In this document: piece after piece, positions 1-64,000 of the stretch
Position numbering within the stretch: position 1 is the stretch's first letter
Layout: every line of letters begins with the position of its first letter
Source of the DNA: Bdellovibrionota bacterium
GTDB lineage: Bacteria > Bdellovibrionota_C > UBA2361 > JBGSMV01
Length of the DNA stretch: 64,000 nucleotides
Assembly (NCBI GenBank): GCA_041739995.1
Contig: JBGSMV010000046.1
Location: 1 to 64,000 of the forward strand
Direction: 5' to 3'
Notes under the pieces: model-generated
The model's database searches: none
What the model saw: only the letters and a program-made list of their open reading frames with translations
Told to the model about the DNA's origin: nothing
Made by a program: the position numbers and the translations under genes

Positions 1-43
1 GCATCACTAGGCACACAATGATAACTAGAATTCGTTGCACCAT
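1..43 (-). CDS. 5' end of third integron cassette ORF, truncated by the window edge; signal-peptide-like start MVQRILVIIVCLVM
   Basis: On the minus strand: GTTATCC core site, then TAGGAG RBS, then ATG at 43 and a hydrophobic N-terminus running off the window. Confidence 0.65.
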   Translation of the reverse strand, partial: MVQRILVIIVCLVM

Positions 44-61
44 GATGATTCTGACTCCTAC

Positions 62-130
62 GGATAACGGCTAGGGCGACCGGCACCAATCGGGCAGCGA
101 TTGGTGTCCGCGTCGGCCCGTGTGTTATCC
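62..130 (-). mobile_element. attC site (69 bp) of the 154-aa cassette
   Basis: Minus strand GGATAAC-ACACG-GGC(C)GAC...GTCGCC-CTAGCC-GTTATCC: R''/L''/L'/R' layout with an extrahelical base and an internal palindrome; the ORF stop TAA lies inside R''. Confidence 0.93.
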
Positions 131-589
131 GGTCTTTTTCGCGCCTATATCAATTTGGGGCATGTCCACCTCACTCTGCGGTGCCTCTCCTTCAACAATC
201 GCGTAACGCGCGGCGCTCAATGACTCGAGCTCGTCAGGAGTCAGCATTTGTATCTGTTCTAGTGAATCGAGTGAGCCATTCGCATATTGCGTAGCACCAT
301 CATCCTGACTTGGGGCTGCCGTCAGGTGACAGTCTGCAAAAGGGTCCGACTCTACTGGGTGGAATGTGTCGCCCATCTCTGGGGAACCAAAACGAGGGAC
401 GCCCGGTGAATCGATGCGTTCATGTATTGCGTGTTCAAGTTTCGCCAGTTCGTCAGATGGAAGGATTGAATCGGGGCGAGTCGATGCGAGTTCCCCGAAC
501 TCATATAAGAATCTGGTACCCTCGGGGTCGAGCTCTTGAGACTCTGGTGGTCGACCCTCAAGGTCTCGTTCGAAATGAAACTCGCCCAT
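125..589 (-). CDS. Integron cassette protein, acidic hypothetical (154 aa)
   Basis: ORF bounded by attC sites, AGGAG RBS, stop within R''; no recognisable family. Confidence 0.8.
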   Translation of the reverse strand: MGEFHFERDLEGRPPESQELDPEGTRFLYEFGELASTRPDSILPSDELAKLEHAIHERIDSPGVPRFGSPEMGDTFHPVESDPFADCHLTAAPSQDDGATQYANGSLDSLEQIQMLTPDELESLSAARYAIVEGEAPQSEVDMPQIDIGAKKTG

Positions 590-644
590 ATAAAACTTCT
601 CCTATGTGTAGTTATGCGCGTGGTTGGGCCCAATGTAGCATGCC

Positions 645-701
645 GGATAACGGCTAGAATCAGCGGCGCGTTTACGTGTCCGCTGGATTAAGGTGTTATA
701 C
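645..701 (-). mobile_element. attC site (57 bp) of the 186-aa cassette
   Basis: Minus strand GTATAAC-ACCTT-AAT(C)CAGCGG...CCGCTGATT-CTAGCC-GTTATCC; same CTAGCC spacer as the other attC. Confidence 0.93.
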
Positions 702-1256
702 TGCCCTCATGGCACTATCGACCACCATGAACTTGGCTATTTCGCTAGTCTCAAATGGTAGGTTATGGCCGCGAATCGGTTTGCCAACTTCCAATGCCAT
801 CGTAATAGTTTGATCCGACGGGAGAACATACTTTGTTCCGGTCCTAAGGTTGGTTACTGTTGATTCCGGTCCAATCATGGGGTCGCCGCCACGCACTTTA
901 ATATCGTAGATATTACCAGACTTTGTTACGACGAAGATTCTATCGGCGGTGAATTGGGAGCCTCCCTCTAGCCCGATGTGCTGACTGTCAAGAGTGACGG
1001 ATGCCCCGGGCCGAGATACTTCGTAAGCCCAGCGATTGATGCCTGGTTCGGACTTCAGGTTTATAAATAGACTCTTACCGATAGCGTTTAGATCGATTCC
1101 ACACGCTGAGGGTACTAACGACTCTCGAGCGACACCAGTGCTCGAAGCGTTGAAGCTTTGTTCAGCATCGGGCGCAATACCTGAGTTAGGGGAGGCGACC
1201 TGCCCCTTTGCTTGCTGAATCAAACCATTTGAAATTAAGTTACCGAATCCGCTCAT
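696..1256 (-). CDS. First integron cassette protein, hypothetical (186 aa)
   Basis: ORF lies between the attI core and attC; cassette ends are complementary (GTTATACTGCC / GGCAGTATAAC). Confidence 0.8.
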   Translation of the reverse strand: MSGFGNLISNGLIQQAKGQVASPNSGIAPDAEQSFNASSTGVARESLVPSACGIDLNAIGKSLFINLKSEPGINRWAYEVSRPGASVTLDSQHIGLEGGSQFTADRIFVVTKSGNIYDIKVRGGDPMIGPESTVTNLRTGTKYVLPSDQTITMALEVGKPIRGHNLPFETSEIAKFMVVDSAMRAV

Positions 1257-1299
1257 ATGTATAGTTATGGCATTTCACTGCCCTTGGGTTGCATTGGCA

Positions 1300-1344
1300 G
1301 TATAACATATTAGTGTGCCAGATAAGGGCAGCACCCGGTTACTA
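1300..1344 (-). mobile_element. attI-like recombination site, core GTTATAC at 1306-1300
   Basis: G|TTATAC matches the R'' of the first cassette and lies between the array and intI. Confidence 0.7.
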
Positions 1345-1418
1345 TCTTACCCTGCACATTGCGCCTAGCCTAGTCGCTCGAAATCTCCCGCCATTTCAAT
1401 CTCTTGGATAGTCAGATC

Positions 1419-1440
1419 CCGTGGTATTGTAATACCACGG
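1419..1440. promoter_or_regulatory. Perfect palindrome upstream of intI, candidate operator
   Basis: CCGTGGTATT-GT-AATACCACGG; related GGTATT-A-AATACC at 1486-1498. Confidence 0.5.
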
Positions 1441-1541
1441 CGCGCGCCTTCTAGAGGTATTGGAAGTCGGGAGTCCCCCGCAGAGGGTATTAAATACCTT
1501 CAGCAAGGAAACTTTTCTGCTCTTCGGTCGAATACTCACCG

Positions 1542-2681
1542 ATGACTCCCTTGAAGAAAATAAAATTACTGGACCAAGTAAGAGCGCTGCTACGAACACG
1601 GCATTACGCTTACGCGACCGAGCGTCACTACATTGGCTGGATTCGGCGGTTTATTCTCCACTTCAATAAACGCCACCCTTCCGAGCTTGGCACAAAGGCG
1701 ATCGGGGAGTACTTGACGTATCTCGCCGTTGAGCGCCATGTCTCGCCGACTACTCAGAACCAGGCATTGAATGCCTTGGTATTTTTATACCGCGAAGTCC
1801 TCAAAACCCCCGTCGAACACATTCCCGGAATTGAATGGGCTAAGAGACGTGACCGAATTCCTGTTGTATTTTCTCGGGATGAAGTAGCCCAGATTTTATC
1901 CTCCTTGGCACGCTCACAGAGACTCATCGCTTCCCTACTCTACGGTTCAGGCTTACGTCTCGCCGAGGCCCTGCGGCTTCGAGTTAAGGACATAGACTTT
2001 GAGAGGAAACAGATCGCAATTTGGGATTCGAAGAGCCCAAAAGATAGGGTAGTAATGCTGCCCACCGCACTGATTGAGCCGCTCAAAGATCAGATCAGGA
2101 GAGCACGCGAATTTCACGAGAGAGACCGCTTGTCAAATATCTCGGGCGTTGAAATGCCCACCGCACTTAAACGCAAGTATCCTAACGCTTCCGTCTCCTG
2201 GAAATGGTTCTGGATATTTCCATCGGCAAAACTTTCAAGTGACCCACGTTCCGGAATCACAAGAAGGCATCATCTTCACGATTCAATCATGCAAGGCGCA
2301 ATTGCTAAAACACTTCGCACTCTCGGAATCGAAAAGCATGCAACCTGTCATACATTCAGGCATTCATTTGCTACGCACCTCCTCGAAGATGGCGCGGACA
2401 TTCGCACTATTCAAACACTGCTCGGACACAAAGATCTTAAGACCACCATGATTTACACCCACGTGGCGAACCGTGGAGCAACGTCAACGAAGAGCCCGCT
2501 CGAAAATTTATGGGCTAAGAACCCAGTCCTTGAGCAGCTCGGGTCACCGTTTGAGATACAAGCCCCCTTAATGGAGAAAGCCAATGTCGTAGCGAGTCAG
2601 CCCGCTGAGTCTGAGCGGGCACGTCAAGCCTGGTGGTTTCCGCTGAAGCGTTTACTTCGATTTGCATCGATCGTGCGTTAG
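1542..2681 (+). CDS. intI: Integron integrase (tyrosine recombinase)
   Basis: N-terminal LRTRHYAYATE..Y and SPTTQNQALNAL; LLYGSGLR; integron-specific insertion (ALKRKYPNA..W.WFWIFPS..LS.DPRSG..RRHH); HTFRHSFATHLL, LLGH, TTMIYTHV; divergent cassette array. Confidence 0.97.
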   Translation: MTPLKKIKLLDQVRALLRTRHYAYATERHYIGWIRRFILHFNKRHPSELGTKAIGEYLTYLAVERHVSPTTQNQALNALVFLYREVLKTPVEHIPGIEWAKRRDRIPVVFSRDEVAQILSSLARSQRLIASLLYGSGLRLAEALRLRVKDIDFERKQIAIWDSKSPKDRVVMLPTALIEPLKDQIRRAREFHERDRLSNISGVEMPTALKRKYPNASVSWKWFWIFPSAKLSSDPRSGITRRHHLHDSIMQGAIAKTLRTLGIEKHATCHTFRHSFATHLLEDGADIRTIQTLLGHKDLKTTMIYTHVANRGATSTKSPLENLWAKNPVLEQLGSPFEIQAPLMEKANVVASQPAESERARQAWWFPLKRLLRFASIVR

Positions 2682-2724
2682 GGCGTCCTGACTACCGCAG
2701 TTTGCCCACCTTACAGCGACTCAA

Positions 2725-3879
2725 CTAGTCTGCTCCGCTCTCTGACGCTGCGTTAGTAGAAACCCAACGTGCTTTCTCTGCCTTGTAAAAGCTCTCATAG
2801 ACACCGTGCTGAATCGCGCGACGAATAGCGCCCACCAATGACAGGTAGTGCGTTAAATTATGAACACTGAGCAGTTGAGGCCCGAGCATCTCGCCAACCT
2901 TAAACAAGTGATGAATATAGGCGCGAGAGTATGATCGACATGCAATGCACAAACAGCGCTCATCAAGCGAGCTCTGGTCGTTGGCATAACGCGCATTCTT
3001 AATATTAAAGAAGGGCTCTTCCCCACTGACGAAAGCCCGGCCAAAGCGTCCGGCGCGAGTTGGCATCACGCAGTCGAATAGGTCTACTCCTCGATACACC
3101 GCCTCGACAATGTCCTCTGGAGTACCCACTCCCATTAAGTAGCGAATCTTCTTCTCGGGGAGTTGCTGTGGATGATAGCTCAGCACCTCATACATGCGCG
3201 GCTTTGGCTCACCCACGCTCAAACCTCCGATAGCACATCCGTCGAAACCGACCCCATCCACCGACGCACTGGCAAGCGTCTCCGCAGAGCGCGTGCGAAG
3301 TTCCTGAAAGGTTCCGCCTTGGGTAATACAGAATACAGATAACTGATCGGCGTTCTTTCTCGCACCCAGTGATCGCAATGCCCAGCGGTGCGTCATCGAA
3401 AGTGAACGCTCCACATCAGAGAACGAGAGTCCTGGAGCAGGACACTCGTCAAGCACCATAGCGATATCAACGCCCAGCATCTCTTGAATCTGGATCGATT
3501 TCTCAGGTGTAAGAAGCAGTGCCGCGCCATCGAGATGAGAGCGAAAATGCACTCCTTCTTCCTCAATCGTGCGAATGCTCTTCAGACTAAAAACCTGATA
3601 CCCGCCACTGTCACTCAAGATCGGCCCCCGCCATCCACAGAAGCGTTGAATGCCGCCAAGTGACTGAATGAGTTCGGGCCCAGGGCGAAGCCAAAGATGA
3701 TAGGTGTTGACCAAGGTGATTTGGGTTCCCAATTCGTACAGTCGCTCGACGTCGACTCCTTTCACGCTTGCTCTGGTGCCCACTGGCATAAAGTTTGGCG
3801 TGTCAAAAGTTCCATGGCCGGTGGTGAATCGCCCTAGTCGTGCGTTCCCTTCCTTACTGACGACTTCAAAGCGCTCCAC
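2725..3879 (-). CDS. tgt: tRNA-guanine transglycosylase
   Basis: TPNFMPVGT, NTYHLWLRPG, DSGGYQVFSL, GGLSVGE, YLMGVG, DCVMPTR, CxCxxC zinc motif. Confidence 0.97.
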   Translation of the reverse strand: MERFEVVSKEGNARLGRFTTGHGTFDTPNFMPVGTRASVKGVDVERLYELGTQITLVNTYHLWLRPGPELIQSLGGIQRFCGWRGPILSDSGGYQVFSLKSIRTIEEEGVHFRSHLDGAALLLTPEKSIQIQEMLGVDIAMVLDECPAPGLSFSDVERSLSMTHRWALRSLGARKNADQLSVFCITQGGTFQELRTRSAETLASASVDGVGFDGCAIGGLSVGEPKPRMYEVLSYHPQQLPEKKIRYLMGVGTPEDIVEAVYRGVDLFDCVMPTRAGRFGRAFVSGEEPFFNIKNARYANDQSSLDERCLCIACRSYSRAYIHHLFKVGEMLGPQLLSVHNLTHYLSLVGAIRRAIQHGVYESFYKAEKARWVSTNAASESGAD

Positions 3880-3891
3880 CCACTCACTCCT

Positions 3892-5055
3892 TTAAGTAAA
3901 CAAACTTCCGTCGCCGTAGCTAAGAAATCGATAGTCGTGACTTAACGCATGTTCATACACGCTTCTGATTAACTCTCGCCCGAGGAGGGCTTCAACCAAT
4001 AACATATGCGTAGTCCCGGGCTGATGGAAGTTTGTAATCAGCCCATCGAGTCCGCGGAATGTAAATCCCGGAGTGATAAAAATATCCGCCTCAGTTTCTA
4101 GGTCTGTAGGCCCTCCATGCGCCTTCCCTGGCAAACTCTCAGCGATCAACAGGGCACTCTCAAGAGCACGCGCAACAGTGGTACCTACCGCGATCACACG
4201 CTTTCCGCTGGCCTTGGTCTCTCGCACCCGTTCAAGCAAATCGTGAGACACCACCATGCGCTCTGACTCAGGAACTGTCGCGCCCGAATTTTCGACCGAT
4301 CGTATGCTTGCGGCTCCGACATGCAGAGTCAGAAAGGAAACCCCCACCCCTTTGTCTCGAATGCGTGCCACAAGATCAGAGGTAAAGTGCAGACTTGCTG
4401 TCGGCGCGGCAATGGAGCCGTCTTGAGCGGCAAAAATGGTTTGGTAATCAACCTTGTCTTGCTCGTCTGAAAGTCCGTGTCGAATGTATGGTGGAATCGG
4501 CATGAGCCCCTGCCCAAACAGAAGGGAGCGCACTTGTTCCAGGTTCTGAGGACTGTCTGTATTTTCAGCATCGAAAAACTGAATTCGAACGTCGGTGGCA
4601 CTAGTTCGCTCAAGCACTCGAGCTCGCAACCGCTCTGCAAACTGAACTACTCTCCCCGGAAGGAATTTTCGAAGGGGCTTTCCGGTACAGAGCCACACAG
4701 GACCAGCGGCGCTACTGCTAGTGGCGACGCTGTCTGTCTCCTCTTGGAGAAGAAATATCTCAACCTCTGCCCTTTGCTTGGGTTCAGTCTCAGCGTGTTG
4801 GGAGGCGGGACGCCGCTCTTCAACGAAGTGTCCAAGAAAGCGGGCGGGAATGACACGCGTATCATTGAAAATCAGAAGATCTCCAGAATGGAGATATTCA
4901 ACTAAATCGACAAAGGTACTATCCTCAATGTGCCCCGATGATTTGTCGACGACCAGCATTCGAGCAGCATCGGGCGGCTGGACCGGGCGCTGCGCAATCC
5001 TCTCCACAGGAAGGTCATATGAGAATGGAGTATGCGGGGCCCCATTCGCTATCAT
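3892..5055 (-). CDS. queA: S-adenosylmethionine:tRNA ribosyltransferase-isomerase (start uncertain)
   Basis: FSYDLP..RIAQ.P, NDTRVIPAR, PIPPYI, AAPTASLHF, TLHVG, VGTT, TNFHQP, YRFLSYGD; adjacent to tgt. Confidence 0.95.
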   Translation of the reverse strand: MIANGAPHTPFSYDLPVERIAQRPVQPPDAARMLVVDKSSGHIEDSTFVDLVEYLHSGDLLIFNDTRVIPARFLGHFVEERRPASQHAETEPKQRAEVEIFLLQEETDSVATSSSAAGPVWLCTGKPLRKFLPGRVVQFAERLRARVLERTSATDVRIQFFDAENTDSPQNLEQVRSLLFGQGLMPIPPYIRHGLSDEQDKVDYQTIFAAQDGSIAAPTASLHFTSDLVARIRDKGVGVSFLTLHVGAASIRSVENSGATVPESERMVVSHDLLERVRETKASGKRVIAVGTTVARALESALLIAESLPGKAHGGPTDLETEADIFITPGFTFRGLDGLITNFHQPGTTHMLLVEALLGRELIRSVYEHALSHDYRFLSYGDGSLFT

Positions 5056-5138
5056 ATTGAATTGTCCAGGAAACTCACGGGGAACCAGCCTGTCACCACA
5101 AGAACTAGTGCCCAAAAATCCGAAAAGCACGCAGGCCT

Positions 5139-5154
5139 CGGCACGGCAGTTGCA
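5139..5154 (+). promoter_or_regulatory. sigma54 (-24/-12) promoter
   Basis: CGGCACGGCAGTTGCA = GG-N10-GC, close to the TGGCAC-N5-TTGC consensus. Confidence 0.65.
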
Positions 5155-5305
5155 ATAGGAATCTAGTAGAAACCATGTAACCTCATGAGAGAGTGTCGTG
5201 GCTTTAGGTTCTTAAGACGAACAGGGATGAATTTTTGTGGATCTCTCCCTGAGCACTTAAGCCAGCCAGCGCCATTCCTCATCGCTTCGAACATTCCTCG
5301 ACTTT

Positions 5306-5334
5306 GCCCCGAGTGAGTCACCCTCACTCGGGGC
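5306..5334. terminator. Strong hairpin, probable terminator
   Basis: GCCCCGAGTGAG-tcacc-CTCACTCGGGGC, a 12-bp perfect stem just past the SPFH gene stop. Confidence 0.65.
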
Positions 5335-5341
5335 CCCTTTC

Positions 5342-6091
5342 CTACTTCATTAGTTTTGTCTTAATCGCATCGAAAATATCAATCGGTACGGGGAAGATAA
5401 TGGTGGAGTTATGCTCAACCGCAATGCTTCTCAAGGTATCGAGGTACCGTAGCTGAATTGCCGCCGGGTCTTGCGACAATATCTTCGCCGCCTGGGTAAG
5501 CTTGTCTGAGGCCTGAAGCTCTCCTTCAGCCTGAATGATTTTTGCTCGGCGTTCACGCTCTGCCTCAGCCTGTTTCGCCATGGCGCGCTGCATTTCTTGA
5601 GGCAAGTCGATGTGCTTGACCTCGACTCCTGAAACCTTAATACCCCAAGGGTCAGTGCCTTTGTCCAGGTACTCTTGAATGCTGCGGTTCACTTCATCGC
5701 GTTTAGAGAGCAGCTCATCAAGCTCCTTCTCTCCGCATACCGAACGCAAAGTTGTCTGACAGAGCTGATTTGTGGCGAGAAGATAATTCTCAACTTGCAC
5801 AATCGCTTTGTCGGGTTCCACCACACGGAAGTACACAACTGCATTGACCTTGACCGAAACGTTATCTTTGGTGATGACGTCCTGGGAAGGAACGTCCATC
5901 GTCAAAGTACGCATATCGAGGCGGCGCAGCTCTTGGATGAACGGAATGACGAGCACAAGTCCCGGCCCCCGTACCCCAGACAATCGTCCTAGAAAAAAGA
6001 CGACACCACGTTCATACTCTTGAAGAATATAAATAGCCTTCTTCAAGGCAACGAACAGAACAATTAACGGTACAATCCACAATGAGCCCAT
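5342..6091 (-). CDS. SPFH/stomatin (slipin) family protein
   Basis: [50 protein letters not shown]; paired with nfeD. Confidence 0.95.
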
Positions 6092-6177
6092 ATGAACACT
6101 CTCCTCGCTTCAGTTGAAAAATTAACGAATACTACGTCCTCTTGTTGAGATCTGTGCAGCTCTGCACCACACAATCC

Positions 6178-7641
6178 CTAGCTCCCTTTAGCCTTAACTT
6201 CAAGCGTAAGGCCCGGCCGCATTGCCACTACTTGAATTTCAGCGTCCTTCTCAATCGCTCCGTCGCTCACGAAGGCATTCCATAACTCCCCATTCACAAA
6301 CACTTTCCCAGACGAAGTGATGGTTTCAACTGCCTTTCCGCACAACCCCACTAGCCCGTCACTGCCGGTGACAGAACGCTTTCTCATCACTCGATAGCCG
6401 ACGCTGGCAACCAGTAACATAAATAGCCCCATGAGGGTTGCCATCGGGATGATGAACTCAAGCGCGACAGTTAAGCCCGGAGCCTCGACCACATTCACCA
6501 GATAAACCGCACCGAGCACCATAGCCACCACTCCTAATACGCCAAGAATGAGCGTTCCGGTAAAGAGCTCTGCGCCAATCAATATGGCGCCTACCGCCAA
6601 AAGAATTACTGCCGCTGAATTTATCGGAATAACCTGACTCATTGCGAGCGCAATCAACAGAGAAATCACTCCAATCACGCCCGGAAATATTAAGCCGGGA
6701 TTATAGAGCTCTATCGAGATGCCTGTCGTTGCCGCCAACCACAGCAGGGCGAGCACCGTCGGGTTGGAGAGCACGTTAACCACTAAGTCACGCGCAGAGA
6801 TCTCAAGGTAGATCCTTGGAAGCCCAGAAAGATCGCCTAGCGTTTTCTGTTCGTTGTTCAAAGTTACTACTTTACCCTTAACCTTCCGCAGCAGCTCCTC
6901 AACATCCTGGGCAACAAAATCTATCACGCCCTCTTTCAATGCTTCGGTTTCGGTGAGCGAAGCTGCCTCGGTGACCGCTTTCTCGGCCCATTGAATATTG
7001 CGTCCGCGCTCCTCTGCAATCGAGCGCACCATTGCTGAGGTGATGTTCTCAGCCTTTGCTTTCATGTCTTTGGCAATGTCTTGTCCGTCACCCATGACCG
7101 GCGTTGCCGCGCCGATGGTAGTGCTCGGAGCCATCGCGGCAATGTGCCCTGCAAGTGTAATGAAGACGCCGGCCGATGTGGCGGTCGCTCCGGTAGGGCC
7201 TACATACACAATTACTGGAACGGGGGAGCGAAGAATCGCTTGCACCATTTCTTGAGAGGTCTGCAGCATGCCTCCGGGAGTATCGATTTTTACTACAATG
7301 GCACTCGCCCCCTCACTGACTGCTCGCGCAATGCTGGATTCGAGCAGCGCTTGGGTGCCGGGCAAGATCAACATGTCCATATCGACGATCATGACTGGAC
7401 CGCTGGAGATATCTTGGAGCTGCCCCTTTGAAGCCTTTGAAGATTTCGCCTCTGCCTTAGCGCCTTTTTTGCTGTCCTGAGCGTTACCCGCGCTGGCAAC
7501 TTCCTCCGCTAGAGCAAGCCCTCCGTCTACTCGCAGAGCACACACCGCGAGGCAAAACACGAGCAAACAAACGGTGGCCAAGGACTTCTTCAGCCGTGGC
7601 CAAATCTGTTGAACAACACTCATACTTTTCCTATCACTCAC
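6178..7641 (-). CDS. nfeD: NfeD membrane-bound serine protease (ClpP class)
   Basis: IDTPGG, ATSAGVFI, AAMAP.TTIGAATP, multiple TM helices, C-terminal GKVFVNGELW OB fold. Confidence 0.93.
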   Translation of the reverse strand: MSDRKSMSVVQQIWPRLKKSLATVCLLVFCLAVCALRVDGGLALAEEVASAGNAQDSKKGAKAEAKSSKASKGQLQDISSGPVMIVDMDMLILPGTQALLESSIARAVSEGASAIVVKIDTPGGMLQTSQEMVQAILRSPVPVIVYVGPTGATATSAGVFITLAGHIAAMAPSTTIGAATPVMGDGQDIAKDMKAKAENITSAMVRSIAEERGRNIQWAEKAVTEAASLTETEALKEGVIDFVAQDVEELLRKVKGKVVTLNNEQKTLGDLSGLPRIYLEISARDLVVNVLSNPTVLALLWLAATTGISIELYNPGLIFPGVIGVISLLIALAMSQVIPINSAAVILLAVGAILIGAELFTGTLILGVLGVVAMVLGAVYLVNVVEAPGLTVALEFIIPMATLMGLFMLLVASVGYRVMRKRSVTGSDGLVGLCGKAVETITSSGKVFVNGELWNAFVSDGAIEKDAEIQVVAMRPGLTLEVKAKGS

Positions 7642-7683
7642 TTCTCTCTCCCTGCGGGTGTGATTGATTAACTTTTCGCACCT

Positions 7684-8352
7684 CTAACGAAGTGCTTCAG
7701 AAACTCGTTTGAGGTCCTGCCAAAATTCTCGCTTTGGACCTTCCAGCGGTGCTGCAGCTCCACCAATGGGGAACAAGTCTAACAAGGAAACCGTCTTGAT
7801 CACCAAGGGAACCGAACTACGGTTCTTGAGAAGAAACTGAATGACGTCTTCGGCAATCGGCTGAGACGATACGGCAGCTCCCTTTTTCAATTCTCCGAGC
7901 ACCCGTCCTCCCAAAAGAAGAATCGAGCCAAGCTGTAGACCTTGAATCTGGGCCAAGATGGCTGTCGCCACACCACCAAGATCTGGCCCGCGCAGCGCTT
8001 CAACAGAATCAGCACGCACCACTAGCACGTCTTCGACTTTCTTCTTCAAGCCTTTCTCAATCGCGGCCCGAAGCAACTTACCATGCATACTGGAGAACAC
8101 ACCGCCGCCTTCGTGTTCTGGCCACGCGCCGACGAAAGCGACTCCGGATTTGCCCGTGCCTTGGAATGATACTCGTCCTGCATTTTCATTCTTAACAGCA
8201 CTCTCGCTCTTGCGGTGCAGCAACTCACCGGCTTCCCTCATCACTCGAAGCGGGACGCCTCCTGGGTAAACGGGCGCCACCGCGTCAAGCAGCGCAAACA
8301 GTGCCTTTCGTTGCGGGGTAAGTAGCTCTGCCTTAGAGTCTTGCGGCCGCAT
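7684..8352 (-). CDS. Degenerate uracil-DNA-glycosylase family 4-like protein
   Basis: Follows coaBC; G.G...VAFVG, GKLL..AIEKGL, ILLLG, KREFWQDLK resemble the UDG-4 scaffold, but catalytic and Fe-S residues are absent. Confidence 0.55.
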   Translation of the reverse strand: MRPQDSKAELLTPQRKALFALLDAVAPVYPGGVPLRVMREAGELLHRKSESAVKNENAGRVSFQGTGKSGVAFVGAWPEHEGGGVFSSMHGKLLRAAIEKGLKKKVEDVLVVRADSVEALRGPDLGGVATAILAQIQGLQLGSILLLGGRVLGELKKGAAVSSQPIAEDVIQFLLKNRSSVPLVIKTVSLLDLFPIGGAAAPLEGPKREFWQDLKRVSEALR

Positions 8353-9643
8353 CCAGTACCTTATTCGCCACTCGGCTCTTATAAGACGTAGTGATTTCTT
8401 CTTGGCGTCCGTTTCTATCCACCAACCAAGCGCGATTGGTATCAAGGTCGAACGCATCTTGAGCAAAGTTACCGACGATTAGATCCGCTCCTTTTGCAAT
8501 AAGTTTGCGGTGTGCCTCGGCGACCAAATCTTCGACTTCGCCGGTTTCGACCGCAAAGCCTACGATTAGCGGCCGTGGCTCTCCTCCCGTGGCTACTATT
8601 TGGCGCTTACGAGCGCCAAGTGAAGCCAAGATGTCCGGGTTCTCAGTCAAAGTTACACTGGGAACACCTTCTGCTTTCTTCAGCTTTCCTTCAGATCTTT
8701 GGACAGGTCTGTAATCAGCAACTGCGGCGGCCATAAGCACCATGTCCGGAGGGCGAAATGCAGAGCGCGTTGCTTGTTGCGGAGGACTCTTTTCTGAACC
8801 TGCATCTGGACCAAAGGTAAGGCTCAGCATCACGTCATGCATTTGTTGCGCCGACTCAACCTGAATACGGTGAACGGCATCAGGCACTCGAACAGGAATC
8901 GGCCCGTGTACCAACGTCACTTCAGCACCGCGACGATAGGCTTCTCGCGCAAGCGCGATACCCATCTTTCCAGAACTGCGATTTGAGATATAGCGCACCG
9001 GATCAATATACTCTCTAGTCGGCCCCGTGGTGACAATCACGTGCTTGCCGGCCAAGTCATTAGGGGACAACGCGCGACGGCACTGATAAAAAATCTGGTG
9101 CGGCTCGGCTAAGCGCCCCGCCCCATTCCATCCACAAGCCAACGCGCCCTCGCCGGGATCTACAATTTGCACTCCACGAGCACGGAGAGTCGCAATATTT
9201 TCCTGCGTCTTCTCATGCTCGTACATGTTTACATTCATGGCAGGGGCCACGAGCATCGGCGCTTTTGTGGCGAGTGCCACGGCTAACAACGGACTGTCAG
9301 CAAATCCGCAAGCGAGTTTGGCAATCGTATCGGCAGTCGCTGGTGCAATCACTAACAACTGTGCCCAGTCGGCGAGTTGAATGTGTCCTATCCCAGAGGC
9401 CTCGGATGAATCCCAGAATCCAGTGGTAACAGGACTCCCGGTCACCGCGCCAAGCGTCATTGCCGAGACGAATTCCTCCGCCGAAGAGGTCATGACACAA
9501 CGCACTTCGTAGCCCCAAGACACCATCAAGCGCGCCAATTCAGCCGCCTTGTAAGCGGCGATTGAGCCCGTAACTCCCAACACGACGCGACGCTTTTCCG
9601 TCAGGTCGTGAATTTGGTTCTTATGCCATGTATTTTCAGCCAT
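8333..9643 (-). CDS. coaBC: Bifunctional phosphopantothenoylcysteine decarboxylase/ligase
   Basis: LGVTGSIAAYK, HIQLA, APATAD, PAMNVNM, LACG..G.GRL, TGPTRE.IDPVRYISNRSSGKMG, AAVADY, VGFAVET. Confidence 0.97.
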   Translation of the reverse strand: MAENTWHKNQIHDLTEKRRVVLGVTGSIAAYKAAELARLMVSWGYEVRCVMTSSAEEFVSAMTLGAVTGSPVTTGFWDSSEASGIGHIQLADWAQLLVIAPATADTIAKLACGFADSPLLAVALATKAPMLVAPAMNVNMYEHEKTQENIATLRARGVQIVDPGEGALACGWNGAGRLAEPHQIFYQCRRALSPNDLAGKHVIVTTGPTREYIDPVRYISNRSSGKMGIALAREAYRRGAEVTLVHGPIPVRVPDAVHRIQVESAQQMHDVMLSLTFGPDAGSEKSPPQQATRSAFRPPDMVLMAAAVADYRPVQRSEGKLKKAEGVPSVTLTENPDILASLGARKRQIVATGGEPRPLIVGFAVETGEVEDLVAEAHRKLIAKGADLIVGNFAQDAFDLDTNRAWLVDRNGRQEEITTSYKSRVANKVLDAAARL

Positions 9644-9656
9644 CGACTAAGCCCCT

Positions 9657-10307
9657 TTACGAAAAGGCACCGACAAGAAAAGGATTGCTTTGGCGCTCCT
9701 CACCCAGAGTTGTATCAGGTCCGTGCCCACTGAGCACTCTAGTCTCCATCGGTAAGCGCTTCATCAGTTGATCAATGCTTTTGAGCAAAGTTTCGTGGTC
9801 TCCTCCGGGCAGGTCTGTGCGTCCAATCGACCCCTGGAACAACACATCCCCTCCCAGCAGCACTCCAGCCTCAGGCTGATAGAAACATACGTGCCCCGGG
9901 GAATGCCCTGGGGTGAAAATGACCTGGAAATCATGGTTCGCAAACCGTAGCACTTCACCACCTTGTACATAGGTATCTGGCTCAGGAGCATTCTCAAAGC
10001 CCGCAGACGGCAGACCATACATCTGACAGATTTGGACAACGTGCTTTCGCATGTCCTTCTCGAGGGGATGCCCGATTAGCTTAGCACCAGTACGCCGAAT
10101 GATTTCAGCGACTCCGCCAACATGGTCCAGATGTGAGTGTGTGAGCCATACCTCTTTAACTGAGACTCCCGCTGCCTCAGCAGATTTGAGGATGCGTTCA
10201 GGCTCTCCTCCGGGATCTATAAGTAAGCCAACCCCCGCTTCAATGTCCGAGATTAACCTGGCGTTCTGGGAAAACGGTGTAACGGGGATCGTTTCAATTC
10301 GTAACAC
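9657..10307 (-). CDS. MBL-fold metallo-hydrolase (YcbL/GloC-like)
   Basis: THSHLDHVGG, TPGHSPG, GDVLFQGSIGRTDLPGG, SGHG. Confidence 0.92.
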   Translation of the reverse strand: MLRIETIPVTPFSQNARLISDIEAGVGLLIDPGGEPERILKSAEAAGVSVKEVWLTHSHLDHVGGVAEIIRRTGAKLIGHPLEKDMRKHVVQICQMYGLPSAGFENAPEPDTYVQGGEVLRFANHDFQVIFTPGHSPGHVCFYQPEAGVLLGGDVLFQGSIGRTDLPGGDHETLLKSIDQLMKRLPMETRVLSGHGPDTTLGEERQSNPFLVGAFS

Positions 10308-10612
10308 GAGCTAATAACCCTCTCTTAGTAAGTACTCTCAGCAACGACCCCATTTCCTCACCAATCAGTCATGAAATGCAAATGCTTTAGGCACCTTGGA
10401 TATGGGCCCGAACAGCCGTACTACCAAAGGTGATTAGAATCAAACTCTGTTTTAGAAAGTGGTGTTCTCTGGTCGATAGACGAATACCGGAATTGTTCGG
10501 GGTAACAAGGATCGAAAGACCTCGACCAGGAATCTAATGCCTCGAATGAAGCGAGATATTTCGCCTCAAAAAGGCTTGCCGCGAAAGCGATGGTTGAGGA
10601 GCTCCTTTTCGA

Positions 10613-12028
10613 ATGAATGAACGTCTGGAACGCGGTGTGAGTTATGCCCTGCAAGGCTGGGCACCCGTCTCCGATTCGGTTATCCGAGACGTTCGTCTGC
10701 GCGCCTCCCAAGGTGAGTATAGAAACGATACCTCACTGGCGATGAAAGATGTACGTCGCGACCCGACGCTTGCCCTGCTGGTACTCAAGCGGCTTTCTGA
10801 AACAGCAGCTGTGCGAGGTGACCTACAAAGCAATCTTTCTGAAATTTTTTCCAAAAATGGCGAACGAACGCTTTCCGATATTTTGGAATCAACGCCCGAA
10901 ATTTGCTCAAACCATCGTCTGACCGACGCCACTCCCGAGCAACTTGCATGCATTACGCGCAGTGCGATTGCGGCTTCAGCAAGCGAGAGTATCGGCGAGC
11001 ACACCGGCATCTCTCCACATGCCGCGTTCGTCACCTCTAGCTTGCGACAGATGGGACACATCTTGATTGCATGGAACTATCCGCACCTCTACCAACGAGT
11101 GCTTAAAGAACGCAGTCCGGACGCAAACGTAGATCAATCTCTCACTGCTCTTCTGGGCTTTAGCCCTACGTTGTTGGCGGTTACCATCGCGCAGCGTTGG
11201 CACTTCACCCCAAGCACCTGCGCGGCACTCGGCGACGAACAAGCGATAGAGCTGCTCTCCGCCGAAGAGCAAATGAAGAGCGAAGCGCTTCGGCAAATTT
11301 GCGAAGCTGGCGAGGCACTCGCGCGTTCGATGTACCCCGAGCACTTTCCAGATGCGGAGCGCGACTGGCAGGATGCGTCAGCCTTTATTCGCGCCAAGCT
11401 CGGACCAAGCGGCATGCGCGCCGTGCTCTCCTCGGTTCGTACCTATCTCACTGAGTTTCAAGGCCACACGCCACAAGTCACCACGCTGCCAAGCCGATTA
11501 ACGGTTCAACGCGATGACACAGAAGCCCCGGTTCTTAAAACTAAAACCAACAAGCACATTCGAGCGTGCCCCCCTGCGCTTGCCGCTATTATCGAAGATA
11601 TCTATGAACAGATGCCGCACAACGGCGTCAGTCGAGATGCCCTTGATGCTCTTTTGAAGCAAGCTATTCCCTTGGCTGGTTTCGATCGTGGTGGACTCTA
11701 CCTACTGGACCCCGATTCCATGTTGTTACGACCACGAGTGCCAATCGGAACGATAGAACTCACCGACCTTGCATCCCATGCCTTTTCGGGACGTTCACGG
11801 TCTGCAATCAGCGCGGCCCTGCATTCATTGCTGCCGTATGAGGGTCATTCGTCAGAAATTGACGGAACAACCCGAAGTATTATTGCAGGAGCACTTGGCG
11901 TCGAGCACAAATCAGGCGTGCTCTACCTCGAAGTGGGCGAACAACTCAGCATGCGTCCGGCCGAAGAACGATTGTCCATCTTCAAAGCGCTGCGACAAGC
12001 GCTCAATGACATTTTGCGCCTCGAATAA
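10613..12028 (+). CDS. HDOD-domain signalling protein with a C-terminal GAF-like region
   Basis: DPTLAL.VLK, AF..SSLRQMGHIL (degenerate LHDIG), AQRWHF; C-terminal GFDRGGLYLLD...GVLYLE. Confidence 0.7.
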   Translation: MNERLERGVSYALQGWAPVSDSVIRDVRLRASQGEYRNDTSLAMKDVRRDPTLALLVLKRLSETAAVRGDLQSNLSEIFSKNGERTLSDILESTPEICSNHRLTDATPEQLACITRSAIAASASESIGEHTGISPHAAFVTSSLRQMGHILIAWNYPHLYQRVLKERSPDANVDQSLTALLGFSPTLLAVTIAQRWHFTPSTCAALGDEQAIELLSAEEQMKSEALRQICEAGEALARSMYPEHFPDAERDWQDASAFIRAKLGPSGMRAVLSSVRTYLTEFQGHTPQVTTLPSRLTVQRDDTEAPVLKTKTNKHIRACPPALAAIIEDIYEQMPHNGVSRDALDALLKQAIPLAGFDRGGLYLLDPDSMLLRPRVPIGTIELTDLASHAFSGRSRSAISAALHSLLPYEGHSSEIDGTTRSIIAGALGVEHKSGVLYLEVGEQLSMRPAEERLSIFKALRQALNDILRLE

Positions 12029-12057
12029 CGCCGAAATCTGGCCTCTCGCTTCGTTTC

Positions 12058-12801
12058 TTATGTCGCCATGTCTTGCGGGTGAAGAAATTGATAGCCCACG
12101 CCTCGTACCGAGCGAATCGCCGCAGTCGACTCACCAGGAAGTATCTGCCTTAGTCGCACGATAGCATTGTCCACCGAACGCATCGCCGGAGAAGTTTCCC
12201 CCTCCCACACTCGCTGAACTATCTCCTCCCTACTCAGCACCCTGGGAGACGCGTCAACAAGCAGGCACAGTAGAATAAAATCTTTGGTCGGCGGTTGTAT
12301 CCGCGCACCGCCAGCCAACACCACAGTAAACGCCGGGCGATCAAGCGAAAAAAGCCCGCGGGTCGGATCTCTTCGGGCTCGTGTTGAACGCTGACCACCT
12401 TGCTCGGCATCCAGAGGCAGCACGCGCTGAATCCTGAGAATAAGCTCCTTTAAATGAAAAGGCTTCGGAATATAATCTTCGGCGCCAAGCTCAAACCCTT
12501 CGAGGCGATATTCAGGCGAGCTCATGGCAGTGAGAAAAATGATAGGCACTTGCGACACAAGCCGAAGGTCCCGGGCCAGGTCGAGCCCCGACCCGTCAGG
12601 CAGTCCAATATCTAGCACCGCAAGGTCCACCTGAGGCGGATTCCCTGACTTAGTACCGCCATCCGTCACGCCCTTGCACCAACGCATCGCCTCAGCGCGC
12701 GTTTGTACCCAATGGATCGCATAGCCTTCACGCGAAAGGCGTTCCGATAGAGTCGCTCCAAGACTTTCGTCGTCCTCTACTAAAAGTATCTGTAACGCCA
12801 T
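12058..12801 (-). CDS. OmpR-family response regulator
   Basis: ILLVEDD, LDIGLPDGSG, FLTA, DYIPKPF, winged helix VDNAIVRLR..SVRGVGY. Confidence 0.95.
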   Translation of the reverse strand: MALQILLVEDDESLGATLSERLSREGYAIHWVQTRAEAMRWCKGVTDGGTKSGNPPQVDLAVLDIGLPDGSGLDLARDLRLVSQVPIIFLTAMSSPEYRLEGFELGAEDYIPKPFHLKELILRIQRVLPLDAEQGGQRSTRARRDPTRGLFSLDRPAFTVVLAGGARIQPPTKDFILLCLLVDASPRVLSREEIVQRVWEGETSPAMRSVDNAIVRLRQILPGESTAAIRSVRGVGYQFLHPQDMAT

Positions 12802-12844
12802 CGAAGATTCCCTGTAACTCGCATGCAGATAAGATCTGCATTCC

Positions 12845-13792
12845 TCATATGCCAGAGACGCTCCCTCGCATTCTGAGCTGCACCACAAACTCATGCTCAC
12901 TTGGAACGATAGTCACCGATCCCCCCATTTCGGCCATGAGCGTTCGAACCAAATGGAGCCCGATACCACTACCACTACCTTGATAGAATCTCTGGAATAA
13001 CTGTCCAAGCTTGGAAGCATCGCCAACGAACGGCGTCCCATCGTTCCGAACGGTAAGCAGGACCCAGCCCTGTTCAGGAACGCTGGCGGCAACATCAATA
13101 TTTCGAGCCTTGCCATGCGATATCGCATTTTGAAACAGGTTCAAAAACACGCTCTCCAGCGCACGTCGGTCTGCCTGCACTTCAACGCCGGGCACACAAA
13201 CAACCGTCAAATGCGGCCAGTGTTCTGCCAAAGCGCCCACCAACGGAGTCAGAGCCACTAATTCCATTCTGAGGGCGCGATCCTCGGTGAGAGTCTCAGA
13301 GCCCGCGGCGAGACGTCCCCCTCGCAAGAGTCCGCTGCGTCCGCTGAGCAGGTCGGCAAGAAAAAGCGAGTTATCAAGCTGCAACGTCAGACGTGCAGTG
13401 TCAGCCACGAGCCTCCCGAGTAGTCGCTGAACATCCGCAGGCGCATCGGAGAGATCTTCACGCAGGGCCTCCGCTTGAAGACGAAGACTCGCAAGTGGAG
13501 TTTTTAACTCGTGGGTGAATGTCGCCAGGAACTTCTGGACTTGCTCAGCCTCTCGGCGCTCCCTCATCATAAAGTAGCCAAGCGCCCCGGCACCTGCGGT
13601 AAGAAGGAGAAATAAGGCTCCGCCTTCCCACAGCAGCATCTTCTGCTGTCGAACCATCCGGGCTTTATCCGCATGGTCGAGCTCCATGAGGTTATCAATC
13701 TGTTGTAATCCAAAGATGACCCACCATCCCGTCAAGGAAACGGTGAAAAGGAACCATGCTGCCGCCACCAAATAACGCAGAGAACGAAACAT
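12845..13792 (-). CDS. Membrane sensor histidine kinase
   Basis: Two TM helices, THELKTPL H-box, NLFQNA, NDG, GSGIGL. Confidence 0.93.
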   Translation of the reverse strand: MFRSLRYLVAAAWFLFTVSLTGWWVIFGLQQIDNLMELDHADKARMVRQQKMLLWEGGALFLLLTAGAGALGYFMMRERREAEQVQKFLATFTHELKTPLASLRLQAEALREDLSDAPADVQRLLGRLVADTARLTLQLDNSLFLADLLSGRSGLLRGGRLAAGSETLTEDRALRMELVALTPLVGALAEHWPHLTVVCVPGVEVQADRRALESVFLNLFQNAISHGKARNIDVAASVPEQGWVLLTVRNDGTPFVGDASKLGQLFQRFYQGSGSGIGLHLVRTLMAEMGGSVTIVPSEHEFVVQLRMRGSVSGI

Positions 13793-13934
13793 TTTTGCAC
13801 GTGGAATCAACCGTCTTGGCACCTGATATCTCGTTGAGTAGAGGTTTCGAATGTTGCTGGACTTCTACCTGTCAGAGTTTACCACGGCAACTTACCGTCG
13901 CGGCGGAATCTTTGGTAGAAGCTGACTGGTTAAA

Positions 13935-13974
13935 ATCGCCCTGTTGAACCCTGAGAGATGTAGACCAGGGCGAT
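13935..13974 (-). terminator. Hairpin downstream of the tonB-like gene
   Basis: ATCGCCCTG...CAGGGCGAT 9-bp inverted repeat, followed by T residues on the minus strand. Confidence 0.4.
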
Positions 13975-13981
13975 ACCGGAA

Positions 13982-14749
13982 TTATCTGAGCTGGTAGGAT
14001 ACCGCGACACGCTCCCGCCATGCGACGGCAAACCCGTTCATTCGCGCTGGAGAGAACCTCCAGCTAGCGAGGATGGTCTCGCGTGCGGACTCATCGCAGT
14101 CCTCGCGACCTGATGATACAGAGACCTGAGCATCCCCTACGGACCCATCGACATCGACCAGAATGTCGAGCACCACCCGCCCCTCAAACTGCGCTCGTCT
14201 TGCTGCTCTCGGATATTGGGGTCGCGGACTACTCAGCAGACGTGGGCCATCGCCAACCCCTCGCAGAGACCCGCGCGCTCCTCCAGAAGCCGCGGCCGCT
14301 TCAGCACCGCTCGCAGAATCGCTGCCACTTGCGGTGTCGCTGTTCGATACACCCGCAGCATCATTTTTTACTGGAGCTTTTACGGGAACGAGCTTCGCAG
14401 GTGGATTACTGACAGGCTTTCTAGCCGGCGGTGGTTTCGGCTGTACAGGATCAGTTTTCTGAATTCGCAGAGTCAGCTCCGGCTCAGTAGGAACCTCAGG
14501 CATGATCGTCTGAGCGACTTCATCTCGTGCCTTAAGACTCTGCTCAACTAAATCTCGCTGGCGCTCATCGCCCTCAGAGTTCAGGGCTTCACCCTCTTGA
14601 GCATTCACTACTGACACGATGAAGGTTTCTCCCCCGTCACCGCCCCCATCGAGCAAGACCGGCGGAGTGATCGACGAGCCAAACAGCCCGACCGCGAAAA
14701 TCGCGTGCAATCCTACCGAAAATAGCAAGCCCAGCGTGGAATTACTCAT
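13982..14749 (-). CDS. tonB: Energy transducer TonB family protein
   Basis: N-terminal TM helix with SVGLH, Pro-rich linker, PQYP..ARRAQFEGRV, SSG, WRFSPA. Confidence 0.9.
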   Translation of the reverse strand: MSNSTLGLLFSVGLHAIFAVGLFGSSITPPVLLDGGGDGGETFIVSVVNAQEGEALNSEGDERQRDLVEQSLKARDEVAQTIMPEVPTEPELTLRIQKTDPVQPKPPPARKPVSNPPAKLVPVKAPVKNDAAGVSNSDTASGSDSASGAEAAAASGGARGSLRGVGDGPRLLSSPRPQYPRAARRAQFEGRVVLDILVDVDGSVGDAQVSVSSGREDCDESARETILASWRFSPARMNGFAVAWRERVAVSYQLR

Positions 14750-15037
14750 CCCCCCATTAAACCACGCCGCGCAGACCTGTCGCACCCATCGGGAGCAATT
14801 TCTCCAGAAAGCACTGCCGCCAAACGTGAAAAAATCGCTCTCTAAGAGCGAATTGTCATGCCTTTGTCACGAAGCATCGGTGTTCCTCGTGCGATTCACG
14901 ATCTTCCCGTTAATGACCGCCTCTGAATCTATTGACCGAGAGTCGCTGATTGCTGGAAGGTCTCGGCATCGAGAATAGCGAACTCGCCATTTCGTCATGT
15001 TCGCCGCTTTCGATTTTCTCAAGTTCAAGGAGTGCCC

Positions 15038-17293
15038 ATGATTCTTCGCTCGGTGTTTTTAAGCCCTATCGGTCTGATTTCCCGGTTCAATTCTTCACTT
15101 AGATCTCCACACGCAAAGCTATCGTTAGCATTTGCCGGTGCAATGGCATTTGGAATTGGCGCAGCAAGTGTCTCCTGGGCTCAAGAGGACGTAACGCCTG
15201 AAGAGAGAAAGCCTCTAGAAATATTCGTTACCGCAGGGCGCGGGCTTGAACAGTCTCCCCTAGACGTGCCGCAATCGATTGACACAATCACCGCCGAGCA
15301 GATAGGAGCCCAAGAATACGCCGACGTTGAAGACATTATTCGTCGAGTCCCGGGCGTTGGGCTCGCGCCGAGTGAAGGAAATCCAAATTACTGGCAGGAA
15401 GGCTTCACCATTCGTGGTCTTGGTGCTCAGCGCGTACTGACGCTCACCGATGGTATCCGTCAGGCTGGCCAAGGCATTGGCTACGGCGGTGGCAACCTGG
15501 GCCTTTATGACACTATCGGGATTGAAAGAATTGAAATTCTTCGTGGACCAGCTTCTGTGTTGTACGGCACCGACGCCTTCGGCGGCGTGGTAAACATTAT
15601 CACCCGTGAGCCAACGCGGCGCGAGGAGTTCGGTCTGAATGGGGCAATGCGCTATGGCTATGATGGTCAATTTGACCGTAATCGAGCGGGCGGCTACGTC
15701 GATTTTGGTGAAGATGCTTACGCCGTTGTGGTCGGTGGTAGTTATACCCGACAGAATGAACCGCAGCTTCGTGACGGCGAGGACCCAAACCAGGGCTCGT
15801 ATCGCCAGGTTGGCCTCTTCGGAAAAGCAGATTTTTTTCTAACCGAAGACACCACTGTGCGTTTCATTGCGAACAACACCAGAAACTCTGATGTGCTGGT
15901 CACCCGCGATACTATCTCACTACCGATCGCGACTTTTGGCCCTCCAGGGTCATCGGAGCTTATCACTAATCCTCTATACTTCAGTTTTCCAAAGTATCAG
16001 CGCACCATGACGGGCGTCGAGATGACAGTCGACGATGTTGACGCTTCTTGGAAGGAATTCAAAACTGGCCTCTATTGGCAACAGATTAGTCGCGAGTTTT
16101 ATCGTGAGACAGCGGCATATCCGCAGTTTAATCCTGGCTTCGCTGGTCCTCCCACCTTCATTAACCCTTCAGCGACCATTGTCGCCGAGCGCACCAAAAC
16201 TGATGACACGGTCAATGTATTCGAGTCTCAGTCCCAAGGTCGATTTGAACTTGGTGACCACACACTCACGGTCGGTCTCGACTTAGGCTACGACGATTCT
16301 GATCTGCCTGAAGACGTCGAGACGGAGATTGTTGCACAAGCCGGCTTTGGCGCAGTGATGAGACCACCCACCACAGTTTCGCGCACACGTGCTGATGCTG
16401 ACCAAGTAAGAGGCGGAATTTATGCCCAAGACAACTGGGACTTGGGTCAGTTTGAACTTGTTCACGGTGCTCGCTTTGACTATTTCGAAGTGAACGATTC
16501 GATCAGTGACTTCGATGACAGCGTTGCGGGAGTCAGTGGATCCGCCGGGGCAGTTTACAAGCGCACCGATGAACACTCGATCTACCTTAACGTCGCCACT
16601 GGATTTCGTGCTCCTGATTTAGGAGAGCGTTTTCAAGACGGTGTCGTGAACTTAGGGGTACCGTCGCGGGTTATTGGTAACCCCGATATTGATCCTGAGC
16701 GTTCGTACACCTCAGAAATTGGTACCAAGTATGATGACGGCTTCTTCAACGCCGAGCTCGCTGGGTATGCCACACGCATCATAGATTATATTGGACGAGT
16801 ACCAGTCGGTATAATGGATGGGTTTTCAACTGAGATGATCGATAACGTCGGAGACATTACGCTCTACGGCTTTGAGTTCGCTACGAGCGCCCCGGTTTGC
16901 GATCTCTTCGAAGTGTACTTCAATGTTTCTCGTACTTGGACTAACCAGTCGGATAAGATTGATGTTCCCGGTGTGACCTTCAACTACGGCCTGTTCAGAG
17001 ATTTTGAGATGAGCTCTGAGACGCTTGAAAGAGTGCGTACGGGCTTGAACTTCCGTACTGTGGGCCCGTCAAACGACGATACAGTCACCCCTGGACGACC
17101 TCAGTTCCCTGGTCAGGCGGACTTCACCGTGGTGGATTTTGAACTCAACTTCTACCTCACCCAAATGTCCTTCGGCAAAGCGTCGATTGTAAGCGGCGTT
17201 AAGAACCTGTTCGACAAAGACTACCGCGAGCCATTCTTTGATGTGCTCCAACCTGCACGTAACGCCTATGCGGCGATACAGGTTGACTTCTAA
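15038..17293 (+). CDS. TonB-dependent outer membrane receptor (substrate unknown; heme or siderophore type possible)
   Basis: Plug motifs FTIRGLG, IERIEILRGPASVLYG.DAFGGVVNIIT; FRAP, NPDIDPE, KNLFDK.Y; C-terminal F. Confidence 0.93.
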   Translation: MILRSVFLSPIGLISRFNSSLRSPHAKLSLAFAGAMAFGIGAASVSWAQEDVTPEERKPLEIFVTAGRGLEQSPLDVPQSIDTITAEQIGAQEYADVEDIIRRVPGVGLAPSEGNPNYWQEGFTIRGLGAQRVLTLTDGIRQAGQGIGYGGGNLGLYDTIGIERIEILRGPASVLYGTDAFGGVVNIITREPTRREEFGLNGAMRYGYDGQFDRNRAGGYVDFGEDAYAVVVGGSYTRQNEPQLRDGEDPNQGSYRQVGLFGKADFFLTEDTTVRFIANNTRNSDVLVTRDTISLPIATFGPPGSSELITNPLYFSFPKYQRTMTGVEMTVDDVDASWKEFKTGLYWQQISREFYRETAAYPQFNPGFAGPPTFINPSATIVAERTKTDDTVNVFESQSQGRFELGDHTLTVGLDLGYDDSDLPEDVETEIVAQAGFGAVMRPPTTVSRTRADADQVRGGIYAQDNWDLGQFELVHGARFDYFEVNDSISDFDDSVAGVSGSAGAVYKRTDEHSIYLNVATGFRAPDLGERFQDGVVNLGVPSRVIGNPDIDPERSYTSEIGTKYDDGFFNAELAGYATRIIDYIGRVPVGIMDGFSTEMIDNVGDITLYGFEFATSAPVCDLFEVYFNVSRTWTNQSDKIDVPGVTFNYGLFRDFEMSSETLERVRTGLNFRTVGPSNDDTVTPGRPQFPGQADFTVVDFELNFYLTQMSFGKASIVSGVKNLFDKDYREPFFDVLQPARNAYAAIQVDF

Positions 17294-17539
17294 GCTCGGC
17301 GCAAACCCAACACTTAACGAGTCGCTTGCCTTGGCGTGATATTCGCTCTCGAGTATCACCCCAAGGCGGGCTCGTTCCGAGTTCGCGGCATAGGTAGCGC
17401 GGAACTACACCTTTATGTATGCTCTGCCCCCTCTGGAACGCCCCTAGCAACTTGCTTTGCGGAATTCCTTTGAAGTACAAGGTTCAAAAGCAAAACAGCC
17501 ACGAGCATTTTATACTTTTATTCTCTCTACAAGGAAGAC

Positions 17540-18454
17540 ATGAACTCCTCCCCGCTTTCCTCTGACCTACTTACCTCTGGTGATCGTGGCAGCCAACTCG
17601 CAGAATTCTTCTCCGGATATTTTAGATTATCAATGCTGCTGTTTGTATCGTCGTTAGCTATTTGTTCAATATTCTACGGGCATGCCTTTGCTGAGTCAGG
17701 ACCGGCGGGGACAGTGGCGTCCCAGGACGATGCTGCAGAACTGGCAAAAAAACTGCAGAACCCTATTGCCGATCTTATCAGTTTGCCTGTGCAAAATAAT
17801 TGGGACTTTGGAATCGGGCCAAAGGATGCCTACCGTTATACCGCTAATATTCAACCCGTTATTCCTATCTCAATTAGCGAGGACTGGAACGTAATCACCA
17901 GAACAATACTTCCAGTTATTCACGCTCAATCACCAGTCGACGGTCTCGACAGTACTACTGGTCTTGGTGACATGGTTCAAAGTTTCTTCTTCTCTCCTAA
18001 AGCACCGACTAGTAACGGTTGGGTTTGGGGTGCGGGGCCCGTCTTTTATTGGCCCACTTCTTCAGATCGGCTTCTTGGTTCAGGAAAGACCGGGGCGGGC
18101 CCGACTGCGGTGTTCTTGAAGCAGGATTCGGGTTGGACCTACGGACTACTCGCCAATCAAATATGGTCTTTCGCTGGGCCTGATACCTCAGCGGATATCA
18201 ACGCGACTTTTGCACAACCTTTCTTCTCATATACTACCAAGAGCTTCACCAGCCTCGGCCTTACGTCCGAGAGCACCTACAACTGGGAAGCAAGAGAATG
18301 GACAGTGCCTTTAAACGTCAACTTATCTCAACTCCTAAAAGTTGGTGGCATACCGATGCAATTTCTTATTGGGCCCCGCTTTTACCTCGATCGTCCTGAC
18401 GGCGGACCGAATTTTGGATTGCGCTTTATGGTCACTTTCTTGCTCCCGAAATAG
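17540..18454 (+). CDS. Putative outer-membrane beta-barrel protein ('neuromedin U'/transporter-like family)
   Basis: AELAKKLQNPIADLISLP.Q, NIQPVIP, GLGD, WGAGP, WTVPL. Confidence 0.75.
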   Translation: MNSSPLSSDLLTSGDRGSQLAEFFSGYFRLSMLLFVSSLAICSIFYGHAFAESGPAGTVASQDDAAELAKKLQNPIADLISLPVQNNWDFGIGPKDAYRYTANIQPVIPISISEDWNVITRTILPVIHAQSPVDGLDSTTGLGDMVQSFFFSPKAPTSNGWVWGAGPVFYWPTSSDRLLGSGKTGAGPTAVFLKQDSGWTYGLLANQIWSFAGPDTSADINATFAQPFFSYTTKSFTSLGLTSESTYNWEAREWTVPLNVNLSQLLKVGGIPMQFLIGPRFYLDRPDGGPNFGLRFMVTFLLPK

Positions 18455-18596
18455 TGGGGCCGCTACAAAGATTCGCTTCGCCAAAGGAGAAGAAACCTGC
18501 CCCGCGGATCTCGCGATGCTCAGTTAGAACGAGTCCAAACCTGTGTGGAAGATGAGCCCAGCGCGCCGGAGCCGAATGGCGACTCGGTATCAACAC

Positions 18597-19193
18597 CTAC
18601 CTCGACACCTTTGCGAAGGTTTTTAGCTGCAACAATTTGCCCTTAATGTCCAATAGCTCGGAACGAAACGGGCGAGAATCGGCGTATCGAACCACCTTCT
18701 GTTGGTCTTTGCCTGATTCAGTTGGTACCGCCCATAAATCACAATTGAGGCATAATAAAATCGTGAGAAATGGCGCGTCCGTGTGGCCAGGCATTCCAGG
18801 GGAAAACTCATGGAATGAAAATTTAATCCCGGGCTGGAAGGTGCAAGTCTTTAGCCTGTCTGCGATCGATAGCAGCGGCGCCTTCTCTAGGTAACCAACA
18901 ATCTTTAAAATTTCTTCCTTCGATAAGTAATGAGTTGTTTCCTGGGGCATTTCCTGACAGTGGTGCAGACTTGGGCAAAATGGGCAGGAATCGGGTGTCG
19001 AAATTGGCGTCGGAGCGAGAGCAACTCTCTTCCTCTCAGCCGCGTCCATAATCAAACTGACAGAGACCCATGGTGCATTCTTCAATTTTTCTAGTTGATC
19101 GGCAGAAAAAGCGGCTCCATTAGCTGATTCAGCGATTACGCGTAGAGGCACCAGGAGGAACAAGAGCAACAATATTCCACATTGGTGTTTCAT
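18597..19193 (-). CDS. Secreted Cys-rich hypothetical protein
   Basis: Signal peptide; CPFC..HHC, CTFQPG, CLNC. Confidence 0.65.
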   Translation of the reverse strand: MKHQCGILLLLFLLVPLRVIAESANGAAFSADQLEKLKNAPWVSVSLIMDAAERKRVALAPTPISTPDSCPFCPSLHHCQEMPQETTHYLSKEEILKIVGYLEKAPLLSIADRLKTCTFQPGIKFSFHEFSPGMPGHTDAPFLTILLCLNCDLWAVPTESGKDQQKVVRYADSRPFRSELLDIKGKLLQLKTFAKVSR

Positions 19194-19258
19194 CCACACA
19201 CTCAAATTTCCACCGCGAATCTAAACCGGCTTGCACTCGAATCATTCAAGCGAGGCTA

Positions 19259-20539
19259 CTATTCTCTCGGCTCAATCTTCTCTTGTCCGCCCATGTATGG
19301 CCGCAGCGCGGTCGGCACACGAACACTACCATCAGCTTCCTGATTGTTCTCAAGCAACGGAATCAGGATTCGCGGAGAAGCGATGAGCGTATTGTTCAGC
19401 GTGTGGCAAAATACATTCTTGCCAGAAGCATCTTTATAGCGAAGCTTCAAACGCCGCGACTGGAAGTCATGAAACGTAGAGCAACTATGCGTCTCGCCAT
19501 AGGCCTTACGCGAGGGCATCCAGGCCTCAATGTCATTCTTGTAAACCTGCCCCAGTCCAATATCACCGGTACATACATCAACTACTCGGTAGGGAAGTTC
19601 AAGAAGCTGCATGAGCTCCTCTGCATTCCCTAACAACTCTTGGTGAAGTCCGGCACTCTCTGCCTCATCAGCTCGGCAAATGACGACCTGCTCTACCTTG
19701 TAGAACTGGTGCACGCGATACAAGCCAGCGGTATCCTTTCCGTAACTTCCCGCTTCACGTCGGTAGCACGGCGAATGCCCGGCATAACGCCGCGGCAGTG
19801 ACTTTTCTTCTAGGACTTCATCAATATGGTAAGCGCACACCGGCACTTCTGAGGTTCCAATCAGATAGGTATCAGGGTCGCGCTCATCAAGGTGATACGC
19901 CATATCCTCGCCACCTGGGAAATAGCTGGTTCCCACCATGGCTTCGTAGTGAACAATGTGCGGAGGATCAAAAAGGATGTAGCCCTTATGATGCAGCAAA
20001 TCCATGGCGCACTGCAGCACGGCATGTTGCAGTCTGGCACCGTCGCCCTTCAAGAAATAAGAGCGGGCACCACTTACCTTCACCCCACGCTCAATATCCA
20101 GAATGTCTAGAGCCCGACCAAGCGTGAGATGGTCTTTGGGGGTAAAGCCAAACTCAGGAACGCTGCCCCATTTCTTAATCTCAACATTCTCAGTGTCATC
20201 TTTGCCCACGGGCACTCGAGCGAGTGTCGGTTGTGGGATAAATAATTGTAGGCGCGTCCACTCGGCTTCCTCTTCCGCAAGTGCTGCCGACTCGTCTTTG
20301 AGACGGGCGGAAAGCTGCTTCATCTCCGCAAGCTTCTCCTGCTTCTCGGCCCCTTGGAGACTCGGCATAGCCTTACTGACCGCGTTCTGCTCAGCGCGCA
20401 GTTGCTCAACGCCTACTTTTTTGGCGCGTAAGGAGGCATCAAGCTTAAGGAAAGCATCGATATCGAGTTTGACCCGCTTTTTTGTGCAGGCATCTTTATA
20501 GAGCTCAGGGTTTTCGCGAAGATGGTGTAAATCAATCAT
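19259..20539 (-). CDS. serS: Serine--tRNA ligase
   Basis: N-terminal coiled coil, YLIGTSEV, YRREAGSYGKDT.GLYRVHQF.KVEQ, ETHSCS, HTLNNT. Confidence 0.98.
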   Translation of the reverse strand: MIDLHHLRENPELYKDACTKKRVKLDIDAFLKLDASLRAKKVGVEQLRAEQNAVSKAMPSLQGAEKQEKLAEMKQLSARLKDESAALAEEEAEWTRLQLFIPQPTLARVPVGKDDTENVEIKKWGSVPEFGFTPKDHLTLGRALDILDIERGVKVSGARSYFLKGDGARLQHAVLQCAMDLLHHKGYILFDPPHIVHYEAMVGTSYFPGGEDMAYHLDERDPDTYLIGTSEVPVCAYHIDEVLEEKSLPRRYAGHSPCYRREAGSYGKDTAGLYRVHQFYKVEQVVICRADEAESAGLHQELLGNAEELMQLLELPYRVVDVCTGDIGLGQVYKNDIEAWMPSRKAYGETHSCSTFHDFQSRRLKLRYKDASGKNVFCHTLNNTLIASPRILIPLLENNQEADGSVRVPTALRPYMGGQEKIEPRE

Positions 20540-20701
20540 GTGCTATCTCATTAGAATCGCGCTAGAAAATAGCCTTGGGCTCGCCCAATAGCAACTAGGC
20601 ACTCTGATAGGCGCTCGGCCAGAAGCCTCATATTTAGTGCCCCGGGGCACGCAACTTCGCTTGGTTCTCTCCGAAGATGTAAGTATTTCTACAAGCAGGA
20701 C

Positions 20702-22918
20702 ATGAATTTCTCTTCCCCAGAATCTTCAGAACAAGTGGTCAGAGGCACGGTTTCTCGGGTCACGTTTTATAATCCCGAGAACGGGTACTCGGTCATCCAG
20801 CTCACCACCACCGGGCAAGATGAGCAGATCACCGTCGTGGGCTCGTCACGCGGAGCCGCAGTGGGCTCTCACCTGGTCGTTCGTGGCACCTTTAAAACCC
20901 ACCCGAAGTTTGGACGACAACTGAGTGCTTCTTCCATCACCGAAACCGTACCGAGCACCGCTGACGGCATAGAGAAGTACTTAGCGAGCGGCATCATAAA
21001 GGGTATTGGTGAAAAAACCGCCCAACGCCTGGTCGAAGAGTTCGGTGATCAGGCACTGGAGACCATAGTGAAAGATACCGACCGGGTAGCGAAGCTCCCT
21101 GGAATCGGTCGCAAGAAAGCTCTGCTTCTGAAAGAAGCCATGGCCCAGCAGCAAGACGTCCAAGAAATCATGCGCTTTCTGCTCGAACATCATATCTCCC
21201 AAGGTCTGGCGTATCGTATTTTTGATAAGTTCGGCAATCGCTCGATTGAGGTAATTTCTCGCGACCCTTACCTACTTGCCCGCGAAATGCGCGGTGTGGG
21301 ATTTGCGACTGCCGACACTATTGGCCTGAACCTCGGGCTTAAGCCCGATTCTCCTCAGCGTCTGAAAGCGGGAATTTACTTTGCGCTAGAAAAATCAGTC
21401 GACGATGGTCACTGCTTTCTTACTCAGTCGCAACTAATGCAAAAGTCGTGTTTCTTGCTCGGGCTCGGAGAAGAGAATGCAGCCCTCCTTGAACCTCCCA
21501 TTGAGGCTCTCATAGAAGAAGACTATCTAGTGCGTTCCCTGGACGGTATTTATCTAAAGCACTTGGTGCGGGCAGAAGAGTTCGTTGCACAGTTTATCAA
21601 TGACAGAATTAGCCCCCGTGAGACAGCCGACATTGACGCTGAAGACATCGATATTGCCTTGGTAGATGCCGAGAAAACGCTGTCGCTGTCTTTTTCTCCC
21701 GAACAGCGCCGCGCCGTCCATTCCGCTGCATCCGCTCGCTTTATGATAATCACCGGAGGCCCCGGCTGCGGCAAAACTACTCTTATACGGGCGCTGTCGG
21801 TCATGTTCAGAAAATCTGGGATGCGCCTGATGTTGGCAGCGCCCACAGGGCGCGCGGCACAGCGCATGGGTGCAGTGTGTGAAATGTCCGCCAGCACCAT
21901 TCATCGCATGCTGCGCTATGACCCAGGCAAGCGCTCGTTCCTGCACGGGATAAACGATCCTCTCCCCGCGGATGTCGTCATCGTCGATGAAGCCTCGATG
22001 ATAGACATCATGCTCGCCAAAGATTTATTTTCTGCAATTCCAAGGGAAGCCACCCTCATTCTTGTGGGCGACAAAGATCAGCTTCCGTCGGTCGGTCCTG
22101 GACGAATATTTGGCGATCTGATCTCGGTTGAGTCTGTACATACCGTTTCACTTTCACGCCTGTTTCGTCGCGCCGAGGAGTCAGCCATCACCAACGTAGC
22201 GCACTTGATTAATTCCGGCGTTGTACCAGAGATCCCCCAGCCCGATGGTATCACCAAGAGCGACGCCTACTTTCTTCCGCGCCCAAAACCTGATGAAGCA
22301 GCGCTCACCATTGAAAAGCTCGTGTCTGAAACGATCCCTAAGAAGTTCGGGTTTTCAGGCCCAGAAATTGCGGTCCTGACTCCTTCTAACCGCGGAGATC
22401 TTGGCGCAGAACGCTTGAACGAACGGCTTCAATCACGACTCAACCCACCTGGCTCAATTGACAGCGAACAGGAAATTTCTGTTCACGGACGTGCGTTACG
22501 CGTAAATGACCGCGTATGTCAGCGCGTGAACAACTATAATCTTGATGACGTCGGCGTGTTTAACGGCGACACTGGCACGATTTGTAGCATTAATCGTAAG
22601 GACCAAGAGATCGTAGTCGAACTGTGGGACGGCAGGCTGGTCAAGTATAGCTCTGGTGATGTGTCTCAACTCTCACTCGCATACGCTCTTACCGTGCATC
22701 GCTCACAAGGCTCAGAAGTTCCTTGCGTGGTGCTCGCACTGCATGACTCGCACTTTACATTGCTCGATAGGCAGCTGATTTACACCGCGGTCACCAGAGC
22801 AAAGCGACTGCTGGTCATTGTAGGCTCTAAACGCGCCATGATGATGGCCGTTCGGCGCAGCTCGTCGAAGCGCAGAAATTCAAAACTCAGGGAGCGCGTA
22901 CAAATGCTCTCAGTTTAG
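20702..22918 (+). CDS. recD2: ATP-dependent RecD2-like DNA helicase
   Basis: HPKFGRQ, YLASGIIKGIG, HhH, TGGPGCGKTT, VDEASM, GDKDQLPSVGPG, VFNGDTG, AYALTVHRSQGSE, YTAVTRAK. Confidence 0.96.
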   Translation: MNFSSPESSEQVVRGTVSRVTFYNPENGYSVIQLTTTGQDEQITVVGSSRGAAVGSHLVVRGTFKTHPKFGRQLSASSITETVPSTADGIEKYLASGIIKGIGEKTAQRLVEEFGDQALETIVKDTDRVAKLPGIGRKKALLLKEAMAQQQDVQEIMRFLLEHHISQGLAYRIFDKFGNRSIEVISRDPYLLAREMRGVGFATADTIGLNLGLKPDSPQRLKAGIYFALEKSVDDGHCFLTQSQLMQKSCFLLGLGEENAALLEPPIEALIEEDYLVRSLDGIYLKHLVRAEEFVAQFINDRISPRETADIDAEDIDIALVDAEKTLSLSFSPEQRRAVHSAASARFMIITGGPGCGKTTLIRALSVMFRKSGMRLMLAAPTGRAAQRMGAVCEMSASTIHRMLRYDPGKRSFLHGINDPLPADVVIVDEASMIDIMLAKDLFSAIPREATLILVGDKDQLPSVGPGRIFGDLISVESVHTVSLSRLFRRAEESAITNVAHLINSGVVPEIPQPDGITKSDAYFLPRPKPDEAALTIEKLVSETIPKKFGFSGPEIAVLTPSNRGDLGAERLNERLQSRLNPPGSIDSEQEISVHGRALRVNDRVCQRVNNYNLDDVGVFNGDTGTICSINRKDQEIVVELWDGRLVKYSSGDVSQLSLAYALTVHRSQGSEVPCVVLALHDSHFTLLDRQLIYTAVTRAKRLLVIVGSKRAMMMAVRRSSSKRRNSKLRERVQMLSV

Positions 22919-23168
22919 AAAGATGGCTATCAAGCATCCTCTCACGACCACCAGAGCGGGACGACAATGGTATCGTTCAAATCGAGCTCAGTTCAGACCT
23001 CCGTCCCACTATTCATTACCCCTTTTCCCTGCCCCTCTGCTCTGCAGCTGTTCCCTGCGACTGTGTCCGGCCAGTGTTCCTGACAACGGCCCTCCCCCAA
23101 ATAGGACAGGGGCTTTGCGGTGTCACCGCAAATATGGTTCCCTGACAATCCCCCTCTATACCTGAAAC

Positions 23169-23185
23169 TTGGCCCGAGTTTTGCT
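23169..23185 (+). promoter_or_regulatory. sigma54 promoter with an upstream palindrome (23114-23132)
   Basis: TTGGCCCGAGTTTTGCT = GG-N10-GC; upstream TTTGCGGTG-T-CACCGCAAA. Confidence 0.7.
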
Positions 23186-23195
23186 CTTAAGAGAC

Positions 23196-23319
23196 TCTAT
23201 AACCACCATCTCTTTGAAGATGGCCGACATACCGCCCCGAAAGTATCTGGTACGGGTCGCGTTCGCCTGCAAACCCGCGGATCGTGACTTTGTACCAGGT
23301 GCTTTCGGGATTTTTATTT
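23196..23319 (+). ncRNA. Candidate structured small RNA (about 120 nt)
   Basis: Starts at the predicted sigma54 +1; small hairpin at 23206-23223; 31-bp hairpin at 23236-23309 with six G-U pairs; T-tract at 23311-23319; no credible ORF. Confidence 0.65.
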
Positions 23320-23798
23320 CTTCGCCGCCACGAGACGTGCAGTAAGAGCAACCCTGCTATCGGAGGAGTCAGCAGAGTCCGCCTTACAATTACTTAGCGA
23401 CCATGATTCTGTTAGTGGGCAAAGATAATATCAGAATCTAGTAATGAGATTCCGTACGCTGCTGCGAATCCTCGGAGAAAGTCTCTACTCGCCGCCATTG
23501 AGCCCTTCCTACTGGAGGTGCTCTTGCCGTCACCTTGAATCTCATGCGGCGATTCTGGCAGAAGCCTCAGACCAGTGGTCGGTGATATCCTCTACGCAAG
23601 CACCTGCAGGTGGTGAACGTAGTCCCCTGTCCCAGGTTAGTTGAGTTAACGGAGCCAGTAACTGCCGACTCTCGATCTGGCGCGGTACCCGAGCGAAAAA
23701 CCTTCTCAGGTGCTCAGTGATTCGGCATCCTTCGACAGATACCGCACAAAGCTTTTTGGTAAATATTGATCACCGAGTACGTTCATAATGGTTCGCCC

Positions 23799-24263
23799 TC
23801 AAGAACGGCCTTGTTTCGTTATGGCCTGCTGAGAATTGTCCTGCTTTTCGAGCGTCCCTCGTGCCGTCCCTCCTTGTTTCAGTAGCGCCTGGTTCTCGTT
23901 CCAGATTTTCAGTCGTTCTGAGAATTTAGTGGAAATGGGGCGAGACTTCCGCTCACCTTTCATGCCGAAGACCGCGCCCTCACCGCCCTCAACCAGCAAA
24001 TCCCCAGCTGCCAGTGTGGGATTCTCCGCATCCTCAGCGAGGGAAAGACCAGTGCAGGTAGCGCGACACCCTGGTGCCGGACCAGCGCAGGCTTCAACTT
24101 CGTGGTCATTTAAATCTTTGACGTAAGAATGGAAGGAACAGCGTGCTTCATAGTGCACCTCGCCTGCCGTCGTAGGGACGGTCTCGGCCCACGCTTCTTG
24201 GGCAACAAAGGGGAAGGAAAATAAGAATATACTTGCGGCCAGTAGGCCATAGGGTCTATCCAT
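23799..24263 (-). CDS. Secreted hypothetical protein with four Cys
   Basis: Signal peptide ending AWA-E, GAGGAG RBS, upstream sigma54 motif. Confidence 0.75.
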   Translation of the reverse strand: MDRPYGLLAASIFLFSFPFVAQEAWAETVPTTAGEVHYEARCSFHSYVKDLNDHEVEACAGPAPGCRATCTGLSLAEDAENPTLAAGDLLVEGGEGAVFGMKGERKSRPISTKFSERLKIWNENQALLKQGGTARGTLEKQDNSQQAITKQGRS

Positions 24264-24329
24264 AAGCGCTCCTCAGCCACTTAAGAACCAGATCCTAGGA
24301 TGAACCCAACACCGAACGTTTAAGTACAA

Positions 24330-24345
24330 TGCAACCCACATGCCG
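24330..24345 (-). promoter_or_regulatory. sigma54 promoter
   Basis: Minus strand CGGCATGTGGGTTGCA = GG-N10-GC, about 65 bp upstream of the ATG at 24263. Confidence 0.65.
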
Positions 24346-24676
24346 ATGGATTTAGATTCTAGAAGGCGTCATGGTTACCAGTTCGAAGATTCCAAGCTAT
24401 TGCGCGTAGTTAGAATTGAGCTTTGTACTTGGCGGCAGCTGCTAGGCCTCCGAACTGTCTCTCAGTTGACCCCTAGCGCCTAGGATAACCACTGGTTTTC
24501 TTATGCCAATTGGTTGTTACGGCGCTCTTTGACCATCGTTCAGAATAAAAGACTAAGGTCGCCCTCTCTGGCGTCCGCGCTCATTTCGCACTGCGCCAAT
24601 CCGAGTAGAAGCACTTCTGAATTAGATGTCAGTTGGGAAAGTGTATCCAATCACACCAACTTCGAAAGGAAACAAC

Positions 24677-25033
24677 ATGGACAGTAAAGTTATTGGACTC
24701 CTGCGCTGGGTCGTCGGACTGCTGGCCCTCAACCTCGTCGTCATCGCGGTTACGGCCGCTGTGCTCATTCTGGGACTGACGCCAAAGGCGGAACGAGGAG
24801 TGCAGGTGGCAGAACGGATGGAAGAGCGCTTCCAAGGGATTGCCGATCATGTCGAACCAGTTGTCATGGCTGGGGCTGGCAAGACGATTCAGGCCATTCA
24901 GAACATGGACGCCAGCCAAATCGCTGATCATGCTACCGATGGCGTCAGCGGAGTAGTTGACTCGGCTGCTGAACGCGCTCGCGACTATCTGAACAACAAG
25001 AAGCAGAAGAAAGAAGGTCAGACCGACGAGTAA
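24677..25033 (+). CDS. Small single-TM hypothetical protein
   Basis: AAGGA RBS, N-terminal TM helix, helical C-terminus. Confidence 0.75.
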   Translation: MDSKVIGLLRWVVGLLALNLVVIAVTAAVLILGLTPKAERGVQVAERMEERFQGIADHVEPVVMAGAGKTIQAIQNMDASQIADHATDGVSGVVDSAAERARDYLNNKKQKKEGQTDE

Positions 25034-25243
25034 TTGAATCACGCCGCACAAGACCACCTCCAGAGGTTTCTAGTTCTCACTACGGTTATTCTATTTTGGA
25101 AAGTGCCCCTGGCACTTTCCCACCTGACATTCAAAATTAGACGACCGCATTTGATCGTGGCGGCCATCTGGGAATCGCTCAGTGTCGCTTGCTCAGAACG
25201 CGCAGTGGATCACGTTGCCCTCAGTGAGGATCTTTGAGTCAAA

Positions 25244-27655
25244 TCACTGATCGCCTTTCCCCCAAGCAAACTGCGCCTTCAGTTCATTCGAGGTCGCCGG
25301 CAGCTCACCGCGTTGCTTTAAGGCCCATTCGTGCTCAAGGCTCGCAAAATCAGCCTCCTTCAGAGAAAACAAAGTCAAACGCGGATTATTGAAACCATAG
25401 GTGCCGTGTGGCGCTTCAATCTGAGTAACTATTGGTACTCGATCAAAGACCGTACGCAAACGCTCTTGGAAAACTTTTGCGGCAAGCGGTTGCGAGAAAT
25501 AACGATCGTAAAAAAGGCTGGAAAGAACCAAGTAATCCTGCCCACTTGATTTTAAATCGTCAATTTCCAGTTTCTCTAAAATCTTTGCCCTTGGAATGTG
25601 TGTTATCTCGAACTCCCCGTTCCAAAACCGCGGCGCATAGGGCTTCCAATCGAGATACACTTTACTCCCAGGCGGAAGATTCTGAATCATCCACTGCGCC
25701 ATTTGATCTCGCGTATCATCGGGCACCTCACTGGCCAGTTGCACGGTCCTCACCAGAGGCACCGCTATCACTAGCGGAATCAGTAATGGCACTAGAGTTC
25801 TAATGGGCGACTGCCTTGCCATTCTTAAGAACTCGCCTGCGGCGAGGGCAAGAAACGGCAAGCACGGAAAGATATATCGCTCTGGCTGAGGCTCAGGTTT
25901 GGCTTTGACCCACTCAGCAGGCAGATAAAACATAAGGACCAGGCCGACAATGAAGAGATCTTCTATTCGTCTGCGCCACAGCAGAATACCCATCCCAATC
26001 AATCCCGCCACCGTAGCAATGGTCGACGTTCCAGGGATCACACTTCTCCAGAAGTGGTACATCCAAAACTGTGACCAGGAATCAATCGGTATGGTATGCC
26101 CACGCAGCATATGATTTCGCTCTGACTGGAAGTCTTTGAGAAATACTGCCGAATTCAAAACAGCGTACGGAGTGCACAAAAGAAATCCCAGTGGCGAGAG
26201 CGCCACGGCTCCGACCGTCGGAGCCACATAGGACCAATCGGGGCGAAACGAGCGCGAGCGCAGCCAAGGAGCAGTGGCGACAATGCCTACGGCGAGTAAC
26301 CCTGAGTACTTACTCGCTGCCGTCATGCCGGCCAGAATTCCTGCGAACCACAACCAGCCGCGTTTATCTTCTTGGACTGCACGCAACAGCACCGAGACCG
26401 TCAACAACAGCATGCAAGTAAGCAGCGCATCCTCTTTCATGTATCTGCTGCAGGTCACGTGCAACGGAAAAACCGCCAACAAAAAGGCCCCGGTCAGTCC
26501 TACTTCACGAGCAAATAATCGTGCTCCGATCCGGTACACAAGGAATACCGATAGAGTCCCTGCCAAGGCACTGACGATACGCCCGGCAAAAAACTGAGTG
26601 GAACGAAAGTCGCCAGGAATACCTAGCCACGCATCGACTGGAATCCCAAACCAATGAATCACACTGTTTACGAAATAGCTGGTGTAGAGCAGAAATGAAG
26701 GATGCAAGAAGTATTGCGGATCTAGGGTGCCGCTCTCGACCATACGCATGATTGCGTTAATCTTTGGAACTTCGTCAGGATGGTAATTGCTGGGCAGTCC
26801 AAAGCTTAAGCCCCAAAAGCGTAAGCCCGCTCCAAGCAGCACAACCGCTGTTATCCCTGTTCCCCACAGCATCCCTGAATTAGAGCTCCGGGGGGCGGAA
26901 GAGTCTTGCCCCGGTGTAGCCGCCGGGATGAAAGAGCCCAGAAGCATCCCTGCACCAAGACAAGCGAAGAGCATCCATAGTCCGACTAACTTCTGCATTG
27001 AAGCATCATCGGCATGTTGAAGAAGCATCCATCCACACAGCGGAATCAACCAAAGCGGAACATGCGCAAGTCGCGCCAAGGCTGGCGCACGCTTAAACCA
27101 CCAAAAATAGACAAACGTGAGTAGCAGCAGCATAGAAAATGCGGGAATAAGAATCCTCGCGGAGCGAATCGGCGCAAAAAGCCGCGAACCTACTTCCATG
27201 CTGAGCATTCGCGCACCGACTTGTCGCCTATCTCGCGCCGAAGCAACAAACGGATTTAGCACCTCAAATTCAACCACGCGTGGTTCGCAGCTTCCTCGCA
27301 GCGCCACACGATGGACCGGAGCTTCACGCGTCACCGTGAATGTAGTGGTCAGCTCGCCACACACACGCGCAGCGATTTGCGCAGGCTCAAGACCAGCAGG
27401 ACGCCAAGCGTCAAACGTAAGGTCGAGGCGATTCGCGAATGGCGCCAAATCATTGAGTCGAATCTGCGACCCATTCTCTATCCATCCATCTACGCCAATT
27501 TGTTCAAACAGGCCTTTGGAGTCAGCAGGGGTAATTTTTTGCTCCTCAGACCAGCCCAGACCAAAAACCACCGCTATCGCGCATAGCAGGCCGCCAAATA
27601 CCAACGCTCGCCAAGAATCTTTCACGCTCACTTCCTCACTTTTCACAAACTTCAA
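25244..27655 (-). CDS. GT-C fold (GT39/PMT-like) glycosyltransferase with an N-terminal periplasmic domain
   Basis: LRFWGL.FGLP..YHPDE, YFLHPS, SRYMKED, ASKY, many TM helices. Confidence 0.85.
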   Translation of the reverse strand: MKFVKSEEVSVKDSWRALVFGGLLCAIAVVFGLGWSEEQKITPADSKGLFEQIGVDGWIENGSQIRLNDLAPFANRLDLTFDAWRPAGLEPAQIAARVCGELTTTFTVTREAPVHRVALRGSCEPRVVEFEVLNPFVASARDRRQVGARMLSMEVGSRLFAPIRSARILIPAFSMLLLLTFVYFWWFKRAPALARLAHVPLWLIPLCGWMLLQHADDASMQKLVGLWMLFACLGAGMLLGSFIPAATPGQDSSAPRSSNSGMLWGTGITAVVLLGAGLRFWGLSFGLPSNYHPDEVPKINAIMRMVESGTLDPQYFLHPSFLLYTSYFVNSVIHWFGIPVDAWLGIPGDFRSTQFFAGRIVSALAGTLSVFLVYRIGARLFAREVGLTGAFLLAVFPLHVTCSRYMKEDALLTCMLLLTVSVLLRAVQEDKRGWLWFAGILAGMTAASKYSGLLAVGIVATAPWLRSRSFRPDWSYVAPTVGAVALSPLGFLLCTPYAVLNSAVFLKDFQSERNHMLRGHTIPIDSWSQFWMYHFWRSVIPGTSTIATVAGLIGMGILLWRRRIEDLFIVGLVLMFYLPAEWVKAKPEPQPERYIFPCLPFLALAAGEFLRMARQSPIRTLVPLLIPLVIAVPLVRTVQLASEVPDDTRDQMAQWMIQNLPPGSKVYLDWKPYAPRFWNGEFEITHIPRAKILEKLEIDDLKSSGQDYLVLSSLFYDRYFSQPLAAKVFQERLRTVFDRVPIVTQIEAPHGTYGFNNPRLTLFSLKEADFASLEHEWALKQRGELPATSNELKAQFAWGKGDQ

Positions 27656-27731
27656 TTTTCCTTAACCGCAATCGACTTCGCCGAAATCCTCATCAATAGC
27701 AGGCTTGCGAAGAGATTTCTTCACATCGCTG

Positions 27732-29681
27732 CTATGGTTTCCTTTCTGCCAGCCACGTCTTAAGCGCCTGAACATCCACCACGACGGACACGTCATCTCG
27801 AAACGGCATCGCCGGAAAATTAATCATATCAATCTCGCGCGGCAGTTCTCGATACGCGTACTCGGGCCAACTGCGCCCCGCGATCTCACGCAGCAGCGAG
27901 TTGAAGGGCTCAAAATATTTCACTGAGGCAAGAGCTTCAGGATAGAATCGCTTTCTGTCGAACACAAAGTAATCGATCCCCTGCGGCTCAACCAGAGACA
28001 GAAACTCATTAAGATCTCGTGCGTAATGCGCGCGAAGCGTGATTTCAATTCGCGGCTTGATGGTGGCGTAATATCCATCATAGAACGGGTGCGCCGTCTC
28101 CGTGGTGATGTAAGCGGTGCGATGCCCAAACAGCATCGCCCCATCGATAAGAGACGGCTCTCCCGCAATAAGCGCGTCCCGAGGCGTGTGCGCCCTTATC
28201 CAATCAAACACTCCACCTTTCTTGTGTGCGGAGTAGTTAAAATTTCCCGAGCCCTGCAAGCCAGACCCGGAGCCAAGCACCACTACCAGAGCGACCGCAG
28301 CCAGTCCTAAATAACTCCACCACCAGCGATGAGCGGCGCTGGCCCCCAGGTACGGCGCGCCGACGCGCCAAGCGGCGATTGAAACCCCCACCACAAAACA
28401 AATCGCCAGCGGAAACTGCAGATGCCTGTCAGGCACATACAATTGAAAGGCGAATGCGCGCGCAGCGGCATAAACCAGCAAAGTCGCCACACCGAACCAC
28501 AGCACTGGTTTTGGAAAAACTTCCCTGCGTTGTCTGAAGCCGACGCCCGCAAGGAACAGACACCCAAGCACTACCAACGGAATGATCGCCGCCTTAATAA
28601 TTGTGCCAGGATTATGGAGTCGCGACGCGAAGGCTTGAAACCCGAAGGTGGCAAGTTCCCATCGCACTGGTTTCAAGGGATAGAAAGGAAATCTTCCGTC
28701 AGGCGTTGAGAACTCAGGCATGTGCGCCGCTCGTTCCAGCGTAGCCATTGTTCCAATTTCGGCGGGCATGCGCACTACTAGCCACGCAAGAACCACCAGA
28801 AACGGTGCGAGTACTGTAAAACGCCAAAGCGGTGCCCATGCACGACGGCTTGCGGCAGAATCCAACGCCCTACCCTGCGAAGAGCTCCGTAAGAAATCCC
28901 ACATCAACCACAGACCGTACGCTCCGGCACAGATAATGGTGGCCGGTGGATGCACCAAACATCCAAACACGAGAGTGGCGAGCACTCCTCGGTGATTTCC
29001 TTTCAACGCAAAATAAAGAAAAAATGCGAACAGCGGCGCAGCCCAGCCGCGCGGCAGTCCGCCAGTCATGCGCTGCACTATAAGTCGGGTGTGCAGCATC
29101 CACGTGGCGGCGAAAAGCCCAGGAATCATTCCTGCGACGACTCCCCCACACGCTGCGCTGACCGCAAGGAATATTCCAAGCACAAGCAGAGAAAGCTGAA
29201 TGAGCATCACCACATGCCCAGCCATGACCGCATCGCCTGTAACCCACGTCATGGCCGCCGTCACACCGTAGTGAATCGGCGTTAAGTAGCGCTCCATCAT
29301 TTGGGTGATCACATCACCAGAAAAAAGTTCTGGATCGAACACACGAAGAAAAGGATAGCTCTGTTGCAATGCGTCATCGGTCGTCCATTCAGGACTAAAC
29401 CACCAATCAGAAACGCTGAAGTAGAAGCAAGCGCAGTAGACGAGGAACCCGACGAGAGCTACGGCTTTAAAAAGCACTTCAAGGTTGTCGCGAATGCCCT
29501 GCACTACAGCCTTCACTACGGCCGCTACGGCAGAGCCTGATAATTTGGGCAGTCTCTGGTCGGCACGCTGAACTTCAGGTCCGGAGTCCGAGATATTTTC
29601 TAGGACATCAGCGAGACTACCCCTTTCTTCGGCATGCCTAACCTCGTCCGCATTTTGTGCTAAGTTCCCGAAGTTCTTCAT
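27732..29681 (-). CDS. Polytopic membrane protein, probable GT-C glycosyltransferase (start uncertain)
   Basis: WTTDDALQQ acidic loop after TM1, multiple TM helices, C-terminal WIRAHTPRDALIAG periplasmic domain. Confidence 0.7.
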   Translation of the reverse strand: MKNFGNLAQNADEVRHAEERGSLADVLENISDSGPEVQRADQRLPKLSGSAVAAVVKAVVQGIRDNLEVLFKAVALVGFLVYCACFYFSVSDWWFSPEWTTDDALQQSYPFLRVFDPELFSGDVITQMMERYLTPIHYGVTAAMTWVTGDAVMAGHVVMLIQLSLLVLGIFLAVSAACGGVVAGMIPGLFAATWMLHTRLIVQRMTGGLPRGWAAPLFAFFLYFALKGNHRGVLATLVFGCLVHPPATIICAGAYGLWLMWDFLRSSSQGRALDSAASRRAWAPLWRFTVLAPFLVVLAWLVVRMPAEIGTMATLERAAHMPEFSTPDGRFPFYPLKPVRWELATFGFQAFASRLHNPGTIIKAAIIPLVVLGCLFLAGVGFRQRREVFPKPVLWFGVATLLVYAAARAFAFQLYVPDRHLQFPLAICFVVGVSIAAWRVGAPYLGASAAHRWWWSYLGLAAVALVVVLGSGSGLQGSGNFNYSAHKKGGVFDWIRAHTPRDALIAGEPSLIDGAMLFGHRTAYITTETAHPFYDGYYATIKPRIEITLRAHYARDLNEFLSLVEPQGIDYFVFDRKRFYPEALASVKYFEPFNSLLREIAGRSWPEYAYRELPREIDMINFPAMPFRDDVSVVVDVQALKTWLAERKP

Positions 29682-29878
29682 AAGAAACACTGGATATACC
29701 TGTGTTCCAAAGCTTCCGTCAAAACTCAGGCCCCGCCCGTAGCCACCAAACAGAATCGCAAATAGGCGCTTGCTCATCTGTTAATGTGGAAGCACAGAGG
29801 TGCGTCGGTTTGTGCCCAAATGGCCCTACTGAACGACCTCGTTGAGTAACAAGGTTTTTCACCGTTTTTGTCTGGAGT

Positions 29879-30103
29879 GTGGAGATGGATACGTTACAAC
29901 GTTTAATGGATATCGCGAGTCGTCTTGAGCAGTTAGAGGGGACGGCAGACTGGATCGCACGCGAGACCGTACACTCCGACAGCGGCGTTTCTCAGAGCGC
30001 TACCTTAATAACAGTGCTCTCAGACAATGTGAGGGAGCGAATCTACGCGCTGGTAAAGGATCTTGAAGAGAATGAGGAAGAAGATCAAAACCAGTTTCAC
30101 TAG
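29879..30103 (+). CDS. Small helical acidic hypothetical protein (74 aa)
   Basis: GGAG RBS, plausible helical bundle, downstream terminator. Confidence 0.7.
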   Translation: MEMDTLQRLMDIASRLEQLEGTADWIARETVHSDSGVSQSATLITVLSDNVRERIYALVKDLEENEEEDQNQFH

Positions 30104-30191
30104 GCCCTAGAGCGCTTCGCTGATAGGCGCTAAAGCGCCCCGCTCAGGAACACTGATTTCGAGCGCGAGGTCACTTTTGAGAACCGAACAT

Positions 30192-30233
30192 TAGAGCCGA
30201 ATTAGCTTTAACTCGCTGATTCGGCTCTATTTC
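30192..30233 (+). terminator. Intrinsic terminator
   Basis: TAGAGCCGAATTAGC...GCTGATTCGGCTCTA followed by TTT. Confidence 0.6.
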
Positions 30234-30412
30234 ATTGTGTTGCTGACGTGACGTCACTTAAGCGCTCCCCGCACAGAAATGACCCGGGTATATTCCCCGA
30301 ATACGAAATTTTCCTAGTTGAACCAACAGATTAGCGAATATCTGAAGCACGCAGCGCTTGTAGGCAGAACTCTTATTGGGTACTTTCTCTCACCCGAACG
30401 GAGTTTAGGCAG

Positions 30413-30883
30413 ATGGGCCACGCGCTTCCAAAAACTGAATACGCCACTGCTAGCTCGCTCTCTTCTGTGGCTTCCTCGTTCGGTCCGCGCCTTTCACTCG
30501 TGCGAGGCGGAGTTCCTCGCAGTGTCGATTTCGATCCCGGCGCCAAGCCGCAGTCCGCAGTCGCAACCCGAGAGATCACTATTCTTTGCCTGATCCTTGT
30601 CGGCTTACAATTTTTGGACTTCGCTCTGACGGCGTTGGGCGTTTCCCACCTCGGCATAGAAGCTGAAGGCAATCCGATGATTCGCGGACTCATGCATCTG
30701 TGGGGGCCGCTACCTGCTCTGCTCTCAGTAAAGTTTCTCGCAACGCTTGTAATTTACCTGCTATTTATCGTTGCTCGACAGGTTAAATGGATACGTGCGG
30801 CACTTAGAGCGGTCATCGCTCTCTATCTATGTGCGGCTATTTTGCCATGGTCCGGGATTCTACTCGGAACGTTCTTTCTCTAG
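30413..30883 (+). CDS. DUF5658-like small membrane protein
   Basis: LQFLD.ALT..G....G..AEGNPMI...M, K in a TM helix. Confidence 0.75.
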   Translation: MGHALPKTEYATASSLSSVASSFGPRLSLVRGGVPRSVDFDPGAKPQSAVATREITILCLILVGLQFLDFALTALGVSHLGIEAEGNPMIRGLMHLWGPLPALLSVKFLATLVIYLLFIVARQVKWIRAALRAVIALYLCAAILPWSGILLGTFFL

Positions 30884-31091
30884 GAGTCTGTGACAAAGAC
30901 GCCGAGGACCCGTGACGCCTCCTCGAATCAAAGGGCAGCACAGACGTCCGTGACCGAAGGCGAATTGTCATAAACCGGGCTGTGTCACACACACTAGCAG
31001 CTTCGTGAAAAGCTTTTTCAACCTGAATAGACCTGCTTAAACTTGAATTGACTTGTCATTCACTCTCTCCAAGGAGCATACTTCCCCCTAC

Positions 31092-31745
31092 ATGAGAGTC
31101 ACTCGCTGGGGAGAATATGGGATTTTGTGCTGCCTATACTTGGCACGTCGTAGCCTAGCGTCGAGCAGCCTCGCATCCGGAAATGTAGAGGAGCCAATCG
31201 GCGCAACAGAGATCGCCGAACAGCAGAGAATACCTACTCAATACGCCCAACAAATTCTTCATCGCCTCCGTAAGGGAAACATCATCAAGAGCGTGCGCGG
31301 CCCTAAGGGAGGATTTCTCTTAGTAAAAAGTCCAACGGAAACCAACCTACGAGAGATTCTCTATGCGGCCGAGGGCAAAACCTTCGAGCTCATTTGTGAT
31401 GCCGATCCAGTTTTCGAAGAAGAATGCGGTGCCGACCATGCCTGTCAGCTACGCGGCGTCTGGCAAGACTTGCGACACGCAGTGGACTCTCTGCTTGAAA
31501 GCAGAACTCTGAGCTTCCTACTCACTTCCGAGGACACGATTCGAGGGTGCCACGGAGATGCTACCCAACCCACAAAGCTTGGCTCCGCCAACAATAAGCT
31601 TGGCTCCGCTAACAATAAGCCTGGCTCCGCCAATAATGGACAGGGTCAGAACAGTGGGCAGAGAAATTCTCCCTGCTCATCAGCGCTATCGACCAGCAGC
31701 GCAAATACTAACCTCGTATCGCCTCCTCATCGACGCGAAGTATAG
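31092..31745 (+). CDS. Rrf2-family transcriptional regulator (IscR/NsrR-like, three Cys)
   Basis: EIAEQQRIP.QYAQQIL.RLRK..IIKSVRGPKGGF, C..C..C..RGVW. Confidence 0.92.
   Translation: MRVTRWGEYGILCCLYLARRSLASSSLASGNVEEPIGATEIAEQQRIPTQYAQQILHRLRKGNIIKSVRGPKGGFLLVKSPTETNLREILYAAEGKTFELICDADPVFEEECGADHACQLRGVWQDLRHAVDSLLESRTLSFLLTSEDTIRGCHGDATQPTKLGSANNKLGSANNKPGSANNGQGQNSGQRNSPCSSALSTSSANTNLVSPPHRREV
31575..31637 (+). repeat. 3 x 21-bp coding tandem repeat (KLGSANN)
   Basis: AAGCTTGGCTCCGCCAACAAT-like unit repeated three times. Confidence 0.9.
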
Positions 31746-31840
31746 CAGCTTCCCCGAATGCAGATGCAGTGACCCGGATGCCGCAACTCTTTTGAGACTG
31801 CCGGAGAATCTCAATCCATGGAGCTTCTCCAGACACTCGG

Positions 31841-32329
31841 CTATCGGGTGAAAGTATACTTAAACAGCAGTGGCTGATCGCCTCGCATCACTTCTATCTG
31901 AGCTTCAGACGCATTCTTCAAAAGGCGAACATAATCACGAAATACATCAGGATTGCGCAGATAGCGCTCGCTTGCAGCGACAAGAATGTCCGCGTTCTGA
32001 AGCCCAAGCAGGGTGTAAACGCTGCCTGGATTGATATCGAATAATCGATACAGTGGCTGAGCGCTCACGTCCCGTGCCGCATACATTTCAATCACTCTAA
32101 TTTTATTTGTCAGCAGATCTTTCTCGAGAGCGGTCTTCAACTGACTTACAGGGATAGTAAGCTCTATAGTTTTAATCTCAGGTGGGGTCTCGCGAACTAC
32201 CGAATACTTCTCGGGCTCTGATTCGAAGAGGCTCGCACAGCCCGTGCTACCAAGACTCAAAACCGCGAGCAAAACGCCCTTACAGAGCCAGCTTCCAGCA
32301 CTTCCGCCATTCATCAAGCACTTCCACAT
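31841..32329 (-). CDS. Lipoprotein with a GspC-type PDZ-like domain
   Basis: Lipobox-like LGSTGC; YRLFDINPGSVY..LGLQNADIL...IEVMRG..L.F.Y. Confidence 0.65.
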   Translation of the reverse strand: MWKCLMNGGSAGSWLCKGVLLAVLSLGSTGCASLFESEPEKYSVVRETPPEIKTIELTIPVSQLKTALEKDLLTNKIRVIEMYAARDVSAQPLYRLFDINPGSVYTLLGLQNADILVAASERYLRNPDVFRDYVRLLKNASEAQIEVMRGDQPLLFKYTFTR

Positions 32330-32370
32330 ACCTTGTATTCCTCAAAAATTAAGGCAAACCAAAAACCCAG

Positions 32371-32591
32371 GTAAACGTTCACATCGAATCTACTAATCTG
32401 CGCAAACCGCAAAAATGACTCGCCCCCTCAGGGGTCGATTTGCGGAGCAAATCATGGGGTGAAAAACTATCCGTTCACAAAATGCAGCCGTCTCCGATCA
32501 GGGGACGACCACCGAATTGCCACCACTCAATTATTTTTCAGCCCAATAACTAACTAACACCGCCAGTTAATTTTACCGTGTGAACGGATAC
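32371..32591. mobile_element. MITE-like non-autonomous element
   Basis: Ends GTAAACGTTCAC / GTGAACGGATAC; internal second left end TATCCGTTCACA at 32468; flanks AAACCCAG / AAACCCAA. Confidence 0.6.
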
Positions 32592-32638
32592 AAACCCAAA
32601 CACTCACCAGAATCTCGAAGACTCCCTCAAAGAACAAC

Positions 32639-33301
32639 CTAGCTATCAGCTGTTCCTTCACCAAGAATCTGATCGATCCAGCTCAAAGTTCCCCGTACCA
32701 GGCGGCACCGCTCGGCCACAAGAATCGACTGCACACTGGCACAAGCAACTTCAAGATCCTCGTTTACTACTAGGTATTCACCGCCCTGCCCTGATAAATA
32801 GGCCTCTCGAATAAGGCGATACTCCTCTTCGGCGGTCTGCAATCGTTTTGCTAACTCCGCAGGCGAAACAGCACCACGCGCCAACACTCTCCCGCCCACA
32901 TCCTGAAACGAGGGAGGCATCAGAAATACTATAACGGTCTGTTTATCAAACTGCGCAGAAAGACTGCGCGCCCCCCGGATATCAATATCAAATACCTGAT
33001 CCTGCCCTGCCTGGATGGCCTGCTCTAACGGAGCCCGCATCGTACCGTATAGATTGCCGTGTATTTCTTCCCACTCAAAAAAAGCGTTCGCTTGGACTTG
33101 CACCATAAAGTCAGCACGAGATACGAAATGATAGCTTTCGCCCTCCTGCTCACTCTTACGCTTTGGTCTTGAAGTAACCGACACTGACTTTCGGAGTGCG
33201 CCATCACTAGAACTAATCATCCGCTCTGCAATGGTCGTCTTGCCGCCGCCAGCTGGTCCTACCAAACAGAGCAGTATGCCTTCTCTAACTATCTCTAACA
33301 C
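32639..33301 (-). CDS. gmk: Guanylate kinase
   Basis: GPAGGGKTT, SVSVTSRP.R..E..G..YHFVS, EWEEIHGNLYGT, DIDIRGA. Confidence 0.95.
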   Translation of the reverse strand: MLEIVREGILLCLVGPAGGGKTTIAERMISSSDGALRKSVSVTSRPKRKSEQEGESYHFVSRADFMVQVQANAFFEWEEIHGNLYGTMRAPLEQAIQAGQDQVFDIDIRGARSLSAQFDKQTVIVFLMPPSFQDVGGRVLARGAVSPAELAKRLQTAEEEYRLIREAYLSGQGGEYLVVNEDLEVACASVQSILVAERCRLVRGTLSWIDQILGEGTADS

Positions 33302-33397
33302 ATGACTCCTCGGTCTCTAGGTCGCGGGCCCTAAGTTGAAAACCGCTATCCAAGCTTGGTAGCCCAACTTCGACAGCTCGCGATTGATTAGATTCAC

Positions 33398-34462
33398 TTA
33401 TGCAATATTTTGAACCTGCTCTCGAAGTTTCTCAATTTCCACCTTTGATTCGATCATGACGCCCTGCATCTCACTGTCCTGCGCCTTTGATCCAATGGTG
33501 TTGAACTCGCGATGAATTTCCTGAAGCAGAAAATCGAATCTCTTACCCGAGGGCTCAGACTCAAGCGTCTCAGCAAACTGGGTGAGATGACTATTGAGTC
33601 TCACCAGCTCCTCTGTAATGTCGGCCCTGTCAGCGAGCAACACCACCTCTGAAGCCACTCGCGCTTCGTCAAGCACAACCTCAGGCGATAACTTTCGCAC
33701 ACGCTCAAGCAGCTTGCTCCTTAGGTTGTCATGAACAACTTTCGAACGCGCCAAGATTCGAGCACGCATACTCACTAAGTGCGAGATTCGCAGTTGTAAA
33801 TCTTGGCTCAGCGCCAACCCTTCAGCTCTCTGCATCTCACGCACCTTGGCAAGCGCCGCACGCAGAGTCTCAATCAATATTTTTTGCTCGCCTTCCTGGT
33901 CGACTAGTTGCTCAACCGTAAGGCTCACATCCTGGCGACGCAGCACGTCTTTGACTAATTCGGCCTTTAGACTGATTAACTGCTGCGGCGACAGTCCCGC
34001 ACAGTGCGGAGAAGCTTCAAGCGCACGAGTCTGCGCCTCACAAAGCTCGTCGAACAGCACCTGGTCAAGCTGCACTCGACCAAATTGTTTTGCCGAGTTC
34101 GATTTAGTGTCGCGCCTCCCCGCAGGACGTGAGTCCACGACTCTGCCAACATATACGTCGACTCTGCCACGAGTAATTTCTTCTGAGATCAACTTCTTCA
34201 AGTCCGATTCAAAAGACCCATAAAGACGCGGCAGTTTCATCGAAATGTCTAGGAAGCGATGATTGACGCACCGCACTTCGACCTGCACACAGAGCCCTGC
34301 TTGCCGTCGTTCAGCATAACCATAACCGGTCATGCTCAAGATCCCTGCCTTTGAAGAACCTCGACCTGCCTTCTTCCCGCCAGAGCTCCCTTTGTTCTGC
34401 GCAGCGAGGCGTTGGCCTGAACCCCGTTTCTCCGCACTGCCTGTCTGCGCACTCCTAGTCAT
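33398..34462 (-). CDS. yicC: YicC/YloC family endoribonuclease
   Basis: SMTGYG, EVRCVNHRFLD, RGRVD, DITEELVRL.SH, GKRFDFLLQE..RE.NTIGSK, REQVQNI. Confidence 0.95.
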   Translation of the reverse strand: MTRSAQTGSAEKRGSGQRLAAQNKGSSGGKKAGRGSSKAGILSMTGYGYAERRQAGLCVQVEVRCVNHRFLDISMKLPRLYGSFESDLKKLISEEITRGRVDVYVGRVVDSRPAGRRDTKSNSAKQFGRVQLDQVLFDELCEAQTRALEASPHCAGLSPQQLISLKAELVKDVLRRQDVSLTVEQLVDQEGEQKILIETLRAALAKVREMQRAEGLALSQDLQLRISHLVSMRARILARSKVVHDNLRSKLLERVRKLSPEVVLDEARVASEVVLLADRADITEELVRLNSHLTQFAETLESEPSGKRFDFLLQEIHREFNTIGSKAQDSEMQGVMIESKVEIEKLREQVQNIA

Positions 34463-35568
34463 CGAGAGCCCTTAACAATTGAGGTGCTGCCGTCAGTCGC
34501 CGCGTCTGTGCTCCGCAGGATCTCCGCTCTCACCTTTTCCGTCGTAGCCGCAACCGTGCCCACTTCGGAGACCACAACACCCGCTCCGATGTTGGCCAGG
34601 TCGCCCGCCACCTGAACTGACGATCCAGAAGACAGTGCCGCCGTGAAAATTGCGGTTACGGTATCTCCCGCTCCGCTGACGTCGAAAACTTCTCGAGCAG
34701 CGGTACTACGAAACAGCGGCTCTGGGTTGTCCCGCGAGAGCATCATCAAGCCGTCCTCTCCCAGGGTAATCATCACCAAGTCGGAGCCCCACAACTTGAT
34801 CAGTACCTCTCCGGCAAGTTTGGCCGATCTCAGATCGGTAATAGCAAATCCCACCGCCGCTTCGGCCTCCTTGCGATTAGGCTTTACGATTGGGATCTCT
34901 CGGTAGATGGCGTAATTCGTCGGATGCGGATCCAAAACCAACGGTCGTTTCTTTACGGAAAGTTCTCCGGCCGCGCGCGCAGCCACGATGCGCTTAATGA
35001 GAGCATCTGAAATGGCGCCCTTACCGTAGTCAGAAATCACCAATCCCTTTGAAGCTTTCAGGTGGGTATCCACCATGGCCGCGAAGCCTTCACTCAAGCC
35101 CGCTCCAAGTGCCCCCTTCTTCTCGCGGTCAATACGAACGAGTTGTTGACGACTGGCGACCACCCGCGTTTTCAAAGCGGTAGGGCGACCTCGATCGATC
35201 ATCACTCCGTCACGCTCAATTTCGTCCTGCTCCAAGAGTGCGAGAACTTGCGCTCCCTCGTCATCGTCTCCGATGAAGCCGCACAGAGACACGGTTGCTC
35301 CCAGCGCTCTCAAATTTCTCGCCACGTTTGCCGCGCCGCCAAGACGATCCTCAACGCGCTGCACTTCAACGATGGGCACCGGCGCTTCAGGCGAAATGCG
35401 GTCGACCCGACCCCACACGTAGCGGTCAAGTATAATGTCGCCAACGACCAGTAACGGGGTGCCCGCGATACGGTCTAGGGCCGCAAGTAGCTGCTCGGCG
35501 TCAGGATTGGGTACTGGAAGAGGCGCCGTTGGAGTATTCACAAAGGTAATCCCTGGTATTGGTGTCAC
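34459..35568 (-). CDS. rfaE1: D-glycero-beta-D-manno-heptose-7-phosphate kinase (stand-alone HldE kinase domain)
   Basis: VGDIILDRY.WG.V.RISPEAPVP, GGAANVA, SDYGKG, KPNRKEA, DVSGAGDTV. Confidence 0.93.
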   Translation of the reverse strand: MTPIPGITFVNTPTAPLPVPNPDAEQLLAALDRIAGTPLLVVGDIILDRYVWGRVDRISPEAPVPIVEVQRVEDRLGGAANVARNLRALGATVSLCGFIGDDDEGAQVLALLEQDEIERDGVMIDRGRPTALKTRVVASRQQLVRIDREKKGALGAGLSEGFAAMVDTHLKASKGLVISDYGKGAISDALIKRIVAARAAGELSVKKRPLVLDPHPTNYAIYREIPIVKPNRKEAEAAVGFAITDLRSAKLAGEVLIKLWGSDLVMITLGEDGLMMLSRDNPEPLFRSTAAREVFDVSGAGDTVTAIFTAALSSGSSVQVAGDLANIGAGVVVSEVGTVAATTEKVRAEILRSTDAATDGSTSIVKGSR

Positions 35569-35642
35569 TAGAAGCTAATGAAGCCACCCTCGTATCGCAA
35601 GAGCTCAAGCAAATTAGTAGCTTAAACCCGGGGGTTGCCCTG

Positions 35643-36800
35643 TCACTTTAGCCCCAAAGCACCTCCAGCCGTATCATTTTGGAGAACGATATAGGGCCTA
35701 AGTGCGTCAAACACGGCTTCGGGGCTTATCAAACGCATACACACCCGATTAAGCCCTGGGCAGACTCTTCGATAGCAAGGAGAACAGCCTAACGAGGCGC
35801 TGAGTACCGCCACCTGATTTTGGAGACCACCCTGAGAGCCCTTAATAATCGGCGCAGTTCGGGCCGAAGACGTTGGGCCAAATAAACCGACGACCGGTAC
35901 TCCCAACCCGGCGGCGATGTGCCCTGGACCAGAGTCCGGCCCGACCACCACTGTTGATTCAGCCAATAATCCCACGAGCTCCTCAAGGGAAGTCTGTGCG
36001 ACCATGTCGACTACCCGAGCGGATTTCTCGGTCGGTAGAGCCGTGTCTTTCTTGCCTTGCTTGGAAAGCGCCGCAGCCACACTCCCTGCCAGCTCAATTT
36101 GAGACCGGTCGCCGACCAATACGAGCGAGTGCGAGGTTTCTGCTAACAACTTCTGCCCAAGCGACAGGTACCCAGACGCGAGCCAATTCTTGGACTCCCA
36201 GGAGCTCCCCATCACGCACACCACATAATTTTTTGAGCGTAGTCCCTTGGACGCCGGTAGGTTCGCATTTCCTAGAGAGAGCTCACTACCGTAGTCCTGC
36301 GCAGTACGGGGAATTTCCAGAAGATCGAGAAAGCGTTGATACACTTCTCCCTTGTTCTCCAAATCTTCGTCAAAGGCGCGGATTCGCTCGGTTGAAAGCA
36401 GCCAATTTCCTTCCTTGGCGTTCGCGCGAGCGAAGCCGATGCGACGCGGGCACCTGGAAAGCCAGGTCACCAGCGCGCTCTTGGCGTGGCGCTGCAAATC
36501 CAGCGCCACATCATAGCGCTCACGTCGAAGCTCTTTAACAAAGTCCAGCTGAGATTGCAGACCCTTTGCGCGCGGGAACACCACGACCCGATCCACCTGC
36601 GTCGACAATCGCACAAGCCCTTCTGACTTGGGCTCGACCACCCACGTCACTCGAGCATGCGGCCAGTGGCGCTTGATGCGCGGAACGAGCGTAAGACCAC
36701 GGGCGACATCGCCAATCGAACCCATGAGAGTGACAAGAATTCGGTGAGAAGGAGAAACCTCTCCGTCCTGCCTTTCAATAGGATGCTTGTTATCAGACAT
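35643..36800 (-). CDS. GT9 LPS heptosyltransferase (WaaC-like)
   Basis: GSIGDV, DLQ..AKS, SKNW, GPDSGPGHIAA, LFGPT, CSPC..C. Confidence 0.9.
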   Translation of the reverse strand: MSDNKHPIERQDGEVSPSHRILVTLMGSIGDVARGLTLVPRIKRHWPHARVTWVVEPKSEGLVRLSTQVDRVVVFPRAKGLQSQLDFVKELRRERYDVALDLQRHAKSALVTWLSRCPRRIGFARANAKEGNWLLSTERIRAFDEDLENKGEVYQRFLDLLEIPRTAQDYGSELSLGNANLPASKGLRSKNYVVCVMGSSWESKNWLASGYLSLGQKLLAETSHSLVLVGDRSQIELAGSVAAALSKQGKKDTALPTEKSARVVDMVAQTSLEELVGLLAESTVVVGPDSGPGHIAAGLGVPVVGLFGPTSSARTAPIIKGSQGGLQNQVAVLSASLGCSPCYRRVCPGLNRVCMRLISPEAVFDALRPYIVLQNDTAGGALGLK

Positions 36801-36803
36801 GAG

Positions 36804-37541
36804 CTAGCATCCCTGAGCTGCCACCTGCCGCAGCTCCATCGCCATTAACTCAGAGAGAGTCTCTGGCAGAGAGTGCTTAATCACTGCTCGACGCCAGCGC
36901 CGCAAGTACTGATCCCTAAGGTCGCGCTCGCTACCGTCAAAGGCTGCCGCATTGTCAAAATCCACTACGTGCACTCGCCCTGACTGATCGACCAACACGT
37001 TCCCCGGATGCAGATCTACGTGCAGTACTTTATTCTCAATCAGAATGCGCACCTGCCGAGCCAGGTCGTTAATGAGTTTCTCCGGCCCAAAACGCTCAAG
37101 CACTGAAGTCTCCGCAAGACGTCCATGTTCGGCAATCTCACGCATGAGCAACCAGCCTTCGTAGCAAAGTGCTCCTCGAGTAGCGAAAGCGATTGGTTCG
37201 GGCGCTTCGACCCCAAGACAACGAACCTGTTCAAGCAGTTCAAACTCTACCTGAGGCCTTACCCTCCCAATGCGCAGATAATATCGTGAATTCAAAAATC
37301 GCATCACGCCTCCACGCAGGTAACGCTTCACCGCGATCGACCCTAAACCGTCTACTTTTTGAATCGCCACTCCGCCACGACCTCCAAGCGGCATGCGCTC
37401 GCGCTTGGGCACTTCTGACAATAGCAACGCAAGCGCAGAGAGTTGCTCAGTGGTGAGCGAGTGCGTGAACCCAAAGCGGTAGTCGCCTACACGAGCGACC
37501 CGAAGTTCGGAGCGCCCTGCCGTGTCATTCGTTTCTCGCAT
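36804..37541 (-). CDS. Lipopolysaccharide kinase, Kdo kinase (KdkA)-like
   Basis: VKRYLRGG, RP..EF.LL, HVDLHPGNVL, VDFD; inside the LPS core operon. Confidence 0.8.
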   Translation of the reverse strand: MRETNDTAGRSELRVARVGDYRFGFTHSLTTEQLSALALLLSEVPKRERMPLGGRGGVAIQKVDGLGSIAVKRYLRGGVMRFLNSRYYLRIGRVRPQVEFELLEQVRCLGVEAPEPIAFATRGALCYEGWLLMREIAEHGRLAETSVLERFGPEKLINDLARQVRILIENKVLHVDLHPGNVLVDQSGRVHVVDFDNAAAFDGSERDLRDQYLRRWRRAVIKHSLPETLSELMAMELRQVAAQGC

Positions 37542-38596
37542 TAAATCCTCATCCCTGAATCTGCCATCCCCGAATCAGATTGCGCATGCGCCGCGAGCAT
37601 CCGCTTCAGCTCTTCGTATACCAAGTCACTGCCAAGCTCGTACATGCATGCGTTTGTACCTGTAGGGCAGACCTTTCCGCCGTGACGCGCACACGGCTTG
37701 CAGGCCAGTCCCTCTTTCTCGACTACTGCGGCAAAAGGGTTATTCCACGGGCCAAACCCGAACTGGGGCGAGGTCGCACAAAAAACCGCTACAGTCGGCC
37801 GCTTGAGCGCAGAAGCAACGTGCAAAGCAAAGCTATCATTACAGACCACGCCATTTGCATGAGCCACACAGCACAAGAACTCTTCTATTGAAGTCTCCCC
37901 GCAGAGATTTCGGACCTTCAGCCCCTCGGCGACCCGATCAGCGGTCTCTCTTTCGTCGCGGGCGCCAAGAATCACGACCTCCACGCCCTCCTGGGCAAGA
38001 CGCATGCAAAGCTCGCGGTAACGCTCCCAGGCCCAACGTTTCGTATACCAAACACTTCCCGGCACCAGCACGATGTAGCTCCCTTGCTGTGGTAGTCGCT
38101 CACGTACTGATTCTCGCATCTGAGCAAGCGGAATGGGGTGTACTCGGAGAGACGTATCAAAGCGAGGGATCCCACTCTGATCCGAGAGGATTGCCAAATT
38201 TCTAAGTACATCGTGCGAGTACTCTGAGCGACCGATAGTGCGGTGAAAGGCAAACGGAAACGCCGCCTCTTTAAAACCGATACGCTCAGGTATTCCAGAG
38301 AGCATCATCAACAGCGCCGTGCGCCACGATCGATGTAAAACAAACGCGCGCGCAAATTCGCGCTCTCTCAAAGTGCGAGACAGCGCTATGAGCCCACCAA
38401 CTCCGGCGTGCGCACCGCGCTTATCAAAGGTAAGAGTACCGGCTACCAAAGGGTCGGAACGAAAGATTGGCTCAGCCAGAGGTGTCGAAAGCGTCCATAG
38501 CTCCGTATCAGGAAACAGCGTACGAATCCCTGCAACCACTGGGGTTGAGAGAAGGGAGTCTCCCAAAAAGCTGGTCTGAACCAAAAGCGTGCGCAT
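37541..38596 (-). CDS. GT9 LPS heptosyltransferase (WaaF-like)
   Basis: QTSFLGD..L.TP, PGSVW.TKRW, NDSFALH.ASA, CKPC..HG..CP. Confidence 0.9.
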   Translation of the reverse strand: MRTLLVQTSFLGDSLLSTPVVAGIRTLFPDTELWTLSTPLAEPIFRSDPLVAGTLTFDKRGAHAGVGGLIALSRTLREREFARAFVLHRSWRTALLMMLSGIPERIGFKEAAFPFAFHRTIGRSEYSHDVLRNLAILSDQSGIPRFDTSLRVHPIPLAQMRESVRERLPQQGSYIVLVPGSVWYTKRWAWERYRELCMRLAQEGVEVVILGARDERETADRVAEGLKVRNLCGETSIEEFLCCVAHANGVVCNDSFALHVASALKRPTVAVFCATSPQFGFGPWNNPFAAVVEKEGLACKPCARHGGKVCPTGTNACMYELGSDLVYEELKRMLAAHAQSDSGMADSGMRI

Positions 38597-38646
38597 GCAA
38601 GAACATTAGAGGTTAATTAGGGAGCTTCTAAAAACTCCAGTTTTAG

Positions 38647-38740
38647 ATCTTGGTGCGCTTTGTGGTCTTCGTGGTTAAATCGAATTTGGTCAATTTCTAG
38701 AGTTTATTTGCACCACTAAGACCATTAAGACCACTAAGAT
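38647..38740. repeat. REP-like inverted element built from 9-bp ACCACTAAG units
   Basis: ATCTTGGTGCGCTTTGTGGTCTTCGTGGT ... ACCACTAAGACCATTAAGACCACTAAGAT (23/29 complementary). Confidence 0.7.
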
Positions 38741-39709
38741 TTAGCTTTTCAGCGGCTCCCTAGATAAATTGCTTAACAGATCTCGAAGCCAGTTGATTTC
38801 TCGTTCGATGCCAGTGGCAAGCCCAATTTTTGGTGAAAATCCGAGTTTGGCGCGGATTAGCGATGTATCGGCGCTGGTATGGCGCGCGTCCCCTGCCTGT
38901 CGTTCGCTTCGCTTAATATCAAGCGGGCCGACATGCTCGGAAATTATGGCAAGCACCTCATTCACAGTTGCCTGAACGCCGCCACCCACATTGAACACCG
39001 CTCCGCTCTCACCGAGCTGAGCGGCCAGCACATTCGCCTCAACGATATCATCGATAAAAGTGAAGTCCCGTGACTGCTCACCATCACCGTAAAGCGGCAC
39101 CGGCTCACGCGTTAGGCCTGCGCGAATGAACTTATGAAAAGCCATGTCGGGGCGTTGCCGTGGCCCGAATACAGTAAAATAGCGCAACGATACGGTGGGC
39201 ACATCGAACTCTTGCGCATACAGCACCATCAAGTGCTCAGCCGCGAGTTTGCTCACGCCGTAGGGACTTACTGGTCGAGGACGCTCGCTCTCTGGGGTAG
39301 GAAACTTCTCTGCATCTCCGTACACAGAGGAGCTAGATGCGTATACCAACTTACGGAGAGAGGAACTCCCTTTAAGTGCTTCAAGCAGTCTCTGAGTGGC
39401 GAGAATATTATGGTCTGTATAGGTCTGAAAGGTAGTGCCCCAACTCGCTCGAACGCCAGCCTGGGCAGCCTGATGGAACACCAGTTCCGCACCGCCAACC
39501 CACTCATTAACCGGTCCGTCGAAGAGACTCGCCTCAATGAAACGGAAGCTTTTGTGTTGGCGGGCCCCAATGAGATTTCGTTCTTTAATGGCTCTCGGGT
39601 AGTAATTCAGAAAGGTATCAACCCCAATGACCTCGTGACCGTCACTAAGCAGGCGATCGCACAAGCTTGAGCCAATAAATCCAGCAGCGCCGGTAACTAA
39701 GCACTTCAT
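38741..39709 (-). CDS. NAD-dependent epimerase/dehydratase (UDP-glucuronate 4-epimerase-like)
   Basis: VTGAAGFIG, HQAAQAGVR, ASSSSVYG, YGVSK, LRYFTVFGPRQRPDMA, RDFTFIDD. Confidence 0.93.
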   Translation of the reverse strand: MKCLVTGAAGFIGSSLCDRLLSDGHEVIGVDTFLNYYPRAIKERNLIGARQHKSFRFIEASLFDGPVNEWVGGAELVFHQAAQAGVRASWGTTFQTYTDHNILATQRLLEALKGSSSLRKLVYASSSSVYGDAEKFPTPESERPRPVSPYGVSKLAAEHLMVLYAQEFDVPTVSLRYFTVFGPRQRPDMAFHKFIRAGLTREPVPLYGDGEQSRDFTFIDDIVEANVLAAQLGESGAVFNVGGGVQATVNEVLAIISEHVGPLDIKRSERQAGDARHTSADTSLIRAKLGFSPKIGLATGIEREINWLRDLLSNLSREPLKS

Positions 39710-39936
39710 ATTTCCCATATTCTCCAGGTGCCCCCTAAGCTATAGAAACGTCTCAAGAGGAGCAACCGCAGGTCCGTTATAGCTGTTAGCATGCTGACCG
39801 GCCCGTTCGGGGCCACATTGGACCTCTGGGTCGGGACGAAGAGACGGATTCGGCTAGTTCCCCCGGAGGCCTATGGGTAGCGAGGAATTTTTGCACGATA
39901 TCAGCCTCGGCGAGCTAATTGAATTTAAGGGGTCGA

Positions 39937-41304
39937 ATGAAGGCGCAGTCCAGTGATGAAAATGCTCCGTTTGTGATGCTTCGGGGAGACGATGCTTCAT
40001 TTTCGGCTATCACTTCGTTGCTGGGGCGCTTCGCCCATCGCGTCGAGCTTGTACACGATCTCGACCAGGCTCGAGAACTCGTTCAGCATCCTCTGCGTCC
40101 AACCCAAGGGCTCCTGATACCGCTTCGCTTACACGACGACAGCTCAGGAATTAAAAGTTGCCTGGAGGCCAAGGCCGATCCTCTGCTTTCTCAAGCACCA
40201 GTCGTCGGACTCACGCCTTCACGCGATCGCGCCATCTTACAGAGTTTCTACGGTGCGGGAGCGGACAGTGTGATACCTGTTCCCTTTGACGCTGAGGCGC
40301 TTTTTTTTCAACTTGACGCGTTAGTGCGAGCCTACCGCAGCATTGCTGAAATCTCGGCAGCGGGGAAAGACACGTTGGCTCTCTCAAAGGGCGCGGTCGC
40401 TGCCCTCGACGCCACTCAAGAAGCCATTGTCCTATTTGACACTGACTACAGCCCGGTCTTCGCCAATGCGGCAGCCCGTTCTTACCTTATCGCTGAAAGA
40501 GGCATCACACCCGATCAGCTCTCGAAACTTTCGAATGAACTGAAACCTAGTTTGCGCGCAGCGCTTACCGGAAAAGCTCTTCCCACATCTGAGAGCAAGA
40601 AGAATTCTCTGGCGGCTACATTTACGCAACTGCGCGGAGAACGAGGGCTTCCAATTGGCGTAGCCGTACGGCTCGCCCACCTCGCTGACATCGAGTATTT
40701 AAGCCACAACCTCGAAATTGCCTTAAGATCCCAAGCACTTTCGTTACTTGGATCTGCTGCTCTTTTAAACTCCCTTACGCGTGCACACGGGGGCTACCCC
40801 TTAACGCCTCTGCATCAGTTTTTCTCTTCTATTTCCAAAGAAACTCCCCTCACTCCGCTTGGGCCCTTACTTACGGCGCTTACAGAAGTGCTCGATAGCG
40901 TACTCCCCGCCTCCCTCGAACTCACGGTCCACGTTGAGGGAGAGCCTACCGTTTCCCTTCGACCAAGTGACGCCACGCGTCTCGTTGGCCACTTGCTGCT
41001 TTATACGGCAATGCGTTGCGGAAAAGACGGCTCAATTGCCGTAACCGCCGAACACGATCCCAGCGCCAAGGTCGTCAGTCTTTTGATCGTCGGCGAACAC
41101 GGCAAGACGCGTCTTGGCGTTCAGAGGGACTATGTCGAAGAATGCTTGAGCAACGCCCAGGGGACCCAAAAAGGCTCGGATGGGGAAAAGCTCGTGTTTG
41201 GCCTAGAAGCAGCGCAGACAATCGCCGATCAATACCACCTACAGCTTGAGTACAAAACAAACGCCTCGCATACGAAGGTGCGCATGCAGGTCTCGTGTAG
41301 CTAG
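39937..41304 (+). CDS. Degenerate REC-PAS-kinase-like signalling protein
   Basis: REC-like fold (KADPLL...PVVGLT, GADSVIPVPF) lacking the Asp and Lys; PAS-like AIVLFD..VFANAAA; HATPase-like tail without H/N/G boxes. Confidence 0.55.
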   Translation: MKAQSSDENAPFVMLRGDDASFSAITSLLGRFAHRVELVHDLDQARELVQHPLRPTQGLLIPLRLHDDSSGIKSCLEAKADPLLSQAPVVGLTPSRDRAILQSFYGAGADSVIPVPFDAEALFFQLDALVRAYRSIAEISAAGKDTLALSKGAVAALDATQEAIVLFDTDYSPVFANAAARSYLIAERGITPDQLSKLSNELKPSLRAALTGKALPTSESKKNSLAATFTQLRGERGLPIGVAVRLAHLADIEYLSHNLEIALRSQALSLLGSAALLNSLTRAHGGYPLTPLHQFFSSISKETPLTPLGPLLTALTEVLDSVLPASLELTVHVEGEPTVSLRPSDATRLVGHLLLYTAMRCGKDGSIAVTAEHDPSAKVVSLLIVGEHGKTRLGVQRDYVEECLSNAQGTQKGSDGEKLVFGLEAAQTIADQYHLQLEYKTNASHTKVRMQVSCS

Positions 41305-41337
41305 TGTGGTGATTAAACCAGGAACGCGGTTTTCTCT

Positions 41338-41486
41338 CTCCGCTCCCTCCGTGTCTCCGCGTCACTAAAATTTAACCAGAAGGCCTGAAGGACCTGAGAC
41401 TTCCATTGATGGATACGCAATGTTGCATTGGATGGGCGCGCTTTCTAGTTAGGGATTTTTATTGCGGAGACGGGGAGAGGGCGGAG
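41338..41486. repeat. Long-range CTCCGC-type inverted repeat
   Basis: CTCCGCTCCCTCCGTGTCTCCGC ... GCGGAGACGGGGAGAGGGCGGAG (19/23 complementary). Confidence 0.55.
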
Positions 41487-41541
41487 CGTTTGAGCTGCCT
41501 CTGTTGCGAAAATATAAGCGTAGAGGAATCGCAGAGGCGAA

Positions 41542-41580
41542 CCTTGGACTGAGCAAGTCGAAGCTTTGCTCAGTCCAAGG
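41542..41580. terminator. 15-bp perfect hairpin between convergent genes
   Basis: CCTTGGACTGAGCAA-N9-TTGCTCAGTCCAAGG. Confidence 0.7.
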
Positions 41581-41676
41581 ACAGCCTGCACCTGACCAGA
41601 TAACAAAAGGCTAGTGTTGCGTCTGCGCCCTGTCGTTATTGCCTATCAGGTTTGTGAGGAAGCCTAGCGCGGAGAT

Positions 41677-43038
41677 TTAGCGCGAGAGTAACCACCACAC
41701 GACCATCAAGATCAAGGCCAGCACCATCAAGAGACCGACGGTGAGCCAAATCTTGTCTTCCAGTGATGAACTTACTTCATCTTCGCTCACCTCTGACGAG
41801 TACCGTGACCGACCGCTCGCATCAAATCCGCCACGGGGGCGCACGAGCGATGGATCAATCGCTACAGTCTGATCGGCTCTCACATCATCCAGTGACCCGA
41901 TCTTTCCAAATGGCAAACGATCAGGATGACGCGGAGTAGGCGGTGCATCTTGGGTATCATCCGCTTCCCCCTCTCCCCAAGGAAAGGAGCGCGTTGGATC
42001 TCGCCGCCCACCAGTCACATCTCCGGCCATATCACCTGACGCCTGCATCTCAACGGACTCGTTCGCCGAGTGCGAGCCACCTGAAGGACGTGTCGCGCGT
42101 GCGGCTTCTACCCAGCCGCCTTCAGTGCTTTGCTCATGCGCGGAGGGAGTCGAAAAAGTTCCTGCAGAATGTGCGTCCCCTTGGGCGCCACTCGCGTGCG
42201 CAAGCGAAGCTCCAGAGAGTGTGCCTGCCTCGTTTGCTGAAATAGGCGATTGGCCCGGTGGCGCACTGCGAGGATCTCCTGCTGGTCCTTGCCCGAGCAG
42301 GTCTCGACTGCTCTCGCCACCACGGCGTCCACGATCCGCATCGGGCGAATCTGACGGGCTGCGCTTCGCACTCACCACGTCATTGAAGATGATCCGGAAA
42401 TGCTCAACCACTAACTCATCACGGTCCTGCAACACTCGCGTTTGGCTCAAGGCTTGGCCATTCAGCTCCACCAAAATATCTTTGGAGATAGTGAACGCCG
42501 CGACACTCTCACCACGACGCTCCACCACGAGAGATGGCAGGTCGTGCATATCGACACTTAGCTGGAGATCCGCATTCTTTCCGCCAACGACGAGAGCGCG
42601 CCCAAACTCCGGCACCGGATACTCGGACTGAAATGCCTCGCGCGAGAACACCAAAAGAGATCTGATGCCAAAACCCATTCGATCGAACTCAGCGCTCCCT
42701 CTTCGCTCCGCGTCCTCAACTTCGATCGCTACATCACCTAGCTGCAAGTAATCGCCCGGCTTTATCAAAAGCCAGACTTGTGTGGGGACCTTTTCGCCAT
42801 TCAACCAGGAGCCGTTGGTGCTACCTTCGTCCCGGTAGGTCCAGTGCTGCCCTACCCCCCGAAGCAGACCATGCACTCGAGAGACTGCGCTGCTTGGAAG
42901 CGTGATACCCCCAGGTGGCGGTTCTCGACCAAGCAGCACTTCGTCGCCCTCGACAATGGCGAGCTGCCGGCGTGAACGTTGGTCAGGGGTGCCCCCAGGG
43001 GCTTGGACGATTTGAAATAACACTATAGGGCGAGCCAT
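41677..43038 (-). CDS. FHA-domain protein with a second FHA-like domain, a disordered linker and a C-terminal TM anchor
   Basis: LLGR..., VSRVHG, DEGSTNGSWLNG, GDYLQLG; second repeat LNGQ..L.DRDEL; terminal hydrophobic helix. Confidence 0.88.
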   Translation of the reverse strand: MARPIVLFQIVQAPGGTPDQRSRRQLAIVEGDEVLLGREPPPGGITLPSSAVSRVHGLLRGVGQHWTYRDEGSTNGSWLNGEKVPTQVWLLIKPGDYLQLGDVAIEVEDAERRGSAEFDRMGFGIRSLLVFSREAFQSEYPVPEFGRALVVGGKNADLQLSVDMHDLPSLVVERRGESVAAFTISKDILVELNGQALSQTRVLQDRDELVVEHFRIIFNDVVSAKRSPSDSPDADRGRRGGESSRDLLGQGPAGDPRSAPPGQSPISANEAGTLSGASLAHASGAQGDAHSAGTFSTPSAHEQSTEGGWVEAARATRPSGGSHSANESVEMQASGDMAGDVTGGRRDPTRSFPWGEGEADDTQDAPPTPRHPDRLPFGKIGSLDDVRADQTVAIDPSLVRPRGGFDASGRSRYSSEVSEDEVSSSLEDKIWLTVGLLMVLALILMVVWWLLSR

Positions 43039-43179
43039 AGGGGGCAAAATAAACCTCAACAGCCCAAAGGTACAATAGCTCAAGCTTCGATCTATGCATT
43101 TGAAAGATAGGGACCAGATCCGGAGGCCGGGGCACATATCTAGGCCCCCTTCTCACGCATGAGGGTCCAACATCGTGCC

Positions 43180-43479
43180 TCAGGTGCTTCTCCGACGCGA
43201 AGAAGGTTGTTGCCGCTCTAACTCCGCAAGAACAGTGGCGACCGCCTCAAATAATTCTGCAGGAATAGACTGATCGAGCTCGAGCTCCCCAAGCATACGG
43301 GCGAGTCCAGAGTCCTCGCGCACGGGAATGCCATAGCGATGTGCAAGCGCCACCACTTGATCGGCATGCATGTGTTCGGCGGTCACATTCACCGCCGGGG
43401 CTGCTCCTCCAGGGGTTCCTTTCTCTCGCGCCTGATATTCAATCCCCACCGCTCTGCGGTAACGCGCTTCTGCGGTCAT
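43180..43479 (-). CDS. Stand-alone FlhB/SctU C-terminal (FlhB-CC/FlhX-like) domain
   Basis: RAVGIEY..AP.V...AD.VV.LA..YGIPV.ED..LAR.L..LELDQSIP.ELFEAVA.VLA. Confidence 0.88.
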   Translation of the reverse strand: MTAEARYRRAVGIEYQAREKGTPGGAAPAVNVTAEHMHADQVVALAHRYGIPVREDSGLARMLGELELDQSIPAELFEAVATVLAELERQQPSSRRRST

Positions 43480-46400
43480 CGGCCCTCCTTCGGAGCACCT
43501 CGAACACCCTGTGGCGACTTCTCAATAAGTGGATTTTTAGACCTACTCTGCCCTTCTGTAGCTTCTGTCCGTGCTTGATCGGGTCGATCTGCCCTTTGTG
43601 CGTAATCAGACGATCCCTTTGATCCCTCCTTTCCCAGTCCGGAAGGATACGGTGGCATCTGCGGGATTGAGCTTCGCTTCCGCTCTGCCACACCCTGATG
43701 CACTTCACCGGGATGCACAGCACCGGGAGCAAATGAACCCTGAGCGCGGGGAAGGACGGGAGCCACGGGTGGGATGGGGTTCTCCACCTCTGAGCTAACC
43801 CGCAAGGCAAGAGATCCTCCCGTCAGGCGATTTTCAAGAACGCTACGAATTTGTTCGCTCATCGACCAAATTCGTAGAGGTTTTTCAAAAAGCTGGCAGC
43901 GATCTCTCGCCAATTCCTTGCTTTCCCAATGCTGTAGGTCGGCAACATACCCAAAGATATTTACCGCTGGATGGATTTGGAGGATCGATGCAACAAGGTC
44001 TGTGGCTACGGTCCCGACACGATCAAGATCAATGAGGACCAGCGCTCGCACATCACGTACTTGGCGCAGCATCTGCAACAAGCGCTCGCGAGTCAACGGA
44101 ATAGCCACGTCCGCGTGCGGCCCTTCGAAGGAAGATCGCAGCGAATAGCCAATCGCAGAATCAATCTCAAACATGAAGACGTGAGTGAACTCGGTAGCTC
44201 TGTCGCTGCCGCCCACACCCACATGCGTACCGGTCGCCGTCTCGCCCGACACTGCAGGAAGATATACACTAAAGGTCGTACCCTGCCCCTGCTGGGTGCG
44301 CACCGTGATCGCTCCATCGTGCTGCTTTACGATCGAATAGGCAGACGAGAGTCCTAAGCCCGATCCACCGAATCCAAGCCCCGTGCGCGTATCAATATTC
44401 TTGGTGGTGAAAAACGGCTCAAAACATCGTGTTTGGCTCTCTGGCGTCATGCCGGGGCCATTGTCTTCAACTTCGACACGCAGATATTCCCCTGGTGCAA
44501 GTTCGGGATCTACCTCGCCTGATCTAACTTTCACGCGACGAACAAAGACTTTTACCTTTCCGTCGGACCTGCCCTCGAGCGCTTCTTTGGAGTTCACCAA
44601 TAGATTGGTAATGACCTGCTGCAACTGGCTCTGATCGGCAACGATTGGCGGCGCGTCAGAGGTGACATCATACTCGAGCTCAATTCCCGCGCCGAGCACT
44701 GAGCGATAAAGCTCTTTGGAGTCTTCAAGAAAGCTCTGCACTGAAAGAGTGGTAGGGGCAAAACCGCCCTGCATAGAAAAATTGAATAGCTGCTTCACAA
44801 GGCTGGCCCCTTTTGAGGCCGCATCATTAATCATGCGCGCTGACTGAGTGACTCTCTTGTCGTGGCCCATCTGCATCTCTATCAAAGAAGCCTGACCCAT
44901 CACTGCTTGCAGAAGATTATTGAAATTATGCGCCACCCCAGAAGCAAGTAAGCCTGCCATGCGCATCTTGTCGGCATCCGCCATGCGCGCTTCGAACTTT
45001 CTGGCGAGAATTACAGTGGCGATCTCCGTGGCCATGCTGTTCAGCAATGGAAGTTTGCGCTGCACAAAGAATGTCGATGGCACTGCCGGTTCAACTACTA
45101 GTACGCCGACCACTTGCCCCAAAGCGACCAGAGGCACAATGACAATGGTTCCACAGTTCAAGCGCGCAAGCACTCGCCCAAGATCGCCGCATTCCTGCTC
45201 GGCGGAGGCGTCGAATACCACAGGAGATCTGGTGCGAATGGCGCGATCGAGCAACTGATTCTTGGCGCCAAGTTCGACTTGCATGTCCACTACGTGCTTA
45301 CGAATTCCTGGGCCCACACCTGCGGTGCCCATCAAGTGAGAACCACGATTGTTCATCACTCCAAGCCACATGCGCTTGCACGCAATTTCTTCTTGAATTG
45401 AAGGAAAGGCATGCTCGGCCACTTCCTTCAGAGTCATTTGCTTTGAGAGTTCGTGGCTTAAGCGATAGAGCGCAGACAGCGAGCTTGAATGTCTTTTCTC
45501 TGCGGCATAGAGCTCAGCTTGTCGAGCGGCCAATGCGATCTGTGCGCATGCAGCCGAAACAAGATCATAATCATCCGTTGAGTACTGCGCTTCAGTTCTG
45601 CGGAAAAGAACCATGACCCCGAGCACCTGTTCCTCGAAAACAAGTGGCATGATGATGGTGGCTCGAACTCCCTCGCGCCGCGCAAGTTCGACTGCGGCAC
45701 GTGGTTCTTGTTGAATGTTGCTGAGCAACACACCCTCACGGCGGTCGACTGCGTCTCGCGCCAGGGTGTGCTTCCCGATAATCGCGCCGACATCTTCTAC
45801 ATACTGACTGGACAGCCCCTCTGCCGCGACCACTTCCAGCTGACCTGTTGAGGGATCGATCAGTCCGCTAAAACCACAATCACTTCCCGTCGCGCGAATA
45901 AGTGCTCTTAAACCTTTGAGCGCGACCACACTGGGATCCAAATTTAGCTCAAGAGAACGCGCCACTTCATACAGCGCCTCAATGCGACGCCCTTGAGAAC
46001 GAGAACGCTCTTCTGCGGCGCGACGTGCAGTGGTATCAACCCAGAACCCTTCCCAACCCATCAAGCTTGGATTGACCTGATCTGAGCCATTCGCAAAAAA
46101 TGGAATCGCACGCATTAATATCCAGCGCACCTCTCCAGTCAGCTGATTGGTGACCTGAACTTCATCATTGAACTCGCCAAACGGCAGAGAACGCGCGCGG
46201 CGCAATACTCGTCTTAACTCATGTGCTCGAAAAGAGCGTCGCCAACGCGAGGGGGAGGAAAGCAGTTCGTCCGCTGGGAAACCAAACAGGCGTTGGGTGT
46301 CCCCCACAAGTTCAGTCACTCTCAATGCAGGATCGGTACGAACGATCAGGAGCTCTCCGTGCTCTGCGATCCTTCGATATGATGAACGGCGCTGCTCTTC

Positions 46401-47006
46401 TAAATCGCCTGCGGCAGCGTCCGCTCTTTCGGCAACACGAGACTCAATTTCTGAGGGCTTAGAAACAAGACTGAGTGGAGACGACTCCACTTCGGTTTCC
46501 TTCAAGTCAGCGCGATGCTCTGGCGAGGTATAAAAGTCATCCCGCGATCCAATCTCCCTCTCGATACGAAGCCCAAGCAGAGTAGCTGCTAATTCTGAAT
46601 AGGCTCGCTCCTCTCCACGCAGGCGAAGATGCTCATGAATCGTGAAGGCTTCCAAAGCGGCGACCATGCGATCTCCAGCATACACCGGAACTAGCAGATA
46701 CGATTTGACTCCATTCTCTTCGAGCTGCTCTCGAAGCATCGGGTCGATTCGCTGTCGCTGGGGATCGGAGACGAACAGCGGTAGACGCATCGCACGCCCT
46801 CGAAGCGAAGCTTCGCCGGAGCGAATAGTAATTCCTGCGACGGAGCTTGAACTCCAGGATTCGCCACTTTCAGAAAGAAGGATAACCTGGTCGAAATTAA
46901 GAAATTCAGAGAAGAGTTTGGCGACGATCTGCGACGCGTGAGACGTATCTCTGGAGGCAGAGAGCGCTTTGCGAAGCGAGGCCAGAGGTGAAAACGCTTC
47001 AGTCAC
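43476..47006 (-). CDS. GAF-PAS-GAF-GAF hybrid sensor histidine kinase with an atypical receiver
   Basis: LASGVAHNFNN H-box, NLLVNS, DNGPG, FEPFFTTK, GSGLGL; GAF motifs (PLV..EQVLGV); receiver with LIDLD and FEKP. Confidence 0.92.
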   Translation of the reverse strand: MTEAFSPLASLRKALSASRDTSHASQIVAKLFSEFLNFDQVILLSESGESWSSSSVAGITIRSGEASLRGRAMRLPLFVSDPQRQRIDPMLREQLEENGVKSYLLVPVYAGDRMVAALEAFTIHEHLRLRGEERAYSELAATLLGLRIEREIGSRDDFYTSPEHRADLKETEVESSPLSLVSKPSEIESRVAERADAAAGDLEEQRRSSYRRIAEHGELLIVRTDPALRVTELVGDTQRLFGFPADELLSSPSRWRRSFRAHELRRVLRRARSLPFGEFNDEVQVTNQLTGEVRWILMRAIPFFANGSDQVNPSLMGWEGFWVDTTARRAAEERSRSQGRRIEALYEVARSLELNLDPSVVALKGLRALIRATGSDCGFSGLIDPSTGQLEVVAAEGLSSQYVEDVGAIIGKHTLARDAVDRREGVLLSNIQQEPRAAVELARREGVRATIIMPLVFEEQVLGVMVLFRRTEAQYSTDDYDLVSAACAQIALAARQAELYAAEKRHSSSLSALYRLSHELSKQMTLKEVAEHAFPSIQEEIACKRMWLGVMNNRGSHLMGTAGVGPGIRKHVVDMQVELGAKNQLLDRAIRTRSPVVFDASAEQECGDLGRVLARLNCGTIVIVPLVALGQVVGVLVVEPAVPSTFFVQRKLPLLNSMATEIATVILARKFEARMADADKMRMAGLLASGVAHNFNNLLQAVMGQASLIEMQMGHDKRVTQSARMINDAASKGASLVKQLFNFSMQGGFAPTTLSVQSFLEDSKELYRSVLGAGIELEYDVTSDAPPIVADQSQLQQVITNLLVNSKEALEGRSDGKVKVFVRRVKVRSGEVDPELAPGEYLRVEVEDNGPGMTPESQTRCFEPFFTTKNIDTRTGLGFGGSGLGLSSAYSIVKQHDGAITVRTQQGQGTTFSVYLPAVSGETATGTHVGVGGSDRATEFTHVFMFEIDSAIGYSLRSSFEGPHADVAIPLTRERLLQMLRQVRDVRALVLIDLDRVGTVATDLVASILQIHPAVNIFGYVADLQHWESKELARDRCQLFEKPLRIWSMSEQIRSVLENRLTGGSLALRVSSEVENPIPPVAPVLPRAQGSFAPGAVHPGEVHQGVAERKRSSIPQMPPYPSGLGKEGSKGSSDYAQRADRPDQARTEATEGQSRSKNPLIEKSPQGVRGAPKEGR

Positions 47007-47017
47007 GACGAATCAGC

Positions 47018-47806
47018 TTAAGAGAGACTATTTCGTTCAACAATAATAACTCGGGCCCGTTTCACACGGCGCTCTACTTCGCGTAGCGCCAATGCCTCGT
47101 GCAATGCCCTTCTTGCACTCTTGAGGAGTGGATCACCCTCCTCTTCTCGATAATCCCGACGAACCTCATCGGTTGTCATGGACATTTCCCTTAAAAAACT
47201 TCGTCGGTTGAGCACATACTCCACTGCTCCCAGAAGAAGCAGCATTACACCTGCGATGGCTGACAACACGATCAGCTCTGACCGACACCAGTCCAGCAAC
47301 ACTCTCACATCCGAACCAAACAATTCGAATGCAGAGCGAAAGGAGCTGTTTAAAACCAAAAACAACCCGGTGCCCAAAAGGGCTACCATCAGGATTGTCC
47401 GCCATACTCGCAGCATGCCAGTCCACACTGTGCCGAATCCGGCAAAGGGACTACATCGCTCCAACTGCGGACTTAAGAGTGCCCACGCGAAACGCAACCC
47501 GACCTGAAAGAACTCGAACAGCAGTCCTACGAGCGCCCCGGCTCCCAAACTAATTAAAAGAAATGAAAGCGCGGACTCTAGGAAAGAACGAACGCAGCCG
47601 AACCCTTCGGTTCTGACATCGTTAAAACAATAGTTTAGCAAGATTGTGGGGCTTACCCAACCTGACTGCAGCAGCCAGCCTGCACATAGGCAGACTGCCA
47701 AAGCTGCGGCATTTTGCGTTAAAATTCGGCTCCTTACCACCCTACCGCGTTTACGGGCGTCTTCTAGACGGCGCTGTGTCGGGGCGTGTCCTTTGTACTC
47801 AGCCAC
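47018..47806 (-). CDS. flhB: FlhB/SctU export switch protein, TM + CN part only (lacks NPTH and CC)
   Basis: K.H.PT.RRL.DARKRG.V.RS, four TM helices, M.MT.DEVR.DYREEEGDP..KS.RR; ends VKRARVIIVERNSLS. Confidence 0.88.
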   Translation of the reverse strand: MAEYKGHAPTQRRLEDARKRGRVVRSRILTQNAAALAVCLCAGWLLQSGWVSPTILLNYCFNDVRTEGFGCVRSFLESALSFLLISLGAGALVGLLFEFFQVGLRFAWALLSPQLERCSPFAGFGTVWTGMLRVWRTILMVALLGTGLFLVLNSSFRSAFELFGSDVRVLLDWCRSELIVLSAIAGVMLLLLGAVEYVLNRRSFLREMSMTTDEVRRDYREEEGDPLLKSARRALHEALALREVERRVKRARVIIVERNSLS

Positions 47807-48650
47807 CGATTCCTCCTAAAAAAGAGTCAGAATCGGGCTCCTTCTGGCCGTTCTGGAGAGCTTGAGGGCCGCTCTGAGAGGCCTCCGATACCGGCACCAG
47901 AGCGGAAAGTACCACCGCCGGCTGCGCAAGTTGTTGAAGACTCGAGAACAATCCAAGCTGCCAAGAACCGACAGCCATAGTCCACAGCAGCAGTGATTTT
48001 ATGAGAAACACTTCGCTGGTGAATGAGACCTGCGGCATTACTTTGGAAACCCATCCGAAGGCCAGCTCAAGCAAGAGTGCGACGACAGAAAACCACCCGA
48101 CCAATAGAACGCACCACTGCATGGTAGAGACCGTTGCCTGCAAAGCAAACCTACAATACTGAACTACGGAACTAACGCTTGTGACCGGAGACATGCGCGC
48201 ACTCTCCAGGAAGGTCCCGACCAACTGATCGCCAAGCCCTGACAACAACAGCAGTGCCCAGATCCATGCATGCGCAAGAATCGCAAAGGACGGTTCTCCC
48301 TCCATTTGTTCCTTGGCACCTAAGGGATCAACAAAGGCTGACAGGGTTTGGCCACGTACAGTCTCAAACAGCTCTCCCCCCATAGATACCAGCGAGAGCA
48401 CTAACGCGGCGGGAAGTCCTAAACATAATCCAAAGAGAAACTCGCTTATAAAGAAATGCCACTCGAGCGTGACATTCATCGCCCCCGGCCCTATTCCACA
48501 AAACGCGAGTCCCCATGCAAGTGCCATTCGAAGCGCCAGCATCGAGGGTGAGGATCCAAGCGGGAGCAGCGTTAACATCCCCAGTGCGCGAAGCACCAGT
48601 CCCGCCACGCCCACGCCGTAAACCTGGAGATACTCGAAGACGGTGCTCAT
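47799..48650 (-). CDS. fliR: FliR/SctT export gate protein
   Basis: R.LG...LP, EFLFG..LG, GEL.E..RGQ....DP, GWVSK.MPQ; position in the P-Q-R-B operon. Confidence 0.85.
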   Translation of the reverse strand: MSTVFEYLQVYGVGVAGLVLRALGMLTLLPLGSSPSMLALRMALAWGLAFCGIGPGAMNVTLEWHFFISEFLFGLCLGLPAALVLSLVSMGGELFETVRGQTLSAFVDPLGAKEQMEGEPSFAILAHAWIWALLLLSGLGDQLVGTFLESARMSPVTSVSSVVQYCRFALQATVSTMQWCVLLVGWFSVVALLLELAFGWVSKVMPQVSFTSEVFLIKSLLLWTMAVGSWQLGLFSSLQQLAQPAVVLSALVPVSEASQSGPQALQNGQKEPDSDSFLGGIGG

Positions 48651-48910
48651 GACATTTGACCGAAATATACCAGGCTGCTCAGCATGTCCTGCATAAAGCG
48701 AACCAACTTCTCGCTGAAGAAATCTGCTCCGACAATTAAAACGGCGCTGACGGTGACCACTCGCACCAGAAACTGCACTGTCTGTTCTTGAATCTGTGTT
48801 GCTGCTTGAAACACGGAGAGCACGAGACTGACGACACAGCTGACGAGCAGAGGAATTCCGCTTATGATCGCGACAAGTAACAGCCCTTCAGCTACCAATG
48901 TATCAAACAC
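48647..48910 (-). CDS. fliQ: FliQ/SctS export gate protein
   Basis: SG.PLLV...V.LV.SVFQAATQIQEQT..F. Confidence 0.93.
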   Translation of the reverse strand: MFDTLVAEGLLLVAIISGIPLLVSCVVSLVLSVFQAATQIQEQTVQFLVRVVTVSAVLIVGADFFSEKLVRFMQDMLSSLVYFGQMS

Positions 48911-48948
48911 TACTTACTCCCCTTAAGTTCATAACGCCTCTGAAGCGC

Positions 48949-49689
48949 TTACTGATAAGATTGTACGAGTCCTCGTGTGATCAGCAGCCACCCATCGGAA
49001 ACCACCAAAAGAAGAATTTTCAACGGAAGTGCCACCATGATGGGGCTCACCATCGTCATCCCCATGCCGACCAGAAGATTTGCCACGATTAGGTCGACCA
49101 CCAAAAACGGCAATAGCAGCACGAATCCCATCGCAAACGCTTCTTTGATCTCGGTAAGCACGAATGCGGGTAACAGCACTCGAAGCGAGAGCACTTCAGC
49201 AGGAGTGCTCGTCCCCTCACCCTCAAGCGGTTGATCAGACGCGGCACCAAGCTCTTTCAAGGCATGAATTTCTCTCTCTCCGGCATGCCGCTCTAAAAAC
49301 CGCCTAAGCGGTGCGAATACTTCGACTGCCACCTGCCCGGCCTGCTCCATAGAAAGCGCCCGTATATCTCCTGCGGGAAGGGCCTTTGCACATTCATCGA
49401 ATACCGGGGCCATGGCATACCCGGTGATTGCGACCGACATCGCCATCACTACCAAGCCGCTCGGCGTGTGTTGAGTTCCCAATGCGCTGCGAACCATGCC
49501 CAGCACCACACTCACTTTGAGATATGCGGTAAAAAGTCCCATGACCATCGGAACAAGTGCGAACACTGTGGCGATAACGATGAACCACCCAGGGTGTATC
49601 GCTCCCCATTGGCTTCCTGCGAGCTGCGCGGCACCGCTTTGAGCTGAACCGAAGTGTTGCTCGATTCCTGCTATCAGATCAGGCTTCAT
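48949..49689 (-). CDS. fliP: FliP/SctR export gate protein
   Basis: TAYLKVSVVL.MVR.ALGTQ.TP, LLPAFVL.EIKEAF.MGF...LPFLVVDLIVANLL...GM.MVSP...LPLK.LL.V..DGW. Confidence 0.95.
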   Translation of the reverse strand: MKPDLIAGIEQHFGSAQSGAAQLAGSQWGAIHPGWFIVIATVFALVPMVMGLFTAYLKVSVVLGMVRSALGTQHTPSGLVVMAMSVAITGYAMAPVFDECAKALPAGDIRALSMEQAGQVAVEVFAPLRRFLERHAGEREIHALKELGAASDQPLEGEGTSTPAEVLSLRVLLPAFVLTEIKEAFAMGFVLLLPFLVVDLIVANLLVGMGMTMVSPIMVALPLKILLLVVSDGWLLITRGLVQSYQ

Positions 49690-50062
49690 ACGTTTCTCCA
49701 CTTGCTAGATGAAATGGTAGAAGCGTGGTCGTTGAGGCGCGCACTTCAGAGATGTGGGGATGCCCAGAAGCTTCTCTTGTCGTTTTCTGCTCTGCGACTC
49801 CCTTCTCGCTCAGTACTTGAACTCCCCGAGAGGAAGTGGCGAGCATCCACTGCCTGTCCCCCCACTCCACGACAACAAGGCGTTGCTCCCGACCTATATT
49901 GATGGCCTCTCGAATCCGCATACCCACCTCGGCACGTTTTCCAATGCCGATTCTTCGCATGCGCACTGTGCGTACGGTGACTCCCCACAACACCAGGAGC
50001 ACGACGAGAAACGCTGCGCTACGCGCAAGCACTTTCAAATCTTCGGCGTTAAAAATCTCCAT
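49679..50062 (-). CDS. fliO: FliO-like export gate chaperone
   Basis: One TM helix, then MRI.E.INIG.EQRLVVVE.G...WML..S..GV.VL; directly upstream of fliP. Confidence 0.8.
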   Translation of the reverse strand: MEIFNAEDLKVLARSAAFLVVLLVLWGVTVRTVRMRRIGIGKRAEVGMRIREAINIGREQRLVVVEWGDRQWMLATSSRGVQVLSEKGVAEQKTTREASGHPHISEVRASTTTLLPFHLASGETYEA

Positions 50063-50068
50063 ATGTGC

Positions 50069-51127
50069 CTATCTCCTTAAGTATCCCTGCTGATTTCGTG
50101 GCTGCTCTCTATCACCGTCACAAACTTGATATCCTTTGCGGGTGAGTGCTGCTCGCACTTCTCGCAACGATCGTGAAAGTAGATGTCGATCCGCCAATTT
50201 TTCAGGGGCAATCATCATGCTGACTTGGCCCTCGACTGATCGGGAGATCTGCACCTGCACTACTCGGCCACCTTCTAACTGATATCCAAATCGCACCGAC
50301 TTCGGAGCTCCTTGCGCATCTGTTTCGACCCCCGATGTTTCAGAATTTTTCTGTAGGTGTGCAGCAAGGGCCTGTTTCCATTCGAGGACTCTTGCCGACT
50401 CTCCGCGAGCTTCAGGCGCTGACCCTGGTGAATTGAAATTGCGTTGATCTCGACTTTCACTAGAACCCTGCCCCATGCCGGCATTTCCTTCGGAAAGGCC
50501 TGCCAAGTTTGCCAAGTTTGATTCCGGCGCGCTCACGGCGAGCGGCTCCACAGAAGCCACAGATTCTGCAGACGAGCATGGCATTTCGGATTCTTTTAAA
50601 TGCTCGAATGCTCCAGCGCTCGACTTCTTGGTCTTGTCACACTGACGCCGAGAACCGACCAGCTGAGTGAGCTCGTCTGCTTGCGCGAATTCGCTTTGGA
50701 TCGCCTTCTTTCGCCCAAGCACTCGAACCATTTCGTCCAGACACTCTGCTCTTTGACGATGAAGACCAAGACTCTGAGTAGCTTGTGCCACGGTGTCGCG
50801 CTGCTCCCGCAGCTTAAGACCTGCAGAGCTCGCCGCAGTCCGTGCGTCTGCACCAATGTGTTGCGCACGCTTAACGGCTGCTTCGCAGCATTCTAGGATA
50901 AGACGCGGAGAACTATTGGTATGGCCCGGCCGCTCAGATCTCTCCCGTTCAACGCGCGAACGAGCCGCCCCAAACGCCGCTTCAAAAGCGCTGCGCTCCT
51001 GGGCAGCTTGGCTCTCGGTGACTCGAAGCGAAGAGCTTCGCTGGTGAAGTTGCACTTCGGCGTTTCTCACCAGACTTCGCTCGTACTCAGCTCTTCGCTG
51101 CACTATTTCGTTATCGAGCATTTCCAT
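50069..51127 (-). CDS. Coiled-coil (FliJ/SctO-like) protein with a C-terminal FliK/SctP T3S4-like domain
   Basis: N-terminal ~150-aa charged helix; low-complexity linker; C-terminal G..V.VQI....G.V.MMI......LL...L.E.R.AL...GY.V. Confidence 0.55.
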   Translation of the reverse strand: MEMLDNEIVQRRAEYERSLVRNAEVQLHQRSSSLRVTESQAAQERSAFEAAFGAARSRVERERSERPGHTNSSPRLILECCEAAVKRAQHIGADARTAASSAGLKLREQRDTVAQATQSLGLHRQRAECLDEMVRVLGRKKAIQSEFAQADELTQLVGSRRQCDKTKKSSAGAFEHLKESEMPCSSAESVASVEPLAVSAPESNLANLAGLSEGNAGMGQGSSESRDQRNFNSPGSAPEARGESARVLEWKQALAAHLQKNSETSGVETDAQGAPKSVRFGYQLEGGRVVQVQISRSVEGQVSMMIAPEKLADRHLLSRSLREVRAALTRKGYQVCDGDREQPRNQQGYLRR

Positions 51128-51178
51128 CGATCCTCTCCTTGCGAACCGCTGTTGCCGGCGCACTTTCCTTTGAGGTTG

Positions 51179-51565
51179 TTAGGGCTGTGATTGAAGTTTC
51201 TTGAGTGTCCCCTGAAAGCTATCCGCCACCTTTCCAATCATCTCGACTCGCAGATTCAGCTCGCCGGCTTTGATTTGGTACATCAGTAGCTCACGTGCGC
51301 TGAGCGACTTACCTTGCATGGCGGCATCACGAATTCCTAGCAAATCACGGTGGAGCGCTGTATCGAATACGTCGCCAATACTTGCGCCTCTCACACTTGC
51401 ACTTTGCGTAGTTCCTTCTATCCGCGGCTGCTCCTTTACCTTGTCGAGTACCTGCTGGAAACTTGGCTCAGAAGTCACATTCAGTCGTTGTGGTACCGCA
51501 GAGGTGGGCGCAGCCTGTGAAACAGACGACTGTGAAATAGCAAAGGCAGAGGTAATACTTTCCAT
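51179..51565 (-). CDS. SctI (inner rod)-like small protein
   Basis: C-terminus LSARELLMYQIKAGELNLRVEMIGKVADSFQGTLKKLQSQP matches the rod pattern (LL.xQ......EL..KV......L..L..Q); first gene of the export operon. Confidence 0.65.
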   Translation of the reverse strand: MESITSAFAISQSSVSQAAPTSAVPQRLNVTSEPSFQQVLDKVKEQPRIEGTTQSASVRGASIGDVFDTALHRDLLGIRDAAMQGKSLSARELLMYQIKAGELNLRVEMIGKVADSFQGTLKKLQSQP

Positions 51566-51790
51566 AGGGATGCAGCTCCTTCGGGCACGGAGTTTACGGA
51601 TCACCTCACAAGACTTCGGTGACCAGAGTCGAAGCGCTAATCGGAGATTTGGTGGAAAAGTTTCCTCCTGAGCATATAGGCTCAGGCAGCGCGGTAACCG
51701 CCTGGAACGATTTGCAAAAAAAACCACCTTAATGAGGTGTGCAGGAAAACTGCGAGAGGAGTGCTATGAAGGTTGCGCGCCGAAACCGTC

Positions 51791-52750
51791 CTATCGAGTC
51801 TCGCCGTCATCATCGGCCGCCCCGCCTAAAAGATCAGCTGGAGATTTAAGCCCCTGGGGTTCTTCAGGTGAGCCGACAAAATCTTCGCTTCGAAAATCAT
51901 CAGATCTTGCGCCAAAGAGAAGGTCGGCGAGGGACACGCTATCGTCATCACCTTCTTCTCCTCGCGCACCCCGGAGCCCACTAAGACTCACCTCTTCACC
52001 CGGCGCCAGTCCAACAGCCGGAGCCTTGAGCCCCCGACGAAACTCGGGAAACACAGGATCGTCGGCTCTGGCTGGCTCGCCCTGTTCTTCTAGGAGACGA
52101 TCCAGTGCAGATCTTAATCTAATGACATCGTAGCTCACCCGCAGGGCGACCCCTTGAATGCGAGCCACTAGATTCGCTCTGTCAATATTAGAGAACGTGA
52201 CCTCGGCGAGACGATTCGGATTCCACCTCACGTCCGCCGCTTCAAACGCCCGCCGCAACTCATCCGTAAGTTCACGTCGAGCGCTCGCGGCAACGTCAAT
52301 CGGTTCACTCACTTCTCCATTCCTTTCACCGATCACTCCGCTATTCACTGCTCCATTCACGGCGCGGTTCACGGCACCATTCAAGCTGCCATTTTGATCA
52401 GTCGCAGTCCCTGCCTGGGAATGGGGAGGCTCTGTGTGATCACCGCCCCCCTGAACCGCGCGAGGCTGCGAGGGAAGCGGTCTTACTGGCGCATCTATCT
52501 CGAGAGATGTTTTCTGCGAAAGAATTCGCGGCCGAAGGCGTATCTTGGCAAGGAAATTGGGATCTCGGCGTGCAAGCACTCCGAAGGGAGAATCCTCTGA
52601 AAATCCTCGGGCCGGCCGCAAAGAGCTCGCGACAGGGGGGAGAGAACCAGAGTCTGAGGCGCTGTCCCCGACCTGCAGCGGCAAAGCAGAGCTCGAAGCC
52701 TCATCGGGCTTGTCTATATTTGTGTCCTCTCGTGGTCTTTGCTGCAACAT
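51791..52750 (-). CDS. Hypothetical, largely disordered protein with a 12-bp coding repeat (NGAV-like)
   Basis: Long ORF; repeats at about 52339-52392. Confidence 0.55.
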   Translation of the reverse strand: MLQQRPREDTNIDKPDEASSSALPLQVGDSASDSGSLPPVASSLRPARGFSEDSPFGVLARRDPNFLAKIRLRPRILSQKTSLEIDAPVRPLPSQPRAVQGGGDHTEPPHSQAGTATDQNGSLNGAVNRAVNGAVNSGVIGERNGEVSEPIDVAASARRELTDELRRAFEAADVRWNPNRLAEVTFSNIDRANLVARIQGVALRVSYDVIRLRSALDRLLEEQGEPARADDPVFPEFRRGLKAPAVGLAPGEEVSLSGLRGARGEEGDDDSVSLADLLFGARSDDFRSEDFVGSPEEPQGLKSPADLLGGAADDDGETR

Positions 52751-52864
52751 ACACCCCCACTTTCTAACAACTGCGTCAGCGTACACGAGAGCGGAGAGCT
52801 AGAAAAACACTACAAAAACGCTAAATTATGGACAACTTTGTATTTAGTGGGCTCCAGGCACACT

Positions 52865-53329
52865 TTATTTTGATTTACGAATCTCAGAAGAGTCAAGGTT
52901 GCCGGCTTCATCACGCGCAGAACCAGACGCTAATTCAGCAAGAGTAGCAATAACTTGCGCATTAAAGTCGCGCTGACGCCGCAGCGTATCTTTAAAAAAG
53001 ACCCGCAGAATCGGAAACATGCAGCGCTTCGCCGCTACAATGAGTGGTCCAATAAATTTGCGATGCGACGACAGCTTCCGCGGAGCAACGAGGTCCACTT
53101 CCCAGAGCTGACACAGTCGTCTAAGGCGCTCAAGCACTTCGTTAGAAACATTAAGGCGATGGCGCACTGGGAGAAACGTTACGTCCTGCACGTAACGCAC
53201 GTCACCTTCCTTAAACGACCCCGAAGCAATCTTCTCTCGCACGCGACCTTGAAGACTGCGTTCGAGCTCCAAGACAGAGACCGGTGATTCTTGAGGAACT
53301 GAAATCCAACCCATAGTCATTAATCTCAC
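52865..53329 (-). CDS. Hypothetical protein resembling the coiled-coil adaptor modules of glycan methyltransferases/glycosyltransferases
   Basis: SSHRKFIGPLIVAAKR....LR......RQRDFN motif; directly downstream of a GT4 gene. Confidence 0.6.
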   Translation of the reverse strand: MRLMTMGWISVPQESPVSVLELERSLQGRVREKIASGSFKEGDVRYVQDVTFLPVRHRLNVSNEVLERLRRLCQLWEVDLVAPRKLSSHRKFIGPLIVAAKRCMFPILRVFFKDTLRRQRDFNAQVIATLAELASGSARDEAGNLDSSEIRKSK

Positions 53330-53379
53330 TGGCGGTCTTGCCTGCGACAGCCTTCTGGCTATCCTTCAAAACTTGGACT

Positions 53380-54516
53380 CTACCCTACTTTCACCAGCTC
53401 CTGAAACAGCTGCTCATACTGGGTAGTAACCCCCTCCCACTGATAGCAAAGTTCCGCTCGAGCTCGCGCCGACGCCCCAAGATCCTGTGTCTTTTCCGGG
53501 CTACACATCAGCTCCGACATACGCCTGGAAAGCACTGCAAAATCATTTTTGGGGTAATACCATCCGGCATCTCCCAAAACCTCGCGGTGCTCGGGAACAT
53601 CATTCGCAATCACTGCGTTTCCGTATGCCATGGCTTCCACTAAAGCCGGATGAGTGCCTCCCACCTCAGTGGCCTGAATGGTAATCGCACAGTGAGAACG
53701 AAGCTCCTGGTAAGCTTCCCCGAAACGAAACCCCGTAAAGATAACACCGGGAACCGCGCGCTCGCGCAATTGCTTCTTATACTCATCGGCATACGGCGCA
53801 TCTCCGACAATTACTAAAGGCATACGCCGATCCGCTTCGGGTAACATGCGATACGCCTCTATAACTCCGAGCGCATTATTCTCAGGCTCTAGGCGACTCA
53901 CATACAAAATAAAATTTCCCGACTTCAATCCGAACTCGGCCAGAGTCGCTCCCGGCTCGCGTCGATGCACCGTTGCTCCGTATGCGATCACCGTGGACGA
54001 AATTCCGTATTGTTCTAAATAGTAGTCGGCTATCACTTTCGCATCGGACACCACTCGTTGCCCAAACCATACCGAGCAGCGCTCGCCCAGGGAGTACCAA
54101 AGTTTGCCGACCTTGTTCCATTTGGTGCGCCGACGTTCAATGCCGTCGACGTTCACCGCGAGCGGAATTTTTCTTAAGTTCGCAAGCCAGGCGAAGGGAC
54201 TGTTGGCCGCGTTGCACAGCAACAAAACATCGAAGGCTCTGTCGCCACTACGCAGCGCCACATCGAGGAAACTAGTCAACGCATGCAGCGGGGTCTCTAG
54301 ATACTTGTGCATGATGGTGGGAACGACGCGACGTTGCACTCCTTTGAAAGCGCTATCCTCACGGCTTTTCTGGAAAAAAGGTCGGCGCCCATACACCGTC
54401 ACTTCATGCCCCTTGGCCACAAGGCGAACAGAGAGCTCCTCTGCAAAGGTTTCAAACCCGCCGTAGGCAGCAGGAATGCCACGAGTTCCTAAAATTCCGA
54501 TCCGTAGTCGTTTCAT
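53380..54516 (-). CDS. GT4 glycosyltransferase (DUF1972/rhamnosyltransferase-like)
   Basis: ILGTRGIPA.YGGFETFAEEL, NVDGIE.RR.KW, VSRLEPEN, EVGGTHPALVEAM. Confidence 0.92.
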   Translation of the reverse strand: MKRLRIGILGTRGIPAAYGGFETFAEELSVRLVAKGHEVTVYGRRPFFQKSREDSAFKGVQRRVVPTIMHKYLETPLHALTSFLDVALRSGDRAFDVLLLCNAANSPFAWLANLRKIPLAVNVDGIERRRTKWNKVGKLWYSLGERCSVWFGQRVVSDAKVIADYYLEQYGISSTVIAYGATVHRREPGATLAEFGLKSGNFILYVSRLEPENNALGVIEAYRMLPEADRRMPLVIVGDAPYADEYKKQLRERAVPGVIFTGFRFGEAYQELRSHCAITIQATEVGGTHPALVEAMAYGNAVIANDVPEHREVLGDAGWYYPKNDFAVLSRRMSELMCSPEKTQDLGASARARAELCYQWEGVTTQYEQLFQELVKVG

Positions 54517-54652
54517 GAACAGCCCTAAAAGCGCCGGTTCCAAGACCCCAGCGCCCCTGACCCTAGCCGCTCGCGTGAACTCGCTCAACGCAAAAAGTGT
54601 TTGAAATATTCCCTGCTTACAGTACTCTCGCGGACGGGAACTTTGCGAAGGA

Positions 54653-57379
54653 GTGAGAAGTTTGGGCTCGTTTCGCCGAATTCACGACCCCAAGAAAGAG
54701 CCACAGGAAGCCTCTAAGGGGGGGCTGTCTCCTGAGATCTCTCCATCAAGTGCCTCCAAGCCCCGTCGTCCTGGAACTCTAAGCATTCGGGGAAAGACCC
54801 AGCCTATCCAAACTATTCAAGTTCAGGCTTATCAAACCGAGCCGGACCAAAGAGCGGCCCTCCATACGGAGCAGCAAAGCGCCAAGAACCAGGCCAAGAG
54901 TAGCGGCTACCCTGATGTCAAATATAACGAGGAGCATAGAAGTGGAGGCAGCGCTTCCCTCGACGAGGCGCAAGACACCTCATCACTTATCCCGGCTACC
55001 ACTTCCCACGCCACTCGACCGGTCGAGCAAGACCTGGATGCCGGGGATCTCTCTCTTAGTCAGCAAGATCTTGGTTCCCGTGGGCTACAGGATTCGCCAC
55101 CTTCATCTGTCATTCCACAGGGCGAAAGTCTCTTCTCCCGCGCCCTCTCGGACAATGCCCAAGTTCTCGTTTTCTCCTATTCACCTCAACTCAAACGCCT
55201 GGTCTCATGGAGCGGAAACTCCTTGGAGGTCCTCGGTGCCTCGGAATCCTCACTCGTGAGAGATGGAAATCTATTTTTAAGACACGTTCACCCCGATGAT
55301 CGTTTTGGGGTTCTCGCTGCGCTCGAGTGCGCGCTTGAAGGCTCCGCTCCCTATCGCATCGCCTATCGCTGGGTCCGACCAGATCGCAACGAAGTCCGTT
55401 GGCTTTTGTGCCGCGCGGCACTGCAAGACTTCACTCCTGCCCAAGACACGCTAGCGCGCGGTGGCTCAGCGCACGCCGGACGAGTGTTGCAGGTCAGTGA
55501 TGCCAAAAAAGTCGGACCACTTTTTGAGGGAATGATCATCGACGTGTCCGAGACCGGGGCTCGGATTGCTTCGCATCCGGGAGATCAGGAACTGCCGAGC
55601 ATCAAATTCCTTGAAGGCCTCCCTGAGTTATTCTTTACCCTCGACAGAGATTTCCGACTCTCACAGACTAATCGCAGAGAGGCCAAGCGCCACGAAACAG
55701 ATCGCGATAGGTTCGGTCGCAATGAGTCAACTCGAAGCGACTCTAGTCGGAGCGCTCTGCCGTCCTCTCAACATGTTCAGATAGATGCTTTGGACTTTGG
55801 GGACACAAACTTCGATGTCACTCGATTTTCTGTCGGTCGCCCGGTACTCGAAGCCTTTGGCACTGAGACTTTACGACTGCAATATGGCCGGGTGTTTGAG
55901 CAAATTCTGTCCGGGGCACTCGACTCCTACAGAACGCGCCTCAATCACGTTGAACCTCCCCTGATGCTTCAATTGTTTCCCGTATGGTCTTCCTCAGGCG
56001 AGTTCTCAGCCGGAGAGAACCCTGAGAGAACCAGGGGCGAAATCCATGGCATTCTTGGCATTGTCTCGGAGCACTCTGTCGTTGCAGGACTTGAACGCCA
56101 AGTCATGGAACTACGCAAAGCTGAGAGCATGAGATCTCTCGCTTCTGGAGTTTCGCATCATGTGAACAATGTACTTCAAGGAATATTGGGACAGGCGACA
56201 CTAATTCAGTCACATCCAGGCGACACCGCTGCGGTCGCAAAAGAAGCGCTCAGCATTAGCGAACTTGTGCAGCGCGCTTCAGAATTAATGCAGCAGCTGT
56301 TCCTTTTCGATGACAGCGCAGGTGGTAGAGAGACCGCGGTAGACCTGAATCTCGCGGTCATGACCGCAGTAAGCGCCATCGAAGACTTATTTGCCAATCC
56401 TATCGAACTTCAGGTCTCATTCGGGAATCCCCTGCCGGTTTTTGCCAAGCAGCCGGTAGTAGTTGAGCTGATTCAAGAACTGCTTAGAGTCGCGAGAAAC
56501 TGCGCCCTCTCCCCACATCAACCTTCCCAACGAGCAGCATTCTCTCACCGTTCTCCCATAGAGCGCGTCACGAGAAACCATCCTGGTGAATCATTTGCCC
56601 CACATGAGCGGGTAATTCTCTCGGTAAAGACTCTGCATTGCGATACCGCGCCGGTCGATCTCCGAGGCCTTCAGAGTGGAAAGTTTTCACAACTTCTTAT
56701 CGCGGAGCATCCGTCGGGCAGCGAGCCCTCACGCGCTGACGTACAGCGCTCCTCTGCACGTATGGAGTCAGAGCATGGTGCGGATGTCGCATCCGCACCT
56801 TCATCTCCTCTAAGACGCATCCGTAACATTCGCTCGGTCACCAACAACCCCGCTTTTCGTAGAGCCCAAGCCTCCGCTGCGCGCATGGCGGGGACCATTA
56901 CCGTGGCACTTGACGACCAGTCGAATTTCGCCTTTTCGCTTTTTCTCCCCTCAGCAAACGTGGACGAGAATTCTCTTTTCGTTGTCGATCAACACGCCGC
57001 ACCCGAGGTTTTAATCGTCGATGACGATCTCACTATCTTGGGCACGATAGAGCACCTTTTACGGAATTTCGGCTACGAATGCGTCACCACACAGTCGGGC
57101 TCCAGAGCACTTGCGATGGCGCACGCATATCGCGCGTCCCTTAAGCTCGTCCTGCTCGACGCGATTATGCCAGGAGAAGACAGCGTCTCCCTACTCTCCT
57201 CTCTGCAAAAATTGAATCAGAGCTTAAAGATCGTCGGATTTACTGGTGCCGGGTCAGAAACAAGCAGTCTGATGTTAGCAGCGGGGGCTTCTCGCGTTTT
57301 GAAGAAGCCCGTGGAACCTAGTCTTTTGAGAGACGTGCTCCACTCCCTCATTGGAACCTCAAGCGCGATGAATTCATAG
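54653..57379 (+). CDS. PAS-containing hybrid kinase-like protein with an intact receiver and a degenerate ATPase domain
   Basis: PAS (HVHPDDR..YR..RPD...RWL), LASGVSHHVNN H-box, no DxGxG/F/G2 boxes, receiver IVDDD/LLD/KKP. Confidence 0.8.
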   Translation: MRSLGSFRRIHDPKKEPQEASKGGLSPEISPSSASKPRRPGTLSIRGKTQPIQTIQVQAYQTEPDQRAALHTEQQSAKNQAKSSGYPDVKYNEEHRSGGSASLDEAQDTSSLIPATTSHATRPVEQDLDAGDLSLSQQDLGSRGLQDSPPSSVIPQGESLFSRALSDNAQVLVFSYSPQLKRLVSWSGNSLEVLGASESSLVRDGNLFLRHVHPDDRFGVLAALECALEGSAPYRIAYRWVRPDRNEVRWLLCRAALQDFTPAQDTLARGGSAHAGRVLQVSDAKKVGPLFEGMIIDVSETGARIASHPGDQELPSIKFLEGLPELFFTLDRDFRLSQTNRREAKRHETDRDRFGRNESTRSDSSRSALPSSQHVQIDALDFGDTNFDVTRFSVGRPVLEAFGTETLRLQYGRVFEQILSGALDSYRTRLNHVEPPLMLQLFPVWSSSGEFSAGENPERTRGEIHGILGIVSEHSVVAGLERQVMELRKAESMRSLASGVSHHVNNVLQGILGQATLIQSHPGDTAAVAKEALSISELVQRASELMQQLFLFDDSAGGRETAVDLNLAVMTAVSAIEDLFANPIELQVSFGNPLPVFAKQPVVVELIQELLRVARNCALSPHQPSQRAAFSHRSPIERVTRNHPGESFAPHERVILSVKTLHCDTAPVDLRGLQSGKFSQLLIAEHPSGSEPSRADVQRSSARMESEHGADVASAPSSPLRRIRNIRSVTNNPAFRRAQASAARMAGTITVALDDQSNFAFSLFLPSANVDENSLFVVDQHAAPEVLIVDDDLTILGTIEHLLRNFGYECVTTQSGSRALAMAHAYRASLKLVLLDAIMPGEDSVSLLSSLQKLNQSLKIVGFTGAGSETSSLMLAAGASRVLKKPVEPSLLRDVLHSLIGTSSAMNS

Positions 57380-57509
57380 CTAATACAGTGTTGCTGAGCT
57401 CTTGCTTTCGACCCCACCTCATGCTCCTCGCGAGTGGGTAGCTTCTTCCCTATTTTTTCGGGCACAATGCCCCTTAGAAATTTGCTCGGCTTGGTTTAGT
57501 TGTCCGTCT

Positions 57510-58274
57510 ATGATTTTGTTTAAGCTTCTCTATTGGGTCGCGCTCATTGGCGCCGTGTTCGCCCTTGTGGCGGGAACAATCATGCTTGCCCAACTTTTTC
57601 ACCGCAGTTTTAAGCGCTACTGGTTTCTTTTTCCATTTCTATTAATTCCACCGCTTTTTTTATTGGTGCAAGCGCCTCAACTTTCATCGCTTCTCTGGCG
57701 CTTTCTTGCTTTGTTTTGCGTAGGACTGATGCTGTGGTCAATGTTCAACGGCGCCCTCGCCTCCTGGCTTTGGATTAAGCCGTCTAAGCCCATACCCCAA
57801 CCAGAGGGACTTCGGGAGGATGAAGAACCCCATTCACAGAGCACTCACTCGACCGTTCTTACTTGGGAAGAAGCCTTGCAAATAGTCCTCGCCCTTGAAG
57901 AACGAAGATGGGGATTGGGCTTTCCTCTTGAGTGGCTGGTTACCCAGTGTCAGGGGCTCCCTATTTTGCTGGAAGCGCTTGAACACCTCAAAGCTCGAGG
58001 ACATGTCGGTGATGCAGCGAAAGAACGCCACTCTGCTTCCAGCAATTCAAAAGCATCACATGCGAGTCCCCCTCCTCAAGCACCACACGAAATCCTGGGA
58101 GTTGCGCATGACGCGAGCGCAGGACAGATAAAGGATGCGTACAGAGAGCAAATGAAACGCTACCACCCTGATCGGCTGCATCAATTTGGGCCGGAGTTTG
58201 CGGCTCTTGCAACTGAAAAAACAAAGCTCATCCAGCAAGCCTTCGAGCACATGCTCGCTTCCCGCCCAAGCTGA
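57510..58274 (+). CDS. Membrane protein with a C-terminal J domain (DjlA-like)
   Basis: Three TM helices; PHEILGV...IKDAYR..MKRYHPDR...A.EKTK.IQ.AFE. Confidence 0.88.
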   Translation: MILFKLLYWVALIGAVFALVAGTIMLAQLFHRSFKRYWFLFPFLLIPPLFLLVQAPQLSSLLWRFLALFCVGLMLWSMFNGALASWLWIKPSKPIPQPEGLREDEEPHSQSTHSTVLTWEEALQIVLALEERRWGLGFPLEWLVTQCQGLPILLEALEHLKARGHVGDAAKERHSASSNSKASHASPPPQAPHEILGVAHDASAGQIKDAYREQMKRYHPDRLHQFGPEFAALATEKTKLIQQAFEHMLASRPS

Positions 58275-58282
58275 TAGTCAAA

Positions 58283-58486
58283 CTAGCCCCGTTTCGAATC
58301 GATCAGCGCTTTAAGCTTGGCAATTAAAGCTTTTTCTCCAAGGCCAAGTTCCGCTACCCGCAGCTCCTGCTCATCAACCATCACTACAGCCTCAAGCCCT
58401 TCTCGAAAAGGACGGCGCATAAAGCGGACGCGGTACCTTATGCTTCGGTGCTGAAATGTTTTTGTGTGGCTGATTTCGGAACTCAT
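58283..58486 (-). CDS. Small hypothetical protein (67 aa)
   Basis: Co-oriented, 10 bp downstream of guaA. Confidence 0.55.
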   Translation of the reverse strand: MSSEISHTKTFQHRSIRYRVRFMRRPFREGLEAVVMVDEQELRVAELGLGEKALIAKLKALIDSKRG

Positions 58487-58496
58487 CTCACGTCAA

Positions 58497-60155
58497 CTAT
58501 TCCCACTCAATCGTCGCAGGTGGCTTGGATGAAATATCGAGTACAACTCGATTGACGCCCCGCACCTCATTGATGATTCGATTGCTCACTCGACGAAGAA
58601 GATCTTCTGGTAAATAAGTCCAATCAGCCGTCATGCCATCTTCTGAATGCACCGCACGCAAGGCGATGGTCTGTTCGTAGGTTCTTCCGTCTCCCATCAC
58701 GCCGACGCTTTGAATCGGAAGAAGCACGGCAAAGCTCTGCCAAAGGCGGGTGTATAAGTCAGCCGCCTTTACTTCTTCTTGAAAAATCACGTCAGCGTCT
58801 CTAAGAATTCGTAGTCGCTCCGGGGTGATCTCTCCAAGAATACGCACCGCAAGTCCTGGCCCAGGAAACGGTTGTCGAGAAAGCAATTCTTCGGGAACTT
58901 TCAAGTCTCTTCCAAGACGACGCACCTCGTCTTTGAATAGCTCTCGAAGCGGCTCTATCAGCCGCAGCTTCATACGCTCGGGCAAGCCGCCGACGTTATG
59001 GTGTGACTTGATAACCGCTGAGGGGCCGCGCACCGAAATACTCTCAATCACATCTGGATAAAGCGTGCCTTGGACAAGATGAGTTACATTCTCGATGCGG
59101 TGTGCCTCACGTTCGAAGACTTCAATGAACACCCGTCCAATTATCTTTCTCTTCTGTTCCGGATCCGTGACTCCCTTAAGTGCCGAGAGGAAATCCTCAC
59201 CCGCGTCAATAATTGAGAGGTTAAGCCCAAGTCCATTCTTGCCCAGCTGTCTTTCGACCTCTTCGCTTTCATGTCGGCGCATTAAGCCATTGTCGATGTA
59301 AAGACAGTGCAGACGTTTGCCAATCGCTTTCTCCACAATCACTGCGGCGACGGTTGAATCAACTCCGCCGCTCAGTCCGCAGATAACCTGGGCATCTGAT
59401 GCAACTTCCGCTTGGATCGCACTGACCCAGTTATTTATAAAATCAGCAGGCGACCAACTTGGCGAAATCCCCGCGATTTTGAACAGGAAGTTCCCCAAAA
59501 TCTCTTTACCGCGCGGTGTATGCGATACCTCGGGGTGAAATTGCAGTGCATATGTCTTAGTGGCTGCATTTCCGATAGCAGCAACCGGCGCGCCTGCGGT
59601 GCTCGCAAGCACGGTAAATCCTTGCGGCGCCTCGCTTACATGATCGCCGTGACTCATCCAGACGGAGAGACGTTCGTCGGACTCAAAACCGTCGAACAAG
59701 CCATCAGCTTTTTCAACCTGGAGTACGCTAGGCCCGTACTCACGACTCTCTCCTCTTTGTAACTTGGCGCCACATCGATGCGCGATGAGCTGGAGGCCGT
59801 AACAAATCCCAAGGGTAGGAAGTCCAAGTTCGAGCCATTTAGGGTCGAACGGCGGGGCATCAGCATCCGTAACGCTGGCAGGTCCTCCCGAAAGAATCAG
59901 TGCTTTCACCCGAGAGGTGTCGATGGCGCCTGGTGCCATGGTGCAGGGGCGAACTTCACTATAAACACCTAGCTCCCTAACTCGCCGGGCGATGAGCTGG
60001 GTGTACTGAGAGCCAAAATCAAGGACCAATACCTGATCGGCCAGAACCGCCATAGGAGGCGAACTAGGCTGCTGATCCTTGGACTGGCTTTCCGATTCCG
60101 TGCTATTCCCCGACTTAACGCCTGATGCGCCGCGCTTCTCTACCACTATATCCAC
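58497..60155 (-). CDS. guaA: GMP synthase (glutamine-hydrolysing)
   Basis: [59 protein letters not shown]. Confidence 0.98.
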
Positions 60156-60261
60156 CCCTCAGTAATTCTCTCGCCAAGATCTTAAAGCGCCCCTACCCCA
60201 ATTGTCACCTAAGCCCAAGGCACGCTAGCATGGGGCCAGGCAGCCAGTATCCAGCCCCCTT

Positions 60262-61329
60262 TTGGTGAAGAGAGGTATAGTTCTGATTTCCATAAGCTTC
60301 AATCGGTCAACCCGAGCTACCTTTAAAAGTCGCTCCCTCGCATGGATTCCTTACGTTGCCAGCGTTTCTCTAGCCCTCATTCCTTTTGCCCCGGTCGACC
60401 GGTTCTTTGGGGGAGCCATAGGCTACGAACTAAGCTCGTTGCTCTCTCCCGCTGAAGCCCAGGCCGAGTTCGTTCAAACCAGTCCAGGAGTTCTGCAGAG
60501 TTCAGATCTGACCACGAAGGTTATTATCTCACACCGCGTTCCAGGAATTTTTTTCTTGGTGGGGGAACCCATCGATCTGCAACTCTTCGACCCGTCCGGC
60601 CTTGAATCACCAGAAAACGAAGCTGCTTTTCCAGCAGTGCATATGTTTATCGAGTACGACGCGGCGCAAGATCGCTATGTCGCTCTGCACGTTGGTTCAA
60701 GAGCGTTTCGAATTAAGGGCGGCTTTTCATTAGTGATCCCTGCCAAACATCCACCTAAAGGTGGCAATACTTGGCAACAGCGAATTACGGTAGACAATAA
60801 CAATCCCTATCTCTCCATAGTGCATGAACCTGCGGGCGGCTCCGAATCTGCCCAGCCCGACATTTTAGGCTTTCGCGGCATTCAACTAGTGGTCAAAAAG
60901 ACCGGGCAGAGAAATGCAGCACTTCTTGAAGCCAACCAGTTTAATGAGCTCAAAGGTTTAATTGAACCTTATACACTAAACTCGGGAGTGCTGCGATTTA
61001 AAGGCGAAGATTTTACAGGGGCCTCCGTCGGTGTAGATATTGAGCCGGCCAAGAACTCTTGCCTGCAAAGCGGAACCTCTTTCCTTGCCCAAAATGAAGC
61101 TTCAGGACTGCGCAAGAGCCAAGACAGAAGCGTTGCCTTGCGCGAACTTGAAGAGCTGCTAAAGAAAGGCGCTGCAAAAGACCCTTTCCGTGGTGCTTTA
61201 CTTCTGCGAATCACCCCGCAGGAAATCATTGCGCTAGACTATCGAAAGAATCGGGCAATGGTAGTTCGGCCTCTCCCCAAAGGAGCACAACCAGTGTGTC
61301 TGATTGAAGAAGTGTCGCTGGATGAATAG
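60262..61329 (+). CDS. Hypothetical exported protein (start uncertain)
   Basis: Long ORF with a hydrophobic segment and an AQA-E cleavage-like site. Confidence 0.65.
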   Translation: MVKRGIVLISISFNRSTRATFKSRSLAWIPYVASVSLALIPFAPVDRFFGGAIGYELSSLLSPAEAQAEFVQTSPGVLQSSDLTTKVIISHRVPGIFFLVGEPIDLQLFDPSGLESPENEAAFPAVHMFIEYDAAQDRYVALHVGSRAFRIKGGFSLVIPAKHPPKGGNTWQQRITVDNNNPYLSIVHEPAGGSESAQPDILGFRGIQLVVKKTGQRNAALLEANQFNELKGLIEPYTLNSGVLRFKGEDFTGASVGVDIEPAKNSCLQSGTSFLAQNEASGLRKSQDRSVALRELEELLKKGAAKDPFRGALLLRITPQEIIALDYRKNRAMVVRPLPKGAQPVCLIEEVSLDE

Positions 61330-61350
61330 CTTTATCATACAATTTTGCTG

Positions 61351-62295
61351 ATGCATTTAGGCCACGATCACAGCTGCGGCGCTCACGGCGAGTCCTCTCA
61401 CGGTCATCACGCGTCCTTTGATTCCCAATCACCAAAGCTGCGCCGCACGCTTGTGATCGGAATGATTATCAACGCGGCATTCGTAGTGACGGAGTTTGTA
61501 GCCGGCTGGCTTGCCAACTCTGTGGCGCTGCTCGCCGACGCGGCCCACAACCTCGGCGATGTATGTGGTTTGGGGCTTTCTTGGCTTGCCGTATACGCGG
61601 CGTCGCGCGCACCGAATCAACGTCACACTTGGGGCTATCGAAGATCGTCCATGCTTGCGGCACTTGCTCACGCAGTGGCACTGATCTCACTTGCGGTTTT
61701 CACCATATGGGAAGGCGCCGAGCGTTTTTTCCTGCCCTCAGAAGTGCATGCTCCAACCATCATTGGAGTTGCGTTAGTAGGAATTCTGATAAACGGTGTC
61801 ACTGCTGTGCTACTTTTTAGGCACGACCAGGGCGACTTGAATGTGCGTGGCGCGTTCTTGCACATGCTCGCCGACATGATGGTCTCGGTCGGGGTGGTCG
61901 TCACCGGAATTTTGATCGCTTTCACCAATTGGCTGTGGCTTGATCCAGTCACCAGTTTCATTATTGCTGGAGTAATTCTTGCCACTACTTGGAAACTTCT
62001 TACTCAGTCACTTGCACTTAATCTTGATGCGGTTCCAAGTCGCCTCAATCTTGAAGATATCGCCGCCACACTGGGCGCTCTCCCTGGGGTGGACGAGGTG
62101 CATGACCTGCACGTTTGGAGCACAAGTACTACCTCCGTCGCTCTCACCGCCCATTTAGTGCGCTCGGAAACGAGCGCTACCGATTCGCTCCTGGCCGAGG
62201 CGGCGTCGGTATTACGTTCCCGCTTCGGAATTACACACAGCACATTACAGATTGAATCGACCTCGAGGTCAGCCGACTGCGAACGCTGCGACTAG
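61351..62295 (+). CDS. CDF-family cation efflux transporter (CzcD/ZitB-like)
   Basis: His-rich N-terminus, ALLADAAHNLGD, NVRGAFLHMLAD, VHDLHVW, HSTLQIE. Confidence 0.95.
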   Translation: MHLGHDHSCGAHGESSHGHHASFDSQSPKLRRTLVIGMIINAAFVVTEFVAGWLANSVALLADAAHNLGDVCGLGLSWLAVYAASRAPNQRHTWGYRRSSMLAALAHAVALISLAVFTIWEGAERFFLPSEVHAPTIIGVALVGILINGVTAVLLFRHDQGDLNVRGAFLHMLADMMVSVGVVVTGILIAFTNWLWLDPVTSFIIAGVILATTWKLLTQSLALNLDAVPSRLNLEDIAATLGALPGVDEVHDLHVWSTSTTSVALTAHLVRSETSATDSLLAEAASVLRSRFGITHSTLQIESTSRSADCERCD

Positions 62296-62433
62296 CAGAT
62301 ACTACTTGAATTCTAGCGTGTTAGGTCAAGAAGCGGCCAGCTCACGCTCGAAGATTGAACTCCTTCGGCCCTGGTGCTCACCAAACGCACATCGTAAGCT
62401 CGCGCCTAAGCTCCAGCTCTCAGATCTCACTCT

Positions 62434-64000
62434 ATGACAGACTCATTGTCCTCGATTATAGATGGCCTTCTCCATTGGCTTCGTCTTATTGCTAACAGCC
62501 CGGTGAAGGTGCTTTCAATCTTCCTTGTCTGCGCGCTCATTGCTCGCGCATCCACCCTAGAAATCAACGCTCTGGCCGATCCCACTGAAACACGCTACGC
62601 GAGCATCGCTCAGGAAATGATTCTTGGAGGAGACTGGGTCACCCCGAAGCTTCCTATGCCGACTGGCATAGAACCTTACCTTGGGAAACCGCCACTTCAT
62701 TTTTGGATGACCGCAGCCTCTTACTCAGCCTTCGGAGTGGATGAATGGTCGAGCCGATTTCCAAGCTTCGTTGCCATGCTCGCCATCGTTGCTCTGCTGC
62801 TCGTATTTTCTCGCAAATTCCTGACACTAGAAATCGGCATGGGCGGTGCCGGGATTCTTCTCTCATGCGCCATATTCTTCTTTTTCTCCGGCGCAAGCGT
62901 TATTGACGTCACACTGACTGCGTGTGTGACGCTCGCGATTGTGGGTTTTGCTCTCGGGATGAATGAGACCGGTCGAACGAGACTCTTTTTTGGCGCTATG
63001 GTTTCACTAGGCGCAGCACTCGGCTTTTTGACAAAGGGGCCAATCGCAATTGCACTCATCGCGGGCACGGCGTTGGGATTTTCGCTGCTGCGACGAGACT
63101 TTGGAGCACTGAGACGGTATCCGTGGGTAGCGGGCATTGCACTCTTCCTTGTGGCCACGGCTCCATGGTTCATCTGGTCAGAAATTCGGAACCCAGGATT
63201 CCTCAAGTATTTTGTGTGGAACGAGAACATCGCTCGCTATTTGTTCAAAGAGTACGGGGATCTCTACGGGAGAGGCCATCGACATCCACGCGGCTTTGTG
63301 TGGCTGGCGTTGTTTTTAGCACTTTTGCCGTGGACTCCATTGTTGCTCCATCAAAGTTGGCGACAACGACGAGCACTTTTGTCTGAGCCACGAGCACTGC
63401 TGCTTGCATGGGGTCTCTCGGTCGCAGTATTTTTCACTTTCGTTCGACAACTTCACATTGGCTATGTCATTCCCGGACTGCCCGCGCTCTCACTTCTACT
63501 CGCCGATCTCGTTCATTCGTCAAACTCACATAAAGATACTAAGGTTTTCGGCTCCCGCTACTTGAACTGGCTGAGTGTGATCGCTTGTGTCGTCTCGGCA
63601 GGCTCTCTGCTTTGGATTCTCTATACCATCGGCATTCGCCCGCGCTGGGAGACCCTCACCCCGGTTCTCATACTCTGTCTTTGTGCTCTCGGTGCTTATT
63701 CAATCTGGCATGTGACGGTTCGTACAGCCAACGGTTCCCTAAGTATTCTTCATGGGGCCACCGTCTCGTGGGCCTTGATGTACGGAATCTTGTTAATTGC
63801 CGTTACACCGCAGCTAGATCGAAGTACTTCCACCGAAAATATGCTCGACAAAATGTCTGTCGAGATTCGAGAGGACAATCCGCAAATCGGGGTCTTCGCA
63901 AACAACACCTATTCCTATTATTGGCTCGCCAATGCCGGGACTGAGGAACTCGATCGGCCCGTCAGAATTACCTATTTCGACTCCTTTGACGTGGGTACCA
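62434..64000 (+). CDS. ArnT/GT83-like glycosyltransferase, truncated at the window end (absent from the supplied ORF track)
   Basis: Hand translation from ATG 62434 gives DPTETRYASIAQEM..GDWVTP..PYLGKPPLHFW; LTKGP and APWF motifs follow. Confidence 0.88.
   Translation, partial: MTDSLSSIIDGLLHWLRLIANSPVKVLSIFLVCALIARASTLEINALADPTETRYASIAQEMILGGDWVTPKLPMPTGIEPYLGKPPLHFWMTAASYSAFGVDEWSSRFPSFVAMLAIVALLLVFSRKFLTLEIGMGGAGILLSCAIFFFFSGASVIDVTLTACVTLAIVGFALGMNETGRTRLFFGAMVSLGAALGFLTKGPIAIALIAGTALGFSLLRRDFGALRRYPWVAGIALFLVATAPWFIWSEIRNPGFLKYFVWNENIARYLFKEYGDLYGRGHRHPRGFVWLALFLALLPWTPLLLHQSWRQRRALLSEPRALLLAWGLSVAVFFTFVRQLHIGYVIPGLPALSLLLADLVHSSNSHKDTKVFGSRYLNWLSVIACVVSAGSLLWILYTIGIRPRWETLTPVLILCLCALGAYSIWHVTVRTANGSLSILHGATVSWALMYGILLIAVTPQLDRSTSTENMLDKMSVEIREDNPQIGVFANNTYSYYWLANAGTEELDRPVRITYFDSFDVGT

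What the first reader, a model, noticed from the sequence alone, without database searches (positions are those of the whole stretch)
41677..51565. Minimal hybrid flagellar/injectisome type III export operon, possibly a needle-less T3SS
Seen: a co-directional, tightly spaced operon of an SctI-like gene, a FliJ/FliK-like gene, fliO, fliP, fliQ, fliR, split flhB with kinase, and then an FHA-TM gene. No flagellin, rod/hook, needle, secretin, ATPase or FlhA gene lies in the window. Known: FliO is a flagellar trait, whereas an SctI-type rod protein is an injectisome trait. Myxococcus xanthus has an atypical needle-less T3SS implicated in contact-dependent prey killing. Inference: this may be a divergent, evolutionarily intermediate T3SS in a possibly predatory lineage, with the remaining core genes elsewhere.
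Basis: partly seen in the sequence, partly recalled or inferred. Interest (0 to 1): 0.8.

Follow-up and report, generated by a model that had tools for sequence, protein, structure and literature searches.

The report
Secretin-less injectisome relative with split switch
These genes encode the export gate of a non-flagellar type III secretion machine kept across an entire uncultured, Bdellovibrio-like bacterial phylum, with its switch gene broken in two around a sensor-kinase gene and no dedicated outer-membrane pore found, so it likely exports proteins only across the inner membrane, possibly for contact with other bacteria.

Summary
The operon is real: sctI-like, sctO/P-like, fliO, sctR, S, T, sctU-N, hybrid kinase, sctU-C, FHA gene. 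It is not the flagellar gate. The genome has a full flagellum with its own fliPQR/flhB, and trees place the window genes outside flagellar clades (AU p=5e-5), as a deep lineage beside Myxococcales-type and canonical injectisomes. SctU is split exactly at the NPTH cleavage site; the kinase fills the gap in 31 of 32 complete relative loci. The scan noted this split before in another genome. The partners lie elsewhere: a sigma-sctJ-sctQ-small subunit-sctV locus sharing a promoter motif with the operon, and sctL/N. No third secretin occurs in 48 genomes. FliO in such systems is already published, so it does not make a hybrid. 'Needle-less' is uncertain: a conserved 109-aa protein (72/73 genomes) has Myxococcales-type homologues that weakly match SctF/HrpA. 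A second non-flagellar system exists, its sctV embedded in a Tad pilus operon (20/20 loci). Predation is untested. New variant of a known kind.

The parts
51639..51665 (-). Promoter-like motif (GGAAACTTT-N12-CCGAT; likely read by the system's own FliA-like sigma factor); the same motif precedes the small-subunit gene on contig C5
   Evidence: 5 of 19 upstream regions versus 0.065 expected
51179..51565 (-). SctI-like inner-rod subunit, 128 aa
   Evidence: PF17001 in 15 of 19 family members; HH 97% to Myxococcales-type SctI and 81% to one Desulfovibrio-type SctF
50069..51163 (-). Coiled-coil N-half plus FliK/SctP-like C-terminal domain (probable SctO-SctP fusion), 364 aa
   Evidence: weak Flg_hook hits in 6 of 19; HH 42% to SctP; N-half unresolved
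49679..50062 (-). FliO; patchy in relatives
   Evidence: PF04347 E 1.3e-7; 5 of 5 relatives' candidates hit; no such ORF in several loci
48949..49701 (-). SctR (FliP homologue), non-flagellar clade
48647..48910 (-). SctS (FliQ homologue)
47799..48650 (-). SctT (FliR homologue)
47018..47806 (-). SctU N-part (membrane domain and linker), ending at the strand that precedes NPTH; no NPTH
43476..47006 (-). CckA-like hybrid histidine kinase (GAF, PAS, GAF, GAF, HisKA, HATPase, receiver-like tail) with H, N, G1, F and G2 boxes; overlaps the next gene by 4 bases
43180..43479 (-). SctU C-part (equivalent of the cleaved FlhB-CC fragment), 99 aa
41677..43137 (-). FHA / YscD-cytoplasmic-like protein with C-terminal hydrophobic anchor and no periplasmic SctD part; follows sctU-C in many but not all relatives

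Best explanation
[quoted passage not shown] Shown: SctR/S/T outside the flagellar clade; SctU made as two genes split at the autocleavage site with an intact-looking kinase between them; a second conserved locus (sigma, sctJ, sctQ, small subunit, sctV, TPR lipoprotein) that shares a promoter motif with the operon; a non-flagellar SctL/SctN pair. Inferred: SctU-C docks back on SctU-N in trans, so the switch is born 'pre-cleaved'; the dedicated sigma factor co-expresses both loci; the SctI-like and SctF-like subunits would form a short periplasmic rod or filament sized by the SctP-like domain; the kinase, whose gene overlaps sctU-C, would tune assembly or expression; cargo would cross the outer membrane through a borrowed channel (type II or type IV pilus secretin) or act in the periplasm, probably in cell-contact behaviour.
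For: Separate complete flagellar set with its own fliLMNOPQR, flhBA, fliF/I/G. SctRST tree: system A 99/97, non-flagellar side 100/100; A+own-class flagellar rejected, p 4.8e-5. SctV tree: both extra SctVs non-flagellar, 100/100. Split at NPTH: 0 of 36 relative loci have NPT in the N-part; kinase between the halves in 31 of 32 loci where both halves were captured; H-box motif in 30 of those 31. HrcU-C works in trans experimentally (PMC3040844, passages). Partner locus: sctV of this type in 72 of 73 high-quality genomes, the small subunit in 72 of 73, gene order kept in 40 loci. Promoter motif upstream of sctI-like (5 of 19) and of the small subunit (7 of 39) versus 0.07-0.14 expected; 13 strict matches in 1.31 Mb of system-A loci versus 0 in 0.63 Mb of system-B loci. 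Secretins: 45 of 48 genomes have two and 3 have one; the two in this genome sit in type II secretion and type IVa pilus operons, read from gene order. Eight genomes (90-97% complete) with no flagellar-grade FliP or FlhA match still keep two non-flagellar SctVs.
Against: The pairing of the window operon with the C5 locus rests on gene complement and a shared motif; the two were not adjacent in any of the 40 sctV-centred stretches. The SctF identity of the small subunit is only transitive: 0 of 33 members hit a needle family, and there was no direct match to a true SctF. No substrate, chaperone-effector pair or expression data. No SctD periplasmic domain was found in the genome. This order has only one non-flagellar ATPase match per genome for two systems, so SctN could belong to system B or be shared. 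One genome (G068) lacks the kinase between the halves, so the kinase is not essential for the split form.
Confidence: 0.7

Rival explanations
1. System A is functionally a Myxococcus-style T3SS*: it is recruited to prey-contact sites by a Tad pilus and delivers lytic factors, and this phylum is a contact predator.
For: Near-identical parts list to the long locus of a Myxococcales-type genome (small subunit, TPR, sigma, I, J, L, N, O, P, Q, FliO, RSTU, separate U-C). Sister relation to the Myxococcales-type pair is not rejected (p 0.135). The genome has three Tad ATPase operons, type IVa pilus and type II secretion. Homologues carry NCBI labels such as Bdellovibrionales.
Against: Membership of the long clade is rejected (p 0.006). 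The Tad-linked sctV belongs to system B, not A. No Tad secretin was found. No cultured member and no predation data were found.
Confidence: 0.3
2. System A builds a surface needle or pilus from the small SctF-like subunit, using a borrowed or unrecognised outer-membrane channel, so it is a working injectisome rather than a periplasmic exporter.
For: The free tree puts A next to canonical injectisomes (91/84, unstarred). The Myxococcales-type homologues of the small subunit hit T3SS_needle_F (7 of 15), HrpF (6 of 15) and HrpA (2 of 15). Atlas neighbours include needle_F and HrpA clusters (scores 0.85-0.87, lead only). A ruler-like domain and a TPR lipoprotein (pilotin-like, recalled analogy) are conserved.
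Against: No third secretin in 48 genomes; no SctD; no translocon recognised in the loci read.
Confidence: 0.2
3. The operon is a second flagellar export gate (or a decaying paralogue) serving the genome's many flagellin-like proteins.
For: 23 Flagellin_N matches above cut-off (of 24) scattered in the genome; FliO and a FliK-like domain are present; sctL/N sit back to back with flagellar flhB.
Against: Rejected placement with the flagellar gate; SctI-like subunit; retention in eight genomes without flagellar-grade FliP/FlhA; intact genes in conserved order across orders.
Confidence: 0.06

Closest known systems
Myxococcus xanthus T3SS* (long locus MXAN_2434-2464) and T3SS(2) (short locus MXAN_5643-5654); Abby & Rocha 2012 PMC3459982; Herrou et al. 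2025 PMC12075869
   Same: Non-flagellar, no secretin, FliO present, SctI-like rod protein, FliA-like sigma gene beside sctJ, a small subunit with the same C-terminal motif (HH 97%), a free SctU-C gene after sctU, two systems per genome, Tad pili in the same cell.
   Different: Own clade (long-clade membership rejected); genes spread over three loci; SctU has lost its own C-domain and NPTH, whereas the Myxococcales-type long loci keep an intact SctU plus an extra C gene; kinase inserted; SctO and SctP appear fused; host is flagellated; the second system is genetically joined to a Tad operon.
Canonical injectisomes (Ysc, SPI-1, Hrp1, Hrp2, Rhizobiales, Desulfovibrio types)
   Same: SctRSTUV, J, Q, N, L homologues; SctI-like subunit; best NCBIfam models are non-flagellar.
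   Different: No SctC, no complete SctD, no recognised tip or translocon, FliO retained, SctU split; branches outside their clade.
Stand-alone FlhB C-terminal proteins (TIGR00789, FlhX / H. pylori HP1575)
   Same: A roughly 90-aa gene equal to the cleaved FlhB-CC fragment that can act in trans (PMC3040844 passages for HrcU-C, citing Wand 2006 for H. pylori).
   Different: There it is a spare copy beside an intact FlhB (recalled); here it is the only C-domain of system A's SctU, and these C-parts form their own clade (99/99).
Flagellar export gate FliOPQR-FlhB
   Same: Gene order fliO-P-Q-R-flhB.
   Different: The flagellar copy is a separate set on contigs C60/C36; the window genes do not group with it.

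Membership tests
Flagellar export apparatus | FliPQR branch inside flagellar clades | tested here: not met
   (AU p 4.8e-5)
Flagellar export apparatus | Linked to fliLMN / rod / hook genes | tested here: not met
   none of the 36 system-A stretches censused showed such links; the flagellar set is separate
Flagellar export apparatus | FliO present | tested here: met
   not diagnostic (PMC12248157)
Canonical injectisome | Dedicated secretin SctC | tested here: not met
   at most two secretins in 48 of 48 genomes; context read only in this genome
Canonical injectisome | SctD with periplasmic ring domains | tested here: inconclusive
   no PF16693 match over cut-off in a 91%-complete genome; FHA proteins match only the cytoplasmic part
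Canonical injectisome | Needle subunit SctF/HrpA | tested here: inconclusive
   transitive only; fold search uninformative
Canonical injectisome | Inner rod SctI | tested here: met
   15 of 19 members hit PF17001 below cut-off; HH 97%
Canonical injectisome | SctJ, SctQ, SctV, SctN, SctL present | tested here: met
   on contigs C5 and C36
Canonical injectisome | Single-chain SctU with NPTH autocleavage motif | tested here: not met
   0 of 36
Canonical injectisome | Tip and translocon proteins, effector delivery | not tested
   no family search run; these proteins evolve fast
Myxococcales T3SS* long locus | Monophyly with long-locus SctRST | tested here: not met
Myxococcales T3SS (long + short) | Sister or member of the Myxococcales-type pair | tested here: inconclusive
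   AU p 0.135; SctV base unresolved
Myxococcales T3SS* long locus | Secretin-less, with FliO, SctI, sigma factor and free SctU-C gene | tested here: met
Myxococcales T3SS* long locus | Required for prey lysis, recruited by Kil/Tad | not testable with these tools
   no cultured member or expression data found

The most novel reading that the evidence does not exclude
This phylum keeps two further, independent deep lineages of secretin-less type III secretion systems. System A still builds an SctF/SctI filament, which is the pre-secretin ancestor that Abby and Rocha predicted but did not find, and its substrate switch is genetically pre-cleaved and gated by a co-translated sensor kinase instead of autoproteolysis. 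System B is hard-wired into one operon with a Tad pilus, giving genomic evidence for a single Tad-T3SS contact machine. The same small subunit in Myxococcales would mean their 'needle-less' T3SS is not needle-less.
Probability: 0.3. Interest if true: 0.88.

Novelty: new variant of a known kind. Interest (0 to 1): 0.7.

Why it matters
How the injectisome arose from the flagellum rests on very few deep branches, mainly the Myxococcales systems. This phylum adds two more, in cells that mostly still have a flagellum. A naturally split SctU tests directly whether autocleavage is a timing event or only a maturation step. A review (PMC12428579, passages) states that Kil/Tad and T3SS* co-occurrence appears restricted to Cystobacterineae; here a T3SS sctV sits inside a Tad operon in 20 of 20 loci of another phylum. 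The conserved small subunit gives a concrete candidate for the 'missing' needle, testable in the model organism M. xanthus.

Tried and rejected
Single-protein homologue search of the SctI-like protein found only itself. PDB sequence searches with the small-subunit families gave no needle hit; the SctI-like family's best PDB hit was MxiI at E 0.38. The AlphaFold model of the small subunit is a two-helix chain of low confidence (pLDDT 63.5), and its fold search returned only generic long helices (best Z 5.7): no verdict. The Atlas gave no usable hit for the 364-aa protein. A complex prediction of SctU-N tail with SctU-C was not available. The C-domain tree (90 columns) shows system-A C-parts as one clade but cannot tell gene fission from capture of a free FlhX-like gene. 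The quick tree that joined systems A and B is probably long-branch attraction; the mixture-model tree leaves them unresolved. FlgH/FlgI paralogues that could stand in for a secretin were not found. A Tad secretin N-domain was not found. Rejected: second flagellar gate; pseudogene or assembly artefact for the split (31 of 32 relatives). L258 was first grouped as non-flagellar, fell among FlhA as its annotation says, and was relabelled. The reference set lacks Chlamydia, SPI-2 and Acidobacteria-type systems.
Full report
Observation. The ORFs are as described, all on the minus strand from 51565 to about 41677. Pfam and NCBIfam confirm FliO, SctR, SctS, SctT, two halves of a Bac_export_2 protein, a hybrid kinase between them and an FHA protein; for R, S, T and U the non-flagellar models score best. 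The 128-aa first gene is SctI-like: 15 of 19 family members hit PF17001 below cut-off, and the family matches Myxococcales-type SctI at 97%. The 364-aa gene has a weak FliK/SctP-like C-terminus (6 of 19 proteins; HH 42%); its FliJ-like half is not shown.

Genome context. The window is contig C74 of a 3.8-Mb, 91%-complete genome. It has a separate flagellar set: fliLMNOPQR on C60, flhB-flhA-flhF-flhG-fliA and flgFGAHI-KL on C36, flgC-fliEFHIJ on C53, fliG on C81, and 23 flagellin-domain matches over cut-off (gene names partly read from sequence and order). Beyond it there are two more SctR (C74, C55), two more SctV (C5, C47), two more SctJ (C5, C55) and one more ATPase with an SctL-like neighbour (C36). 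The lineage is not named by the tools. Close SctR homologues carry NCBI labels Bdellovibrionales, Deltaproteobacteria and Dadabacteria, and the phylum search returned only this class. From recall this fits GTDB class UBA2361; that is an inference.

Two systems, phylum-wide. Of 78 genomes searched, 77 have at least two and 63 at least three FHIPEP matches; 123 of 124 have FliP-family matches, mostly two or three. Eight genomes with no flagellar-grade FliP or FlhA keep two non-flagellar SctVs. System A is the window operon, with the same core order in both the own order and other orders. System B is a Tad operon (cpaE, cpaB, cpaF, tadB, tadC) that runs straight into sctV in 20 of 20 loci fetched; in 7 of these 20 it continues into FHA genes and sctJ, and in G053 the whole run from cpaB to sctU-N is contiguous.

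The split switch. SctU-N ends at the strand that precedes NPTH in FlhB, and SctU-C starts at the strand that follows it. None of 36 relative loci has NPT in the N-part. In 32 loci both halves were captured, and 31 have the kinase between them; G068 has the halves adjacent; four loci were cut by contig ends. Thirty of the 31 kinases show the H-box motif. In the window the kinase has H, N, G1, F and G2 boxes and overlaps sctU-C by four bases. In Xanthomonas the HrcU C-fragment works in trans, and the result of cleavage rather than the event is what matters (PMC3040844, passages), so a split SctU is plausibly functional. That paper also found the NPTH motif needed for binding of the ruler protein, which this system would have to do differently.

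Which partners. The C5 locus (FliA-like sigma, sctJ, sctQ, 109-aa gene, sctV, TPR lipoprotein) keeps its order in the 40 loci read, with local losses; its sctV and its small gene each occur in 72 of 73 high-quality genomes. Following a lead (e1-9567650), I found the same two-part motif 100 bases upstream of the window's first gene and upstream of the C5 small gene. It occurs before 5 of 19 sctI-like, 7 of 39 small and 4 of 33 sigma genes, against 0.07-0.14 in shuffles; strict matches number 13 in system-A loci and 0 in system-B and Myxococcales-type loci; the genome has 8 against 1-3 shuffled. Gene complement also fits: B has its own J and Q, and A needs those of C5. The pairing is inferred; the loci were never adjacent.

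Phylogeny. Reference loci came from named plasmids and from an order of high-GC genomes reached through an Mx8-like integrase. These carry a long and a short T3SS locus like those published for Myxococcales, so I treat them as Myxococcales by inference. In a 33-row SctRST tree (10 of 23 system-A rows used; mixture model) A is one clade (99/97), separated from all flagellar rows, including its own class's, by 100/100; it is sister to canonical injectisomes at 91/84, unstarred. AU tests reject A with class flagellar genes (p 4.8e-5) and A with the long locus (p 0.006), but not A with both Myxococcales-type systems (p 0.135). In the SctV tree, A, B, long, short and canonical systems are five well-supported clades with an unresolved base. 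With B included, the R-S-U tree is also unresolved at the base and support for A itself drops to 72/92.

Secretin and needle. No genome of 48 has more than two secretins; here they lie in type II secretion and type IVa pilus operons. No SctD periplasmic domain or Tad secretin N-domain was found. The 109-aa C5 protein matches small proteins at the head of both Myxococcales-type loci (97%, E 1.4e-11; reversed control 6%). Of 15 of those, 7 hit T3SS_needle_F, 6 HrpF and 2 HrpA, all below cut-off, and they match one true SctF at 57%. Against: 0 of 33 members of the C5 family hit a needle model, and it has no direct match to that SctF; model and fold search were uninformative. The window's SctI-like family itself matches that SctF at 81%, so rod and needle roles cannot be firmly assigned. 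Abby and Rocha (PMC3459982, passages) report no SctF in Myxococcales and predict an ancestor with SctF and no secretin.

Mechanism. Most likely an inner-membrane protein exporter, switched on by its own sigma factor, that builds a short rod or filament in the periplasm, has a pre-cleaved two-piece switch, and depends on another channel to reach the surface. A role in contact with prey is plausible by analogy with M. xanthus, where T3SS* is recruited by the Kil pilus for lysis (PMC12075869, passages), but it is system B, not A, that is tied to Tad here, and nothing was found that shows predation.

What is in print. FliO in both M. xanthus systems is published (PMC12248157, passages); in the supplement of the journal version the two UBA2361 rows I saw list one FliP and no non-flagellar FliO (files cut when stored, other rows not read). 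Needle-less T3SS is also proposed for Bradymonadia (PMC11509652, passages). PMC12428579 (passages) calls Kil plus T3SS* restricted to Cystobacterineae. PMC10469934 and PMC10196010 (passages) treat Myxococcota only for T3SS. Searches listed no paper describing these systems or a naturally split, kinase-interrupted SctU; Thiery et al. 2022 was seen only as a citation, and most subscription papers are not searched.

Verdict. Real, not flagellar, not a member of the Myxococcus T3SS* clade or of canonical injectisomes, but working most like the former. New variant of a known kind; interest 0.7.

Noticed in passing
G000:C47:24880-40477 and C55:16994-31970; contiguous in G053 (L207): Second non-flagellar T3SS (system B) joined to a Tad operon with PP2C phosphatase, FHA proteins, Ser/Thr kinase and a kinase-like HEAT protein. 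Its SctU is N-terminal only and ends well before NPTH; its SctT is too divergent for the SctT profile.
   Followed up: partly
L159:8569-9135, L161:16011-16796 and homologues (Myxococcales-type genomes): Both long and short loci begin with a small gene whose C-terminus weakly matches needle/HrpA families: a candidate for the 'missing' needle of Myxococcus T3SS*.
   Followed up: partly
G000:C42:68850-69131: A further stand-alone FlhB-C (FlhX-like) gene, 93 aa; it may serve the flagellum or system B's truncated SctU.
   Followed up: partly
G000:C36:17394-19518: The non-flagellar sctL-sctN pair lies back to back with flagellar flhB-flhA. The own order has one non-flagellar ATPase match per genome, while several genomes of other orders have two.
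   Followed up: partly
whole genome G000: 23 flagellin-domain genes over cut-off, many 400-670 aa and scattered; three Tad ATPase operons and at least seven CpaB-like genes but no Tad secretin found.
   Followed up: no
genomes G012-G017 (family f28): Three or four FliP-family matches in the five genomes searched in both calls but only two FHIPEP matches at E 1e-60: system B's sctV may be lost or very divergent.
   Followed up: no
L251 (G068), L249 (G106), L250 (G107): Variants of the split: no kinase between the halves in G068; extra genes inserted between kinase and sctU-C in G106 and G107.
   Followed up: partly
window 39919-41304 and 35643-39718: A receiver/PAS-like gene converges on the operon end, followed by epimerase and heptosyltransferase-like LPS genes; this linkage recurs in many own-order relatives.
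   Followed up: no
window 52865-53329: A 154-aa gene of unknown family lies just upstream of the operon in many own-order relatives.
   Followed up: no
window 54653-57379: A second hybrid kinase-like gene (PAS, HisKA-like, receiver) near the operon start with no HATPase match; possibly a pseudokinase.
   Followed up: no
window 1542-2681: ORF that reads like an integron-type integrase (label recalled, not tested).
   Followed up: no
G000:C5:36375, C19:18349, C20:34073, C48:21951, C67:756: Further strict matches to the system-A promoter motif in front of unannotated genes: candidate substrates or accessory genes.
   Followed up: no

Follow-up and report, generated by a model that had tools for sequence, protein, structure and literature searches.

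An apparently two-gene SctU/FlhB switch protein, usually with a histidine kinase gene between its halves, in a probably non-flagellar type III secretion-like locus

Few features of type III secretion are as conserved as the autocleavage of FlhB/SctU, and the relative weight of the cleavage chemistry and of its two-chain product has so far been argued from mutants. The 64,000-nucleotide stretch of DNA analyzed here (hereafter the window) contains an flhB-like gene that stops at the cleavage site, while the remaining subdomain is encoded by a separate gene and a long histidine kinase gene lies between the two. Is this a broken gene, a truncated gene beside a free-standing accessory protein, or a switch protein that is made from two genes, and does the kinase belong to the switch? 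The features of the locus are as follows.

51791..52786, minus strand: u1, upstream ORF of unassigned function, which may lie outside the conserved set
51179..51727, minus strand: u2, SctI-like (inner-rod-like) small protein, from the alignment of homologues and from PF17001 in relatives
50069..51163, minus strand: u3, predicted by AlphaFold2 as a long coiled-coil hairpin (residues 2-189) joined by a disordered linker to a C-terminal alpha/beta domain (residues 252-342)
49679..50062, minus strand: FliO homologue (PF04347, E 1.3e-7; TIGR03500, E 5.9e-9)
48949..49701, minus strand: SctR/FliP export-gate subunit (PF00813, E 1.9e-51)
48647..48910, minus strand: SctS/FliQ (PF01313, E 2.3e-19; SctS model 59.5 vs fliQ 55.4 bits)
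47799..48650, minus strand: SctT/FliR (PF01311, E 4e-15; SctT model 41 vs fliR 35 bits)
47018..47806, minus strand: N-half of the switch, SctU/FlhB transmembrane domain, CN linker and first beta-strand (PF01312)
43476..47006, minus strand: soluble multi-sensor histidine kinase of 1176 aa (Pfam and NCBIfam domains)
43180..43479, minus strand: C-half of the switch, FlhB/SctU CC subdomain of 99 aa (PF01312 positions 262-333)
41677..43137, minus strand: FHA-domain protein with a C-terminal membrane anchor and a SctD/YscD-like cytoplasmic domain (Pfam)
39919..41304, plus strand: d1, conserved, divergently oriented neighbor, syntenic in relatives

The N-half gene directly follows the SctR-S-T/FliP-Q-R genes, as in FlhB/SctU operons, and its start is overlapped by the stop of the SctT/FliR gene. 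Its product of 262 aa has four hydrophobic segments, which is typical of an FlhB_TM-type domain, covers positions 3-256 of the 335 positions of PF01312 (E 1.2e-42) and ends with ...VKRARVIIVERNSLS (i.e., ...RVIIVERNSLS), where homologues have ...VVVTNPTH and the full-length FlhB of the same genome reads KAHVVVTNPTHISIALRY. The stop codon comes directly after VIIVERNSLS, and the cytoplasmic C-domain is absent from this polypeptide. The C-half gene, 3.5 kb downstream, encodes a small soluble protein that begins just past the NPTH position, as FlhX/YlqH proteins do; its N-terminus, ...RYRRAVGIEY (Y+xAVGLEY in relatives), corresponds to the residue following NPTH in homologues. As it matches PF01312 positions 262-333 (E 7.5e-12), the two pieces are complementary, and positions 257-261, the NPTH site, are the only part missing between them. 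The boundaries of the halves are those of chains A and B in the crystal structures of cleaved EscU and FlhB: by profile comparison the N-half aligned with residues 1-256 of SpaS (8axk_K) and residues 5-52 of the 54 of EscU chain A, and the C-half with FlhB chain B (3b1s_B, E 4.5e-19) and residues 4-75 of the 83 of EscU chain B. A preliminary description of this DNA had placed the stop of the flhB-like gene at the NPTH site and the missing C-terminal subdomain in the 99-aa gene, and the alignments bear out both placements. It had also found NPTH in no frame near the break. Indeed, neither half has NPTH in the window or in 20 aligned relatives, in which the N-half ending is kept and reads VIVVE(R/K). 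The sole NPTH-coding string of the 64-kb window, at 53303 on the plus strand, is unrelated to the locus and meets chance expectation, because at least one such match was also obtained in 33 of 100 shuffles.

An unusual layout in an assembly of 81 contigs with 91% completeness could be a decaying or misassembled locus, in which flhB was broken by the recent insertion of a kinase gene or by chimeric assembly. The evidence, however, is strongly against it. Logan contigs of four runs (X1-X4), which come from one study that is possibly the source of the assembly, span all three junctions with 0 differences. The junctions are as first described, with the GTG start of the kinase gene 11 nt past the TAA stop of the N-half gene and an ATGA overlap of the kinase stop with the C-half start. 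The same layout recurs in dozens of independently assembled genomes. Among 66 related loci of a class-level lineage, picked by their match to the N-half alone, the order N-half, kinase and C-half, which the preliminary description had suggested looking for, was found in 54, and the halves were adjacent as separate genes without the kinase in three; the C-half was thus syntenic with the N-half in 57 of the 66 loci. Eight loci had the N-half and the kinase with no C-half found, five of them with a contig end within 10 nt, and one locus had the N-half only; no C-half was nearby in three loci with 2-5 kb of sequence past the kinase, nor in one kinase-less locus. A further genome outside this set (L066) has adjacent halves and no kinase. 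None of the 66 loci encoded a fused N-half/C-half protein, so that the intact flhB expected in relatives after a recent insertion was not seen, and the split arrangement extended to 16 of 20 loci in other orders of the class.

Consistent results were obtained from wider searches. When 1.84 billion representatives were searched with a profile, 2633 matches were obtained at E<=1e-30, the best 150 of which are all 172-290 aa long, and no frame-disrupting stops were found in the family. A search for close N-half proteins returned eight, including P0154, a full-length relative of 350 aa with 31% identity that has VIVVDGSR where NPTH would stand. The homologue search scored no longer protein containing the C-half, which is weak evidence against fused forms. 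C-half profile matches in loci labelled as planctomycete, Desulfobacterales and Eremiobacterota were set aside as ordinary full-length FlhBs beside FlhA, three of them with NPTH and the Desulfobacterales-labelled one with NPIR; the weakest matches of the C-half locus search were short chance matches.

Relaxed selection was not observed either. Across 17 loci, 16 from genus g11 plus L047, which belongs to that genus too, the N-half had a median dN/dS of 0.21 (15 usable pairs out of 136) and the C-half one of 0.24 (9 out of 78), while FliP gave 0.16 (9 out of 120) and the kinase, lowest of the set, 0.04 (5 out of 105). These values rest on few pairs because dS was saturated in most. With both halves at about 0.2, no disrupting stops in the family and the junctions bridged, a broken or chimeric flhB has hardly any probability left. 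The arrangement is real, and the kinase gene was not inserted recently.

Whether the two halves belong to one protein is a separate matter. In a model of the N-half and C-half together, the last strand of the N-half, VIIV, is placed between two C-half strands, as in cleaved EscU and FlhB, and N-half residues 253-256 contact C-half residues 10-13 and 51-56. The model scored 0.63 against 0.27 for the best of three controls, with at least 96% of contacts shared by three runs and partner pLDDT of at least 68; 116 of 157 solved complexes come up to the mark for this score, as do 2 of 215 mismatched pairs. Because complexes of EscU, FlhB and YscU have already been solved, this pass may reflect structures that the predictor had already learned, and the model is to be read as predicting likeness to the known fold, not binding.

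The 99-aa protein might instead be a free FlhX/YlqH-type factor acting on another FlhB, such as the flagellar one, with the N-half working alone. Stand-alone CC proteins are common, and the genome has another on contig C42; the gene beside it gave no FliK match, so a fliK2-flhX pair is not established there. The best NCBIfam match of the C-half is TIGR00789 (flhB_rel), although at 47.8 bits it is tied with the SctU model (47.4 bits) and is far below its own cut-off of 117.35 bits. A parallel for an N-half without a partner is provided by lineages that delete the C-domain and by a second T3SS-like set of this genome (contig C55), in which SctU is a stub of 229 aa and no C-half lies in the vicinity. 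That stub, however, is without the CN linker and the CC-pairing strand, whereas the N-half of the locus keeps the linker and exactly that strand. FlhX, YlqH and the FlhX of fliK2-flhX pairs (TIGR00789) accompany a full-length FlhB, while the C-half here is partnered with a truncated, CC-less gene, with which it is syntenic in most relatives and with which it forms a complex model that passes its controls. The other full-length FlhB that had been considered as its possible partner, the flagellar FlhB encoded elsewhere in the genome, is intact, with NPTH and its own C-terminal CC subdomain. A free factor serving another FlhB is therefore very unlikely.

The surrounding genes point to a machine other than the flagellum. 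The SctR protein scored 196 bits with NCBIfam NF009438 (cut-off 179) and 159 bits with the fliP model. Sct models beat flagellar models for R, S, T, U, V and N by small margins, with scores that are mostly under the curated cut-offs and with the SctR subfamily model alone passing, and a SctJ-like protein was matched by the SctJ model only. Contig C5 carries the genes for SctJ and SctV, and contig C36 those for SctN and a FliH-like protein; their assignment to one or the other T3SS-like set is inferred. The u2 gene is syntenic in relatives, and its product shares the C-terminus LLxYQIxAGxFxLxVELVSKVAES with its homologues (16 aligned), 10 of which matched PF17001 (T3SS_basalb_I; best E 1.2e-5), the copy in the window being unmatched. 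Based on these similarities, the locus would encode a divergent, non-flagellar T3SS-like apparatus with a SctI-like protein, FliO, SctRST and the FHA protein. Taking the N-half gene as a flagellar flhB was rejected, as Sct model scores and the SctI-like gene place the locus in a divergent, probably non-flagellar T3SS-like set.

A gene is present at the u3 position in all 15 relatives that have both flanking markers. The AlphaFold2 model of u3 (mean pLDDT 74.6, pTM 0.40) has a hairpin that resembles YscO (4mh6_A; Z 12.3, rmsd 3.3, 157 aligned), CT670 (3k29_A; Z 12.1) and FliJ (3ajw_A; Z 11.6) in VIA-align, scores that unrelated coiled coils equal. PF02120 (Flg_hook) was touched by only two of 16 u3 members (best E 0.024), no PDB sequence match was found, and Foldseek gave no match at E<=0.001. 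In the model, u3 may combine a SctO/FliJ-like with a FliK/SctP-like domain. The u1 ORF had no Pfam or NCBIfam match and no tblastn match in 20 related loci. On the other side of the switch genes, the FHA gene comes after the C-half gene in relatives, and its product matches PF00498 (E 2.5e-10) and PF16697 (E 3.3e-8) and has a transmembrane segment at 459-486. The d1 protein has a receiver-like N-terminus (weak Response_reg match, E 0.026), after which comes a region that is PAS/kinase-like but lacks the usual motifs.

The kinase is arranged as GAF, PAS-like, GAF, GAF, DHp and catalytic domains and ends with a receiver-like stretch of low conservation and a tail that varies. Pfam matched the GAF domains, PAS_3 and HisKA (both weakly) and HATPase_c (E 1.2e-23), and NCBIfam models assigned a CckA/VirA-like core. 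It had been described as a hybrid GAF-PAS-GAF-GAF kinase; the 1176-aa histidine kinase with GAF domains stands, while "hybrid" is weak, since no receiver domain was matched by Pfam in residues 921-1176, a poorly conserved region into which one NCBIfam kinase model aligns up to residue 1058. No real transmembrane segments were found, the hydrophobic windows lying within GAF cores. The H-box with its histidine, the N-box and the G1 and G2 boxes are all found, and in 18 kinase sequences the H-box GVAHNFNNLL, the N-box, DNGPGM and GSGLGLS show little or no variation. Judged by these motifs, the enzyme seems capable of catalysis, and its conservation is strong.

Is this kinase then a part of the switch? 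It might be a physical and functional part of it, with a C-half supply that depends on the kinase through translational coupling or direct binding, so that sensory input controls docking of the C-half on the gate and hence secretion or substrate choice. The kinase stands between the halves in 54 of 66 loci and in several orders, it is the most constrained gene (with five usable pairs), its ATGA overlap with the C-half gene recurs in 5 of 17 relatives (longest-ORF calls), and none of the 17 has more than 53 nt between the two genes. However, the C-half start is preceded, four nucleotides upstream, by a strong Shine-Dalgarno sequence of its own (AAGGAGG), the kinase and the C-half are 2.0-3.6 kb apart in four loci, and four genomes have the split yet no kinase between the halves. 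Nor was the kinase sensor region found elsewhere in those four genomes (E<=1e-5; 89-96% complete), while a same-genus control search gave a match at 71% identity. As these four genomes keep the split, the split is independent of the kinase. From gene order and the ATGA overlap, the preliminary description had proposed that signal-controlled switching might act through a CC supply coupled to the kinase. We consider it unlikely that the kinase is such a part of the switch.

We thus favor, with a probability of roughly 70%, a non-flagellar export gate whose SctU/FlhB is encoded by two genes and reassembled non-covalently, the kinase module being an accessory that is not needed for the split. The "pre-cleaved" two-gene switch of the preliminary description is accordingly upheld as genuine, ancient and selected, cut at the autocleavage site and conserved in order. 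The switch subunit would be made as two polypeptides, in place of a single self-cleaving chain with its cut at N|PTH, and the N-half and C-half would join non-covalently by strand insertion, giving the same fold as cleaved FlhB_C or EscU_C. With two chains reassembling from two genes, the gate would be held in the "cleaved" state at all times, and the chemistry of NPTH would have become dispensable and then been lost. Together with d1 and the FHA membrane protein, the soluble GAF/PAS histidine kinase would form an accessory signalling module. This module probably took its place within and behind the space separating the halves at an early stage of the lineage and is predicted to be co-expressed with the gate. 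It may sense an intracellular signal and adjust accordingly how far the machine is expressed or how active it is.

It should be noted that the position of the kinase across the class, its tight spacing and the ATGA overlap exceed what neutral insertion predicts, which leaves room for direct functional coupling. The kinase could be a built-in sensor of the switch that holds or releases the C-half, or modifies the C-half, the CN tail or the FHA protein, and so decides post-translationally on gate completion and secretion. We regard this as rather doubtful; if true, it would be a mode of T3SS control without known counterpart.

Canonical FlhB/SctU proteins (YscU, EscU, SpaS and HrcU; PF01312) share with the split protein the 4-TM domain, the CN linker, the CC fold, the operon position behind SctRST and a final form of two chains joined by a shared beta-sheet. 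Their chains, however, arise by autocleavage, while here there are two genes, no NPTH and usually a kinase gene between. In the available portion of one account, HrcU_C works in trans in Xanthomonas and an H. pylori counterpart (Wand et al. 2006) is cited (PMC3040844). A separately made CC can thus serve a CC-less gate protein, but in those cases as a laboratory construct or a spare copy beside a full-length FlhB, whereas the split is the sole form in our locus and is naturally fixed across the lineage. The RhcC1/RhcC2 secretin and HrcQA/HrcQB are likewise T3SS core parts that have become established as gene pairs, in some cases with a further gene in the middle, but they are other components, not split at a self-cleavage site (PMC3574062). 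No account of a natural split in FlhB/SctU turned up in a search of the literature. The "needleless" T3SS* of Myxococcus, as far as the available portions of its accounts go, has a non-flagellar Sct-like gate, FliO, an inner-rod-like gene and an FHA/SctD-like protein in common with the locus, as well as two such sets per genome and one SctV beside Tad-like genes (PMC3459982, PMC12075869); FliO is reported in both Myxococcus non-flagellar T3SSs in the available part of a further paper (PMC12403147). The likeness is one of described gene content, and Myxococcus belongs to a different phylum-level lineage; the same portions contain no mention of a split SctU (PMC3459982, PMC12075869).

On the favored reading, the locus amounts to a natural experiment, in which a whole lineage of uncultured, Bdellovibrio-like bacteria builds the two-chain product from two genes and has discarded NPTH. 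This suggests that having two pieces matters, not the act of cutting. The family is natural and well sampled for the study of CN-CC pairing, and it would extend the Myxococcus-like non-flagellar T3SS sets to another predatory-type lineage. It also raises the concrete question of why a conserved cytoplasmic sensor kinase is placed between the two halves.

Within the window, a compact row of minus-strand genes runs through three ORFs (u1, u2 and u3, at 51791-52786, 51179-51727 and 50069-51163), FliO, FliP/SctR, FliQ/SctS, FliR/SctT, an FlhB/SctU-like N-half, a histidine kinase, a C-half and an FHA protein. The genes most relevant here, including a divergent neighbour, are as follows.

47018-47806, minus strand: FlhB/SctU-like N-half, 262 aa, PF01312 positions 3-256 of 335 (E 1.2e-42)
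43476-47006, minus strand: histidine kinase, 1176 aa, with GAF, PAS-like, GAF and GAF domains and kinase motifs
43180-43479, minus strand: C-half, 99 aa, PF01312 positions 262-333 (E 7.5e-12)
41677-43137, minus strand: FHA protein, last gene of the row, after the C-half
39919-41304, plus strand: d1, a conserved neighbour in divergent orientation, receiver-like at its N-terminus and PAS/kinase-like in its body

The preliminary description had proposed an FlhB/SctU gene split in two with a 1176-aa kinase between the halves, and this is how PF01312 is distributed: it falls on two ORFs, and just five model positions, around the autocleavage motif NPTH, are covered by neither (Pfam). The N-half ends in VIIVERNSLS followed by TAA, and its spacing to the kinase and the overlap of kinase and C-half were both seen as first described, with the kinase GTG start lying 11 nt further, the kinase stop and C-half start sharing ATGA and AAGGAGG standing upstream of the C-half start. 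The reported lack of a local NPTH was also borne out, the sole NPTH-coding string of the window (at 53303) being an unrelated chance match. As for possible misassembly, the FliR/N-half, N-half/kinase and kinase/C-half junctions are all bridged with 0 differences by contigs of four public runs that belong to a single study; these are not independent evidence of contiguity, because the runs may include the source sample. Just past the glycosyltransferase gene at the border of the T3SS-like operon, the window also encodes a 908-aa PAS and receiver protein (54653-57379, plus strand), followed by a DnaJ-domain protein.

The N-half of the window and those of 20 relatives were aligned with the full-length FlhB of the same genome. 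At the place occupied by KAHVVVTNPTH in the full-length protein, the N-halves have RV+xSKVIVVE(R/K) and stop after 0-12 further residues, and the early (K/R)Y+xAVGLEY of the C-halves aligns with the residues immediately after NPTH. In comparisons with PDB entries, N-half profile positions 208-255 corresponded to residues 5-52 of 54 of chain A of cleaved EscU, C-half profile positions 10-80 corresponded to residues 4-75 of 83 of its chain B, and the whole N-half profile covered SpaS residues 1-256. The alignment and the EscU chain boundaries agree that the cut coincides exactly with the autocleavage site, as had been proposed. A 350-aa full-length FlhB/SctU relative (P0154; 31% identity to the N-half) has VIVVDGSR at the NPTH position and may represent a fused form, related to the split family, that cannot be cleaved.

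N-half residues 200-262 were modelled with the C-half from custom alignments in three runs, which scored 0.63, 0.63 and 0.62; of 3 controls, the highest reached 0.27. Among solved complexes, 116 of 157 attain the mark passed here, and among mismatched pairs 2 of 215 do. Since complexes of this kind have already been solved, the pass indicates likeness and not binding. Contacts agreed by at least 96% among the three runs, with partner pLDDT of at least 68. The modelled VIIV (N-half 253-256) is sandwiched by C-half residues 10-13 and 51-56, which is the arrangement expected from cleaved FlhB_C/EscU_C. As an experimental precedent, Xanthomonas HrcU_C is reported to work in trans, and the authors of that study cite in-trans function for H. 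pylori too (PMC3040844).

Conservation was scored with HMMs of the three genes in 66 related genomes, one locus each, selected by N-half match only (20 and 10 of the same order, 16 of one genus and 20 of other orders of the class). The order N-half, kinase, C-half proved to be conserved, being found at 54 of the 66 loci, with a distance from kinase to C-half domain of <400 nt in 50 of these 54 and of 2.0-3.6 kb in the other 4. The halves were adjacent without the kinase at 3/66 loci, the N-half stood alone at 1/66, and the N-half and kinase occurred without the C-half at 8/66, where the contig ended within 10 nt in five cases and continued for 2.1-5.3 kb in three. An intact flhB in close relatives would speak against an established split; this scoring detected a fused N-half/C-half gene at none of the 66 loci. 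An N-half match was present in 40 of 41 genomes (relatives and own), almost always as an open frame of ~255-290 aa alongside a 365-aa flagellar FlhB. Against 1.84 billion representatives, the N-half profile gave 2633 matches at E<=1e-30, the best 150 of which were all 172-290 aa. At two loci of family f7 (L043 of genome G010 and L048 of G028), the kinase between the halves is much shorter, about 550-610 aa, and comprises the catalytic core only, sensor domains not being recognisable.

Decay of the truncated gene would be expected to relax its dN/dS. This was not seen among 17 loci (16 of genus g11 and L047, of the same genus), compared in pairs with unsaturated dS; the medians below are rough, because dS was saturated in most pairs.

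N-half: median dN/dS 0.21, 15 of 136 pairs usable
C-half: 0.24, 9 of 78
Kinase: 0.04, 5 of 105
FliP: 0.16, 9 of 120

We conclude that the two-gene form of the switch in this probably non-flagellar T3SS-like system is real, ancient and selected. No description of a naturally split FlhB/SctU was found in the literature searched; natural splits of secretin and SctQ are reported (PMC3574062).

Regarding the nature of the machine, Sct models outscored flagellar models for SctR, S, T, U, V and N (NCBIfam), by small margins and mostly below cut-off, and an SctJ-like protein was matched by the SctJ model only. PF17001 was matched by 10 of 16 u2 homologues, and by sequence u2 is predicted to be SctI-like; u3 consists of a coiled-coil hairpin and a small alpha/beta domain. 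The genome (81 contigs, 91% complete) encodes SctJ, a weak SctQ-like protein and SctV adjoining a sigma factor on one contig (C5), and a FliH-like protein and an SctN-like ATPase on another (C36). On contig C47 (L088:4031-13478), a set of Tad-like genes (for CpaB, a CpaF-like ATPase and a pair of TadB/C-like proteins) is immediately followed by the gene of a second SctV homologue, of 700 aa, beyond which comes one for a kinase-like HEAT-repeat protein; this layout recalls the Myxococcus Kil/T3SS* pairing. In Myxococcus, FliO is reported within non-flagellar T3SS operons, with two such systems per genome (PMC12403147), and a needleless T3SS* is reported to act with a Tad-like pilus (PMC12075869, PMC12428579); a basal "Myxo" T3SS type has also been described (PMC3459982). 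The resemblance of the window system to the Myxococcus non-flagellar T3SS may serve as a lead only.

The same genome has five PF01312 matches, namely the two halves in the window, a full-length FlhB adjoining FlhA, FlhF, FlhG and FliA, a 229-aa SctU stub and a stand-alone 93-aa CC. The stub (model positions 2-220 only, without linker and with no C-half nearby) belongs to a second T3SS-like set on contig C55 (L006:2251-10158), with SctJ-like, FliJ-like and SctQ-like genes, FliP and FliQ homologues, a membrane ORF and three FHA proteins, one farther upstream at L006:995-1381; DUF1501 and DUF1800 genes adjoin this cluster. The stand-alone CC (contig C42, L007:8851-9132, minus strand) is an FlhX/YlqH-type protein (84 bits with TIGR00789, below cut-off), and the 178-aa gene adjoining it had no FliK match.

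The kinase is soluble, and the architecture first read from its sequence was recovered, with an N-terminal GAF, a PAS-like domain and two more GAFs; its H, N, G1 and G2 motifs are conserved and a receiver-like stretch is poorly conserved. Besides the three loci with adjacent halves, a fourth kinase-less genome (G006, locus L066) has halves that overlap by 4 nt. At all four loci the FHA protein and d1, the body of which is without the usual His and ATP-binding motifs, are likewise missing from the flanks, and the kinase sensor region was not found genome-wide in these four genomes at E<=1e-5 (same-genus control, 71% identity). Because other orders of the class carry the kinase, its loss in the four genomes is the simpler reading, and as these genomes retain the two halves, the split persists without it. 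The kinase, FHA protein and d1 behave as an accessory module, and the putative link between kinase and switch is the more exciting part of the finding.
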